Assembly: GCA_017554285.1 (NCBI GenBank)
Contig: JAFZIQ010000149.1
Location: 1-60,104, forward strand
Direction of reading: 5' to 3'
Origin: Selenomonadaceae bacterium
GTDB taxonomy: Bacteria > Bacillota > Negativicutes > Selenomonadales > Selenomonadaceae
Length of the DNA stretch: 60,104 nt
Shown: positions 1 to 60,104 of the stretch, piece after piece
How the letters are laid out: every line of letters begins with the position of its first letter
Numbering within the stretch: the stretch's first letter is position 1
Notes under the pieces: generated by a model
Told to the model about the DNA's origin: nothing
Database searches by the model: none
Seen by the model: the letters and a program-made list of their open reading frames with translations, nothing else
Translations under genes and position numbers: made by a program

Positions 1-17
1 TAATCCCTAATCCCTAA
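1..17. repeat. Heptamer array (TAATCCC x2), cut by the window edge
   Basis: TAATCCCTAATCCCTAA lies directly downstream of the fliF stop. Same vocabulary as the right arms at 57883-57902. Confidence 0.7.
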
Positions 18-23
18 GAAAAA

Positions 24-1796
24 TTATTCGTCCGAGATAATCCACATTTTTATAAGCCAAGCAACTTCTTCCGGTTTCTCGTTGATAAGTTTCAAGATAG
101 CCTCTTTTTCCATGAGAAGTCGTCTTTCTTCGGGCGTAAGATTATCTTCCTCAGTTTCTTCGTCGGATTCTTCGCCGTTTTCGCCCTTCATTGCTTTGGC
201 AACCATTTCGGCTTCGGCAGCGGCAGCCTCAGCAGCTTCAGCAGCGGCAAGTTGTTGCCGTTCTTCTTCAAGCCGTTTAACTTCTTCTTCAAGCCGTCGG
301 GCTTCTTCTTCCTTGCGCCGTTGTTCTTCTTCGGCTCGACGTTGTTCTTCTTCTTGGCGTCTTTTTTCTTCGCGAGCTTTTCTTTCCGCCGCAAGTTGTG
401 CCTCTATTGCCGCTTGACGCTCTTTGCGTTTTCTCCAGCGATACATGAGGAATCCGCCTAATATTAATGCCGCAAGTAAAATCATAGCCGCAATCTCCGT
501 ATAGAAAATTCTGTCTTTGCGTAATTGTTCAAGTCGTGCCTCTTCCGCCAATCTGTCTTTCAAATCGGTATTGAACGGCAACGGCTCAACCGATATTGTG
601 TCGCCGCGATCTTCATTTATGCCCGCCGCTGACCCTACCGCTCGCATAAGCCCTTCGCGTTGCAAGTCGGTTATTTCGTCGCTGACTAAAACGGCAACGG
701 TAAGGCGGCGAATTGAGCCCGGCGACGCTATGATTTTTTGATTCTCTTCATTGATTTCATAATTCCTTGTTGACTCTTTACGCTCGTATTCGGCATTGGC
801 ATTTCTGTCTTCGGCAACGTAGCCCGGTATATTGCTTTGAATACCCACGCCGCCGCCCGGGGCATTTGATTCGCCGCTGTAACTTTCGCTGATGTCCTGT
901 TGACTGCGAATAATGCCCGAATCGTCTACTACGGGCGTGAAGGTTTGACGATCTATTTTTCTGTCGTCAAAATCCAACTCGACGCTGACTCGCACGAAGG
1001 CATTTCCTACGCCGAGTGTTTTATCAAGCATGGTTTGAACATTTTGCTGAATATGGTCGCGGACTTTCTTTGTCATTTCTATTTGATTCAGCGTCCGCAA
1101 ATTCATCTGCATTTCTTTTTCTAAATCGTCATCTTCATTTTTGTTAAGAATATTGCCTTGCTCGTCGATGATTGTGATATTTTCGGGCGCGAGTCCTTGA
1201 ACGCTGTGGCTGACCAAATTCACAATGCCCTTAACTTCCGGCTTGGTTAATTCCGTCCCCGGTTTAAGCATAAGGAGGATTGATGCCGTTGCGGGCTTTT
1301 CATTTTTCTTATAAAGGCTGTCCTCCGGTAAAACTATATGAACACGCGCTTTATCAACCGTGCCCAAATGTTCGATTGTGCGAGTAAGTTCGCCCTGTAA
1401 TGCTTGGAGGTAATTTATTTTGTTTTGAAATTCGGTGACGCCCAACTTGCTGTCGTCGAAGAGTTCAAAACCTTTATTGCCGCGTGGCAAACCTGCCGAA
1501 GCCAATTCGAGTCGCAAATTGTGAACTTGATTGGCGGGTACCAAAATTGTCGCGCCCTTTTTATCCTCAACCAAATCGTAGGGAACACCGTTTTCCTTAA
1601 GGTTGTTCACAACGTCGCCGGCATCTTTCGTCTCCAAATTGGTATACAGCGGCACATAATCGGGCTTACTGCCGTACCAGAAACTGATTCCGATAAATGC
1701 AAGCGCAAGGGCAATGAGTCCGCCGATAAAACCGTATTTGCGTCTTTTGTCGAATCGGTTCCATATTTCACGAAGCCGCTCTCTCCAATTCGCCAA
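24..1796 (-). CDS. fliF: Flagellar M-ring protein FliF
   Basis: 590-aa ORF with an N-terminal TM (GFIGGLIALALAFIGISFW), a long periplasmic ring region and a second TM (IAAMILLAALILGGFLMY). It follows flgB-flgC-fliE in the canonical order. TTG start with an AAAGGA SD. The C-terminal helix EERRLLMEKEAILKLINEKPEEVAWLIKMW fits a FliG-binding tail. Confidence 0.93.
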   Translation of the reverse strand: MANWRERLREIWNRFDKRRKYGFIGGLIALALAFIGISFWYGSKPDYVPLYTNLETKDAGDVVNNLKENGVPYDLVEDKKGATILVPANQVHNLRLELASAGLPRGNKGFELFDDSKLGVTEFQNKINYLQALQGELTRTIEHLGTVDKARVHIVLPEDSLYKKNEKPATASILLMLKPGTELTKPEVKGIVNLVSHSVQGLAPENITIIDEQGNILNKNEDDDLEKEMQMNLRTLNQIEMTKKVRDHIQQNVQTMLDKTLGVGNAFVRVSVELDFDDRKIDRQTFTPVVDDSGIIRSQQDISESYSGESNAPGGGVGIQSNIPGYVAEDRNANAEYERKESTRNYEINEENQKIIASPGSIRRLTVAVLVSDEITDLQREGLMRAVGSAAGINEDRGDTISVEPLPFNTDLKDRLAEEARLEQLRKDRIFYTEIAAMILLAALILGGFLMYRWRKRKERQAAIEAQLAAERKAREEKRRQEEEQRRAEEEQRRKEEEARRLEEEVKRLEEERQQLAAAEAAEAAAAEAEMVAKAMKGENGEESDEETEEDNLTPEERRLLMEKEAILKLINEKPEEVAWLIKMWIISDE

Positions 1797-1814
1797 TAAA
1801 CTCAGTCCTTTCTA

Positions 1815-1876
1815 GGGGTCAGGGGTCAGGGGTCAGGAGCCAAGATTTTTCCCTAACACCTAACACCTGACACCTA
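1815..1876. repeat. Inverted heptamer-array hairpin between fliE and fliF
   Basis: GGGGTCA x3 plus GGAGCCA, loop AGATTTTT, then CCCTAAC ACCTAAC ACCTGAC ACC. The arms pair with one mismatch per repeat. The right arm overlaps the fliE stop. Confidence 0.8.
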
Positions 1877-2176
1877 CACTTGCATCCGCATGATTTCTTG
1901 ATATGCTGCTGTTGCACGATTCCGCAACTGAAGTGTTAATTGGAGCGCGATCTCCGCTTTTTGAGCCGCAACCACCACTTGAGATATATCTTCTATTCTG
2001 CCCGTTGCGAGTGCCGCATTCATTCTTCCCGATTCGAGTTCGAGTTCGTTTGTTTTTTTCAGAGCGTCAACCATAAATTCCCAGAAACTTTTAACCGGCT
2101 CTTCGATTTTGTTTTCGCCAATATGACTGTGTGCACTCATTTTTACGGGTGTCATTTCCAACGGCGTTATTTCCAT
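1874..2176 (-). CDS. fliE: Flagellar hook-basal body complex protein FliE
   Basis: 100 aa. The C-terminus (QLRNRATAAYQEIMRMQV) is typical of FliE. Position between flgC and fliF. Confidence 0.9.
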   Translation of the reverse strand: MEITPLEMTPVKMSAHSHIGENKIEEPVKSFWEFMVDALKKTNELELESGRMNAALATGRIEDISQVVVAAQKAEIALQLTLQLRNRATAAYQEIMRMQV

Positions 2177-2198
2177 CTTGTCACCTTCCTTTTTATTT

Positions 2199-2247
2199 GG
2201 GAATTAGGAATTGGGATTTAGGAATCAGTTCCTATTTTCCTATTTCC
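2199..2247. repeat. Inverted heptamer-array hairpin between flgC and fliE
   Basis: GGGAATT AGGAATT GGGATTT AGGAATC, then AGTTCCT ATTTTCCT ATTTCC. Overlaps the last codons of flgC. Confidence 0.8.
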
Positions 2248-2681
2248 AACGCTTTGGTCATCATAGCCTTAGCGGAATTTATTGCGGTTGAATTTGCCTC
2301 GTAAGCTCTCTGCGCGGTTATCATATCAACCATTTCGCTGACGATATTTACATTGGGCTTTTCAACGTAACCGGCGGCATTTGCATCCGGATGACCCGGA
2401 TCGTATACAAGCGGTCCCTGTTGGTCGTCTTCTTCAATGGCAACTGCGCGGACGCCTTCGCTGGTCTGTCGACTTATGCCGACTGCTCTTCTGAGAGTTC
2501 GTTCAAAACCTTTCGGCTCGCGGACTCGCGGCTCAAAAACTACGTAGCGTCGATGATAAGCTCCGCCGCGTTCGGTGCGAGTCGTATTTGCGTTGGCGAT
2601 ATTATTTGATATAACGTCCATTCGTAATCGCTCGGCAGTCAAGCCCGACGCCGAAGCATCAATCCCTAAAAACATTCCCAT
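2232..2681 (-). CDS. flgC: Flagellar basal-body rod protein FlgC
   Basis: 149 aa with the N-terminal rod motif SASGLTAERLRMDVISNNIANANTTRT and a C-terminal rod-family segment. Confidence 0.93.
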   Translation of the reverse strand: MGMFLGIDASASGLTAERLRMDVISNNIANANTTRTERGGAYHRRYVVFEPRVREPKGFERTLRRAVGISRQTSEGVRAVAIEEDDQQGPLVYDPGHPDANAAGYVEKPNVNIVSEMVDMITAQRAYEANSTAINSAKAMMTKALEIGK

Positions 2682-2699
2682 TCCTAATCCCTACTTCCC
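2673..2699. repeat. Single-arm heptamer array between flgB and flgC
   Basis: CATTCCC ATTCCTA ATCCCTA CTTCCC. On the coding (minus) strand it supplies the GGGATTAGGAATGGGAATG region containing the flgC start. Confidence 0.65.
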
Positions 2700-2704
2700 G
2701 GTTA

Positions 2705-3145
2705 TCATTGCCCGTTACTGGTGATTGAAGCTTTGAGGCGGCTGACATGCCCGCCGAATTCTGTAACAATAGCATTATAATAAAGCTGATTCTTCGCCAA
2801 AGACGCCATCTCAATATCAATGTCAACGTTGTTGTCGTCAACGCGCATGACCGTAGAATTATCTTGATTAATCGTCGGCTCGGCTCTGAAATCAAGCGGC
2901 ACGAAAGGCAAATGTTTATCGTGCGTCCTCTCCAACTTTAATTTGCCGTCCGATTCCTCGCCGTAAATTTCTCGCGCCAACAGCTCTTCAAATTCTACAC
3001 TCGATTTCCTGAAATTCGGCGTATTAACGTTTGCGATGTTATTCGCGATGATTTCCTGTCGAATATTTGCCGCCGTCATTGCTCGCGGCAGATAATTAAA
3101 ATTCGACGAGTTAAATATTTGTTCAAGCACGCCCGCTTCACTCAC
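2705..3145 (-). CDS. flgB: Flagellar basal-body rod protein FlgB
   Basis: 146 aa with the rod N-terminal motif (IIANNIANVNTPNFR). First gene of the flgB-flgC-fliE-fliF run. Confidence 0.9.
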   Translation of the reverse strand: MSEAGVLEQIFNSSNFNYLPRAMTAANIRQEIIANNIANVNTPNFRKSSVEFEELLAREIYGEESDGKLKLERTHDKHLPFVPLDFRAEPTINQDNSTVMRVDDNNVDIDIEMASLAKNQLYYNAIVTEFGGHVSRLKASITSNGQ

Positions 3146-3375
3146 CTTTCTGCGTTTTGCGATTCACCAATAAAATTTCTGAAAAAATCCTTCAGCGATT
3201 TTACAACATAAATTCCTTTTCTTCAACCTTGCGGCTAAAAATTGTCAATAAGCTTTTCAACAAAGTTTATGATTCCCCTTTTTGTTCCCGCAAAAAATTT
3301 TTAGCGGAAACGATTGACAAAGCTTTTGCCCTTGAATTATTGTTGACGCCAAGAATTTTTAAGGGAGGTTGCACG

Positions 3376-4269
3376 ATGAGAAAAATTTTGACGATAGACG
3401 TTGGCGGCACTTTCATTAAACATGCCGTCATGAGCGGAACGCGCTCTTTCAAAATCGCCGCGCAGAATAAAACTCCGACACCGAGAGACAGTCACGAAAG
3501 TTTTTTGGAGGCACTCGCCGATATTTTTAAAGCGAATGCCGACGTTGAAGGCATTGCAATTTCTATGCCCGGTCTTATCGACACTTTTAAAGGCATTTGC
3601 ATTTCCAGCGGTGCTTTGAATTTCAGTAACGGGCATTGTATCGCCGCTGAACTTCAAAATATCTGCGGCGTTCCCGTGACGGTCGAAAACGATGCCAACT
3701 GTGCGGCTCTTGCCGAAGTCAAATCGGGCAGTCTGACTGACGTTAAGGACGCCTTTGTCTTGGTCTTCGGGACTTCGGTCGGCGGCGCGTTCATTCATAA
3801 CAAAGAAATTTATCGCGGTGCTCACTTCTGCGCGGGCGAAATCGCTCCGACTTTCCAAAATGTCAACTTGGAAATTGATGAAAAAAATACTTATCACTAC
3901 GCCTTGAGCGCAGTTGTTTTCCAAAAAAAATGTGCGGAGGTATTGAATATGCCGCCGGAAGAAGTTACGGGCGAAATGATTTTTGATTTGATTGAAGAAA
4001 ATGATGACGTCATGCTTGATGAACTTTACAAATATGCTCACGGCGTGGCGATTAAAATTTTTAATCTGCAAATGCTGTTCGACCCCGAACGATTCGCATT
4101 GGGCGGCGGTATCAGCGCAAGGCAAAGTTTTATCGACGCCGTACAAGATAAACTCGATGAAATCTGCAAGATTTCTTTTGATTATCTGCCGCGTCCGCAA
4201 ATCGTCGCCTGCAAATATCATAATGAAGCAAATTTATTCGGAGCATTGTATCGTTACTTGAAGAAGTGA
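3376..4269 (+). CDS. ROK family sugar kinase/regulator-like protein
   Basis: Real start judged to be ATG 3376 (MRKILTIDVGGTFIKH) behind a GGGAGG SD. It carries an ASKHA phosphate-1 motif DVGGT and the ROK-like motif VENDANCAALAE. The ORF-track extension from 3157 has no RBS. Confidence 0.75.
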   Translation: MRKILTIDVGGTFIKHAVMSGTRSFKIAAQNKTPTPRDSHESFLEALADIFKANADVEGIAISMPGLIDTFKGICISSGALNFSNGHCIAAELQNICGVPVTVENDANCAALAEVKSGSLTDVKDAFVLVFGTSVGGAFIHNKEIYRGAHFCAGEIAPTFQNVNLEIDEKNTYHYALSAVVFQKKCAEVLNMPPEEVTGEMIFDLIEENDDVMLDELYKYAHGVAIKIFNLQMLFDPERFALGGGISARQSFIDAVQDKLDEICKISFDYLPRPQIVACKYHNEANLFGALYRYLKK

Positions 4270-4282
4270 AGGAGCCTTTCCC

Positions 4283-5344
4283 TTGATAAAACTTTTGGGC
4301 ATAGAAAAAATTTATGACAGTCCGTCGGGCAAAGTCCATGCGCTTAAAGGTATTGACTTGGAAATTGCTCGCGGGGAAATTTACGGGATAATCGGGTTAA
4401 GCGGCGCAGGTAAATCTACGCTCGTTCGCTGTATTAATATGCTTGAACGTCCGACGGCGGGCAAAGTTTTCGTTGACGGACAAGATATGACGACTCTCAG
4501 TGAAAGTGAATTGCGGGCGGCGCGTAAAAATATCGGAATGATTTTTCAGCATTTTAATTTGCTAAGCTCGGCGACCGTTTACGATAACATTGCCTTTCCG
4601 CTGAAATTATCGGGCATGAGTTCAACCGATATTCAAAAAAAAGTTCGACCGCTCCTTGAACTGGTCGGACTTAAGGATAAAGCAAATCAATATCCGTCAC
4701 AACTCAGCGGCGGGCAAAAACAGCGTGTCGGCATCGCCCGCGCTTTGGCAAGCGACCCAAAAATTTTGCTTTGCGACGAAGCAACTTCCGCGCTCGACCC
4801 GCAGACAACCAAATCTATCTTGGATTTAATCAAAGTCATCAATAAAAATCTTTCGCTGACTGTCGTCGTCATTACGCACGAAATGCAAGTTATCAAGGAA
4901 CTTTGCGACAAAGTGGCGGTTATCAGCGACGGCATAATTGCGGAGCGCGGCTCGGTGCTTGACGTGTTCACAAATCCCCGTCATGCAATAACTAAGGAAT
5001 TTATCAGCGTCTTGTTATCGAATGAATTGCCCGCCGCATTCAGAGGCAATGAAATTTCTCAAGACAAGACGCCCGGCAGTTTTCTTCTCTTGCGATTAAT
5101 TTTTCTCGGCGACAAAGCCGACGATCCTGTTCTTGCAAAGATGATTCGGAATTGCACGGGGCTTGAATGCACAATGCTTTTCGGCAATCTTGATGAAATT
5201 CACGGCGTACCTTTCGGGCGATTTATTATCGGCTTGAGCGGCGAAGATGACGCGATTAATAACGCGCTGAGCTTTCTTGGCGGCGAAGATGTTCGAGTGG
5301 AGGTGATTGGCTATGTTCGCAGAAATTCTGCCGTTGTTGAGTAA
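4283..5344 (+). CDS. metN: Methionine ABC transporter ATP-binding protein MetN
   Basis: Walker A GLSGAGKST, ABC signature LSGGQKQRVGIARAL and a C-terminal NIL-like domain. Followed by a MetI-type permease. Confidence 0.88.
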   Translation: MIKLLGIEKIYDSPSGKVHALKGIDLEIARGEIYGIIGLSGAGKSTLVRCINMLERPTAGKVFVDGQDMTTLSESELRAARKNIGMIFQHFNLLSSATVYDNIAFPLKLSGMSSTDIQKKVRPLLELVGLKDKANQYPSQLSGGQKQRVGIARALASDPKILLCDEATSALDPQTTKSILDLIKVINKNLSLTVVVITHEMQVIKELCDKVAVISDGIIAERGSVLDVFTNPRHAITKEFISVLLSNELPAAFRGNEISQDKTPGSFLLLRLIFLGDKADDPVLAKMIRNCTGLECTMLFGNLDEIHGVPFGRFIIGLSGEDDAINNALSFLGGEDVRVEVIGYVRRNSAVVE

Positions 5345-5966
5345 AGCATTGGGCGAAACGATTTATATGGTCGTCGTGAGTATGGCAATCGCCTCTGCAA
5401 TCGGAGTGCCGCTCGGAGTTTTTCTCCACACGACGGCTAAAGGACAAATCCTTGAAAATATTTTTATCAATCAGGCAATCGGCTCGGTCGTCAACGCGAT
5501 ACGTTCAATCCCGTTTATAATTTTGATGGTTGCGATAATCCCGTTCACAAGATTTTTGGTCGGCAGTGCAATAGGAACGACGGCGGCAATCGTCCCGTTG
5601 GTCATTGCGTCGATACCGTTTATCGGGCGGCAAGTCGAAACGTCGCTTAAAGAAGTTCCGTCGGGCTTGGTCGAAGCGGCGTTGGCAATGGGTGCAACTC
5701 CCGCGCAGATTATAACGAAAGTTTTATTGCCCGAAGCCATGCCCGGTATAGTTTCGCAGTTGACGACGGTAATAATCGCGCTTGTCGGAGAATCGGCAAT
5801 GGCGGGAGCAATCGGCGGCGGCGGACTCGGAGATTTGGCAATTCGTTACGGCTATCAAAGATTCAGACCCGAAGTAATGTTGGCAACGGTCGTTGTGTTG
5901 ATAGTTTTGGTTCAGCTCGTGCAATTCGCCGGCAATACGTTAGCCAAGAAACTTGATAAGCGTTGA
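5313..5966 (+). CDS. metI: Methionine ABC transporter permease MetI
   Basis: Polytopic permease with an EAA-like loop (EAALAMGATPAQIITKVLLPEA). ATG 5313 lies behind a GGAGG SD and overlaps the metN 3' end. Confidence 0.85.
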   Translation: MFAEILPLLSKALGETIYMVVVSMAIASAIGVPLGVFLHTTAKGQILENIFINQAIGSVVNAIRSIPFIILMVAIIPFTRFLVGSAIGTTAAIVPLVIASIPFIGRQVETSLKEVPSGLVEAALAMGATPAQIITKVLLPEAMPGIVSQLTTVIIALVGESAMAGAIGGGGLGDLAIRYGYQRFRPEVMLATVVVLIVLVQLVQFAGNTLAKKLDKR

Positions 5967-6023
5967 CAGTTAAGATTAAAAGTGATAAGTTAGCAAAAAA
6001 TTTTTTTAAAGCGAGGTATAAGA

Positions 6024-7211
6024 ATGCGCAGAATGTTATTTACATCGGAATCCGTGACGGAGGGGCATCCCGATAAAGTTGCGGACAGAATTTCAGACAG
6101 CATATTGGACGCAATCTTAGAACAAGACCCGATGGGGCGTGTCGCTTGCGAAACATTGGTAACGACGGGGCAAGCTCACGTTGTCGGAGAAATTTCTACG
6201 ACTTGTTACGTTGACATTGCCAAAATAATTCGGACGGCGATTCGCGACATTGGCTATACCGATTCGGCTTACGGTTTCGACGCCGATACTGTCGGAGTAT
6301 TGATTTCTCTTGATGAACAATCGCCCGATATTGCGCAAGGCGTCAACAAATCGATTGAGGCTCGCGAAGGCGATATGGCGATTGAAGACGCAATCGGCGC
6401 GGGAGATCAAGGCATGATGTTCGGCTACGCGACCAATGAAACGCCCGAATATATGCCGTTGCCTATTTCTTTGGCGCACAAATTGGCGCGTCGTCTTGCC
6501 GAAGTTCGCAAAGTCACTAAGGAAGTAAATTATCTTCGCCCCGACGGCAAAACTCAAGTCACGATTGCCTATGAAGGTCGCAAGCCCGTTGCTGTCGAGA
6601 CCGTTGTTATTTCTACTCAACACAATCCCGACGTTACACTTGAGCAGATTAAAAAGGACATGATTGAATATGTCATTAAGCCCGTAGTACCTGCGGAACT
6701 TTTGACTGCCGAGACGAAATATTTTGTGAATCCGACGGGCAAATTTGTTATCGGAGGGCCTCAAGGCGACAGCGGCTTGACTGGCAGAAAAATTATCGTC
6801 GACACTTACGGCGGCCGGGCGCGTCACGGCGGCGGAGCTTTCAGCGGTAAAGACCCGACAAAAGTTGACAGGAGCGCGGCTTATGCGGCTCGTTACGTTG
6901 CGAAAAATATCGTAGCGGCAGGGCTTGCCGACGAATGCGAGATTCAGCTTGCATATGCAATCGGCGTGGCTTATCCGGTATCGGTTCGCGTTGAGAGTTT
7001 CGGAACGGCTAAAGTTGATGAAGAGCTTATCGAGAAACTTGTTAAAGAGAATTTTGACTTGCGCCCCGCAGGAATTATTAAAATGCTTGACTTGCGCCGC
7101 CCGATTTACAAAGCGACTTCGGCATACGGGCATTTCGGCAGGACGGACGCAGATTTTACTTGGGAACGTACAGATAAAGCCGACATTCTGAGAAAAGCGG
7201 CAGGACTTTGA
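6024..7211 (+). CDS. metK: S-adenosylmethionine synthetase
   Basis: [20 protein letters not shown] and [12 protein letters not shown] motifs, plus full-length MetK-like sequence. Confidence 0.97.
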
Positions 7212-7225
7212 GATAAAAATTTTTT

Positions 7226-7262
7226 AGCTTGTGCAAAGAAATTTGCACGGGCTTTTTTTTTG
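7226..7262 (+). terminator. Intrinsic terminator after metK
   Basis: Stem GTGCAAA / TTTGCAC (7231-7248) followed by a run of about 10 T. Confidence 0.7.
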
Positions 7263-7310
7263 GTTATAATGGTAGAAAAAATTTTGGGAGTGATTCGATT
7301 GGCAAGGGAA

Positions 7311-8822
7311 ATGATATTGGTATTGGATTTCGGCGGGCAATACAATCAGCTGATAGCTCGGCGCGTCCGCGAGAACAATGTTTATTGCGAAGTTCATACG
7401 GCATTAAGCATTGAAAAGATTCGCGCTCTTAATCCTGTCGGAATAATTTTGACGGGCGGACCTCAAAGCGTTTACGAAAAAGATTCGCTCCTGCCTCCGA
7501 TTGAGATTTTCGATATGAATATTCCCGTAATGGGAATTTGCTACGGCGCACAGGCAATGGCGAAGATTTTGGGCGGCGAAGTTAAACCTACGCGGGTCAG
7601 CGAATACGGCAAGACCGAGATTGAAACTTCGGGCGAGTCGAAACTTTTTAAGGGCGTCGAAAAGAAATCCGTCGCGTGGATGAGCCACACCGACAGAATT
7701 TTTACTGCGCCCGATAATTTTACCGTGACTGCCGAGACTAAAGATTGTCCGATTGCCGCAATGGAAAATCCCGCCAAGAATTTTTATGCCGTGCAATTTC
7801 ACCCCGAAGTTGTTCACACGGTTGAGGGCATGAAGATTTTTTCAAACTTCGTGGACATATGCGGTTGCGCCCGTGATTGGAAAATGTCTTCGTTCGTAGT
7901 CGACACGATTAACAACCTCAAAAATAAAATCGGCGGCGGCAAAGTTTTATGTGCATTGAGCGGCGGCGTTGATTCGAGCGTTGCGGCTTGTCTGTTGAGT
8001 AAGGCGGTCGGCAAAAATTTAACTTGCGTATTCGTGGATCACGGGCTCCTTCGCAAGAACGAGGCGGCTGAGGTTGAAGAAGTTTTCGGCAAATTTGATT
8101 TGAATTTTATCAAGGTCGACGCGGGCGAAAGATTTTTAAGCAAATTAAAAGGCGTCGTCGAGCCGGAACGCAAGCGCAAAATCATCGGCGAAGAATTTAT
8201 CCGCGTGTTTGAGGAAGTCAGCAAAAAAATCGGCGCGGTTGATTATCTGGTTCAAGGCACGATTTATCCCGACGTTATCGAGAGCGGGCTTGGCAAATCT
8301 GCCGTGATTAAATCTCATCATAACGTTGGCGGCTTGCCCGATTTCGTAGACTTCAAGGAGATTGTGGAGCCGTTGCGTTTGCTGTTCAAAGATGAAGTTC
8401 GTCAAGCGGGGCGCGAATTGGGCTTGCCCGAAAATATTGTAAGTCGTCAACCTTTTCCGGGACCGGGCTTGGGAATTCGGATTATCGGCGAAGTCACGGC
8501 TGAAAAAGTTAAAATAGTTCAAGACGCCGACGCCATTTATCGCGAAGAAATTGCCAAAGCGGGCATAAAAAATTTATCGCAATACTTCGCGGCGTTGACA
8601 AATATGCGTTCGGTCGGTGTTATGGGCGACGGGCGAACTTATGATTTTGCGATTGCTCTCCGCGCAGTTTTGACGAGCGATTTCATGACGGCGGAAGCGG
8701 CGCAAATTCCTTTTGAAGTCTTAAACGTCGTCGCTAATCGCATAGTCAACGAGGTTAAAGGCGTTAATCGCGTTCTTTACGATTGCACGAGCAAGCCGCC
8801 CGCCACGATTGAATTTGAATAA
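7311..8822 (+). CDS. guaA: GMP synthase (glutamine-hydrolysing)
   Basis: GATase part ([28 protein letters not shown]) and PP-loop SGGVDSSV. The start at ATG 7311 lies downstream of the metK terminator. The ORF-track start 7260 lies inside the T-run. Confidence 0.96.
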
Positions 8823-8834
8823 GGAAGTGTTCAG

Positions 8835-9653
8835 ATGAGTCCGAGAATCGGGCATATAAATTTTTTGAACGTCTTGCCGCTGAATTACGGCTATCAACAC
8901 ACCGCGCAGGATTTGAAGATTATTTACGGCGTCCCGACTTTTTTAAACGGCGAACTTAGAGCGGGGCGAATCGACCTGAGCAATATTTCTTCGATTGAAT
9001 ATGCCAAACAGAGCGACGAACTTTTGATTCTGCCTGAAATTTGCGTCCGCGCAGATGAAGACGTTACGAGTATCATTTTGATTTCGCGCAAGCCGATTGA
9101 AAATCTGCGCGATGATAAAATTATTTTAACGTCGAAATCGGCAACCGCTCAATGTCTGCTTAAAATTATTTTGCATGAAGGTTACGACGCCGCTCCGAAT
9201 TACGAGACGCGAACGGTTAAAGTTGAAAATCCCGTTGATGACGATGCGACTGCCGCGCTTTTAATCGGCGATGATGCGCTTTATGTTTATCTTAATCGTC
9301 CGAAAAATTTTTATGTATATGATTTGGGCAGGGAATGGCATAAACTCACGGGGCGGCAAATGGTTTATGCGTTATGGGCTGTCAGAAAAAATTTTAACGA
9401 GCCTTTGAAATCGACGTATGAAAAAATTATTCGAGCCTTTCGATTCGGCATTGAAAATAAAACTGCCGCGATAAAATCTGTGCTGTCGACCAAGCCTTTC
9501 AGCTTTGAAGAATTGGATAAATATTTGGGCGGCGTCATTAAATGGGATTTGACGGCGGAGGCTTTGGAGGCTTTGAAACTTTACTATCAGAAGGCTTACG
9601 AATTGAATTTGATTGACAAAGAACCTGTATTGGAATTCATTGACATTAAATAA
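8835..9653 (+). CDS. MqnA-like protein (futalosine-pathway menaquinone biosynthesis, chorismate dehydratase family)
   Basis: 272 aa. The N-terminus IGHINFLNVLPLNYG and the overall periplasmic-binding-like pattern resemble the MqnA/MqnD family. Recognised from memory only. Confidence 0.55.
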   Translation: MSPRIGHINFLNVLPLNYGYQHTAQDLKIIYGVPTFLNGELRAGRIDLSNISSIEYAKQSDELLILPEICVRADEDVTSIILISRKPIENLRDDKIILTSKSATAQCLLKIILHEGYDAAPNYETRTVKVENPVDDDATAALLIGDDALYVYLNRPKNFYVYDLGREWHKLTGRQMVYALWAVRKNFNEPLKSTYEKIIRAFRFGIENKTAAIKSVLSTKPFSFEELDKYLGGVIKWDLTAEALEALKLYYQKAYELNLIDKEPVLEFIDIK

Positions 9654-9690
9654 AAAAATTACCCGCCGATTATCCGACGGGTTTTTTTAT
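9652..9690. terminator. Bidirectional intrinsic terminator between convergent genes
   Basis: A-run, then hairpin ACCCGCCG...CGACGGGT, then T-run. Located between the stop of the + gene (9653) and the stop of the - gene (9703). Confidence 0.65.
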
Positions 9691-9702
9691 TCCTAAAAAT
9701 TT

Positions 9703-18455: not shown

Positions 18456-19760
18456 ATGTCATTGGAAGCAAAGGTCGGAGCGTTCACGGTCGGCGGGCTT
18501 ATGCTCTTGGGCGGCGCGACGGCAGGACTGGGAAATTTTGATTTCGGGACAAATGAAGATTACGTTTTATATGCGGGCTTTAAGCAGGTAGTCGGACTTA
18601 TGCCGCAATCGGACGTTCGATTGAGCGGCGTTTTGGTCGGCAAAGTCGTAAAAATTGCCAATGACGGCACGGGCGTAACCGTCACTATGGAAGTTGATTC
18701 CAATGTTAAAATCCCGAAGGAATCCAGAGTTTCAATAGCCTCAAGCGGCGTCATGGGCGAAAAATTCATAAACTTTCAACCCAAAGTCGATAACGGCGAA
18801 TATCTTGAGAACGGAACCTATTTATACGGCGCGGAAGAAGCCGGAATGGATCAAATGTTCGACGGTCTGGTTAAAGTTATGACTAAGGTTGAGGATTTAT
18901 TAAAGGACGTTCAAGCGATTATCGGCGACGATACTTTTAAAAAATCTGTCGTCGAAATGAGCAACAATATGAGTGAGGCAACCGCGAATATAAATGAAAT
19001 GACAGGCTCGTTTAAAAAAGTCGCCAAAGATAACGAGGCAGTTTTTGATGATATGGTTCATCAAATGAACAGCGCGATTGCCGGCATGAATCAAACTATG
19101 GCAAATATCGAACACATGACGGCTAATATCGATAAATTTGCGGGCGACCCCAAAACGGCTGAGGATTTAAAGTTCACACTCGATAATATTTCCAAAACTT
19201 CAGCGAGCGTGGCGAGTATGGCTGACAACATGAATAAATTCGCCGGCGATCCGAAAGTTGCCGAAGACTTAAAGGCGACCGTCAGTAATGCCCGCAGTAT
19301 AACCGAACGCGCCGATAAAATGTTGGGCAAAGTTGAAGGTGCAACCGACGGCATTTCAAAGATTGACGTAACACCTTCGATTGATATACTATACAGCGGC
19401 AGTGCTCATGATTGGAACGCAAATTTAAATTTGGACGTGGCAAGCGGCGATAAATCTTTGGTACTGGGCGCGGAGGACATCGGCGATAATACCAAATTAA
19501 ATCTGCAGGGCAGTAAAAAATTCGGCAAGGATTTTGGAGCACGTGCGGGAATTATCGCAGGCAAACCGGGTATCGGACTCGACGCCTTCGCGGGCAGTAA
19601 ATGGAAATTTTCCGCAGAGGCTTACGACCTCAATGAAGGCAAAATCCGTTTGAAATCTCAATACAAAGTTCACGACTCAACATATATTTTGGGCGAATGG
19701 CACAGCGTCAACAGGAATGACGAACGCGCCGTTTATTTCGGACTCAAACAGGAGTTTTGA
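18456..19760 (+). CDS. mlaD: MCE-domain protein MlaD with a long helical and beta-rich C-terminal extension
   Basis: N-terminal TM and an MCE domain (SGVLVGKVVKIANDG...). This is followed by ~200 aa of repetitive helical sequence (FAGDPKTAEDLK / FAGDPKVAEDLK) and a C-terminal alternating beta-like segment ending GLKQEF. Confidence 0.8.
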   Translation: MSLEAKVGAFTVGGLMLLGGATAGLGNFDFGTNEDYVLYAGFKQVVGLMPQSDVRLSGVLVGKVVKIANDGTGVTVTMEVDSNVKIPKESRVSIASSGVMGEKFINFQPKVDNGEYLENGTYLYGAEEAGMDQMFDGLVKVMTKVEDLLKDVQAIIGDDTFKKSVVEMSNNMSEATANINEMTGSFKKVAKDNEAVFDDMVHQMNSAIAGMNQTMANIEHMTANIDKFAGDPKTAEDLKFTLDNISKTSASVASMADNMNKFAGDPKVAEDLKATVSNARSITERADKMLGKVEGATDGISKIDVTPSIDILYSGSAHDWNANLNLDVASGDKSLVLGAEDIGDNTKLNLQGSKKFGKDFGARAGIIAGKPGIGLDAFAGSKWKFSAEAYDLNEGKIRLKSQYKVHDSTYILGEWHSVNRNDERAVYFGLKQEF

Positions 19761-19761
19761 T

Positions 19762-20763
19762 ATGAAAAAATTTTTAATGCTAATCTGCGCGGCGATGATT
19801 TTTTTAACGGGTTGCGGTAATGAATCGCCTGCAGCAGTTACTACGGAAAAAGTTTTAACCGCTAATGATACTTTAACTTTGACTTACGAAGGAAAAATTG
19901 CGGCAAGTGATTCGACAGAAATTATGTCGCCTGTTTTCGGCAATCTTATGGAGAAATACGTTGAAGACGGCTCCGACGTGACGGAAGGGCAAATGCTTTT
20001 TAAAGTCTGTGACTTCGGTCCTTATGCAGACCTTTTGCAAATCAAAGTAGAACTCGCTGAGGATATGACGAATTTGCCTAAAGCAATGTCCGACCTTCAA
20101 AACGCCGAAAAAAATTTTTCCGCGCAGGAAATCGCCGATAAAAAAGCCGCTGTCGAGAATCTTCAAGCCGATATAACCAAACACCAAGAAATTATTAAGC
20201 AAATGGAAAGTACTATGGTAAAAGGAATTATTTATGCACCGAAATCGGGGCGGCTCGAAGCGGTTGATGCTCAACTCGGATTGTTCGTCGTTGAAAATGA
20301 AACGGTTATCGCCACTGTTGGGAATATTAATCCGGTCGTCGTGAACTTTGAACTTTCCGAAGCCGAATCGAAAATCCTCGCGGCAAATGATAACTTGAAA
20401 ATTTCTCTGAAACTGAGCGACGGCACAATTTATCCTCATGAGGGCACTTTCAAAGACGGCTTAATTTTTTTTGCCAATCCCGATGAAAATTTGGCTCTCG
20501 GCTCAACCGCGCAGATTGTGATTGACGGCGTTAAGATTTCAAACGGATTGTTCGTTCCGGAAAATGTTATTCAAAACGGCGAGACAGGAACTTTTGTTTA
20601 CGTCGCTGACAATAAAAAAGCCGCCGTAAGAAAAATAGAACTCGGCGATAAAATCGGGAATTATTTTGTTGTAAAGACCGGCTTGAAGGCAGACGATTCG
20701 ATTATCAAGGATGGTTTTGAAAATCTGCGCGAAGGCGTATCGCTGAACGTGGACGATAAATAA
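19762..20763 (+). CDS. Efflux membrane-fusion (HlyD/RND adaptor family) lipoprotein
   Basis: ATG 19762 gives MKKFLMLICAAMIFLTGC, a lipobox. It has a biotinyl-lipoyl-like region plus a coiled-coil hairpin, and is followed by tolC. The ORF-track start 19717 overlaps mlaD. Confidence 0.75.
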   Translation: MKKFLMLICAAMIFLTGCGNESPAAVTTEKVLTANDTLTLTYEGKIAASDSTEIMSPVFGNLMEKYVEDGSDVTEGQMLFKVCDFGPYADLLQIKVELAEDMTNLPKAMSDLQNAEKNFSAQEIADKKAAVENLQADITKHQEIIKQMESTMVKGIIYAPKSGRLEAVDAQLGLFVVENETVIATVGNINPVVVNFELSEAESKILAANDNLKISLKLSDGTIYPHEGTFKDGLIFFANPDENLALGSTAQIVIDGVKISNGLFVPENVIQNGETGTFVYVADNKKAAVRKIELGDKIGNYFVVKTGLKADDSIIKDGFENLREGVSLNVDDK

Positions 20764-20779
20764 ATTGGAGGAGATTAAA

Positions 20780-22279
20780 ATGAAAATTTCCAATCGTATC
20801 AAGAAACATTTTCGCAGGAAATTGGCATCGGCAATCGCTGCAGGCATGATGACTTTTTCAATCGGACTCGGTTCGGCGAATGCGGCTGATGTCATCAATA
20901 TCACGCTCGACGAAACGATTCAACGCGCCTTTGAAAACAATCGCACGATTAAAGAATCGGTTGCCGACCGCGAAAGTGCTTTTTGGGGTTTAAGGGAGGC
21001 TCGCCGTCAAGCCAATCCGCAAGTTACTTGGAGCTACAGCGGCAACAGACGCGGCGGCTCGTATTACGGCGGTACAAGTAATTCCTTTGCAAACAGCGGC
21101 TCCGTCAGTATGCCGATTTATCAAGGCGGCAGATTAAAAGAAGGTCGCAAATCGGCTCGCTACGCCTTAAGTGCGGCTGACCTTGCGTTGGAAAATACCA
21201 TGCAGACCGTTCGCCTTCAATCGACCGTTTATTATTTCAACGTCCTGCAGTACAGAAATTTAATCGAAGTCTACGAAGAAGAAGTTGTAACTTTGCAGGA
21301 GCATTTGCGCAACGTTAATGCTCAATTTCGCGTCGGTACCGTTGCCAAGGTCGACGTGTTGGAGTCGCAAGTTGAGTTGGCTAACGCCATGCAAAATCTT
21401 GTTAATATTCAAAACAGCTACGACGTTGCCGTTGCCAATTTGAATAATTATATTGGCTTGCCCGCCGACACAGTTATTCGTCCGCAAGATACATTGACTT
21501 ACAGACCTTATAATTCGTCTTTGGGCGATTGCACGGCTTATGCCCTCGAAAATCGTCCCGACGCCGCCATTGCCGATTACACCGTCAAACGCGCCGAATC
21601 AGCAAAAAAATCTGCTAAAGCTAATTGGCTCCCCAGCGTCAATGCCGAGATTACTAAGGAAATTGATAACAAAGACCCTTTCTGGCATAAAACCAGCGAC
21701 CGTTGGACGGCAGGCGTTTCTGCCTCGTGGAAAATTTTTGACGGCGGCATAACCAGAGCGCAAGTCAATCAAGCAGACGCGGCTTTGACCAAAGCGCAGG
21801 AAGAGGCGGCTCAAACTCGCGAACAAATTCAACTCGACGTTCAATCCGCTTATCTCCAACTCCATGCGGCTGAAAAAAATATCGCCACAACTCAAGCCTC
21901 CGTTGCACTTGCAGAGGAAAATTATAAAATCGCGCAGGTTCGTTATGCGGCGGGCGTCGGCACCAACTTAGACGTTATGGACGCCTCGCGCAAATTGACT
22001 GAGGCTCGTTCAAATTATTTCACCGCGCTTTACAACTACAATTCCGCCAAAGCAAGCCTTGACAGAGCAATGGGCGTTCCCGTTGAAATCGACGTTGTTC
22101 GCTATGTCGAATCGGAAGAAGAAGGCAAGACTGCTACCGAATCACGCGAAGATTCTGCCTTGACTGCTGATGCGGCTGAAGTTCCCGAAACGGGAGAAGT
22201 TGCGCCTGTCGTCCTTATAGATTTTGAAAATGATTCGCTTACGCCTTCCGAAGTTGCAGACCGCGAGAAAGCTTTTTGA
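20780..22279 (+). CDS. tolC: TolC-family outer-membrane channel
   Basis: Signal peptide ending SANA, and two OEP repeats (e.g. LDETIQRAFENNRTIKE, YNYNSAKASLDRAMG). Acidic C-terminal tail. ATG 20780 lies behind a GGAGGA SD. Confidence 0.85.
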   Translation: MKISNRIKKHFRRKLASAIAAGMMTFSIGLGSANAADVINITLDETIQRAFENNRTIKESVADRESAFWGLREARRQANPQVTWSYSGNRRGGSYYGGTSNSFANSGSVSMPIYQGGRLKEGRKSARYALSAADLALENTMQTVRLQSTVYYFNVLQYRNLIEVYEEEVVTLQEHLRNVNAQFRVGTVAKVDVLESQVELANAMQNLVNIQNSYDVAVANLNNYIGLPADTVIRPQDTLTYRPYNSSLGDCTAYALENRPDAAIADYTVKRAESAKKSAKANWLPSVNAEITKEIDNKDPFWHKTSDRWTAGVSASWKIFDGGITRAQVNQADAALTKAQEEAAQTREQIQLDVQSAYLQLHAAEKNIATTQASVALAEENYKIAQVRYAAGVGTNLDVMDASRKLTEARSNYFTALYNYNSAKASLDRAMGVPVEIDVVRYVESEEEGKTATESREDSALTADAAEVPETGEVAPVVLIDFENDSLTPSEVADREKAF

Positions 22280-22284
22280 GTAAA

Positions 22285-22375
22285 GTGGTCAGTGGAAAGT
22301 GAAAAGGGGTAAGGGGGAAGGAATCAGGTTTTAGGTTTTAATAATTCCTAATTCCTAATTCCCAATTCCTAATTC
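22285..22375. repeat. Long inverted heptamer array between tolC and tamB
   Basis: GTGGTCA GTGGAAA GTGAAAA GGGGTAA GGGGGAA GGAATCA GGTTTTA GGTTTTA, then ATAATTCC TAATTCC TAATTCC CAATTCC TAATTC, immediately followed by TTTGAAAGGAGC (the SD of tamB). Confidence 0.8.
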
Positions 22376-22395
22376 TTTGAAAGGAGCTGTTCGCC

Positions 22396-25300
22396 GTGTG
22401 GAAAGTTTTAAAAATTCTTGGCGGCGCGTTGATTATCCTTGCGCTGGGCGGCGGACTTTACATAAATTCAAAGCGCACAGAGATTATAGAAAATGCTTTG
22501 GCGACGGTCGAAGAGACTGCCTCCAAAGCTTTGGGCGTCCCCGTTAAAATCGGCAATGTCGATTTGGATAAAATAAATCTTTTGGAGCTTGATAAAAACA
22601 GTGATATAGTCATTCATGACATTGAAATTTTCGATAAAAATTCCGAGCTGATTGCCAAAGTCGATAAGGCGGAAGTTAATTTTAAATTGCTGGCTCTGCG
22701 CGACGACCCTGTTGCCGCCCTCGATGAAATCAAACTTGACGGCGCATTACTCAATCTCAAAAAGCGCGACGAAAATTCTTGGAACGTAAACGACATTAAA
22801 CTTGAGAGTGAAGGCGAATCGACTTTTGACGCCAAAATTTCTCTGGAGCGCGGCACGATTAATGCCGATTTCGACGGTAAAAAAATTTCTGTCGAAGAAA
22901 TTTCCGGCGAAGCCGATTGCGCAAATATGAATGCCATAGAAACTAAAATCAACGCAAAAACTTTAGGAGCGCAGATTAATGCGACGGGAACTTTGGGCAA
23001 GGAACAACAAGTTATCAATGCCAAAGTCGACAATATTTTTTTTGATAAAGTCCTGCCCTTTTTGCCCGAAGATAAAATTCCCGAAGGCGTAGAAATTCTG
23101 CGCGGCTCGGCTGAAAAGACTTCAATTCATCTCCTTCGCAAGGGCGACGCCTTAAGTTATCTCGGCTCGACTGTGGTTAAAGGCGCGGCAGTCAAAGTTG
23201 AAAAAACTGACGTTGAAAATATTTTCGGCACAGTCACTTTTAACGAAAACGAAATTATTATTGACGGCTCGGCAACGGCTAACGGACAACACGCGGCGGC
23301 AAGCGGCAAAATTTATCTCGATACCGACGAAACTTTTTTTGACATATACGCCGAATCCGCCGGCTTTACGCCGTCAGCAATCATAAGCGACATTGGCATT
23401 AAAGGCGCGGCTGATGTTCGCGCTCATCTAATCGGAACCGCCAAAAATCCTCAAGTCAACGCCGATATTTATTCCGATTGGCTCGCCTACGAAAATTATT
23501 CCGCGCAGAATATTTCAACCAAACTCCGCTACGTCGGCGAAATGATTTATCTTAACGATACCAGCTTAAATATTTTGGGCGGCAACGTCACGGGCACAGC
23601 TGAAATCAGAACGTCCGACTTAACTTTTAATGCAAATGTCAAGGCGAACGGTCTCGACGCGGCTACTCTTTGCGACTTCGCAGGCTCCGAAAACGTTATC
23701 AACGGAATTATTTCTGCCGATTTGGGCATTAACGGCGGCGGCGATAAGCCCGTAAAAGTTTACGGCAACGCTAAGGCGAACACTCTTGACTTTGAAGATT
23801 TCCGAATCAATGAGGCGAATGCGTCTTTTTATTTTGCGGAAAACAACTTGACGATTGACTATCTCAGCGCGAATCTCCCGAATAACGGCACACTCGGACT
23901 TGAAGGCAAAATTACCGATATGAGCAATCTCGCTTTGAATTTTTACGGGGCGCATGTTGATATGGCAATCGCCAAAAAATTTAATTCCGCACTCGACTTA
24001 AGCGGCTTGGCTGACTTTAAAGGCGCGGTTATCGGCGACGCCTCAAATCCCAATGTAACTTTGGAACTCTCCGCAGTCGACCGCTCTGAAGACAGCGAAC
24101 ATTTTATCGGAAAAATTTTTAAGCAACCCTATGATTCAATTCGTCTTATGGTGTCGGGCAGTCTCGACGGCGTTCATATAGACGATTTTGTGCTCGAAAA
24201 AGACGGCGATATTAAATGGAAAGTTATTGAGGGCAAAGTCGGCTTGACGGGCAATAAGAATGTCAATATTCAGCTCGATACAACCGAAGTCCGCGCAGAA
24301 GATATAGCCGCTCTCGTCGCGCCCGACCAAGAAATTACGGGCAACGTTACAAATACCGTCAAAATCACCGGCACTATCGACAATCCGCAAGTCGCCGGCA
24401 ATATCAAATTTAATCGCGGCAGTTATCGCGGCGTTCTGCTGAGCGGCATGACGGGCGATTATTTTTTGGACGGAGATATTGTCCGCCTGCAAGATTTTGA
24501 GATAACCTCGCCTATGGTCGACATGATTTTAAACGGCACCATCAATAAAAATACGCAGGTTATGGATTTTGTCGTCGAAGGTAAGGATATTAATCTGCAA
24601 CGTTTCAAGAGCAAACTCCCCGAAAAATATAACGCCGAAGGGCACATAAAATTTGAAGGACTTATAAAAGGAACGCCCGACATTCCGATTTTTGAAGGCG
24701 AACTTACTTCGGACGAAATTCTTTTGAACGGAATCGCATTGACGAATGTTTACGGGCATGTTGAAACTAACGGCGCAAATGTTTATCTGACTGATTTTCA
24801 TTTAAGAGACGGCGACGCAAATTGTCAAATGATGTTAAGCATGAATCTCGATAGTGAAACGGTAAGCGGCGAAGCCGAAGTTACCGACGCCAATATTGCG
24901 AACATGTTCACCATTGCCGACGTTAATAACGAACTCCTCGACGGCAAACTTAACAGCAAAATCCTAATCGGCGGCACTCTTACAAAACTTCACGGCTCAT
25001 TGGAAGGAGATATTCCTCAAGGAACTTTTGCGGGCTACGATATTCACGATATAAAAGTCGCGATTAATTTGCTCAATAACAGCGTCTATATCAATCAGCT
25101 CGAAGGCAAGCAGGGCGATAAAGGGACGATTAATATGCACGGCTCGGCTAATCTCAACGGTCCTCTCGATATGACTTTGACGGCAAAAGATTTGGAGCTT
25201 GGAATTTTCAGCAAAGCGGCTGGCTTGGATTTGGAAATGGTCGGCACGTCGAATATAGTCGCGAAACTCGGCGGCACAATCTACGATCCGTTTGGCGAAT

Positions 25301-26784
25301 TGCTTTTGACGGCGACAGGCAATATAAAAGGTTCGACTTTCGATTTATTGCACGGGCATTTTCTGTTAAAGGATTGGCGCGTCAACGTGGAGGAATTGAC
25401 TGTTCAGCGCGAACTTGCAGGCAAAACTTACGGCGCGAGTATGGAAGGATTTATTCCGCTTAAGGCATTGCTTGCCCGCTCCAAAGAGAATTTGCCCGAT
25501 AATGAACAGCTGAACTTGACGGTTTCATTGGACGGCGCAGATTTAAGTTTGTTGCCCGTTATGAATAAGATGATTAAATTCGGCGTCGGCGAATTGGGCG
25601 GCTCGGTTAAAATCACGGGCACGGCGGCGCATCCGCAATTCAACGGGCAAATCGCAATGAATGACGGCTCAATTAAACTTAAGGGCATGAAGAGTTTGAT
25701 TGAACACATAAACGTTTCCATGCTTTTCAAGGGCGAACGCTTTGACATAGAAAATTTTTCGGGCAATATCGGTTCGGGAACGTTTGCGCTGACGGGCGGA
25801 TTTAATTTTCCCGGTTTGGAGTTCCAAGATTATAATTTCGATTTTGCGGCGAATGCTCTTGATATTGACAGCGATTATTTTGACGGAATTTTTAACGCGA
25901 ATTTTAATTTCAGTGAGGCTAAACTTCGTAAGTGGACAATGCCTAAACTTTCGGGGCAAATTAATTTGGATAAATGCCGAATAAGTGTCCCGACGATTCC
26001 CGATTCCGACGACCCGCTCCCCGATATTCTTTTGGACGTGGGATTGAATCTCGGCGAAAAAGTTCATTTTTACAGCTCGCACCTTTACGATATGTATTTT
26101 ACGGGCAATGCGAATTTTGAAGGCACAACGCTTCACCCCAAAACGTCGGGCACAATTAACGTTAAGCGCGGCGGTACCTTGACTTATCTTGAAACAGTGT
26201 TTAATATTCGTGAATGCGAAGTTTATTTTAATCAGATAGATTCTTTCCTGCCGACGTTGCGTTTCGCCGCCGATACCAAGATTTCAAATGTAAAAATTTT
26301 CTTGAATGCTCACGGACAACCGGGAAATATGGAATTTAAATTGACTTCCAGCCCCGAAATGACTCAAGAAGAAATTGCAAAATTGCTTACGTTGCGCGAG
26401 GCTTATTCCAGAGGCGGCGAAGTAACTTTGACAACGGAAGATGCTTTGGCAATCGGCTTGCAAATGACATTGCTCGGCGACCTTGAGGACGCTTTAAAGA
26501 AAACTCTCGGCATAGACCAATTCACGGTTTCGAGGGGTTCGGGTTCCATGTTCGAGAGACATACGACGGGCGAACAGAGTAAAGGCGACCGCGATAAAGA
26601 TTATAACGTCAAAATCGGCAAGTACATTAATGATAAGCTCATGTTGAGATACACTCGCGGTTTCGGCAGTCATAAAGTCAATCGTTACGGCATTCAATAT
26701 GATTTCAATGATAATTTAGGTTTTACGATAGAGCGCGAAGGCAAAGATTACATCTTCAGCATTGAGGCGCGATATAAATTTTAG
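22396..26784 (+). CDS. tamB: TamB/AsmA-like translocation and assembly module protein
   Basis: 1462 aa with an N-terminal TM anchor, a long repetitive beta-rich body and a C-terminal DUF490-like end finishing ...IEARYKF. Sits directly upstream of bamA. Confidence 0.8.
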   Translation: MWKVLKILGGALIILALGGGLYINSKRTEIIENALATVEETASKALGVPVKIGNVDLDKINLLELDKNSDIVIHDIEIFDKNSELIAKVDKAEVNFKLLALRDDPVAALDEIKLDGALLNLKKRDENSWNVNDIKLESEGESTFDAKISLERGTINADFDGKKISVEEISGEADCANMNAIETKINAKTLGAQINATGTLGKEQQVINAKVDNIFFDKVLPFLPEDKIPEGVEILRGSAEKTSIHLLRKGDALSYLGSTVVKGAAVKVEKTDVENIFGTVTFNENEIIIDGSATANGQHAAASGKIYLDTDETFFDIYAESAGFTPSAIISDIGIKGAADVRAHLIGTAKNPQVNADIYSDWLAYENYSAQNISTKLRYVGEMIYLNDTSLNILGGNVTGTAEIRTSDLTFNANVKANGLDAATLCDFAGSENVINGIISADLGINGGGDKPVKVYGNAKANTLDFEDFRINEANASFYFAENNLTIDYLSANLPNNGTLGLEGKITDMSNLALNFYGAHVDMAIAKKFNSALDLSGLADFKGAVIGDASNPNVTLELSAVDRSEDSEHFIGKIFKQPYDSIRLMVSGSLDGVHIDDFVLEKDGDIKWKVIEGKVGLTGNKNVNIQLDTTEVRAEDIAALVAPDQEITGNVTNTVKITGTIDNPQVAGNIKFNRGSYRGVLLSGMTGDYFLDGDIVRLQDFEITSPMVDMILNGTINKNTQVMDFVVEGKDINLQRFKSKLPEKYNAEGHIKFEGLIKGTPDIPIFEGELTSDEILLNGIALTNVYGHVETNGANVYLTDFHLRDGDANCQMMLSMNLDSETVSGEAEVTDANIANMFTIADVNNELLDGKLNSKILIGGTLTKLHGSLEGDIPQGTFAGYDIHDIKVAINLLNNSVYINQLEGKQGDKGTINMHGSANLNGPLDMTLTAKDLELGIFSKAAGLDLEMVGTSNIVAKLGGTIYDPFGELLLTATGNIKGSTFDLLHGHFLLKDWRVNVEELTVQRELAGKTYGASMEGFIPLKALLARSKENLPDNEQLNLTVSLDGADLSLLPVMNKMIKFGVGELGGSVKITGTAAHPQFNGQIAMNDGSIKLKGMKSLIEHINVSMLFKGERFDIENFSGNIGSGTFALTGGFNFPGLEFQDYNFDFAANALDIDSDYFDGIFNANFNFSEAKLRKWTMPKLSGQINLDKCRISVPTIPDSDDPLPDILLDVGLNLGEKVHFYSSHLYDMYFTGNANFEGTTLHPKTSGTINVKRGGTLTYLETVFNIRECEVYFNQIDSFLPTLRFAADTKISNVKIFLNAHGQPGNMEFKLTSSPEMTQEEIAKLLTLREAYSRGGEVTLTTEDALAIGLQMTLLGDLEDALKKTLGIDQFTVSRGSGSMFERHTTGEQSKGDRDKDYNVKIGKYINDKLMLRYTRGFGSHKVNRYGIQYDFNDNLGFTIEREGKDYIFSIEARYKF

Positions 26785-26857
26785 GGACTAGGGATTAGGG
26801 AACAGGGATTAGGGATTAGAATTTCTGTTCCCCGTTCCCTTGTACCTGTTCCCTAAC
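26784..26857. repeat. Inverted heptamer-array hairpin between tamB and bamA
   Basis: GGGACTA GGGATTA GGGAACA GGGATTA GGGATTA, loop GAATTTC, then TGTTCCC CGTTCCC TTGTACC TGTTCCC TAAC, followed by TGTTAAAGGAGGA (the SD of bamA). Confidence 0.85.
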
Positions 26858-26872
26858 TGTTAAAGGAGGATT

Positions 26873-28948
26873 TTGTTTTTGAAAGCCAAAAAAAATTCGC
26901 GAGGAAAGCGAGCGGCATTAATGGCAACCGCATTGACTTTGCCTTTTATATTCGGTTTTACATCGGGCGAGGCGGCTCACGAAGTCAGTCAACCCTTTGA
27001 AAATTCGGCTGAAGAAACTTCTGAGGAAATTATTGAGATTGAACCGACCGCCGAGCCTGTTGAAGTCGAAACAACTGCCGAGCCGTCCGAAGTCGAAGTA
27101 ATTAACGAAGATTCCAAAGTCAAACCGACTTCTCAGCCGACTGAAAAATCTGACGAGACTTCCGAGAGTGAAACTCCCAAGAGCGAAACTCAGCATACCG
27201 AAATACCAAAAGTCGAAACCGCGCCCGTTAATACACCGACTCCGGAGCCGGAACCTTATCGCTCGCAAATCGACTCGCAACTTTTGGAATACTTCAGCCA
27301 ATTTGACGGCAAGACGATTGTTGATATTGAATACGAGGGCGCAAGCAACGATACTCTTCCCACAGTTAAAGTTGCGGTACTTGAACACGTCGGCGATACT
27401 TTCAACGCGACGGCGGCTCTGCGCGACAGAAACGCGCTAATGAATACGGGCTATTTCTACGAAGCTTATCAAACTTTCGAGGTTATCCCCGAAGGCGTCG
27501 TTATAACTTTCCACGTCATGGAAAATCCCGTTCTTAAGGAAGTAGTTTTCACGGGCAACACGATTTATGACAATGATGAACTTCAAGATATGCTGACGAT
27601 AAGGCGCGGCTACATTCTCAATAATAACACGCTCCACGATAACATTGCCAAAATTCAAGAGGAATATCACGAGGAAGGCTTTGTCCTTATGAAGATAACC
27701 GATTTGAATATGGATAAAGAAGGCGTGTTGACGCTTAAGATTAACGAAGGTACTTTGGAAGGTTACGCGGTCAAGGGCAATACCAAGACTAAGGATTATG
27801 TTATCTTGCGCGAAATGCGGCAGGAAGTCGGTACTCCGTTTAATGCGAAACTTGCGCGGCGTTCAATGCAGAGGGTTTACAACTTGGGATTTTTCGAGGA
27901 CGTTAATCTCAAAATGAATCCGGGCGTTGAGCCGAATGCGATTATCATGGAAGTTAATGTTAAGGAGAAACGCACGGGCACTTTCGGCGTAGGCGCGGGC
28001 TATTCGACTTCCGACGGAATTATCGGCATGGTCAGCATAAGCGATTCCAATTTCCGCGGCAGAGGCGATTTGATAGCTATCATGTACGAAAAAAGCGGCG
28101 ACGAGACCGACGCGCACGGTTATACATTTACTTATCGGCATCCGTGGCTCGACCATCGCGAGACGGCATTGAAATTTCAGCTTTACAATCGAACTTACGC
28201 TTATAACGATTACGATACTCGCGGAGATTTTAAGGAAGAGTATATGCGCAAATATTCGGGCGGCGAATTTACTTTCAGTCGTCCGATAAGCGAGTACTCG
28301 ACGAATTTTATTACGTTCCGTCATCGCAAGGATAAATATGTTCGGCACGTTTCAAACGGAAATATGGGCGACCGCAGCGGCGCGGCTTATGCCGATTGGC
28401 GCAATAAGAATTTCGGCTTGACGCGCAGTATTATTCTTGAACACGTTACCGATACTCGCGACAATATTTACAGTCCTTCGACGGGAAATAAAGTTGATTT
28501 GCGACTTGAAGTAGGCGGATTATTGGGCGGCGATTTCGATTTTCAGAAGGCGTCGATTGAACACCAACTTTATATGAAAGCGGGCGACCATTCGCAAGTT
28601 TGGGCACTGCGCGGCATGTACGGTTACGGACACGGCGACTTGACTGAGTTTAACCAATTTCGACTTGGCGGACAAGGAAGTCTGCGCGGTTATCGTGACG
28701 ACCAATTTCGCGGCGACAGAATGATTTTGGGCACATTGGAATATCGATTCCCGCTTGCAAAAAAAATTCAAGGCGCGATATTCACCGATTGGGGCAGTGC
28801 GTGGAATACGGGCTTGAAACCTAAAAATGTTAAAGGCAGTATCGGCATAGGTTTTGCGCTCAATACTCCAATGGGTCCGTTGCGTTTAGATTACGGACGC
28901 GGCTCGCAAGGCGGCAGATTCCATTTCACGGTCGGCACTTCATTTTAA
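26873..28948 (+). CDS. bamA: Outer-membrane protein assembly factor BamA (Omp85 family)
   Basis: Signal peptide, POTRA-like repeats, and an Omp85 barrel with RGY/GG motifs ending in the beta-signal HFTVGTSF. Has an unusual ~110-aa acidic Glu/Thr/Pro-rich segment after the signal peptide. Confidence 0.9.
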   Translation: MFLKAKKNSRGKRAALMATALTLPFIFGFTSGEAAHEVSQPFENSAEETSEEIIEIEPTAEPVEVETTAEPSEVEVINEDSKVKPTSQPTEKSDETSESETPKSETQHTEIPKVETAPVNTPTPEPEPYRSQIDSQLLEYFSQFDGKTIVDIEYEGASNDTLPTVKVAVLEHVGDTFNATAALRDRNALMNTGYFYEAYQTFEVIPEGVVITFHVMENPVLKEVVFTGNTIYDNDELQDMLTIRRGYILNNNTLHDNIAKIQEEYHEEGFVLMKITDLNMDKEGVLTLKINEGTLEGYAVKGNTKTKDYVILREMRQEVGTPFNAKLARRSMQRVYNLGFFEDVNLKMNPGVEPNAIIMEVNVKEKRTGTFGVGAGYSTSDGIIGMVSISDSNFRGRGDLIAIMYEKSGDETDAHGYTFTYRHPWLDHRETALKFQLYNRTYAYNDYDTRGDFKEEYMRKYSGGEFTFSRPISEYSTNFITFRHRKDKYVRHVSNGNMGDRSGAAYADWRNKNFGLTRSIILEHVTDTRDNIYSPSTGNKVDLRLEVGGLLGGDFDFQKASIEHQLYMKAGDHSQVWALRGMYGYGHGDLTEFNQFRLGGQGSLRGYRDDQFRGDRMILGTLEYRFPLAKKIQGAIFTDWGSAWNTGLKPKNVKGSIGIGFALNTPMGPLRLDYGRGSQGGRFHFTVGTSF

Positions 28949-29009
28949 ACAAAAAATTTTTTCAAACGTAGTCTGTTGTATTTGTATCTACGATTCAAGG
29001 GTGATTTAA

Positions 29010-29669
29010 ATGATTGTTTACGCAACGCACAAAGGCGGAAAATATCTTCCGCTAGCCGAGAGTTTGAAAATTGATTCGACAACCCCGCGAGGTCTCTACG
29101 TAAATTTAACCAATCGTTGCAACTGCGATTGTGTATTTTGCTTGCGACAGAAAAAAAATATGGCTAAGGAATCCAGTTTATGGTTGGAGCGCGAGCCGAC
29201 TGTCAATGAAGTCAAAGCCGACTTGGACGGCGCGTGTTGGCAAGTTATTAAGGAAGTAGTCTTTTGCGGATTCGGCGAGCCGACAATAAGACTTGCCGAG
29301 CTTGTCGAGCTTTTGGCTTATGTAAAAAAAATTCGCCCGAATATGCCGACGCGTCTTAACACAAACGGCTTGGGCGAACTTTATAACGGGCGGGAGATTG
29401 CGGCGGACTTTGAAAACATTCTGGACACGGTATCAATAAGCCTCAATGCCGCGACTGCCGAAAAATATTTTAAAATTACTCGCGCCGCTTACGGGATAAA
29501 GTCTTTCGACGCCATGTTGACTTTCGCCGAACATATGAAAAAATTTGTTCCGCACGTTGTTTTAACCGTCGTCGATAAAGTTACTTCTCCCGATGAAATT
29601 ATTGCTTGTCAAAAAATTTGCGACGAACACGGCTTAACATTGCGCGTTCGTCCTTACGAGGACAGCTGA
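29010..29669 (+). CDS. Small radical SAM protein (possibly the TatD-associated radical SAM family)
   Basis: CX3CX2C cluster motif in YVNLTNRCNCDCVFCLR. About 219 aa. The subfamily is recalled only tentatively. Confidence 0.6.
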   Translation: MIVYATHKGGKYLPLAESLKIDSTTPRGLYVNLTNRCNCDCVFCLRQKKNMAKESSLWLEREPTVNEVKADLDGACWQVIKEVVFCGFGEPTIRLAELVELLAYVKKIRPNMPTRLNTNGLGELYNGREIAADFENILDTVSISLNAATAEKYFKITRAAYGIKSFDAMLTFAEHMKKFVPHVVLTVVDKVTSPDEIIACQKICDEHGLTLRVRPYEDS

Positions 29670-31582
29670 AGAGAATTCTTGCTTTGTTTGAAACGGTAAA
29701 TACCCGCTCCAAGTTTCCTCTGACCACTGACCATTTTCCACTTATCACTTAACTTGCCGTCTAAGGCGTCGCGATAAAGTTTGACAACCTGCGCGGTGAC
29801 TTCGGGCGAATAATTCTGCGCCTCGATTCGTAACGACGCCGCTCCAAAAAATTTCTCTACGTAAGGCAACAAACATAAATCCTTACCGAAGAAAATATGC
29901 CAACGTTTGAATTGGTCGACGCGCAACGAATGAATTTCGCCCGCCTCGTCTTCAAGCGCGTAATGACGATTTAATTTATCGGGCGTCGCAAATTCGTCAT
30001 AATCGGGCAGATAAAGCTTGGCAATATTATGGTCGCTAATCATTGATTCAATCGCGCCGTGAACTATAATTTCAATCGGCAACGGCGAATTTTCAACGAC
30101 GCTCCGAACCTGCGCGAAACTCAATTCAAGTGACGCGGTCGCCTGTACTGCGCCCAAATTTTTTAAGAAATCAGCGGCAACGGGATTAAACAGGTTGAAT
30201 GAGAAATCGGCATAAATCGGCGCGTCCGTCAAAGTCCTAATCGAATTCAGCGTACCCAAATTCCCAACCATAACGCCGTCAATTCCTAATTCCCAATTCC
30301 TGATTCCTATTTCCTCTTTAAATGTTCTGGGCGTAGCCAAAATAATTTTCTTTCCTGCCGCGTGAGCAATCTCGACGGCTTTTTTTATTTTGGAAAGAGT
30401 GAACGGCTTAAGCGGCTTGAAAATTTCGCCGCCGATATAAATAACGTCCGCGCCGTTTTTAATCGCCGCCTCCGCACTTTCCAAACTCGAAACCCGCGCA
30501 GATAATTTAGGGGCTGGGGAATAGGGACTAGGGACTAGAGGTTTAATCGCCCTTTCCTCAGCGAAAATATTTTTTACGGCTTCATCGTCAAAGCTCGGCT
30601 CGACAACTGCGCGGCTGAAAATTTTAGGCTCGCGTTCGCCCGTAATGCCAATATCTTTAATCGTCGGCATACCGAATGCAAATGTCGTAGTGAAATCGCG
30701 CACCCGATTTTTATAAAGCTCGGCAAAACGTTCCTCATTGACGCTGTAACCCGCCGGGTCGGCAAGGTAAGAATCTATTTCCTGTCGATAAGTCGAAACC
30801 AAGCGGCGAACAAATTCGGGCGGTCTCATACGTCCTTCAATCTTGAAACTCACAACCCCCGCTTGAATCAGGTCGGGAATATTTCTGAACATGCACATAT
30901 CATTAAGGGCGAGCTTATAAGAAAAATCGTTGAGAGTTTCGCCCGTCGTTTCGTCGATAAGTTTGTAAATCCAGCGGCAAGGCTTCATGCAACGCCCGCG
31001 ATTGCCGCTCTGCCCGAAAACTACGCCCGAATGAATACATTGCCCCGATTCGGCAAAGCACATATCGCCATGCATAAAATATTCAACTTCAATGCCCGTG
31101 CGCTCCTTAAGCAAAGCGACTTCCGTTAAAGTCAATTCGCGCCCGACAACCACGCGAGTTATTCCGAACTTTTTAAGCAGTTCAATCGTTTGGAAATTGT
31201 GCGTGTTCATCATAACTGAGGCGTGCATGGGAATTTTTATGCCGAGCTTGCGAACAAGATTTATAACCGCCAAATCCTGTACCAAAATCGAATCGGGCTG
31301 AATTTCGTTAAGATAAGCAAGATATTTTTCGAGCGGAGCAATTTCTTCCGCGCTGATTAAGTTATTCAGCGTGACATAAATTTTAACGCCGCGTTCGTGA
31401 GCAAATTCGACAGCCGCCTTGAGTTGCGCGTCATCAAAATTAAAATCAGAACGATGAACGCGCATATTGAAAGCCTTGCCGCCCAAATAAACTGCGTCCG
31501 CGCCCGCCTCAATCGCCGCAACGAGCGAATTCCATTGTCCGGCGGGAGCCAAAAGTTCAACCGATTTTCTATCCAAAGTCAT
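29654..31582 (-). CDS. Peptidase U32 family protein with two tandem U32-type modules
   Basis: N-terminal module ELLAPAGQWNSLVAAIEAGADAVYLGG plus the U32 signature-like EYFMHGDMCFAESGQCIHS. A second module restarts at LSARVSSLESAEAAIKNGADVIYIGG. The linker and one internal loop are encoded by heptamer-repeat DNA. Confidence 0.8.
   Translation of the reverse strand: MTLDRKSVELLAPAGQWNSLVAAIEAGADAVYLGGKAFNMRVHRSDFNFDDAQLKAAVEFAHERGVKIYVTLNNLISAEEIAPLEKYLAYLNEIQPDSILVQDLAVINLVRKLGIKIPMHASVMMNTHNFQTIELLKKFGITRVVVGRELTLTEVALLKERTGIEVEYFMHGDMCFAESGQCIHSGVVFGQSGNRGRCMKPCRWIYKLIDETTGETLNDFSYKLALNDMCMFRNIPDLIQAGVVSFKIEGRMRPPEFVRRLVSTYRQEIDSYLADPAGYSVNEERFAELYKNRVRDFTTTFAFGMPTIKDIGITGEREPKIFSRAVVEPSFDDEAVKNIFAEERAIKPLVPSPYSPAPKLSARVSSLESAEAAIKNGADVIYIGGEIFKPLKPFTLSKIKKAVEIAHAAGKKIILATPRTFKEEIGIRNWELGIDGVMVGNLGTLNSIRTLTDAPIYADFSFNLFNPVAADFLKNLGAVQATASLELSFAQVRSVVENSPLPIEIIVHGAIESMISDHNIAKLYLPDYDEFATPDKLNRHYALEDEAGEIHSLRVDQFKRWHIFFGKDLCLLPYVEKFFGAASLRIEAQNYSPEVTAQVVKLYRDALDGKLSDKWKMVSGQRKLGAGIYRFKQSKNSLQLSS
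30281..30315. repeat. Heptamer array embedded in frame in the U32 peptidase gene
   Basis: AATTCCT AATTCCC AATTCCT GATTCCT ATTTCCT encodes EEIGIRNWELGI on the minus strand. Confidence 0.75.
30510..30541. repeat. Heptamer array embedded in frame in the U32 peptidase gene (inter-module linker)
   Basis: GGGGCTG GGGAATA GGGACTA GGGACTA GAGG encodes PLVPSPYSPAP on the minus strand, exactly between the two U32 modules. Confidence 0.75.
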
Positions 31583-31594
31583 AACTGTCTCCTT

Positions 31595-33388
31595 TTATTT
31601 TCCGCAAAAATTTTTCCAGATTGCCCGATAAATCTTTTCCAACTCGCGAATATAATTTTTGGAATCCATAAGCGCGGAATTTTGCATATGCTCACGAAGT
31701 CCGACGTGATAAGCCGATAACAATTCTTTACGACGACTGAGTTGCACGGCTTTATTTATGTAATCCATAGGACTTTGAGCGATTAGCTCCGAAATATCGG
31801 CGGCATTCAAAATCGACGCGCTGAATCTTGCACCGTGAGTTTTTCCGCGCAGAGTGATAACGGGCACTCCCATATAAAGAGCCTCGCAAGTGGTAGTTCC
31901 GCCCGTGTAAGGATAAGTATCAAGTGCAACGTCAATCTCGCGATATTGTTCGAGATAATCGGGGCTGTAAGGGCGCAAATCAATTCGGTCGAGCGGGAAA
32001 CTCATCTTGGACAATTTTTCTTTGATAATATCTTTGCCTTCGTCGAGACTGCAAAGTTTATTTTTAAGAATCAGTTTGGAATTGGGGACGCGCTCCAAAA
32101 TCGCCCGCCAAAGATAAAGCAACTCCTCATGGATTTTGGCGAAGTTATTAAAACTGCCGTAAGTTATGAATCCGTTTTTCAGAAAAGGAGCGCGGAGGTC
32201 GACGGCAGGCATTTCGCGAATCAAACCGGGCGAATAACATAAACTGCACGGCTCGACGCGCAGAATTTTTTCCGTGAAACTTGTCGGGAGATTTTCGGGC
32301 GAACAAATTTTATCGGACAAAAAATAATCGACGGCAGATAAACCTGTCGTTGAGATGTAACCTATGCCGCAAATCTGAACGGGCGCGGGCTTATAAGCCA
32401 AAATCGGGAGGCAACTGTCTTGCGAATGCCCCGATAAATCGACGAGAATATCAACCTTATCTTCGGCGATGATATTAGCCGCCAATAACGGCGTTTTGCC
32501 TATTAAATCGCGCCAACCGACATTGAAATTTTTAAGCTTAACCGTGACGGAATCTTTTCTGCCGGTGAAGTAGCAAGTAACGGAGAAATTTTCGGCATCG
32601 TAATTTTGCAGGAGCGGCGGGATAAAATTAGCAACGGCATGTTCGCGGAAATCGGGCGAGATATAACCGACGTGAATTTTTTTATCGGCGTTGAAGGATT
32701 TTTTATCGTGCGTAAAAGGCGTTGTGTTCTCGAAGAACGAATTATATTTCTGCGCAAGCTCTTTAATCTGCGCTTGAGACAGGTCGCGATAATTTTTAAG
32801 GAATAAATGTTTGGAGTAAAGCTCCGCCGCGAGTTCGTCATTATAAATCAGCGAGCTTGCTTCCAAAAGAGATTCAGCCGCCCGCGCAGGTTCGCCCGTC
32901 AAATAAAGTCCGTTTGAACTCCAACAAAGGGCTTTGAACAAAAGCGATCTGACAATGAAATTTTCCTTATCGATTCGCCGCTCAAATTTTTCGTCCTCCG
33001 AAGTTCTTTTGCGGCGGTTGAAGGCGAATTTGCGATTATGTTCCTGAAGATTTGCCCGCAATCTTTTTAATTCTTTGTGCGCGTCATTTATCACGGCGTC
33101 CAAAATGTTCAGTTGAGTTTTGAGCTTGAAATTTTTTATGGCGACGCCGCCCGTAACAAGTCGTCCGCGCAGATGATTAGGTTCGACAGAGAGCGCGTAT
33201 TGAGCAAATGATTCGGCTTCCTGCAAATCACCCTGATAAAATGATGCCTCCGCCATAAGCGCGAGACCTTCAGCGGAATTTTTATCCAGCTCGAAAATTT
33301 CACGAGCGACGGTGCGCATTGATTGAGTATCGCCGTCCTGCGAGAATTTTTCCGCCGGTAAAACCCAATCCAGAATTTTATCGTCCAT
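31595..33388 (-). CDS. TPR-repeat glycosyltransferase of the O-GlcNAc transferase / SPINDLY-like (GT41) type
   Basis: N-terminal TPR-like helices. The C-terminal half with HVGYISPDFREHAVANFIPPLLQNYD and GVPVITLRG is typical of bacterial GT41-like proteins. ATG 33388 lies behind a GGAGGG SD; the ORF-track TTG 33409 is less likely. Confidence 0.65.
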   Translation of the reverse strand: MDDKILDWVLPAEKFSQDGDTQSMRTVAREIFELDKNSAEGLALMAEASFYQGDLQEAESFAQYALSVEPNHLRGRLVTGGVAIKNFKLKTQLNILDAVINDAHKELKRLRANLQEHNRKFAFNRRKRTSEDEKFERRIDKENFIVRSLLFKALCWSSNGLYLTGEPARAAESLLEASSLIYNDELAAELYSKHLFLKNYRDLSQAQIKELAQKYNSFFENTTPFTHDKKSFNADKKIHVGYISPDFREHAVANFIPPLLQNYDAENFSVTCYFTGRKDSVTVKLKNFNVGWRDLIGKTPLLAANIIAEDKVDILVDLSGHSQDSCLPILAYKPAPVQICGIGYISTTGLSAVDYFLSDKICSPENLPTSFTEKILRVEPCSLCYSPGLIREMPAVDLRAPFLKNGFITYGSFNNFAKIHEELLYLWRAILERVPNSKLILKNKLCSLDEGKDIIKEKLSKMSFPLDRIDLRPYSPDYLEQYREIDVALDTYPYTGGTTTCEALYMGVPVITLRGKTHGARFSASILNAADISELIAQSPMDYINKAVQLSRRKELLSAYHVGLREHMQNSALMDSKNYIRELEKIYRAIWKNFCGK

Positions 33389-33462
33389 GAAATCCCTCCG
33401 ACATGACAAACAATTTTAATCAATAATAAACTAAACGTTCCGAAATGACAACCGCTAAAAAC

Positions 33463-33491
33463 TTGCCAACGTTAAAACTTTATCCTACAAT
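33463..33491 (+). promoter_or_regulatory. Sigma70-type promoter for the pilin gene
   Basis: TTGCCA (33463-33468), 17-nt spacer, TACAAT (33486-33491). Confidence 0.5.
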
Positions 33492-33517
33492 GGACAAAAA
33501 CGTAAGGAGTGATTCAG

Positions 33518-33928
33518 ATGAATCAACGAGGCTTTGCAACATTGGAAGTAATTTTAATGGTAATGGTTATCGGGATTCTGGCGTCGATAGCGATCCCGCG
33601 ATTTACTTCCGTCACGACCGCCGCCAACACTGCCAAAATTCAAGCTGATCTTTCGACCCTTGACGCCGCCATTGCACTTTACTACATGGAAAATAATGAC
33701 CATCCTACTAAAATCAGCGATTTAACCAAGTATCTGCAAGATGAAGTTAAACCTCCTAAAGGTAAAGCCTTAATTAAAACCGCGACAGGAACTGATAATA
33801 CGATAACAATTCCTTCAACTTATGACCTTAGTACAGATAAAACTCGTGCAGTCTTGAAAGTCAGTAACAACGAATACACTGTAGGAGATTTTACGACGAA
33901 AAAAACAACTGATACGACAGACGGTTAA
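33518..33928 (+). CDS. Type IV pilin / pseudopilin-like protein (prepilin-type N-terminal cleavage/methylation domain)
   Basis: MNQRGFATLEVILMVMVIGILASIAIPRF is a class III signal (G|F-x-x-x-E) plus a hydrophobic helix. AAGGAG SD before ATG 33518. Confidence 0.85.
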   Translation: MNQRGFATLEVILMVMVIGILASIAIPRFTSVTTAANTAKIQADLSTLDAAIALYYMENNDHPTKISDLTKYLQDEVKPPKGKALIKTATGTDNTITIPSTYDLSTDKTRAVLKVSNNEYTVGDFTTKKTTDTTDG

Positions 33929-34034
33929 TAAAAACTTTTCCTGTAATCCCTATGCCTTTTCATGTAAAGTTTATTGACGCCACAAAGATTTTTTGATAGA
34001 ATTCGCGCTGGGAAAAAATTTTTTTCTGGAAGGC

Positions 34035-34062
34035 TTAATGATTTGAGTTCAATATACGATAA
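34035..34062 (+). promoter_or_regulatory. Sigma28 (FliA)-like promoter upstream of flagellin 1
   Basis: TTAAT, a ~15-nt spacer, then TACGATAA (34055-34062). This matches the TAAA-N15-GCCGATAA class and is nearly identical in layout to the site at 35818-35844. Confidence 0.5.
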
Positions 34063-34174
34063 GATTTACAGAAAAGAGATCATTAAAGAAGTACGGGGCG
34101 GGAAATCGTCCTGCGTGGGAGACTTTGTAAGACCTTAAGAATTTTTGAGGCATTAGTTAATTGAAAAGGGAATA

Positions 34175-34328
34175 GACGGGCTCAAGGTTGCAACACTCGT
34201 TACGCGTGCGAGGCGCAGTCTTCCGACGACGGTTGGGAGACAAGCACATTGAACCGTTTGTTTGGCGGCGGAAAGGAAACCGTCGACTAAGGAAAAATTT
34301 TTCTAGGAAGATCAGGGAGGAAATAATC
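34175..34328 (+). promoter_or_regulatory. Conserved structured 5' leader of flagellin 1
   Basis: Shares long identical blocks with 37394-37543: CACTCGTTACGCGTGCGA, CGACGGT...TTTGGCGGCGGAAAGGAAACCGTCG, and the A/GGGAGGAAAT SD. A CGACGGT/ACCGTCG stem presents a GGA-rich loop, and a second GGA lies in the SD. Confidence 0.6.
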
Positions 34329-35645
34329 ATGGCAATGGTAGTAAAGACCAACATGAGCGCAGTTCGTACGCTCAACACTTTGAATCAAAACAGCACCGCG
34401 CTCCAGAAGAGCTTGACGAAAGTCGCAAGCGGCATGAAAATTAACGGCGCACAAGATGATGCTTCGGGCTATGCAATTTCTGAACGTATGCGCGTCCGTA
34501 TCCGTTCACTCGATCAAGCAAATCAAAACAGCCAAAACGACTCCGCTTTGATGAAGACCGCTGAAGGCGCGGTTTCCAACACGATTGAAATCCTTAAGGC
34601 TTTGAAAGAAAAAGCCATCAATGCTGCCAACGACAGCAATACCGAAGAAGATCGTCAGACAATCCAAAAGGAAGTCGACCAATTCATCGATCAAATCGAC
34701 GACAATGCACTTGTTCAATTTAACGGTAAATATCTCGTCGACGGCTCGAAAAATAACGTCGTATCCGCTTCCAAGACTATTCTTCTCAATCAAAGTTTGG
34801 CAACCAATACGACAGCAGATTCGTATTTGACTGCCCTTAATAATCGTGCCGGCGATGCCCTTGAAATTCAATCGACTGATAAGTATCAAGTTTCTTGGGT
34901 TATGAATGGCGTAACCATGACAACAAGCGGAACAGTAGGCACAGAAACTAATTTAACGGCTCTTATGAAGGTAGGAGGCGAAGACAAGGCTACCTTAACC
35001 GCTCAGTCAGATGCTAGCCCTACTACAATTGGTACAGACAAATATAATGTGGATGTTTATACTCCGGATAAAGCTCCCGGTGTGGCACTTCTTTCTTTGA
35101 CCACCGGCGTAACATCACAAATTTCCGGCTTCACAATCAGCATTACCGACGCACAAGGTAACGTTAAGAAAGCAGCCAATGCCGCTCTCGACGCCTTCAA
35201 ACAATATCAGCGTGCTGAAAATGAAACCGGCGACAAGTCTTTGACTTTCCATGTCGGTTCGGAAGCAAACGTTGCTATCAAAGTCGGCATCGGTGATATG
35301 CGTGCAGAGGCTCTCGGTCTTAAGGGCAGTAACGGATCCGACAGAGTCAGAGTTACGACGAAAGAAAATGCCAATGCGGCTATCAACGCCATTGAAAACG
35401 CTCTTGCCAAAGCTCTTGATCAGCAAACCACTATCGGTGCTATTGAAGCTCGTCTCGAATACACCAGTGCTAACCTCACCACTTCGAGTGAGAATGTCCA
35501 AGCGTCTGAGTCCACGATTCGTGATGCTGATATGGCTAAAGAAATGACCAACTACACCAAGAATAACGTCTTGTTGCAGTCGGCTCAAGCCATGCTTGCT
35601 CAAGCCAATCAAAACTCCAGCGCAGTGCTCAGCTTGCTCCAGTAA
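34329..35645 (+). CDS. Flagellin
   Basis: MAMVVKTNMSAVRTLN..., ASGMKINGAQDDASGYAISERMR (N-terminal D0/D1), and conserved C-terminal D1/D0 (IRDADMAKEMTNYTKNNVLLQSAQAMLAQANQ...LSLLQ). ATG 34329 lies behind a GGGAGG SD. The ORF-track start 34188 lies in the leader. Confidence 0.95.
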   Translation: MAMVVKTNMSAVRTLNTLNQNSTALQKSLTKVASGMKINGAQDDASGYAISERMRVRIRSLDQANQNSQNDSALMKTAEGAVSNTIEILKALKEKAINAANDSNTEEDRQTIQKEVDQFIDQIDDNALVQFNGKYLVDGSKNNVVSASKTILLNQSLATNTTADSYLTALNNRAGDALEIQSTDKYQVSWVMNGVTMTTSGTVGTETNLTALMKVGGEDKATLTAQSDASPTTIGTDKYNVDVYTPDKAPGVALLSLTTGVTSQISGFTISITDAQGNVKKAANAALDAFKQYQRAENETGDKSLTFHVGSEANVAIKVGIGDMRAEALGLKGSNGSDRVRVTTKENANAAINAIENALAKALDQQTTIGAIEARLEYTSANLTTSSENVQASESTIRDADMAKEMTNYTKNNVLLQSAQAMLAQANQNSSAVLSLLQ

Positions 35646-35817
35646 GCTCAATAACCCGCTGAGGTTACAATCAAAGTCTGAAAGTGTGCGCATTACGCGC
35701 ATGATGTTCGATACTAAAAAAATCGTCGGCGCAAATGTCGGCGATTTTTTTATATCGTTCTTCCGCTTGAAACTTAGGATTTTGTTTGATATACTTAAAA
35801 AAATTTTCTCGGAACCC

Positions 35818-35844
35818 TTAAGCATTTCAGAATGTCAACGATAA
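35818..35844 (+). promoter_or_regulatory. Sigma28 (FliA)-like promoter upstream of flagellin 2
   Basis: TTAA (35818-35821), 15-nt spacer, AACGATAA (35837-35844). Confidence 0.5.
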
Positions 35845-35920
35845 AATTCTTAAGAGACAGTGAGAGGCGAAAGGGAATTGATCGCCTAAATTCTTTTCAA
35901 AAATCAAGGAGGAAAAAATC

Positions 35921-37231
35921 ATGAGTATGATAGTTAAGAATAACATTGAGGCACTTCGAGTAATTAACCTTTTGGATCAAAATAACAACATGCTTCAACA
36001 GAACTTGAATAAAGTCGCAACCGGTATGAAAATCAACACTGCCCAAGACGATTCCGCCCCGTGGTCAATTTCCGAACGTATGCGCATGAGAATTCGCGCT
36101 CTCGAACAGGATAATCAAAACGTTCAAAACGATGCCGCCATGATGAAAACCGCCGAAGGCTCCGTTTCCAACACAATCGAAATCTTGAAAACTCTTAAAG
36201 AACGCGCCATTAATGCCGCCAATGATTCCAATACCGACGAAGATCGCGCTGTCATTCAAAAGGAAATCGACCAATTCATCGACCAAATCGACGATAATGC
36301 CCTCGTGCAATTCAACGGCAAATATCTCATTGACGGCACTAAAAATAATACCGTTTCCGCTACGAAAACTATCCTCCTCAATCAGAGTTTGGCAACGGAC
36401 ACCACTGCCGGCACAGCTTTAACGGCACTTCAAAACCGCGTCGGCGATTCTCTTGAAATTCAATCTACAGATTATGTTCATGTTTCGGCTGTTATAGATG
36501 GCAATTTGAAAATGTATACAAGTGCTGTCGGTGATAAATCATTGGAAGCTATTTTAGGCGAAGAAATATTTAGCGATGTAACCAGCGCGGCAATCGACGA
36601 AAACGGTAAAATCGGCGACCTCATTGATAAATTTGCTTTTGACGCTTACACGCCCGACAGAGAAGCCGGCATTGCCGTTGTATCCGCAACCGAAGGCGTC
36701 ACAAATCAAATCGCCGGTTTCAATATCAGCATTTTGGACGCTCAAGGCAACGTCAAAAAGGCGGCTAACGCGGCACTCGATGATTTCAGACTCGTGCAAC
36801 GTGCAGAAAATCAAACGGGAGATCATTCGCTGACTTTCCACACAGGGCCTGAAGCAAACGTCGCTATCAAAGTAGGTTTAGGCGATATGCGAGCCGCTGC
36901 GCTCGGTCTTAAAGGCAGTGACAATAATAAAATCAGCGTCCGAACTAAAGAAGCCGCGAATTCTTCTATCAACGTCATTGATAATGCCCTTACAATGTCG
37001 CTTAATCAGCAGATAAATATCGGCTCAATCTTGTCACGCCTCGATTACACAAGCGCGAATATCATTACGGCAAGGGATAATGACCAAGCCTCCGAATCCA
37101 CTATCCGCGATGCAGATATGGCTAGAGAAATGACGAATTACACCAAGAGCAACGTCCTTGTTCAGACCGCGCAGGCTATGCTTGCTCAAGCTAATCAGGG
37201 TTCAAGCGCGGTGCTCGGCTTATTACGATAA
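35921..37231 (+). CDS. Flagellin (paralogue 2)
   Basis: 436 aa. The N- and C-terminal D0/D1 segments are very similar to flagellin 1, while the central region diverges. Confidence 0.95.
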   Translation: MSMIVKNNIEALRVINLLDQNNNMLQQNLNKVATGMKINTAQDDSAPWSISERMRMRIRALEQDNQNVQNDAAMMKTAEGSVSNTIEILKTLKERAINAANDSNTDEDRAVIQKEIDQFIDQIDDNALVQFNGKYLIDGTKNNTVSATKTILLNQSLATDTTAGTALTALQNRVGDSLEIQSTDYVHVSAVIDGNLKMYTSAVGDKSLEAILGEEIFSDVTSAAIDENGKIGDLIDKFAFDAYTPDREAGIAVVSATEGVTNQIAGFNISILDAQGNVKKAANAALDDFRLVQRAENQTGDHSLTFHTGPEANVAIKVGLGDMRAAALGLKGSDNNKISVRTKEAANSSINVIDNALTMSLNQQINIGSILSRLDYTSANIITARDNDQASESTIRDADMAREMTNYTKSNVLVQTAQAMLAQANQGSSAVLGLLR

Positions 37232-37326
37232 TCAACGACTGTTCATTAATGGAAGTCGTTGACATATTTTTTTCAGAATCCTCTTGACAGATAAAAAATT
37301 TTATGAAATTATAGTGCATTGTCTCG

Positions 37327-37355
37327 TTGACACTTGAAATTTTTCTTGATAAAAT
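37327..37355 (+). promoter_or_regulatory. Sigma70-like promoter upstream of flagellin 3
   Basis: TTGACA (37327-37332), 17-nt spacer, TAAAAT (37350-37355). I found no convincing sigma28 -35/-10 pair here. Confidence 0.4.
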
Positions 37356-37393
37356 CGAATCGGAAGCATTAGTTTCAGCTTTATCAGATAATG

Positions 37394-37543
37394 AGCGGGT
37401 TCACGATTGAAGCACTCGTTACGCGTGCGAAGTGTGAGTTCTGGCGACGGTCGGAAATCAATCTGACTCGTTTATTTGGCGGCGGAAAGGAAACCGTCGT
37501 TTCAGGATGAATTTATCTAAGGAATATCAAGGAGGAAATTACA
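37394..37543 (+). promoter_or_regulatory. Conserved structured 5' leader of flagellin 3 (paralogue of 34175-34328)
   Basis: Same conserved blocks and same CGACGGT/ACCGTCG stem with a GGCGGCGGAAAGGAAA loop. SD is CAAGGAGGAAAT. Confidence 0.6.
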
Positions 37544-38464
37544 ATGACTTCAGCAATCAGAACGAACATGAATTCGGTGCGCGCTCACAATATCTTTGAA
37601 GCCAACAACGCACAGGCAACAAAGTCATTCAACAATGTTTCAACCGGTCTGCGCATCAACAGCGTTCAGGACAATCCTACCAATTACGTGATCACCGAGA
37701 AAATGCGCGAACGCATCAATTCTCTCGGTCAAGCACAACAAAATATCCAAAACGATACGGCTATGTTGAAAACTGCCGACAAAGGCATGAGTAACATTGT
37801 GGACATTCTTCGCTCGCTCAATGCTCGCGCTCTTGAAGCAGCCGACGATTCAGTCCAAGACAACGACCGCGTCAACATCGCGAAAGAAATGACTTCGCTC
37901 ATGGAGCAAATCAATTACACTGCGCTTAGCACGAAGTATAACGGTAAAAATCTCCTCGCCACTGAATCCGGGAAAGCGGATAATGCAACTGATATTGCAA
38001 GCGCAGCAACCGATAATGTTACGCTTCAATTCCAAGTCGGTGACGATACAACCGCTGTAATAGCAGGCGTTACCATTCAAAACATGACATTAACTGCTCT
38101 TGGACTCGATACTGCGTATGCCAACGTTAGTGCTATCACAGATGCTACGACTGCTACTCCGCTGAAATCTGCTTCGAATAACGGTACCGTCAGTGAATTA
38201 CAAACCGCATTAAGTACGGCACTTGATAAAGCACTGAGCGGAATGGCGAATGTCGGTGCTTTGGAACAGCGTCTGGGTTACACTGCCGACGACGTCTCCG
38301 GTCAAATCGAGAACTTGGAAGCATCAGTTTCTAACATCGCTGATTCGGATATGGCTAAGGATATTTCCGATTACATGAAGTGGAATGTTTTGGGGCAAGC
38401 GGCGCAGTACATGCTCGCGCAATCGAATCAAAGTGCGTTCCAGGTGCTTAACTTACTCCAATGA
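37544..38464 (+). CDS. Flagellin (short paralogue 3)
   Basis: 306 aa. N-terminal STGLRINSVQDNPTNYVITEKMR and C-terminal IADSDMAKDISDYMKWNVLGQAAQYMLAQSNQ...LNLLQ. The variable domain is reduced. Confidence 0.92.
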   Translation: MTSAIRTNMNSVRAHNIFEANNAQATKSFNNVSTGLRINSVQDNPTNYVITEKMRERINSLGQAQQNIQNDTAMLKTADKGMSNIVDILRSLNARALEAADDSVQDNDRVNIAKEMTSLMEQINYTALSTKYNGKNLLATESGKADNATDIASAATDNVTLQFQVGDDTTAVIAGVTIQNMTLTALGLDTAYANVSAITDATTATPLKSASNNGTVSELQTALSTALDKALSGMANVGALEQRLGYTADDVSGQIENLEASVSNIADSDMAKDISDYMKWNVLGQAAQYMLAQSNQSAFQVLNLLQ

Positions 38465-38550
38465 CTGATGCCGCAGATTTTGCTGAGGCGGGAGATGCGG
38501 CTGCCGGTTCGGACATGTCAATTAAAGCTTAGAACTCCAATCGCATATAA

Positions 38551-39945
<1,395 letters not shown>

Positions 39946-39990
39946 TTATTTAAGTATGGAGTAAATAACTGCAAGCGCAATGCCGATAAC

Positions 39991-40031
39991 AGTTGCCGTC
40001 ATTATATTTCTGTGAACGGCACAACTTTTTG
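39991..40031 (+). terminator. Probable intrinsic terminator after obg
   Basis: Stem GTTGCCGT (39992-39999) / ACGGCA(C)AAC (40016-40025) followed by TTTTT. Confidence 0.45.
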
Positions 40032-40063
40032 AGGGTTTTCCTTAGCTTGCGTTTCTGCCATTT

Positions 40064-40723
40064 TTAATCTCTCCCAAATCCGATTTTATTTTCCAATGAC
40101 AATTTTTCATTCTTCAGTTCAAAATATTTCTCGGTTTTCCGTGCCGAATCGCTTTTCTCCATTTCCGAAACTACTTTTTCCAGCTTTTTAAGCCGTTGAA
40201 TCAAAAATTTCTTTCTCAACTCCGATTTATCACGGCTGAATTCTTCCTGAACCGATTCTTTGTCCGCGCAGATTATTTCGTAAATTATTCCGCCGCTTTC
40301 CGCCAAATCTTCATCAAATATCAGCCAATCATTTTCCGCGAGCCATTCGCGGATTTTTTTTGCCGCATTCATCGGTTGCAGTATCAATCGACGCGCAGAT
40401 TTCACTACTTCGGGCGATTCGTCCAAAATGTTTGCTATCAAAGCTCCGCCCATGCCCGCTATACATATTGTGTCGACTTCGCCCGCCGATAAAACTTTTA
40501 ATCCGTCGCCGAGCCGAGTCTCAATCAAATTTCCAAAGCCCGATTCGGAAATATTTTTGTTCAAAGCCTCGAACGGATGAATATTTTTTTCTGTCGCGAT
40601 AACTTTAATCGCCCGTTTACTTTCGGCGAGTTCAACAGATAAATATCCGTGATCTGCTCCTATATCCGCCACTTTCGAGCCTGCGCGGACGAAATTTGTC
40701 ATTGTCTTTATCCTGCTATCCAT
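40064..40723 (-). CDS. trmK: tRNA (adenine(22)-N1)-methyltransferase TrmK-like SAM-dependent methyltransferase
   Basis: VADIGADHGYLSVELAE...VIATEKN...ICIAGMGG pattern of the TrmK/YqfN family. ATG 40723 (MDSRIK) has a G-rich SD. The ORF-track start is 40738. Confidence 0.75.
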   Translation of the reverse strand: MDSRIKTMTNFVRAGSKVADIGADHGYLSVELAESKRAIKVIATEKNIHPFEALNKNISESGFGNLIETRLGDGLKVLSAGEVDTICIAGMGGALIANILDESPEVVKSARRLILQPMNAAKKIREWLAENDWLIFDEDLAESGGIIYEIICADKESVQEEFSRDKSELRKKFLIQRLKKLEKVVSEMEKSDSARKTEKYFELKNEKLSLENKIGFGRD

Positions 40724-40850
40724 TTTAAAACCCCCCATAAAAATTTATCAACTTAATTTCTTTGCGTCAAGTCTAAAGGATATTTCCGTCTCTGCGCGAA
40801 ATTTATTTAAGATTTTTAACGCGAATATCTTTGAGGAGGAATTTTTTATA

Positions 40851-43640
40851 ATGAATAACTTGTCGCCCCTGACTCTTTGGTCTCTTGCTTTTGGTTGCTG
40901 TATTGGCTGGGGCTCTCTAATTATGCCCGGTACAACTTTCCTCCCAAATGCCGGTACTGAAGGCACTGCCATTGCTATTTCGCTCGGTGCTGTCGTCATG
41001 ATTATAATTGCCTTCAATTATCATTTCGTAATGCAACGCATTCCCATAAATGGCGGCGTCTTTACCTTCACTAAACAAATTTTCGACGACGACCACGCTT
41101 TTTTTTGCGGCTGGTTCCTCTGGATTGCTTATGTCTCTTTGCTCTGGGCTAATGCTACAGCCGTTGTTCTTTTGTTCAGAAACTTATTCGGAAACGTTCT
41201 TCAAGTCGGTTTCCATTATGATTTCGCGGGTTATGACGTTTACGGCGGCGAAGTTGCTGTTATCGTACTCCTTTTGCTTGCCTTCGGCGTCATTTTTGTT
41301 TTCCTCAAACACTTAGCCGACTTTCTGGTTAAAATTGCCGCCGCTATCATGTTCGTCGGTGTTATTTTTATATTTTTCTCGGCTACCGATACATTTTCTT
41401 ATCCGATTCTGTATTTCGCCGATAAGGAATCACCTGTTATCCAAATCCTTATTATCATCGCACTTATTCCTTGGGCTTTTATAGGTTACGAGACTATCGC
41501 TCATTACCCCGAAGAATATAATCAAAACCTTAAAAAGGCTTTTCCTGTTATGGTTGCCGCCATTATCTGCGCGGGTATCGTTTATATCCTCATGACTTGT
41601 TTGGCTACACTTTCTTTCCCCGAACCGTTTAGAAATTTCCAAGATTATCTGTCTAACCTGCAAAATCTTAAAGGTATCGAACAGATTCCGACTTTCTACG
41701 CCGTCAAAGCCACTTTCGGAGAAAATTCCGTTCTTATTTTGTCGCTTATCGTATTTTCTACCATTATAACCAGCCTTATCGGTTATTATCGCGTCGTTAT
41801 CTATATGACTTCCTCTTTTACCGAAGAAAATATCCTTCCGAAATGGTTTTCGGAGCGCAGACACGACATTATCTTTATTCTGGTGTCTTCATTATTCGTA
41901 CCGTTTTTCGGACGTAATGTTATCAGTTGGCTCACCGACGTTACCACAGTCGGCGCGACTATCGCTTACGGTTACACCTCCGCTTGTGCTTTTATCCTTG
42001 CAAAACAGGAAAATAATCAAAATGCTCAAATCACGGGCATTATCGGTACTGTTTGCGCCATTCTGTTCAGTTTTTCTTTACTTATTCCCAACATTTGGTC
42101 GGCAAGTGTCCTTTCGCAGGAATCCTATATAATTTTGGCACTGTGGGGATTATTGGGGCTTGCCTATTTCAATCTGATATTCAAGAATAACGAAACCAAA
42201 TTCGGAAATTCGGTTACTGTTTGGCTGATAATGTTTTTCCTGATATTTTTCTCGGCTCTTATGTGGATGCGCGAAAGAATTAATGCGGAATTGACGGTAT
42301 CAATACGGGAAACGGACAGATTTTTGGTCGAAAATCAAATGGCTCCGCGATTCGCCTACATAAACAAGCAAATATCGGATATGCGGTCGATGCTTATGAA
42401 TAATACGATAATATTGTTGGCGATAACGTTAATCGGGCTTATTTTCCTGTTCAATATCCACAGGAGGATAAAAATAAAGGAACTGCGGGCATTGGAAGAG
42501 GCTAAATTGAAGGCAGAAGCGAGTTCGCGAGCCAAAATGACGTTTTTATCCAATATGAGCCATGATTTAAGGACGCCGTTAAATGCGGTAATCGGATATA
42601 CGACATTGGCATTGCGAGACGGCAAGACTTTCGATGAGATGAGAAGATTTTTGGAGAAAATAGGAATATCGAGCAAGCATTTACTGGATTTGATAAATGA
42701 CGTATTGGAAATGAGCCGAATAGAAAGCGGACGCATGGAATTGGATTTATCGGAGGTAGATTTGGCTAAGAATCTGCGGGAAATGGAAACAATGTTCAGA
42801 ACGCAGATGGAGGAAAAGGGAATTTCATTCAGTGTAGAATCCGAATTGGAAAATCGGTATGTAAAATGCGATAAGAACAGGTGGAACCGAGTTTTATTGA
42901 ACTTGGTAGGCAATGCCTTTAAATTTACTCCGACGGGCAAAACTATTTCGGTAAAATTATTGGAAACGGACTTCGGACAGTATGAATTGCATGTAAAAGA
43001 TACGGGAATAGGAATGTCGGAGGAATTTGCGAAGAAAATCTTTAAGGCATTTGAGCGCGAAAGGACTTCGACAGTCAGCGGAATACAAGGAACGGGCTTG
43101 GGCACGGCGATAACCAAAAACATAGTCGAATTAATGGGCGGGACGATAGAAGTTGAGACTAAAAAGGATTTCGGGACGGAATTTACGGTAAAAGTCAGTT
43201 TTGAGGTAGTCGACAATCCGGAAATCGAGGAAGACTTGATTTTGGAAGAAAATTCGACGGAAAAAGTAAGTTCTGCCAGAATTTTGCTGGTAGAAGATAT
43301 AGAAGTTAATAGAGAAATAGCGTTAATGATGCTGGGTCAATTTGAATTTGATATTGAGACGGCAGAAAACGGAAAAGAGGCGGTAGAAAAAGCGTCGGTC
43401 GGTAAATTTGATTTAATCTTAATGGATATACAAATGCCGATAATGAACGGTTACGAGGCGGCGCGAGAGATAAGAAAACTGGGGATTTCGACGCCGATAT
43501 TGGCAATGACGGCGAATGCGTTGCCCGAAGATATAAAAAATGCGCGAGAAGCGGGCATGAACGGGCATATCTCGAAGCCGTTAGACTTTCAAAAGATGAT
43601 TGAAGCTATTCAAGGAATACTGGGAGGAAAATTGCAATGA
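40851..43640 (+). CDS. Hybrid sensor histidine kinase with an N-terminal APC-type amino-acid-permease-like membrane domain
   Basis: About aa 1-470 look like a 12-TM APC permease (LTLWSLAFGCCIGWGSLIMPG...), followed by two more TMs. Then H-box SNMSHDLRTPLNAVIGY, N/G boxes (NLVGNAFKFT, DTGIGM, GTGLGTAITKNIVELMGG), and a receiver domain (ILLVEDIEVNREI...DLILMDIQMPIMNGYEA...ILAMTANA). Confidence 0.85.
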   Translation: MNNLSPLTLWSLAFGCCIGWGSLIMPGTTFLPNAGTEGTAIAISLGAVVMIIIAFNYHFVMQRIPINGGVFTFTKQIFDDDHAFFCGWFLWIAYVSLLWANATAVVLLFRNLFGNVLQVGFHYDFAGYDVYGGEVAVIVLLLLAFGVIFVFLKHLADFLVKIAAAIMFVGVIFIFFSATDTFSYPILYFADKESPVIQILIIIALIPWAFIGYETIAHYPEEYNQNLKKAFPVMVAAIICAGIVYILMTCLATLSFPEPFRNFQDYLSNLQNLKGIEQIPTFYAVKATFGENSVLILSLIVFSTIITSLIGYYRVVIYMTSSFTEENILPKWFSERRHDIIFILVSSLFVPFFGRNVISWLTDVTTVGATIAYGYTSACAFILAKQENNQNAQITGIIGTVCAILFSFSLLIPNIWSASVLSQESYIILALWGLLGLAYFNLIFKNNETKFGNSVTVWLIMFFLIFFSALMWMRERINAELTVSIRETDRFLVENQMAPRFAYINKQISDMRSMLMNNTIILLAITLIGLIFLFNIHRRIKIKELRALEEAKLKAEASSRAKMTFLSNMSHDLRTPLNAVIGYTTLALRDGKTFDEMRRFLEKIGISSKHLLDLINDVLEMSRIESGRMELDLSEVDLAKNLREMETMFRTQMEEKGISFSVESELENRYVKCDKNRWNRVLLNLVGNAFKFTPTGKTISVKLLETDFGQYELHVKDTGIGMSEEFAKKIFKAFERERTSTVSGIQGTGLGTAITKNIVELMGGTIEVETKKDFGTEFTVKVSFEVVDNPEIEEDLILEENSTEKVSSARILLVEDIEVNREIALMMLGQFEFDIETAENGKEAVEKASVGKFDLILMDIQMPIMNGYEAAREIRKLGISTPILAMTANALPEDIKNAREAGMNGHISKPLDFQKMIEAIQGILGGKLQ

Positions 43641-44062
43641 AGATTTTATTTGTATGCAGCGGAAATACGGGACGTTCGCCGATGGCGGCGTTTGTCATGA
43701 AAAAATTGGTATCGGAAGCGGGCTTGAGCGATAAGATTTTGATTTCGTCCGCCGCGAGCAAGCAAAATGCGTCGGGAAGTCTTCATGAGGGCATAGCGGC
43801 TAAATTGAGGGCAGAAAATGTTCCTTACGGCGAACATGAGGCGCATACGATTACGAAAAGCGATTATGACGGCTCGGATTTGATAATTTGTATGGATTCG
43901 GGGAACGTCGCGCAGGTTAAAGAAATTGTCGGCGGCGATTCGGAAGGAAAAATTAAAATGTTGCTTGATAAAGACATTCCTTGGGACAAAAACGGATTCG
44001 CAACGACTTACGATGATATTCTGCGCGGTTGCAAAGCTTTGCTTGAAAAAATTTCAAAGTGA
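43637..44062 (+). CDS. Low-molecular-weight protein tyrosine phosphatase family protein
   Basis: P-loop ILFVCSGNTGRSPMAA (CX5R-S). 141 aa. Confidence 0.85.
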   Translation: MKILFVCSGNTGRSPMAAFVMKKLVSEAGLSDKILISSAASKQNASGSLHEGIAAKLRAENVPYGEHEAHTITKSDYDGSDLIICMDSGNVAQVKEIVGGDSEGKIKMLLDKDIPWDKNGFATTYDDILRGCKALLEKISK

Positions 44063-44088
44063 CTATAAAATATCGGCGAGGTGATTTT

Positions 44089-45024
44089 ATGAAAGAGCGT
44101 ATAAAAAAGGACGCAGTGATAATCGGCGCGGGTATGGCGGGCTTGACGGCGGCTTTATACTGCGGGCGCATGAATCTTGACACCTTGGTTTTGGAGAACG
44201 GGATTATCGGCGGACAAATCGCCAATGCGACGGATATAGAAAATTATCCCGGCTTTGAAAGCGTAAGCGGCAGTGAATTAATCGGGACGTTGCAAAGACA
44301 AGCCGAAAATTTCGGCGCGGTTATTGACGAATTTGACGAGATAGAAAAAGTTACGCTTAAAACTTCGCCGAAAATAATTGAGACGATTGAAAAAATTTAT
44401 GAGGCGGACGTTGTGATAATCGCGTCGGGCATGAACAGGCGCAAGTTGCCTTTGCCTGAAGAGAAAAAATTTGCAGGTCGAGGAGTTCATTATTGCGAAC
44501 TTTGCGACGGGCACGCTTACAACGGAAAAATAATTGCAGTCATGGGCGGCGGCAATGCGGCAGTCGACGCGGCGAATTTCTTGACCAAATACGCCGAAAA
44601 AATTTATCTGATTCATCGTTCCGAATTCCGCGCAGATGAAGTTTCTCAAAAACGTCTTCGCGCCAATGACAAAGTCGAAATCATGTTGCAGACGGAGATA
44701 AAAGCTCTGCGCGGGTCGAAAAGACTTGAGGAAGTTGAGATTTTCGATAAAAAGACGGGCGAGACCAAAACTTTAAAGGTCGACGGAATTTTTGTTAATA
44801 TCGGAGTGGAGCCGAACACTCAACTTTTCAAAGACGAATTGACATTAAGCGCGAGCGGCAGGATAATCGCGGGCGAAGATTGTCGAACAGAAATTGAAGG
44901 CGTCTTTGCGGCAGGCGACGTTCGCGAAAAAGAAATCCGTCAACTTACAACGGCGGCAAGCGACGGAACGACTGCGGCACTGCTTGCAGAAAAATATTTG
45001 GCAAAATTGAAGGAGGCAAATTAA
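44089..45024 (+). CDS. trxB: Thioredoxin-disulfide reductase
   Basis: FAD motif VIIGAGMAGLTAALY, redox CELCDG, NADPH motif VMGGGNAAVD and C-terminal GVFAAGDV. ATG 44089 is preferred over the ORF-track start 44059. Confidence 0.88.
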   Translation: MKERIKKDAVIIGAGMAGLTAALYCGRMNLDTLVLENGIIGGQIANATDIENYPGFESVSGSELIGTLQRQAENFGAVIDEFDEIEKVTLKTSPKIIETIEKIYEADVVIIASGMNRRKLPLPEEKKFAGRGVHYCELCDGHAYNGKIIAVMGGGNAAVDAANFLTKYAEKIYLIHRSEFRADEVSQKRLRANDKVEIMLQTEIKALRGSKRLEEVEIFDKKTGETKTLKVDGIFVNIGVEPNTQLFKDELTLSASGRIIAGEDCRTEIEGVFAAGDVREKEIRQLTTAASDGTTAALLAEKYLAKLKEAN

Positions 45025-45273
45025 ATGGTAAAAGTGTATTCGTTTGAGAGTTGTCCTTGGTGTGTTAAGGTTAAAAATTATTTGAAGGCTCGCGGCGTTG
45101 AATATGAAGTTCGCGACATTGAGCTGGACGAAGAGGCAGCTAAAGAGTGCCAAAAAATTTCGGGCGATTTGACTGTTCCCGTTACGACGATCGACGGCGT
45201 GAATTATGTTTTGGGCTTTGATAAGCGCAAGATTGATGCCTTACTCGGCATTGGAAATTCTCAGCTTGCGTAA
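45025..45273 (+). CDS. Glutaredoxin-like small redox protein
   Basis: 82 aa. CPWC active site in VKVYSFESCPWCVKVKNYL, and a TVP motif (cis-Pro). Confidence 0.8.
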   Translation: MVKVYSFESCPWCVKVKNYLKARGVEYEVRDIELDEEAAKECQKISGDLTVPVTTIDGVNYVLGFDKRKIDALLGIGNSQLA

Positions 45274-45327
45274 TGCGTAATGAATTTATGATTGCGCATT
45301 TCTAATTATGCATTTCTAATTGCATTT
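45268..45327. repeat. Divergent short tandem repeats after the glutaredoxin-like gene
   Basis: GCGTAAT x2, then GCATTTCTAATT x2 with variants. The vocabulary differs from the GGGATTA family. Followed by hairpin GCCGAA...TTCGGC at about 45329-45362. Confidence 0.5.
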
Positions 45328-45386
45328 AAAAAGCCGAAGGGTCGAAAGGACTTTTCGGCTTAAAGCTTGTTAAGGAGAGTAAACGA

Positions 45387-46382
45387 ATGCCGGAACTTCA
45401 GTATTTAATATTCACGGTTATAATTTTGGCGTTGATATTCGATTTCATAAACGGTTTTCACGACACGGCAAATGCAATAGCAACATCGGTGAGCACCCGC
45501 GCCCTCTATCCGAATCATGCGATAATGCTGGCGGCGGGCTTAAATTTTTTGGGCGCAATGGTCTCAACGGGCGTCGCCAAGACAATCGGCGGTGATATAG
45601 TCAGCTCGCCGAGCATAGTCGACGAAAAAATATTAATCGCCGCACTTATCGGAGCAATTTTTTGGAATTTGCTGACGTGGAAATTGGGAATCCCGTCCAG
45701 CTCGTCACATGCGCTTATCGGCGGCTTAATCGGCGCAGTTTTAATTTCGGTAGGAATAAGCGGCTTGAATTGGAACGGAATCGGGAAAATAATTTTGGGA
45801 TTGATAGCGTCGCCGGCAATCGCGTTTTTGACGGGAATAATCATCATGAATATAATCTTTCGGGTGTTTGAAAATTTTTCACCGCACGTGCTTAACGACA
45901 AGTTCAGAAAAATGCAAGTGATTTCGGCGGCAATGATAGCCTTTTCAAACGGCTCGAACGACGCGCAAAAATCAATGGGCATAATCACATTGGCATTATT
46001 CAGCGGCGGATTTATTTCTGAATTTGAAGTTCCGACTTATGTAAAAGTTTTATGCGCAACGGCAATGGCAATGGGTACGGCAACGGGCGGTTGGAACATA
46101 ATAAAAACGGTCGGCGGGAAAATATTTAAGCTGGAGCCGCCGAGCGGCTTTGCGGCAGATTTAAATTCTTCTTGCGTGGTATTCGGCGCGACGTTGTTGC
46201 ATTTGCCCGTTTCGACGACGCATGTTGTTTCCGGCTCAATAATGGGCGTAGGCTCGGCTAAAAGAGTTAATGCCGTTCGGTGGGGCACGGCTCAGCAAAT
46301 GATTAAGGCGTGGAGCATTACCATTCCCATAACGGCGGTTATCGGCGCGTCGGCATTCTTTTTGGTCGAAGCTCTTTTCTGA
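45387..46382 (+). CDS. Inorganic phosphate transporter, PiT family
   Basis: NGFHDTANAIATSV signature repeated in the second half (SNGSNDAQKSMG). Polytopic. Confidence 0.9.
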   Translation: MPELQYLIFTVIILALIFDFINGFHDTANAIATSVSTRALYPNHAIMLAAGLNFLGAMVSTGVAKTIGGDIVSSPSIVDEKILIAALIGAIFWNLLTWKLGIPSSSSHALIGGLIGAVLISVGISGLNWNGIGKIILGLIASPAIAFLTGIIIMNIIFRVFENFSPHVLNDKFRKMQVISAAMIAFSNGSNDAQKSMGIITLALFSGGFISEFEVPTYVKVLCATAMAMGTATGGWNIIKTVGGKIFKLEPPSGFAADLNSSCVVFGATLLHLPVSTTHVVSGSIMGVGSAKRVNAVRWGTAQQMIKAWSITIPITAVIGASAFFLVEALF

Positions 46383-46384
46383 AC

Positions 46385-46422
46385 AAAAAAATTAACCTGC
46401 ACACCCGCGCAGGTTTTTTTAT
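46385..46422. terminator. Bidirectional intrinsic terminator (contains one CCGCGCAG motif)
   Basis: A-run, stem AACCTGC (46394-46400) / GCAGGTT (46409-46415), T-run. Lies between convergent genes. Confidence 0.75.
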
Positions 46423-46423
46423 T

Positions 46424-48070
46424 TTAATCGCCGTCGTCTTCTTTATCGAACAGCTCGCAATAATAACCGTTCTTGCCGCTGTTCTTCACGTGATAAACCG
46501 CTTTGTCAGCCGACGCAAACAAGCTGTCATAATCGCGCCCGTTCTGCGGAGCAATCGCAATCCCGATACTAGCCGTTACAATGTGCCCTTTTCCTTCAAC
46601 CGTCAAATTAAACGCTATCTGCTTAATCTGTTCCGCCTTGCGAAGGACAACCTCCATATTCGGCAAGCTGTCAACGATAACAACAAATTCGTCGCCGCCA
46701 AATCGCCCGATACAATCATTCGGTCGGAAAATCTTCCTCAAGCCGCGTGCAAATTCGACTAAAACTTTATCGCCGAATTGATGCCCGAAAAGGTCGTTGA
46801 CTTCCTTAAAGTGATCCAAATCTATCACGTAAAACGCCATAAAAATATTTGAAGTCTCATTCTCATTGAACGTCTTAAGTTTCATTCGACAAAGATTTTC
46901 CATAGTCTTTTTGTTGAAAAGCTCGGTCAATCTGTCAAGCTCCGATTCCATTTTGAAAATATCGCGCTCCGAAGTCATTTTGTCGCGCTCGGAACGAATC
47001 TTATTGAACGCCTTCGCCATTTGTCCCAATTCGTCATCGCTGTTGACTTCGATTTTATCAATGGAAGTATTGCCGCTCGCAATCTCGTCAACAACGTTTG
47101 TCATCTCAATTATCGGATTTGTAACTTGAATCGTCAGCAAATACGCAACCAACGTTCCGATAAACAGCATAACCATTCCAAAAATTATCGCCTTAACCGC
47201 CTTATCGTAAACCAAATCCATAATGTAATGATAAGGACGAACGGTAATAATCATCCAGCCCGTATCAACATTTCTCGAATAAGTTACCAGAGAATCTTCG
47301 CCTTCAAAATCGATTCTGATAACGCCGCTGCTGTTATAAACTCTGTCCAAAATGAATTTATAATTGTTGTCAATCGAATACTCGGCTCCGAACTCCAAGC
47401 TGTTTTCGGAATGGACGATAACTCGCCCCGTCCTGTCCATTACGATAACCGCAATTTCTTCGTCATCAAAATTCTGAACGAACTCCAACAGAGATTCCAA
47501 ATTAAAATTCCTCTGAACCATGCCGACAGGTTTTCCCTCCGCATTGAGTATCGGAATTTCTATCGCTATCATCATTTTTCCCGTAGACATGCTGGAGACA
47601 ATATCCGAGACGTAACTTCTGCCCTTCATAGCCTCTTGAAAGTGCTGGCGTTTTTCCAGATTTACGAGCTTGGAACCGTCCGTGCGAAAAATTTGCATAC
47701 CGTCGGCTCCCGTTAATGCCATAAGGTTTGAATCGTTAAAAATGGCGTTGGTGTCTTCCAAAAGTTTCGTGACGCTTTCGCGTTGCGCTTCATTTTTATT
47801 CTGAACGTAATCGACTATCAGCGGTGATAATGCCAATGAATGCAAGACGTGTTGATTCACTTCGATTAATGATGAAACGTGCTCGGAGATAATCGTATTT
47901 CGGAGCAAACTGTTTTGTTTGGCTGTCGCTTCCAATTCGTAAACGGCATTGTATGCACTGACAACTACCAAAATGAGAAACGGGATTGCACCCATGATTA
48001 TAAAAAAGAAAAACATTCTGGCTTTGATGCCTTTACTGAAATCCATAATTCCTAATTCCTGATTCCTCAT
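46424..48070 (-). CDS. Diguanylate cyclase with periplasmic Cache-like sensor and HAMP domain
   Basis: TM, extracytoplasmic domain, TM, HAMP (IIEMTNVVDEIASGN), and GGDEF domain (RFGGDEFVVI). The first 8 codons of the ORF-track model are heptamer-repeat DNA, so ATG 48046 (MDFSKG) is an alternative start. Confidence 0.88.
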   Translation of the reverse strand: MRNQELGIMDFSKGIKARMFFFFIIMGAIPFLILVVVSAYNAVYELEATAKQNSLLRNTIISEHVSSLIEVNQHVLHSLALSPLIVDYVQNKNEAQRESVTKLLEDTNAIFNDSNLMALTGADGMQIFRTDGSKLVNLEKRQHFQEAMKGRSYVSDIVSSMSTGKMMIAIEIPILNAEGKPVGMVQRNFNLESLLEFVQNFDDEEIAVIVMDRTGRVIVHSENSLEFGAEYSIDNNYKFILDRVYNSSGVIRIDFEGEDSLVTYSRNVDTGWMIITVRPYHYIMDLVYDKAVKAIIFGMVMLFIGTLVAYLLTIQVTNPIIEMTNVVDEIASGNTSIDKIEVNSDDELGQMAKAFNKIRSERDKMTSERDIFKMESELDRLTELFNKKTMENLCRMKLKTFNENETSNIFMAFYVIDLDHFKEVNDLFGHQFGDKVLVEFARGLRKIFRPNDCIGRFGGDEFVVIVDSLPNMEVVLRKAEQIKQIAFNLTVEGKGHIVTASIGIAIAPQNGRDYDSLFASADKAVYHVKNSGKNGYYCELFDKEDDGD

Positions 48071-48089
48071 TCCTAATTGCTAAAATTGC
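48046..48089. repeat. Single-arm heptamer array at the 5' end of the diguanylate cyclase gene
   Basis: TAATTCC TAATTCC TGATTCC TCATTCC TAATTGC TAAAATTGC. On the minus strand this reads AGGAATTAGGAATTATG. Confidence 0.75.
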
Positions 48090-48096
48090 TAAGTTT

Positions 48097-49080
48097 CTAT
48101 TTTCCTAAATTCTGCATAAGCGTAAACATTGCAGGGAACAGCAAGACGATAAACATTGACGGGAAAATAAATAAAATCATCGGAAAAAGTATTTTGACGG
48201 GAGCTTTTAACGCCTCCGATTTAACCCATTGCCTGTGACGTTCGCGCATATTGTCCGCTTGAACTTTAAGCGTTCGCGTCATGCTTGTTCCCAATTTTTC
48301 CGCCTGTATTACCGAAGTCGTGAACAAATAAATTTCCTCAATGTCGCAACGCCGCGCCATAGCCGTTAAAGCATATTGATGCGTCATGCCCAACGCAACG
48401 TCATTTTGCATTCGGCGAAATTCGTCGATAAGAGGTCCTTTCATGCGCTTAACCATTTTGGCAACTGCGCCATCGAAAGATAAGCCCGCCTGTACGCTGA
48501 CGCAAAGTATATCCAAGAATTCGGGTAATTGCTTGCGAATATTCCGCTGACGTTGCCGAATTTTTGAATTCAATATCGCGAAAGGAATTGCCGCGCCCAT
48601 AAATATTCCTATTCCTATAACCGTAATCCTTTGTACGGGATTAATTTCGGGATGTTGCTGTGCAAACATTATCGCGCCGACAGTAATAATCGCAATCGAG
48701 AAACACCAGAAAGTTACCAAATGTTGAACACTCCACGAGCCTGTTTTACCTGCGCGGAAAATTTTTTCTTCGAGTTGTTCTCTAATCGCAGTCGGTGCAA
48801 GTCGCTGAATCCGTTCTTCAATAAGATGTACAATCGGGCTGATGACGCGAACATATAATGATTCTCTTTTCTCGGCTTGCTCAAGCCCTTCTTCTATTGA
48901 TAATGCCGCCGCCGTACTCTTTTTTTTGCCGGTCTTCTTTAATCTGTCCGCTTCCGCTTGGTCTATCATTTTATTGAGTCTCTCGCGGAGCTGAGCTTCG
49001 GGCGTTTGTTTTAACTGCCAAATTATGACGATAAAAAGAAACCAAAATACCGCGCCGCCGATAGCAAGTTTAAGAATCAC
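48097..49080 (-). CDS. tadC: Tad pilus inner-membrane platform protein (T2SS-F domain, TadC-like)
   Basis: 327 aa. T2SS-F-type helices and TM pattern. Sits immediately downstream of cpaF/tadA. Confidence 0.8.
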   Translation of the reverse strand: MILKLAIGGAVFWFLFIVIIWQLKQTPEAQLRERLNKMIDQAEADRLKKTGKKKSTAAALSIEEGLEQAEKRESLYVRVISPIVHLIEERIQRLAPTAIREQLEEKIFRAGKTGSWSVQHLVTFWCFSIAIITVGAIMFAQQHPEINPVQRITVIGIGIFMGAAIPFAILNSKIRQRQRNIRKQLPEFLDILCVSVQAGLSFDGAVAKMVKRMKGPLIDEFRRMQNDVALGMTHQYALTAMARRCDIEEIYLFTTSVIQAEKLGTSMTRTLKVQADNMRERHRQWVKSEALKAPVKILFPMILFIFPSMFIVLLFPAMFTLMQNLGK

Positions 49081-49086
49081 AGAAAT

Positions 49087-50586
49087 TCACCTCCGCCCCG
49101 CCGCGAAAAATGAAGTCGGCAAATCGACGCCGTTCATTTGGAATTTATCCATGAATTTCGGCAGGAGCCCCATACTTTCAAAATGCCCGACAGATTTACC
49201 GTTGTTATCGATATAATCCTGCACGTAGCGGAATAAATCTTGCAAAATAATCGTGTCGCCTTCCATGCCCTGTACTTCAGAAATGTAAGTAATTTTTCTG
49301 CTGCCGTCGCGAATGCGTGACTGTTGCAGAATCAAATCGATAGCGGAGGAAACTTGCGTTCGGACTGCGCGGACGGGCAATTCCATACCTGCCATTAAAA
49401 CCATAGTTTCAAGGCGGCTCAGAACGTCACGCGGCGTATTGGCATGTGCCGTTGTCAAAGAACCGTCATGCCCCGTATTCATCGCTTGGAGCATATCGAG
49501 AGCCTCGCCCGCACGAACCTCACCGACAATAATTCTGTCGGGGCGCATACGCAAAGCATTTTTAACCAAATCGCGAATTGTTATCGCGCCGTGTCCTTCC
49601 AAGTTGGCGGGACGACTTTCGAGCGTAACGACGTGTGCTTGTTGCAAGCGTAATTCTGCCGCGTCTTCAATCGTAACAATTCTGTCCGTTTCGGGAATAA
49701 AGGACGATAAAACATTCAGCGTTGTCGTCTTGCCGGAGCCTGTACCGCCCGAAACCAAGATATTCAAACGCGCTCGAACGCAGGCATTAAGGAAAGTCGC
49801 CATATCGTCGCTGAGAGTTCCGAATCCGACCAAATCATCTATCGACAAAGCTTTTTTGGAAAATTTTCTTATGGTAACTGCCGGACCGACCAAAGACAGC
49901 GGCGGAATAATTATATTGACGCGGGAGCCGTCGGCTAAACGGGCGTCAACCAAAGGGCTTGATTCGTCAACACGACGACCGAGCGGCGTTAAAATTTTCT
50001 CGATAATGTTCATCAAATGCGCGTTATCATAAAAGCGAACGTCGCTGAGTTTAAGCTTGCCCTTTTGCTCGATAAAAATTTGATGAGGGCCGTTTATCAT
50101 GATTTCGGTAATGGAATCATTTTGCAGGAGCGGTTCAAGAGGCCCCAAACCGAGCAATTCATTGCTTATATCTTCAACGAGCTGAATTCTTTCGCCGCGT
50201 GACAGAGTGTAAGAAGTTTCCGCCATTTCGCGAGTTGTGTAGATAGTTATGATATTTTTAATTTGGTCGCGAGCCTCTTCACCTTTTATCAGAATTGCCT
50301 GTTCTTCGGCTGTCATTTCGTCCACTATTCGGCGGTGGACGGCAAGTTTTAATTCTTGCATGACATCATTTCTTGAAACAAGGGCGCGTCTTCCCGCAAA
50401 TGCCGATGCCTCAACAGGTGCCTCGCGTTCCTGTTGCATTTGTTTTTCGGTATAGGTTTGTCTTTCAGCTTCTAATTGTTGTTGGGCTTTTGATTCGACT
50501 TTCGGCGGTGTTTTTTCGGGAACTGCCGGTTTTTTTTCTTGAGTTTTACCGCCCAATCTTTCAAGCAATGAAAGTGATCTTGCCAT
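49087..50586 (-). CDS. cpaF: Tad/Flp pilus assembly ATPase CpaF/TadA
   Basis: Walker A VSGGTGSGKTT, the Asp/His boxes of secretion ATPases (ITIEDAAEL, GHDGSLTTAHAN), and an N-terminal low-complexity region. Confidence 0.92.
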   Translation of the reverse strand: MARSLSLLERLGGKTQEKKPAVPEKTPPKVESKAQQQLEAERQTYTEKQMQQEREAPVEASAFAGRRALVSRNDVMQELKLAVHRRIVDEMTAEEQAILIKGEEARDQIKNIITIYTTREMAETSYTLSRGERIQLVEDISNELLGLGPLEPLLQNDSITEIMINGPHQIFIEQKGKLKLSDVRFYDNAHLMNIIEKILTPLGRRVDESSPLVDARLADGSRVNIIIPPLSLVGPAVTIRKFSKKALSIDDLVGFGTLSDDMATFLNACVRARLNILVSGGTGSGKTTTLNVLSSFIPETDRIVTIEDAAELRLQQAHVVTLESRPANLEGHGAITIRDLVKNALRMRPDRIIVGEVRAGEALDMLQAMNTGHDGSLTTAHANTPRDVLSRLETMVLMAGMELPVRAVRTQVSSAIDLILQQSRIRDGSRKITYISEVQGMEGDTIILQDLFRYVQDYIDNNGKSVGHFESMGLLPKFMDKFQMNGVDLPTSFFAAGRR

Positions 50587-50633
50587 GAAAAATTTTCTCT
50601 CCTTTGACTTTATGTTTCAAAAAAGATTTCTTG

Positions 50634-50990
50634 TTATTCCATTTTCATTCTGTAATTGATAGTAAGTTCTTCAGGTATAAAAATAAAGGCTTTATCCCTT
50701 TTGAAATCGACTCTGACGAGAACATCTCCGCCTTCAGTGGAAACATTAAACGAGACAGCATAAATGCCGGCAGCTATGTCTTTATATTGGTTATATTTTT
50801 CCATGAGATTTTCTCTGTTGCTTTCGTCGCCAGCCAATGCGATTTCGCGGGCTATTGTACGGGCTTGATTGTTGAAGTTCAGATAATCCATAAACATTAT
50901 TCCGCCGTAAATCATGGCAAAGATAAGCAGAAAAACAATCGGTGCCATGAGTGCAAATTCTACTGCGGACTGACCGTTTTGCTTATTCAT
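50634..50990 (-). CDS. TadE-like pseudopilin
   Basis: 118 aa. N-terminus MNKQNGQSAVEFALMAPIVFLLIFAMIYGG is a TadE/TadG-type hydrophobic start. Confidence 0.75.
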   Translation of the reverse strand: MNKQNGQSAVEFALMAPIVFLLIFAMIYGGIMFMDYLNFNNQARTIAREIALAGDESNRENLMEKYNQYKDIAAGIYAVSFNVSTEGGDVLVRVDFKRDKAFIFIPEELTINYRMKME

Positions 50991-51072
50991 AATATCCTGC
51001 TCCTCTCCCTTCTGCCAATCGAATTCCGAAATATTTTAAAAGAAAATGTAGACGTTTACAAGCCTTTCAGTC

Positions 51073-51103
51073 AAAAAAAAAGCCCCCAAAAAAATTTGGA
51101 AGC
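51073..51103 (-). terminator. Possible attenuating terminator downstream of the flp pilin gene
   Basis: The minus strand reads GCTTCC-AAATTTTTTT-GGGGGC (stem includes G-U pairs) followed by 9 T. Confidence 0.35.
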
Positions 51104-51165
51104 AGATAAATTTCTGTCAAGAAAAATTAGCTTACATCTTTTTACCTTTTAGAAATTACTACTAA

Positions 51166-51396
51166 TTATTTGCCGACATTATTCGTTGCATCGTTAGCTT
51201 CAACTACTTTTTCAGACGCATTGCTGAATGCGCTCGTGACGGCACTGCCGACGCCTTCTTCAGAGAAAGCCCAAATAGCAACTGCCGCAACAAAAGCGAT
51301 GATAAGTGCGTATTCGACCATGCCTTGCCCCTTTTCAGAGGACTTAATTTTTTCTGTCAAACTTCTAATGTACGTAAACAATATTATCTCCTCCAT
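51166..51396 (-). CDS. flp: Flp/Fap family pilin
   Basis: Leader ending KGQG followed by MVEYALIIAFVAAVAIWAF, the Flp motif G|xxxxEY plus a hydrophobic helix. Confidence 0.85.
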   Translation of the reverse strand: MEEIILFTYIRSLTEKIKSSEKGQGMVEYALIIAFVAAVAIWAFSEEGVGSAVTSAFSNASEKVVEANDATNNVGK

Positions 51397-51479
51397 CCTT
51401 AGATTGAAAACGATTAATATTTATCCCCTGACGACTTAACCTGTCACATCAAAGCCGATTCAAAGCTCACTCAAAATTT

Positions 51480-52442
51480 TTAAATCTCAATGTCAACGAT
51501 TCTCTGAATAACGATATAGCCTATGAGTTCCATGAGAAGCGCGAAAGCCAATGCGTAATGTCCCATTTGTTCATCAATGAAAACTTGCATTTGCTCGCGA
51601 TTGAACATCCAGCAAAAAACAGCCATAGCGAAAGGCAGGCAGATAAGCACCCACGAAGAAAGTCTGCCTTGTGCAGTCAGAGCGTTGATTTCGCGTTTCA
51701 TGCGAATACGGTCGCTGATAGTTTCGCTTATAGTATCAAGGATCTGTGCGAGGTTGCCGCCGACTTCGCGCTGAATCAAAACTGCCGTAACAACGAGGTC
51801 GAAATCCGAACTGCCGACGCGAGTATTCATTTGGTCAAGTGCATTTTCCAATGACACGCCCATTGCTATATCCGTCATTACACGTTCAAATTCCACGCTG
51901 ATAGGCGGCTCCATTTCTTTTGCGACTACGTCCATAGCTTGTTGAAAGCTGTAGCCTGCGCGAAGAGCATTTGCAACAGTCGTTAAACAATCGCCGAGTT
52001 GTTCGGTAAAAGAATTCCTGCGGCGTCTTACCAAAAAAGAGAGCCAAACCAAGATAAACATGGGAGCCATTGCACCCACAAAGGGGGCAAACATCAAGTT
52101 CAATGTCACGATGTAAACCAAAAATGTTGTTGCAACTGCACTGATTACCAAGACAACTATAAATTCTGCGCCGTACAGCGGGATTCCTGCTTGTTTGAGT
52201 TTAAAATCCAAATTTCTTGCGGCATTCCACGCCGAAAAAGGCTTAGACGCTTGCTTTATGAATTTATAAGCTCGCTGAACAAGCGGTTCATTTTCCTTAG
52301 CCTTACCGGTTTTATCGACGACATTATGGCGGCGGAGTCGGTGAAAAACATTCACGCTTTGACTTCTTTTGACGAATAAAACTATCAACGCTACGATTAT
52401 AAAAGTCAATACGGCACAAAACGCCGCCAATAAAAATCGCAA
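51480..52442 (-). CDS. tadB: Tad pilus inner-membrane platform protein (T2SS-F domain, TadB-like)
   Basis: 320 aa with an N-terminal TM and a T2SS-F domain (LANALRAGYSFQQAMD...). Confidence 0.8.
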   Translation of the reverse strand: MRFLLAAFCAVLTFIIVALIVLFVKRSQSVNVFHRLRRHNVVDKTGKAKENEPLVQRAYKFIKQASKPFSAWNAARNLDFKLKQAGIPLYGAEFIVVLVISAVATTFLVYIVTLNLMFAPFVGAMAPMFILVWLSFLVRRRRNSFTEQLGDCLTTVANALRAGYSFQQAMDVVAKEMEPPISVEFERVMTDIAMGVSLENALDQMNTRVGSSDFDLVVTAVLIQREVGGNLAQILDTISETISDRIRMKREINALTAQGRLSSWVLICLPFAMAVFCWMFNREQMQVFIDEQMGHYALAFALLMELIGYIVIQRIVDIEI

Positions 52443-52447
52443 GCTGT

Positions 52448-53584
52448 CTACCTCCTTTCGTTTGCCGCCGCTATAACTTTGTCTGCCATAGAATTTACAC
52501 TTTTCATCAAAAGAGTATCCGGAGGCAAACCTCGCGATAAACGACCGCTGTTTGCTATTGAAATCATGCGATATTCGTTGGGAATCATGACATCAACAGG
52601 ATAATTGAGTTTAAGCTCTATTTTCAACCTCTGATCTTCCGTGAAGGGATTAACACGAGTGAAGACCGTTTTGACATTGACTTTATCATCATCGAATTGC
52701 GAGTTAAACATTTCCAACGACTTTCTGACGTGGTTAATCTCAAAACCGCTGTTAATCATTGTTGTCACGAAAACCACATCAGACATTCTGCAAACGTTTA
52801 ATGACAACGGATTAAAACCTGCGGGCAAATCGATAAGCACATAGCGGAAAATGTTACCTGTCATGGCGACGACTTCAACGAGATTTTCGGGCGAAACAAG
52901 TTCGGCATATTCGGGACGATCGGGGCTTGCCAAAAGTGAAACGCCTTTTTTAATCTCGCTAAAGTATGGCGCGAAAGTCATCGGCGTTAAAAGTTTTATA
53001 TCTTGCGTGGCGTCAACAAGGGTACGTTTCGGAGCCAAGTCGAAGAAAATAGGCAAGTCTCCGAATTGCAAATCTGCATCAATCAGAGCCACGCGCTCGC
53101 CGGTTTTTTCGGCAATCAGCAAAGCGAGTAATGCCGCAAGCGTAGTGCGACCGGAACGACCTTTCGGGCTGAAGAATGAAATAAATCGCGCAGGTTCATG
53201 TTTGCCGCGAGCAGCATAGAGCTGAAGATATTCCAAAACTTCTTTAGCCGTAAAGGGTTTTATAATACAACCTGTGATGCCCGCCTCCATAGCTCGTTGA
53301 GCTTTGAGCGCGTCCCATTGAGCCATCATGCCCAAGACATAAGCTCCGGGAAATACACTGTCGAAAGTCTCTAAAATGTTCAGAGTTTCCTCGTTATCAA
53401 TGTTTATAAAGAACAAATTCGGATTAAACATGCTCGCCGGACCGATTGCCGCCTTTGCAGTCTTGTAGGTCGAGGAAACTTCAAAATCGGGTGACCGTCT
53501 TAACGTAGCAACAATATCTTCAAGCATGTCCGAATCTTCTTCAATTACAATCACTCGATAAGCCAAAATCTCACCCTCCTGCAT
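52448..53584 (-). CDS. TadZ/CpaE-like ParA-family ATPase with N-terminal receiver-like domain
   Basis: N-terminal CheY-like fold (VIVIEEDSDMLEDI...), then deviant Walker A SFFSPKGRSGRTTLAALLALL and the ALIDADLQFGDL motif typical of CpaE/TadZ. Confidence 0.8.
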   Translation of the reverse strand: MQEGEILAYRVIVIEEDSDMLEDIVATLRRSPDFEVSSTYKTAKAAIGPASMFNPNLFFINIDNEETLNILETFDSVFPGAYVLGMMAQWDALKAQRAMEAGITGCIIKPFTAKEVLEYLQLYAARGKHEPARFISFFSPKGRSGRTTLAALLALLIAEKTGERVALIDADLQFGDLPIFFDLAPKRTLVDATQDIKLLTPMTFAPYFSEIKKGVSLLASPDRPEYAELVSPENLVEVVAMTGNIFRYVLIDLPAGFNPLSLNVCRMSDVVFVTTMINSGFEINHVRKSLEMFNSQFDDDKVNVKTVFTRVNPFTEDQRLKIELKLNYPVDVMIPNEYRMISIANSGRLSRGLPPDTLLMKSVNSMADKVIAAANERR

Positions 53585-53608
53585 AAAATTTCTTTATAAA
53601 AAGTTTGA

Positions 53609-54469
53609 TTAAAAGCCGAAAAATTTTCCGATACCTTTGGTAATGGTGCTGAATAATCCGCCGTTACTTTTAATTTCGGGCTTAACGGTCGATTGTCTGT
53701 TGGTGTAGCGACCGACCAAGTTATAAAAACTCTCCGTCAAGCGCGAATCGGGCGCGGCGAACATCAACGGTTGCCCTGCATTGATTGACTTATTGACTGC
53801 AGGGAAGTCGTTAGGGAATCTGTGATAAAACGGCTCGCCCAAAAGTCTTTCAACGTCCTTGCCTTCAATCAATTTTTGAGAGTCGGCGCGGTTTTCGATA
53901 AGGCGAATTTTACTTTCCTCATATTCAAATCGAAGTAAGGTATCGTAACCGATTTTGTAGTTTTTCAAAGCAGGTAAGAAATCGATGACGCCAATATAGT
54001 TTATAATCGTGCTCATGTCAAGCATTGCGAGATTTAACGAACTGAACATTGAATTAAGGTCGAGAATGATGAAATCATAATAATCCATTTGCTTGATAAT
54101 GCTTGTAAGAATTTGAACGTCGGTTTGATAAGCGTCATAAATGAAACGCGGCGCGGGCAAAATCGAAAACTCCAATTTGCCTATTCTGTATTCCGTCAGA
54201 AAATTTTCTATGCGGAAATTTTCGGGGTTGTCAAGGTAAGCGCGTTGAGCACCCGCAACCGTATTTGAAGAATTCAATTTCAGATAGTTAAGCACGTCGC
54301 CGAATTGTAAATCGAGGTCGGCGAGACAAACTTTATAACCTTCATTGGCAAGACCTGCCGCCAGATTAATTGCGATAACGGTTTTGCCTATGCCGGGCGA
54401 GGTACTGAAAACGCTGATAATTATGCTGGTTCTTTGAATCATATTGCTTGCTGTGCCTGCCATCTTCAA
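53609..54469 (-). CDS. Second ParA/MinD/CpaE-like ATPase
   Basis: Deviant Walker A VFSTSPGIGKTVIAINLAAGL and CLADLDLQFGDV. No receiver domain. Confidence 0.75.
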   Translation of the reverse strand: MKMAGTASNMIQRTSIIISVFSTSPGIGKTVIAINLAAGLANEGYKVCLADLDLQFGDVLNYLKLNSSNTVAGAQRAYLDNPENFRIENFLTEYRIGKLEFSILPAPRFIYDAYQTDVQILTSIIKQMDYYDFIILDLNSMFSSLNLAMLDMSTIINYIGVIDFLPALKNYKIGYDTLLRFEYEESKIRLIENRADSQKLIEGKDVERLLGEPFYHRFPNDFPAVNKSINAGQPLMFAAPDSRLTESFYNLVGRYTNRQSTVKPEIKSNGGLFSTITKGIGKFFGF

Positions 54470-54484
54470 GACCTCCGTTCTTTA

Positions 54485-56050
54485 TTATTTTCCGTGAAAA
54501 GGCTCGTCTGTTTCCGATTTATCCAGAGGGAATTCGACGATCTCATCATCATTAGGAGATTTATTTTTTTTATCAGTCGTTGACTGCTTGTTGTCTTGAT
54601 TAATTTTGGAGGGCGGCAGAATTCTTGGAGGCTCTTCTTCCTCATATTCTTCTTCCGGCTCCGGTTTTTTGAAATCATAATTTTTCATTGCGTCGCGATA
54701 TTGTTGCTCGCCTTCATACCATTGACGCATCGGCTGAGAAATTTCGGTTTGGGAATTTTCGTCTTCACCGACGAGATAAGGCGTTACAACGATTATCAAT
54801 TCCCGCTTATCTCTTGATTTGGACGTGTGCTTGAAAAATTCGCCGAGAATCGGAATGTCGCCGAGAAAGGGAATTTTGGAAATACGTTTGCTTTCCGAAG
54901 AATCCATTAAGCCGCCTATAACAATCGGCGCACCGGAATTCAGATTTATGACGGAATCGGCACTGCGCGTAGTGATTATCGGCAAGCCGTTACTCATATA
55001 TTCGCCAATATTACTGACTTCCGCATGAACCATTGAATTGATTCGATTTTGCGCGTCGACAACGGGGCGGAATTGAAGAATGATTCCGTAGTTTTCAAAT
55101 TGTGTATTGGTCGAACCGTTAGAACTTGTCGTAGTGTAAGGGACTTTGCCGCCGATTTGAATTGTAGCTTGTTCGCCGCTTAAAGTCGTTACGCTCGGAC
55201 GAGAAAGAATTCTGGCTTTGCCGTTGCTGACCAAAAGGCTGAGCGTGGCATTAATAGGCCCGAAGTGCTGACTTATTCTGTCAATCAGCGGCTTTTCAAA
55301 ATTGGTGGTACTCGTATTGGTAGGGCTGTAATATTCCCCGAAATAAAATTTTCCGTTACTGCCGCTCTCGCCGTATTGGAATCCCAAATCCTTAGTATTT
55401 TCGGAATTGATTTCAATAATCTGCGCTTCAAGTCGAATTTGAGTCGGATAAAGAATTTGCAACATGTCAATGATCTTGCCCTTAGATTCGGACTTGGTCA
55501 TTTCGAGATTGCCGCTTCTGCCTACATTATTTGCCGCCGCAGTATTGAGGGTCATGTCAAAACCGCTGCCGACGAGGATACTGCTTTCGCTGTTGCCGTC
55601 AATGAACAGCCGCGCAGTTTGCAAGGCATAATTTTTTTCGTACTGATTTCGGACTGTGCCGGTAAGCAAAAGTCTGTCGCCAATCATTTTGACATGAACA
55701 TCGGGCAGATTAATTGCCTGTTCGATAAGCATTGCTTGACCGGGATCTTCGGGCGAGACGACGATTAAATATTCATGACGAACTCCGTCAATCGTCCAGA
55801 CGAAAAGCGCAGTCGAGCCGGGATTTTCTTTGGTTACTATCAAGAATTCACTTGCCGAGCCGGGTAACTGAATAACTGTCGCCACGCCGGGATTTCCTAC
55901 GGCAATGCGCGTTATCAGTTTTTGCATGTCCATATAACGAGAAGTTTTAATATTAATGCTGAGAGTTTCGGGCATGGCGTAAACACTCGGCGAAACAAAG
56001 GAGACTGCCGCCGCCGTCAGAAAAAATTTTTTCAAAAAAGAATAGCTCAT
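54485..56050 (-). CDS. Tad pilus secretin (RcpA/CpaC family)
   Basis: Signal peptide, BON/N-domains, and secretin C-domain (VIGGLMDSSESKRISKIPFLGDIPILGEFFKHTSKSRDKRELIIVVTPYLV). Acidic/Pro-rich C-terminal tail. Confidence 0.9.
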   Translation of the reverse strand: MSYSFLKKFFLTAAAVSFVSPSVYAMPETLSINIKTSRYMDMQKLITRIAVGNPGVATVIQLPGSASEFLIVTKENPGSTALFVWTIDGVRHEYLIVVSPEDPGQAMLIEQAINLPDVHVKMIGDRLLLTGTVRNQYEKNYALQTARLFIDGNSESSILVGSGFDMTLNTAAANNVGRSGNLEMTKSESKGKIIDMLQILYPTQIRLEAQIIEINSENTKDLGFQYGESGSNGKFYFGEYYSPTNTSTTNFEKPLIDRISQHFGPINATLSLLVSNGKARILSRPSVTTLSGEQATIQIGGKVPYTTTSSNGSTNTQFENYGIILQFRPVVDAQNRINSMVHAEVSNIGEYMSNGLPIITTRSADSVINLNSGAPIVIGGLMDSSESKRISKIPFLGDIPILGEFFKHTSKSRDKRELIIVVTPYLVGEDENSQTEISQPMRQWYEGEQQYRDAMKNYDFKKPEPEEEYEEEEPPRILPPSKINQDNKQSTTDKKNKSPNDDEIVEFPLDKSETDEPFHGK

Positions 56051-56068
56051 AATAAGTTCCTCTTAGCA

Positions 56069-60104: not shown

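Follow-up and report, generated by a model that had tools for sequence, protein, structure and literature searches.

Heptamer arrays with predicted hairpin structure in operon spacers and protein linkers of a rumen Selenomonadaceae bacterium

In a 60,104-nt stretch of Selenomonadaceae DNA (hereafter the window), the spacer between tamB and bamA is filled by a tandem heptamer array and its complement, and we asked what kind of element this is, how it came to stand between the stop codon of one gene and the Shine-Dalgarno sequence (SD) of the next, and whether it is kept there as an RNA structure. Tandem heptanucleotide arrays rank with the most frequent long simple repeats of bacteria; they have been recorded since 1990, and no account of their origin or function is generally accepted. 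The host is a Quinella-like rumen member of the Selenomonadaceae (Negativicutes). The flagged hairpin (26782..26857, plus strand) reads TAG GGACTAGGGATTAGGGAACAGGGATTAGGGATTAG / AATTTC / TGTTCCCCGTTCCCTTGTACCTGTTCCCTAAC: its 5’ arm (26782-26819) opens with the tamB stop codon TAG and holds five GGGAyyA units, the loop lies at about 26820-26825, and the 3’ arm (26826-26857) consists of TGTTCCC-type units. The SD AAAGGAGG follows at 26862-26869, and bamA starts with TTG at 26873 or 26879. The predicted RNA fold has a dG of -40.2 kcal/mol (z -3.93, 0/200 shuffles as good) and leaves the SD unpaired in the minimum-free-energy structure; as DNA the same sequence gives a dG of -15.8 (z -2.95). Its 5’ arm is made mostly of ATTA units and its 3’ arm mostly of AACA units.

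A self-similarity scan showed that this locus is one of many. With Markov-1 random sequence as the null, the window contained 12 period-7 regions vs 0.6 expected; periods 4, 5, 8, 10, and 11 were at background, and periods 6, 9, and 12 were raised no more than coding periodicity predicts. In 224 kb from relatives there were 43 period-7 arrays vs 1.3 expected, with periods 4, 5, 8, 10, and 11 again at background and an array density of 0-7 per 10 kb. This enrichment came from a scan of the kind that the first-pass annotation of this DNA had proposed, and it bears out that annotation’s description of a family of heptamer arrays with a limited vocabulary: all ten loci that it had listed are tandem heptamers according to TRF and their sequences, and several arrays pair with their complement as long imperfect hairpins. 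The window holds 11 dispersed, mainly non-coding array loci per 60 kb. Units of the AGGAATT class occur at 13 of 43 loci, spread over 9 genomes, and GGGACTA, GGAACTA, GGGAGAA, and ATGCGTA recur at non-orthologous loci of different genomes. Genome-specific unit families were only weakly apparent (unit sharing of 21% within vs 13% between genomes), the clade-wide AGGAATT being dominant. A variant outer unit, (G/T)CAATT, opens about half of the clade’s AGGAATT arrays, coding and non-coding alike. Every window locus differs in length and unit order, and no full-length element is common to two loci. Among the best 120 BamA homologues, no cultured relative with arrays was found. GGGAnnA-type period-7 arrays and hairpins were also widespread in the contigs of a viral scan, at 28-74% GC; as a test of period, however, these pattern scans were discarded, since period 7 and the period-6 control both gave at least 120 stretches and period 8 gave 103, and no enrichment is inferred from them.

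The first-pass annotation had counted six hairpin loci, whereas folding gave five long imperfect hairpins in the window, at 1812-1876, 2194-2250, 22284-22377, 26782-26857, and 57845-57906 (RNA dG -13 to -40 kcal/mol, z -2.2 to -3.9). On the minus strand, the predicted hairpin at 1812..1876 fills the fliE-fliF spacer (RNA dG -33.1, z -3.65); in mRNA sense its 5’ arm TAGGTGT/CAGGTGT/TAGGTGT runs from the fliE stop codon TAG, and its 3’ arm, CCTGACC three times, is followed by the SD AAAGGA. Because pairing there relies on G-U pairs, the fold is weaker as DNA (dG -10.2, z -1.2), and the antisense RNA reaches -23.5. This hairpin is significant only as sense-strand RNA, which counts against a reading at the level of DNA. 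The flgC-fliE spacer (2194..2250, minus strand) holds a weak hairpin (RNA dG -13.1, z -2.5) of GGAAATA/GGAAAAT and AATTCC(T/C) units, the 5’ arm of which overlaps the flgC stop codon. Between a tolC-like (OEP) gene and tamB (22284..22377, plus strand), a compound imperfect hairpin fills the spacer (RNA dG -31.9, z -2.2), with a degenerate G-rich 5’ arm, then (TAATTCC)x5, and the SD AAAGGAG at about 22381; the same spacer holds AATTCCT arrays in the relatives L346, L347, L350, L353, and L354. The hairpin at 57845..57906 (plus strand; RNA dG -29.2, z -3.36; DNA dG -14.4, z -3.2), between a PTS-IIA (gutA) gene and a gene for a DRL-type oxidoreductase, begins directly after a TGA stop codon and runs through GGGAACA twice, GGGATTA, the loop GATTTTTC, and TGTTCCC TAATCCC TAACCC TAATCCC, with GAAAGGAG coming next; it is the same in contigs of other samples.

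Four loci (2673-2699, 48036-48089, 30281-30315, and 30507-30541) are single arrays in which folding found no structure (z about 0 or positive). Two purine-rich ones lie on the minus strand at start codons: 2673..2699, in the 23-nt flgB-flgC spacer, reads GGGAAGT AGGGATT AGGAATG GGAATG and overlaps the flgC start (no fold, z -0.06), and 48036..48089 (AGCAATT AGGAATG AGGAATC AGGAATT AGGAATT; no fold, z +0.27) fills the spacer that separates a T2SSF-like gene from a GGDEF gene, adjoining the GGDEF ATG. At both starts the array supplies the sole SD-like motifs. The array (TTAGGGA)x2.4 at 1..17 (minus strand), located by TRF and by the fliF Pfam match, lies just 3’ of the stop codon of fliF (24); the edge of the window truncates it, and there may be a second arm beyond.

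The first-pass annotation had placed all ten of its loci in intergenic spacers; of these, 30281-30315 and 30510-30541 are in frame inside a peptidase U32 ORF (642 aa, 29654..31582, minus strand), which carries three in-frame arrays at linker sites, all on the minus strand. The first (29716..29751), missed by that annotation, reads AGTGATA AGTGGAA AATGGTC AGTGGTC AGAGGA, encodes ...SDKWKMVSGQRK..., and is hypervariable among homologues. The second (30281..30315) is an AGGAATT-type array that encodes EEIGIRNWELGI and stands in place of about 51 nt of ancestral coding sequence. The third (30507..30541) is a pyrimidine-rich array in an inter-domain linker (TAGTCCC twice, TATTCCC, CAGCCCC) that encodes PLVPSPYSPA and stands for a 15-nt linker retained by a homologue with 92% identity (L369). 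Ancestral coding DNA has been replaced at three linkers, with different units at the same sites in different species, and comparison of filled and empty U32 sites revealed no target-site duplication. In the U32 gene of relative L002, a full array-plus-complement insert of 90 nt is in frame.

Outside this gene, arrays occupied seven co-directional spacers of the window and none of about eight divergent and about seven convergent ones, spacer classes that rest on rough ORF calls. All five intra-operon spacers of at least 50 nt that lack a terminator or promoter-like element are arrays. The arrays are restricted to co-directional spacers and protein linkers. They stand directly 5’ of the next gene’s SD, as the first-pass annotation had stated; the motif T(G/T)AAAGGAG, which it had singled out as a special shared context, turned out to be a generic SD (among 46 called genes, 17 have an AAGGAG-type sequence and 36 an SD core no more than 25 nt from the start). 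At their other end the arrays start on the upstream stop codon or no more than about 6 nt from it, a feature absent from that annotation. A terminator scan of the window from 20 to 30 kb called no heptamer hairpin, and there is no T-run after the stems at 26857 or 57906; a T-run is present at one relative’s locus (L346, 12147-12233). Lacking a U-tract, the hairpins of the window are unlikely to act as attenuators or terminators. Rfam 15 gave no matches over the whole window.

We analyzed the orthologous tamB-bamA spacer in relatives through a BamA search; synteny around U32 homologues, tried as another route, is not conserved. Predicted hairpins were present in this spacer in nine lineages, the most distant with 61% BamA identity, built from nine different repeat units: GGGAyyA, AGGAATT, GGGAGAA, AGGTATT, AGTGAAT, GGGGCTA/GGAACTA, AGCTGTT, GGGACAA, and, in L443, the 8-nt TAGTGTGA/CACTATCC. 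All of these arrays begin at the stop codon and all finish 2-8 nt 5’ of the SD. The site is polymorphic for presence and absence, the comparison that the first-pass annotation had suggested: five relatives have a hairpin-free spacer of only 12-25 nt, the spacers of L350, L352, and L442 are plain (20-25 nt), and those of L349/L365 and L367 contain 2-unit proto-arrays only. The proto-array unit of L349/L365, TAGCTGT, is the unit amplified five-fold in L358. The arms also match within species: the predicted duplex energy of 5’ and 3’ arms from the same species averaged -35.4 kcal/mol vs -18.3 ± 9.3 for cross-species pairs, and a species’ own partner arm was the top-ranked one in 6 of 8 cases and the runner-up in the other 2. 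The series shows, as judged from predicted folds, that the hairpin architecture is kept while the repeat unit is turned over, and it argues for persistence of architecture, not of sequence. Contigs of the same strain, retrieved with the short conserved proteins FliE and GutA-IIA, revealed no length polymorphism; the contigs from other samples were 100% identical and hence uninformative on length mutability. The absence of length polymorphism in same-strain contigs counts against a reading in which the arrays turn over fast.

Selection on RNA should leave a sense-strand bias, and none was seen: the sense strand was the more stable in 13 of 23 hairpins, with 53 G-U pairs in sense vs 43 in antisense. 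Absence of bias is the prediction of a strand-symmetric DNA process, and because folding is without it, an adaptive REP-like role of the hairpins is possible but unsupported. With moderate confidence we favor an origin at the level of DNA, in which the arrays are fast-turnover microsatellite hairpins in unconstrained sequence and the intercistronic mRNA stem-loops follow as a consequence. Replication slippage would gain and lose whole units and each arm would be homogenised internally, to which the non-mirror arms point (ATTA-rich 5’ and AACA-rich 3’ at 26782); the complementary arm would be made or replaced by strand-switch or ectopic templated repair. Arrays would survive where sequence is presumably unconstrained, namely the stretch from stop codon to next SD within operons and the linkers of a tolerant U32 peptidase. 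In a polycistronic mRNA, a purine-rich array and its pyrimidine-rich complement are predicted to form a 25-40-bp imperfect stem-loop over the whole spacer. Such a stem-loop would loop out the extra 60-100 nt and leave the stop codon and the downstream SD 3-8 unpaired nt apart, which would explain how translationally linked genes put up with such long insertions between them. If the hairpins also act like REPs, by stopping exonucleases or by shifting relative cistron expression, this would be a secondary effect that the data do not require. The hairpins are 60-115 nt long with periodic arms, end in TAG(G)/TAA... or GCAATT, and have arms with 1-2 mismatches per unit that are not mirror copies. 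The purine-rich arm comes first in all 21 scorable hairpins and the reverse order in none; this order is not predicted by simple slippage.

A doubtful alternative is that the stem-loops are adaptive, selected between stop codon and SD as REP-like elements or in the manner of Firmicute 5’/3’ stabilisers. They would block exonucleases, direct processing, or tune translational coupling and so set the output of neighboring cistrons (tamB/bamA, the flagellar rod genes), and the repeats in the arms would merely be how such hairpins grow. The tamB-bamA series speaks for this reading, since the hairpin is kept in nine lineages though its sequence is wholly replaced and even its period changed, and since arms match within each species; so do the exact stop codon and SD boundaries with the SD left unpaired, the confinement of arrays to intra-operon spacers, and the fliE-fliF hairpin, which needs G-U pairs and is stable as sense RNA only. 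However, the 23 hairpins as a set have no sense-strand bias in stability or G-U pairs, spacers of 12-25 nt suffice for five relatives, single unstructured arrays and arrays in coding sequence also occur, and the arms carry 1-2 mismatches per unit instead of being mirror copies.

We consider it unlikely that the hairpins form a self-propagating or actively maintained element class of the Quinella clade, which could take either of two forms. One could be a “periodic-arm REPIN” that ends in GCAATT...AATTGC, always has its purine-rich arm first, and draws on a limited set of units; a candidate enzyme or templated-repair pathway would write it into protein linkers and into the gaps that separate stop codons from SDs. 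The other could be a selected regulatory stem-loop inside operons that holds its place and architecture as its sequence turns over. The repeat vocabulary falls far short of the breadth expected from random local seeding, which suggests sequence-specific propagation or selection; the recurrent (G/T)CAATT outer unit looks like a defined element terminus and counts against slippage; and the hairpin kept at tamB-bamA in nine lineages despite a change of period could reflect selection for a hairpin there.

A non-autonomous mobile hairpin of the MITE, REP, or REPIN kind, with termini such as GCAATTAGGAAT...ATTCCTAATTGC and with an enzyme from another part of the genome that would copy it from spacer to spacer and into genes, is quite improbable. 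It would account for the unit vocabulary common to loci and genomes, for the GCAATT outer unit at array ends of unrelated loci (the U32 gene included), for the presence/absence polymorphism of orthologous sites, for the in-frame full hairpin insert in the L002 U32 gene, which recalls Rickettsia palindromic elements, and for the (AGGAATT)n arrays in 66 viral or proviral contig stretches. However, there is no target-site duplication and filled sites have replaced target DNA, not received a simple insertion; copy lengths and unit orders all differ, with no full-length element at two loci; and the two-unit proto-arrays at the same site (L349 vs L358) argue for local growth. Furthermore, the GCAATT terminus is rare in the viral AGGAATT arrays (about 10 of 73), and a comparison of about 50 window ORFs with Pfam found no transposase, reverse transcriptase, or REP-associated tyrosine transposase (RAYT).

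Least likely of all, and very improbable, is that the arrays act without a hairpin, as G-quadruplexes (at least four G3 tracts) or as 7-nt-spaced AGGA/GGGA SD-like motifs that recruit the 30S subunit (standby or STAB-SD-like) or a GGA-binding regulator such as CsrA: the 26782 5’ arm, with five G3 tracts and 4-nt loops, is a putative canonical G-quadruplex motif, similar units form a G-quadruplex in vitro (Rehm 2015, PMC4692102), the purine-rich single arrays provide the only SD-like motifs at the flgC and GGDEF starts, and the viral-contig (AGGAATT)n arrays lie mostly just 5’ of start codons, but 26782-26819 is the only window locus whose mRNA strand has at least four G3 tracts, G-tracts in most units are absent or no longer than GG (the commonest, AGGAATT, has GG only, and ATGCGTA, AGCTGTT, and AGTGAAT have neither G-tracts nor GGA), and the predicted folds pair the purine-rich arm at hairpin loci.

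The tamB-bamA spacer offers a clean comparative series, with nine units or no hairpin in one orthologous spacer and the bounds always a stop codon and an SD, which lets slippage with turnover be tested directly against selection for an RNA structure, and the same type of array overwrites the linkers of a conserved enzyme, U32, in frame. Were the hairpins a self-propagating element class or a selected stem-loop, they would give a first mechanistic handle on the 35-year-old question of the function of STRR-type repeats. Arrays also matter in practice: assemblies break at them (the same-strain contig L441 ends inside a hairpin loop), and they can mislead start-codon calling and create spurious protein hypervariability.

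How do these arrays compare with known repeats? REP and REPIN sequences of Enterobacteria and Pseudomonas are imperfect palindromes in intra-operon and 3’ spacers, with different families at orthologous spacers of relatives, and REPs stabilise mRNA and affect translation near stop codons; by analogy, the hairpins described here may work like them. However, REPs are 20-40 nt long, their arms are not tandem repeats, and they have a conserved tag (GTAG or CGTC) and an association with RAYT transposases, whereas neither that size nor the tag was found here, nor a RAYT in the window. Unlike MITEs, the arrays have no target-site duplication at the U32 sites and no defined copy length. Rickettsia palindromic elements (RPEs) are said to be inserted in frame in protein-coding genes at structurally tolerant positions (Ogata and colleagues, in 2000), which the L002 U32 hairpin insert and the three U32 arrays of the window resemble; RPEs are 100-150-bp elements of defined sequence, not 7-nt arrays, and are not concentrated in operon spacers. 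The STRRs of heterocystous cyanobacteria were reportedly described by Mazel and colleagues in 1990 as dispersed tandem heptanucleotides in non-coding spacers of co-transcribed genes, variable among close relatives. The canonical units of cyanobacterial STRR1-3, which we take to be CCCCAGT, TTGGTCA, and CAACAGT, were not found in this Selenomonadaceae DNA, where the units are GGGAyyA, AGGAATT, GGGGTCA, AGGTGTT, and others, and unlike in STRRs the array-plus-complement hairpin form predominates in the longer operon spacers.

The first-pass annotation knew of no description of the hairpin-plus-SD arrangement, but precedents exist (Xanthomonas, PMC4692102; MacGregor 2015, PMC4679880; Aklujkar 2009, PMC2700814). 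Heptamer arrays lie a few nucleotides 5’ of start codons (MacGregor 2015, PMC4679880), with TAACTGA direct repeats in marine Beggiatoaceae, cyanobacteria, and Bacteroidetes (MacGregor 2015, PMC4679880), and Geobacter metallireducens has GGGACCG x4 elements that are both intragenic and intergenic (Aklujkar 2009, PMC2700814); a translation role has been proposed for arrays of this type (PMC4679880, PMC2700814). As here, these arrays have 2-6 units directly 5’ of start codons, lie in some cases inside ORFs, and are phylogenetically patchy, but they use essentially one unit in almost exclusively direct repeats, whereas the vocabulary here has many units and inverted pairs are common.

The closest counterpart is in Xanthomonas, where heptamer arrays form 70-75 convergent (inverted) pairs in each genome (Rehm et al. 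2015, PMC4692102) that favor co-directional ORF gaps and positions no more than 50 bp from a stop or start codon, and where, between Xcc and Xac, array length and sequence vary while type (single or inverted pair) is preserved (PMC4692102); G-quadruplexes have been proposed for the Xanthomonas GGGAATC and Nostoc GGGGAYT repeats (Rehm 2015, PMC4692102). The arrays described here share with these the 7-nt tandem units, typically 3-5 per array, dispersed and mostly non-coding; the position in co-directional ORF gaps near stop and start codons and the under-representation between divergent ORFs; and the frequent convergent pairs able to form stem-loops, of preserved type and variable length and sequence. 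The unit GGGAATT/GGGATTA nearly equals the Xanthomonas GGGAATC. Unlike the Xanthomonas and Nostoc repeats, they occur in Negativicutes, a difference at the level of phylum, and comprise many co-existing unit families, most without G-quadruplex capacity, so that at least four G3+ tracts are not the common feature; furthermore, the unit is wholly replaced at one orthologous spacer, the fill from stop codon to SD is exact, and L443 has an 8-nt period. The inverted heptamer-array arrangement is thus not new, having a precedent in Xanthomonas, with start-codon arrays in Beggiatoaceae and Nostoc. With head-to-tail 7-nt units above chance at many dispersed loci, the arrays belong to the broad heptanucleotide SSR or STRR-type class (Mrazek 2007, Mazel 1990, Rehm 2015): they are lineage-amplified tandem heptanucleotides that group with the STRRs of cyanobacteria and the GGGAATC repeats of Xanthomonas, and they extend heptamer arrays to a diderm Firmicute lineage, the Quinella-like Selenomonadaceae of the rumen.

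The heptamer feature of the window is real and non-random. Tandem Repeats Finder returned period-7 arrays at all ten loci (10/10) that the first-pass annotation had listed as tandem heptamers. Furthermore, a periodicity scan of the kind it proposed, run as a period-p self-similarity scan (21-nt window, ≥15 matches; expectation from Markov-1 random sequence), found 12 regions of period 7 in the window (0.6 expected) and 43 (1.3 expected) over 224 kb of sequence drawn from 13 related contigs. In the window, periods 4, 5, 8, 10 and 11 were at background level, and periods 6, 9 and 12 were elevated, as coding periodicity predicts. The array detector requires about three similar units. The stretch in the tamB-bamA spacer (26782-26857, + strand) reads TAG GGACTAGGGATTAGGGAACAGGGATTAGGGATTAG AATTTC TGTTCCCCGTTCCCTTGTACCTGTTCCCTAAC TGTT AAAGGAGG.

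Long imperfect hairpins had been claimed at six loci; RNA folding upheld them at five, namely 26782-26857 (ΔG -40.2 kcal/mol, z -3.9), 1812-1876 (-33.1 kcal/mol, z -3.7), 22284-22377 (-31.9 kcal/mol, z -2.2), 57845-57906 (-29.2 kcal/mol, z -3.4) and 2194-2250 (-13.1 kcal/mol, z -2.5), and the remaining heptamer loci of the window were single arrays that gave no structure on RNA folding. With DNA parameters the stems at three loci were much weaker (-15.8 kcal/mol at 26782-26857, -14.4 at 57845-57906 and -10.2 at 1812-1876), and that at 1812-1876 was not significant. Across 23 hairpins there was no overall strand bias in folding: sense RNA was the more stable strand in 13, with 53 G-U pairs versus 43 antisense. 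The exception was the fliE-fliF hairpin, which folded clearly better as sense RNA and not significantly as DNA. The purine-rich arm came first in 21 of 21 scorable hairpins, with no instance of the reverse; because this order is identical on both strands, it is uninformative on the direction of transcription. At 26782 the 5' arm consists chiefly of ATTA units and the 3' arm chiefly of AACA units, and these non-mirror arms suggest that each arm may be homogenised separately.

Beyond the Pfam-checked ORFs, genes were called with a simple ORF picker, and the placement of arrays rests on these rough calls. By this measure arrays were confined to seven co-directional spacers and the interior of a peptidase U32 gene, and none lay in the divergent (~8) or convergent (~7) spacers of the window. 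Arrays occupied five of the seven co-directional spacers of 50-120 nt; of the two array-free spacers, one carried a canonical terminator and the second a TTGACA resembling a promoter element. The arrays start at, or at most about 6 nt from, the upstream stop codon, a point absent from the first description, and the first repeat unit downstream of tamB and of fliE opens with the TAG stop codon of that gene. The sequence T(G/T)AAAGGAG, previously taken for a special shared context, proved to be a generic Shine-Dalgarno sequence (SD), with AAGGAG-type motifs at 17/46 and the SD core at 36/46 called genes. The window hairpins were rejected as terminators, since they lack U-tracts and were not called by a terminator scan covering 20-30 kb. 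On the related contig L346, a heptamer-array hairpin of GGGAAAA / CTTCTCC units at 12147-12233 lies directly 3' of bamA, is followed by a T-run and looks like an intrinsic terminator made from the same repeat material.

The gene content by Pfam is ordinary chromosomal: flgB-flgC-fliE-fliF, mlaE/F/D, HlyD-like and TolC-like genes, tamB, bamA, three flagellin genes, a Tad pilus cluster and a sorbitol PTS component. Pfam annotation of the window ORFs identified no transposase, reverse transcriptase or REP-associated tyrosine transposase, and Rfam had no match anywhere in the window. Because the U32 and BamA homologues come from Selenomonadaceae metagenome-assembled genomes and Quinella sp., the window is assigned to a Quinella-like bacterium of the rumen within the Negativicutes. 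A 27/54-nt tandem repeat at 11853-12006, inside a 706-nt 'spacer', encodes on its reverse complement ...LNGGEGNDKLLGGAGND..., nonapeptide repeats of the RTX/HemolysinCabind type. This is probably what is left of an RTX-like minus-strand gene (ORF 11658..11981) after truncation or decay. The 1232-aa ORF at 12419-16117 is unannotated apart from a weak MreB/Mbl match at residues 701-790 (E = 1.5e-5, under the curated threshold). A GT41/TPR glycosyltransferase adjoins three tandem flagellin genes (34188-35645, 35921-37231 and 37544-38464) within 31595-38464, a neighbourhood that suggests several, possibly glycosylated, flagellins. The 929-aa protein encoded at 40851-43640 has an unusual architecture, a transporter-hybrid histidine kinase fusion in which AA_permease_2 (residues 4-430) is joined to HisKA, HATPase and receiver domains.

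Orthologous tamB-bamA spacers were gathered through BamA-anchored loci of species-representative genomes, a metagenome scan with the conserved tamB 3' end and two further look-ups, giving 14 distinct sequences, window included; the metagenome matches L360, L362 and L365 duplicate L350, L346 and L349, respectively, and stand outside this set. A hairpin was present in 9/14 sequences, every one with a different repeat unit: GGGAyyA in the window, AGGAATT in L346, GGGAGAA / GGGAAAA in L347, AGGTATT in L348, AGTGAAT in L353, GGGGCTA / GGAACTA / AATTCCT in L354, AGCTGTT in L358, GGGACAA in L364, and an 8-nt unit, TAGTGTGA / CACTATCC, in L443 (61% BamA identity). The other five sequences have a short spacer. 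That of L349, TAGCTGTTAGCTTATAG, has two units of the kind that is amplified in L358, that of L367 also holds two units (TAGCTTTAAGCTTTAAGG), and those of L350, L352 and L442 are 20-25 nt long and repeat-free. All arrays at this spacer begin at the stop codon and stop 2-8 nt short of the SD. The duplex energy of a hairpin's own 5' and 3' arms averaged -35.4 kcal/mol versus -18.3 ± 9.3 kcal/mol for cross-species pairs, and the own partner ranked first in 6/8 species and second in 2/8. The same behaviour was seen at the adjoining hlyD-tolC and tolC-tamB junctions and at minC-minD in L002. Array density ranged from 0 per 10 kb (L003, L351 and L442) to 7 per 10 kb (L353), with L347 and L354 likewise rich in arrays. 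In L443 (GC 41%), the tamB-bamA hairpin at 9890-10001 and a tolC-tamB hairpin at 5420-5511 both have arms of 8-nt period (TAGTGTGA / CACTATCC; CTGGAACC).

Two arrays that had been placed in intergenic spacers, 30507-30541 (-; encoding PLVPSPYSPA) and 30281-30315 (-; EEIGIRNWELGI), instead lie in frame within the U32 gene, an intact 642-aa ORF (29654..31582, -; Pfam E = 2e-97), which also contains a previously unlisted array at 29716-29751 (-; SDKWKMVSGQRK). Protein and codon-threaded alignments showed that the three sites are hypervariable within the clade and conserved among more distant homologues; the hypervariability across Quinella-like genomes arises because heptamer arrays overwrite the sites in frame. 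At site 1, where a 92%-identical homologue (L369) has a linker of 15 nt (ACTTCAAATAAAAAG), the window has 30 nt of TAGTCCC-type units instead and L001 has AAAAGCT units; comparison of the filled site with the L369 linker showed no target-site duplication. At site 2, L371, L003 and L001 retain an ancestral coding stretch of about 51 nt, which in the window, L369 and L370 has given way to AGGAATT units totalling 36 nt; L002 carries a complete 90-nt array-loop-complement hairpin there (11267-11355), translated in frame. The resulting peptides have 7-residue periodicity, e.g. AMRNAQCVMRNKNAISNAQCIIRNEF in the homologue P0045. Thus, the comparison of sites 1 and 2 indicates that arrays overwrite change-tolerant DNA, and selection would retain solely in-frame, stop-free variants in U32.

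The set of repeat units is narrow and common to the clade, with the AGGAATT class at 13/43 loci in nine genomes, and unit sharing within a genome (21%) is barely above that between genomes (13%). About half of the clade's AGGAATT arrays, coding and non-coding alike, open with an outer (G/T)CAATT unit. A GCAATT...AATTGC outer unit stands at the start or end of arrays at about 15 coding and non-coding loci (e.g. window 48083-48089; L002 5944 and 11267; L349 2919 and 3876; L346 9985; L353 815) and could mark a defined element end; such a terminus occurs in just ~10/73 viral AGGAATT arrays. Exact (AGGAATT)x2.9 was found in 66 viral-contig stretches (24-70% GC), in most cases as a single array immediately 5' of a start codon, so the unit is not clade-specific. 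Array-loop-complement hairpins also occur in viral contigs (L016, L037, L074, L100 and L122) and are therefore widespread beyond the clade. Many high-GC viral contigs have the common context ...cctgagca(GGGAGCA)n aaaggaat... (L020, L022, L023, L028, L032, L106, L110 and others). Same-strain contigs from other samples were identical across the hairpins; ERZ28019272, ERZ27256909 and SRR12529214 are examples of samples in which this population occurs. As one independent same-strain assembly (L441) ends within the loop of the 57845-57906 hairpin and another contig (L439) breaks off right where the fliE-fliF hairpin starts, at the fliE stop codon, arrays may fragment metagenome assemblies.

Altogether, these data fit best with STRR-type (short tandemly repeated repetitive) heptanucleotide arrays whose origin and turnover are DNA-level processes. 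Slippage would act by whole repeat units, each arm would be homogenised internally, and templated repair, ectopic or by strand switching, would also contribute; arrays would persist wherever sequence can vary freely. In mRNA, a purine-rich array and its downstream pyrimidine-rich complement would form a stem-loop across the entire spacer. With the stem closed, just 3-8 unpaired nt separate stop codon and SD, compared to 12-25 nt in array-free relatives; insertions of 60-110 nt between tightly linked cistrons may be tolerated because the closed stem would bring the two close together. The persistence of the hairpin at the tamB-bamA spacer through complete unit replacement makes a REP-like adaptive role the main rival. 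Such a role is possible, and the hairpin could block 3' exonucleases, stabilise the downstream cistron from its 5' side or modulate translational coupling; however, the lack of strand bias, the short spacers of five relatives and the existence of unstructured and in-CDS arrays argue against its being a necessity. Those single purine-rich arrays that directly adjoin a start codon, at flgC and at a GGDEF gene, could be bound in an SD-like or CsrA-type manner. Insertion as a mobile element gains support from the unit vocabulary common to different loci and from the GCAATT terminus, and is weakened by the lack of target-site duplications, the absence of any two like copies and the two-unit proto-arrays, which point to local expansion. 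Only 26782-26857 is consistent with a G-quadruplex model. Turnover of arrays at the DNA level is our preferred reading, and ~60 kb of this genome and ~330 kb of relatives gave no evidence for a new mechanism.

The first-pass annotation knew of no description of a hairpin-plus-SD arrangement; published heptamer arrays in Xanthomonas, Nostoc and elsewhere show it to be of a known kind. The arrays of Xanthomonas (GGGAATC) and Nostoc (GGGGAYT) are non-coding, of unresolved function, and lie between co-directional ORFs, at most 50 bp from a stop or start codon; their sequence and length differ between relatives with the type preserved, and each Xanthomonas genome has 70-75 convergent, stem-loop-capable pairs (Rehm 2015, PMC4692102), which appear to match the purine-arm-first orientation seen here. 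TAACTGA arrays occur just 5' of start codons and in some cases within ORFs (MacGregor 2015, PMC4679880), and GGGACCG x4 elements are both intragenic and intergenic (Aklujkar 2009, PMC2700814). As quoted in a paper citing it, Mrazek 2007 gives heptamers as the commonest long simple sequence repeats, and according to a Nostoc preprint, heptamer arrays modestly affect the expression of a reporter. The Quinella genome paper makes no mention of such heptamer repeats. The present series lends itself well to comparative work on an old question, though the organism is uncultured. The hairpins belong to a known class, to which they add a new lineage, a multi-unit vocabulary, the replacement of the unit (and once of the period) at one orthologous spacer with the hairpin kept, exact stop-codon and SD boundaries, and arrays that have repeatedly settled, in frame, at three linker sites of a single enzyme.
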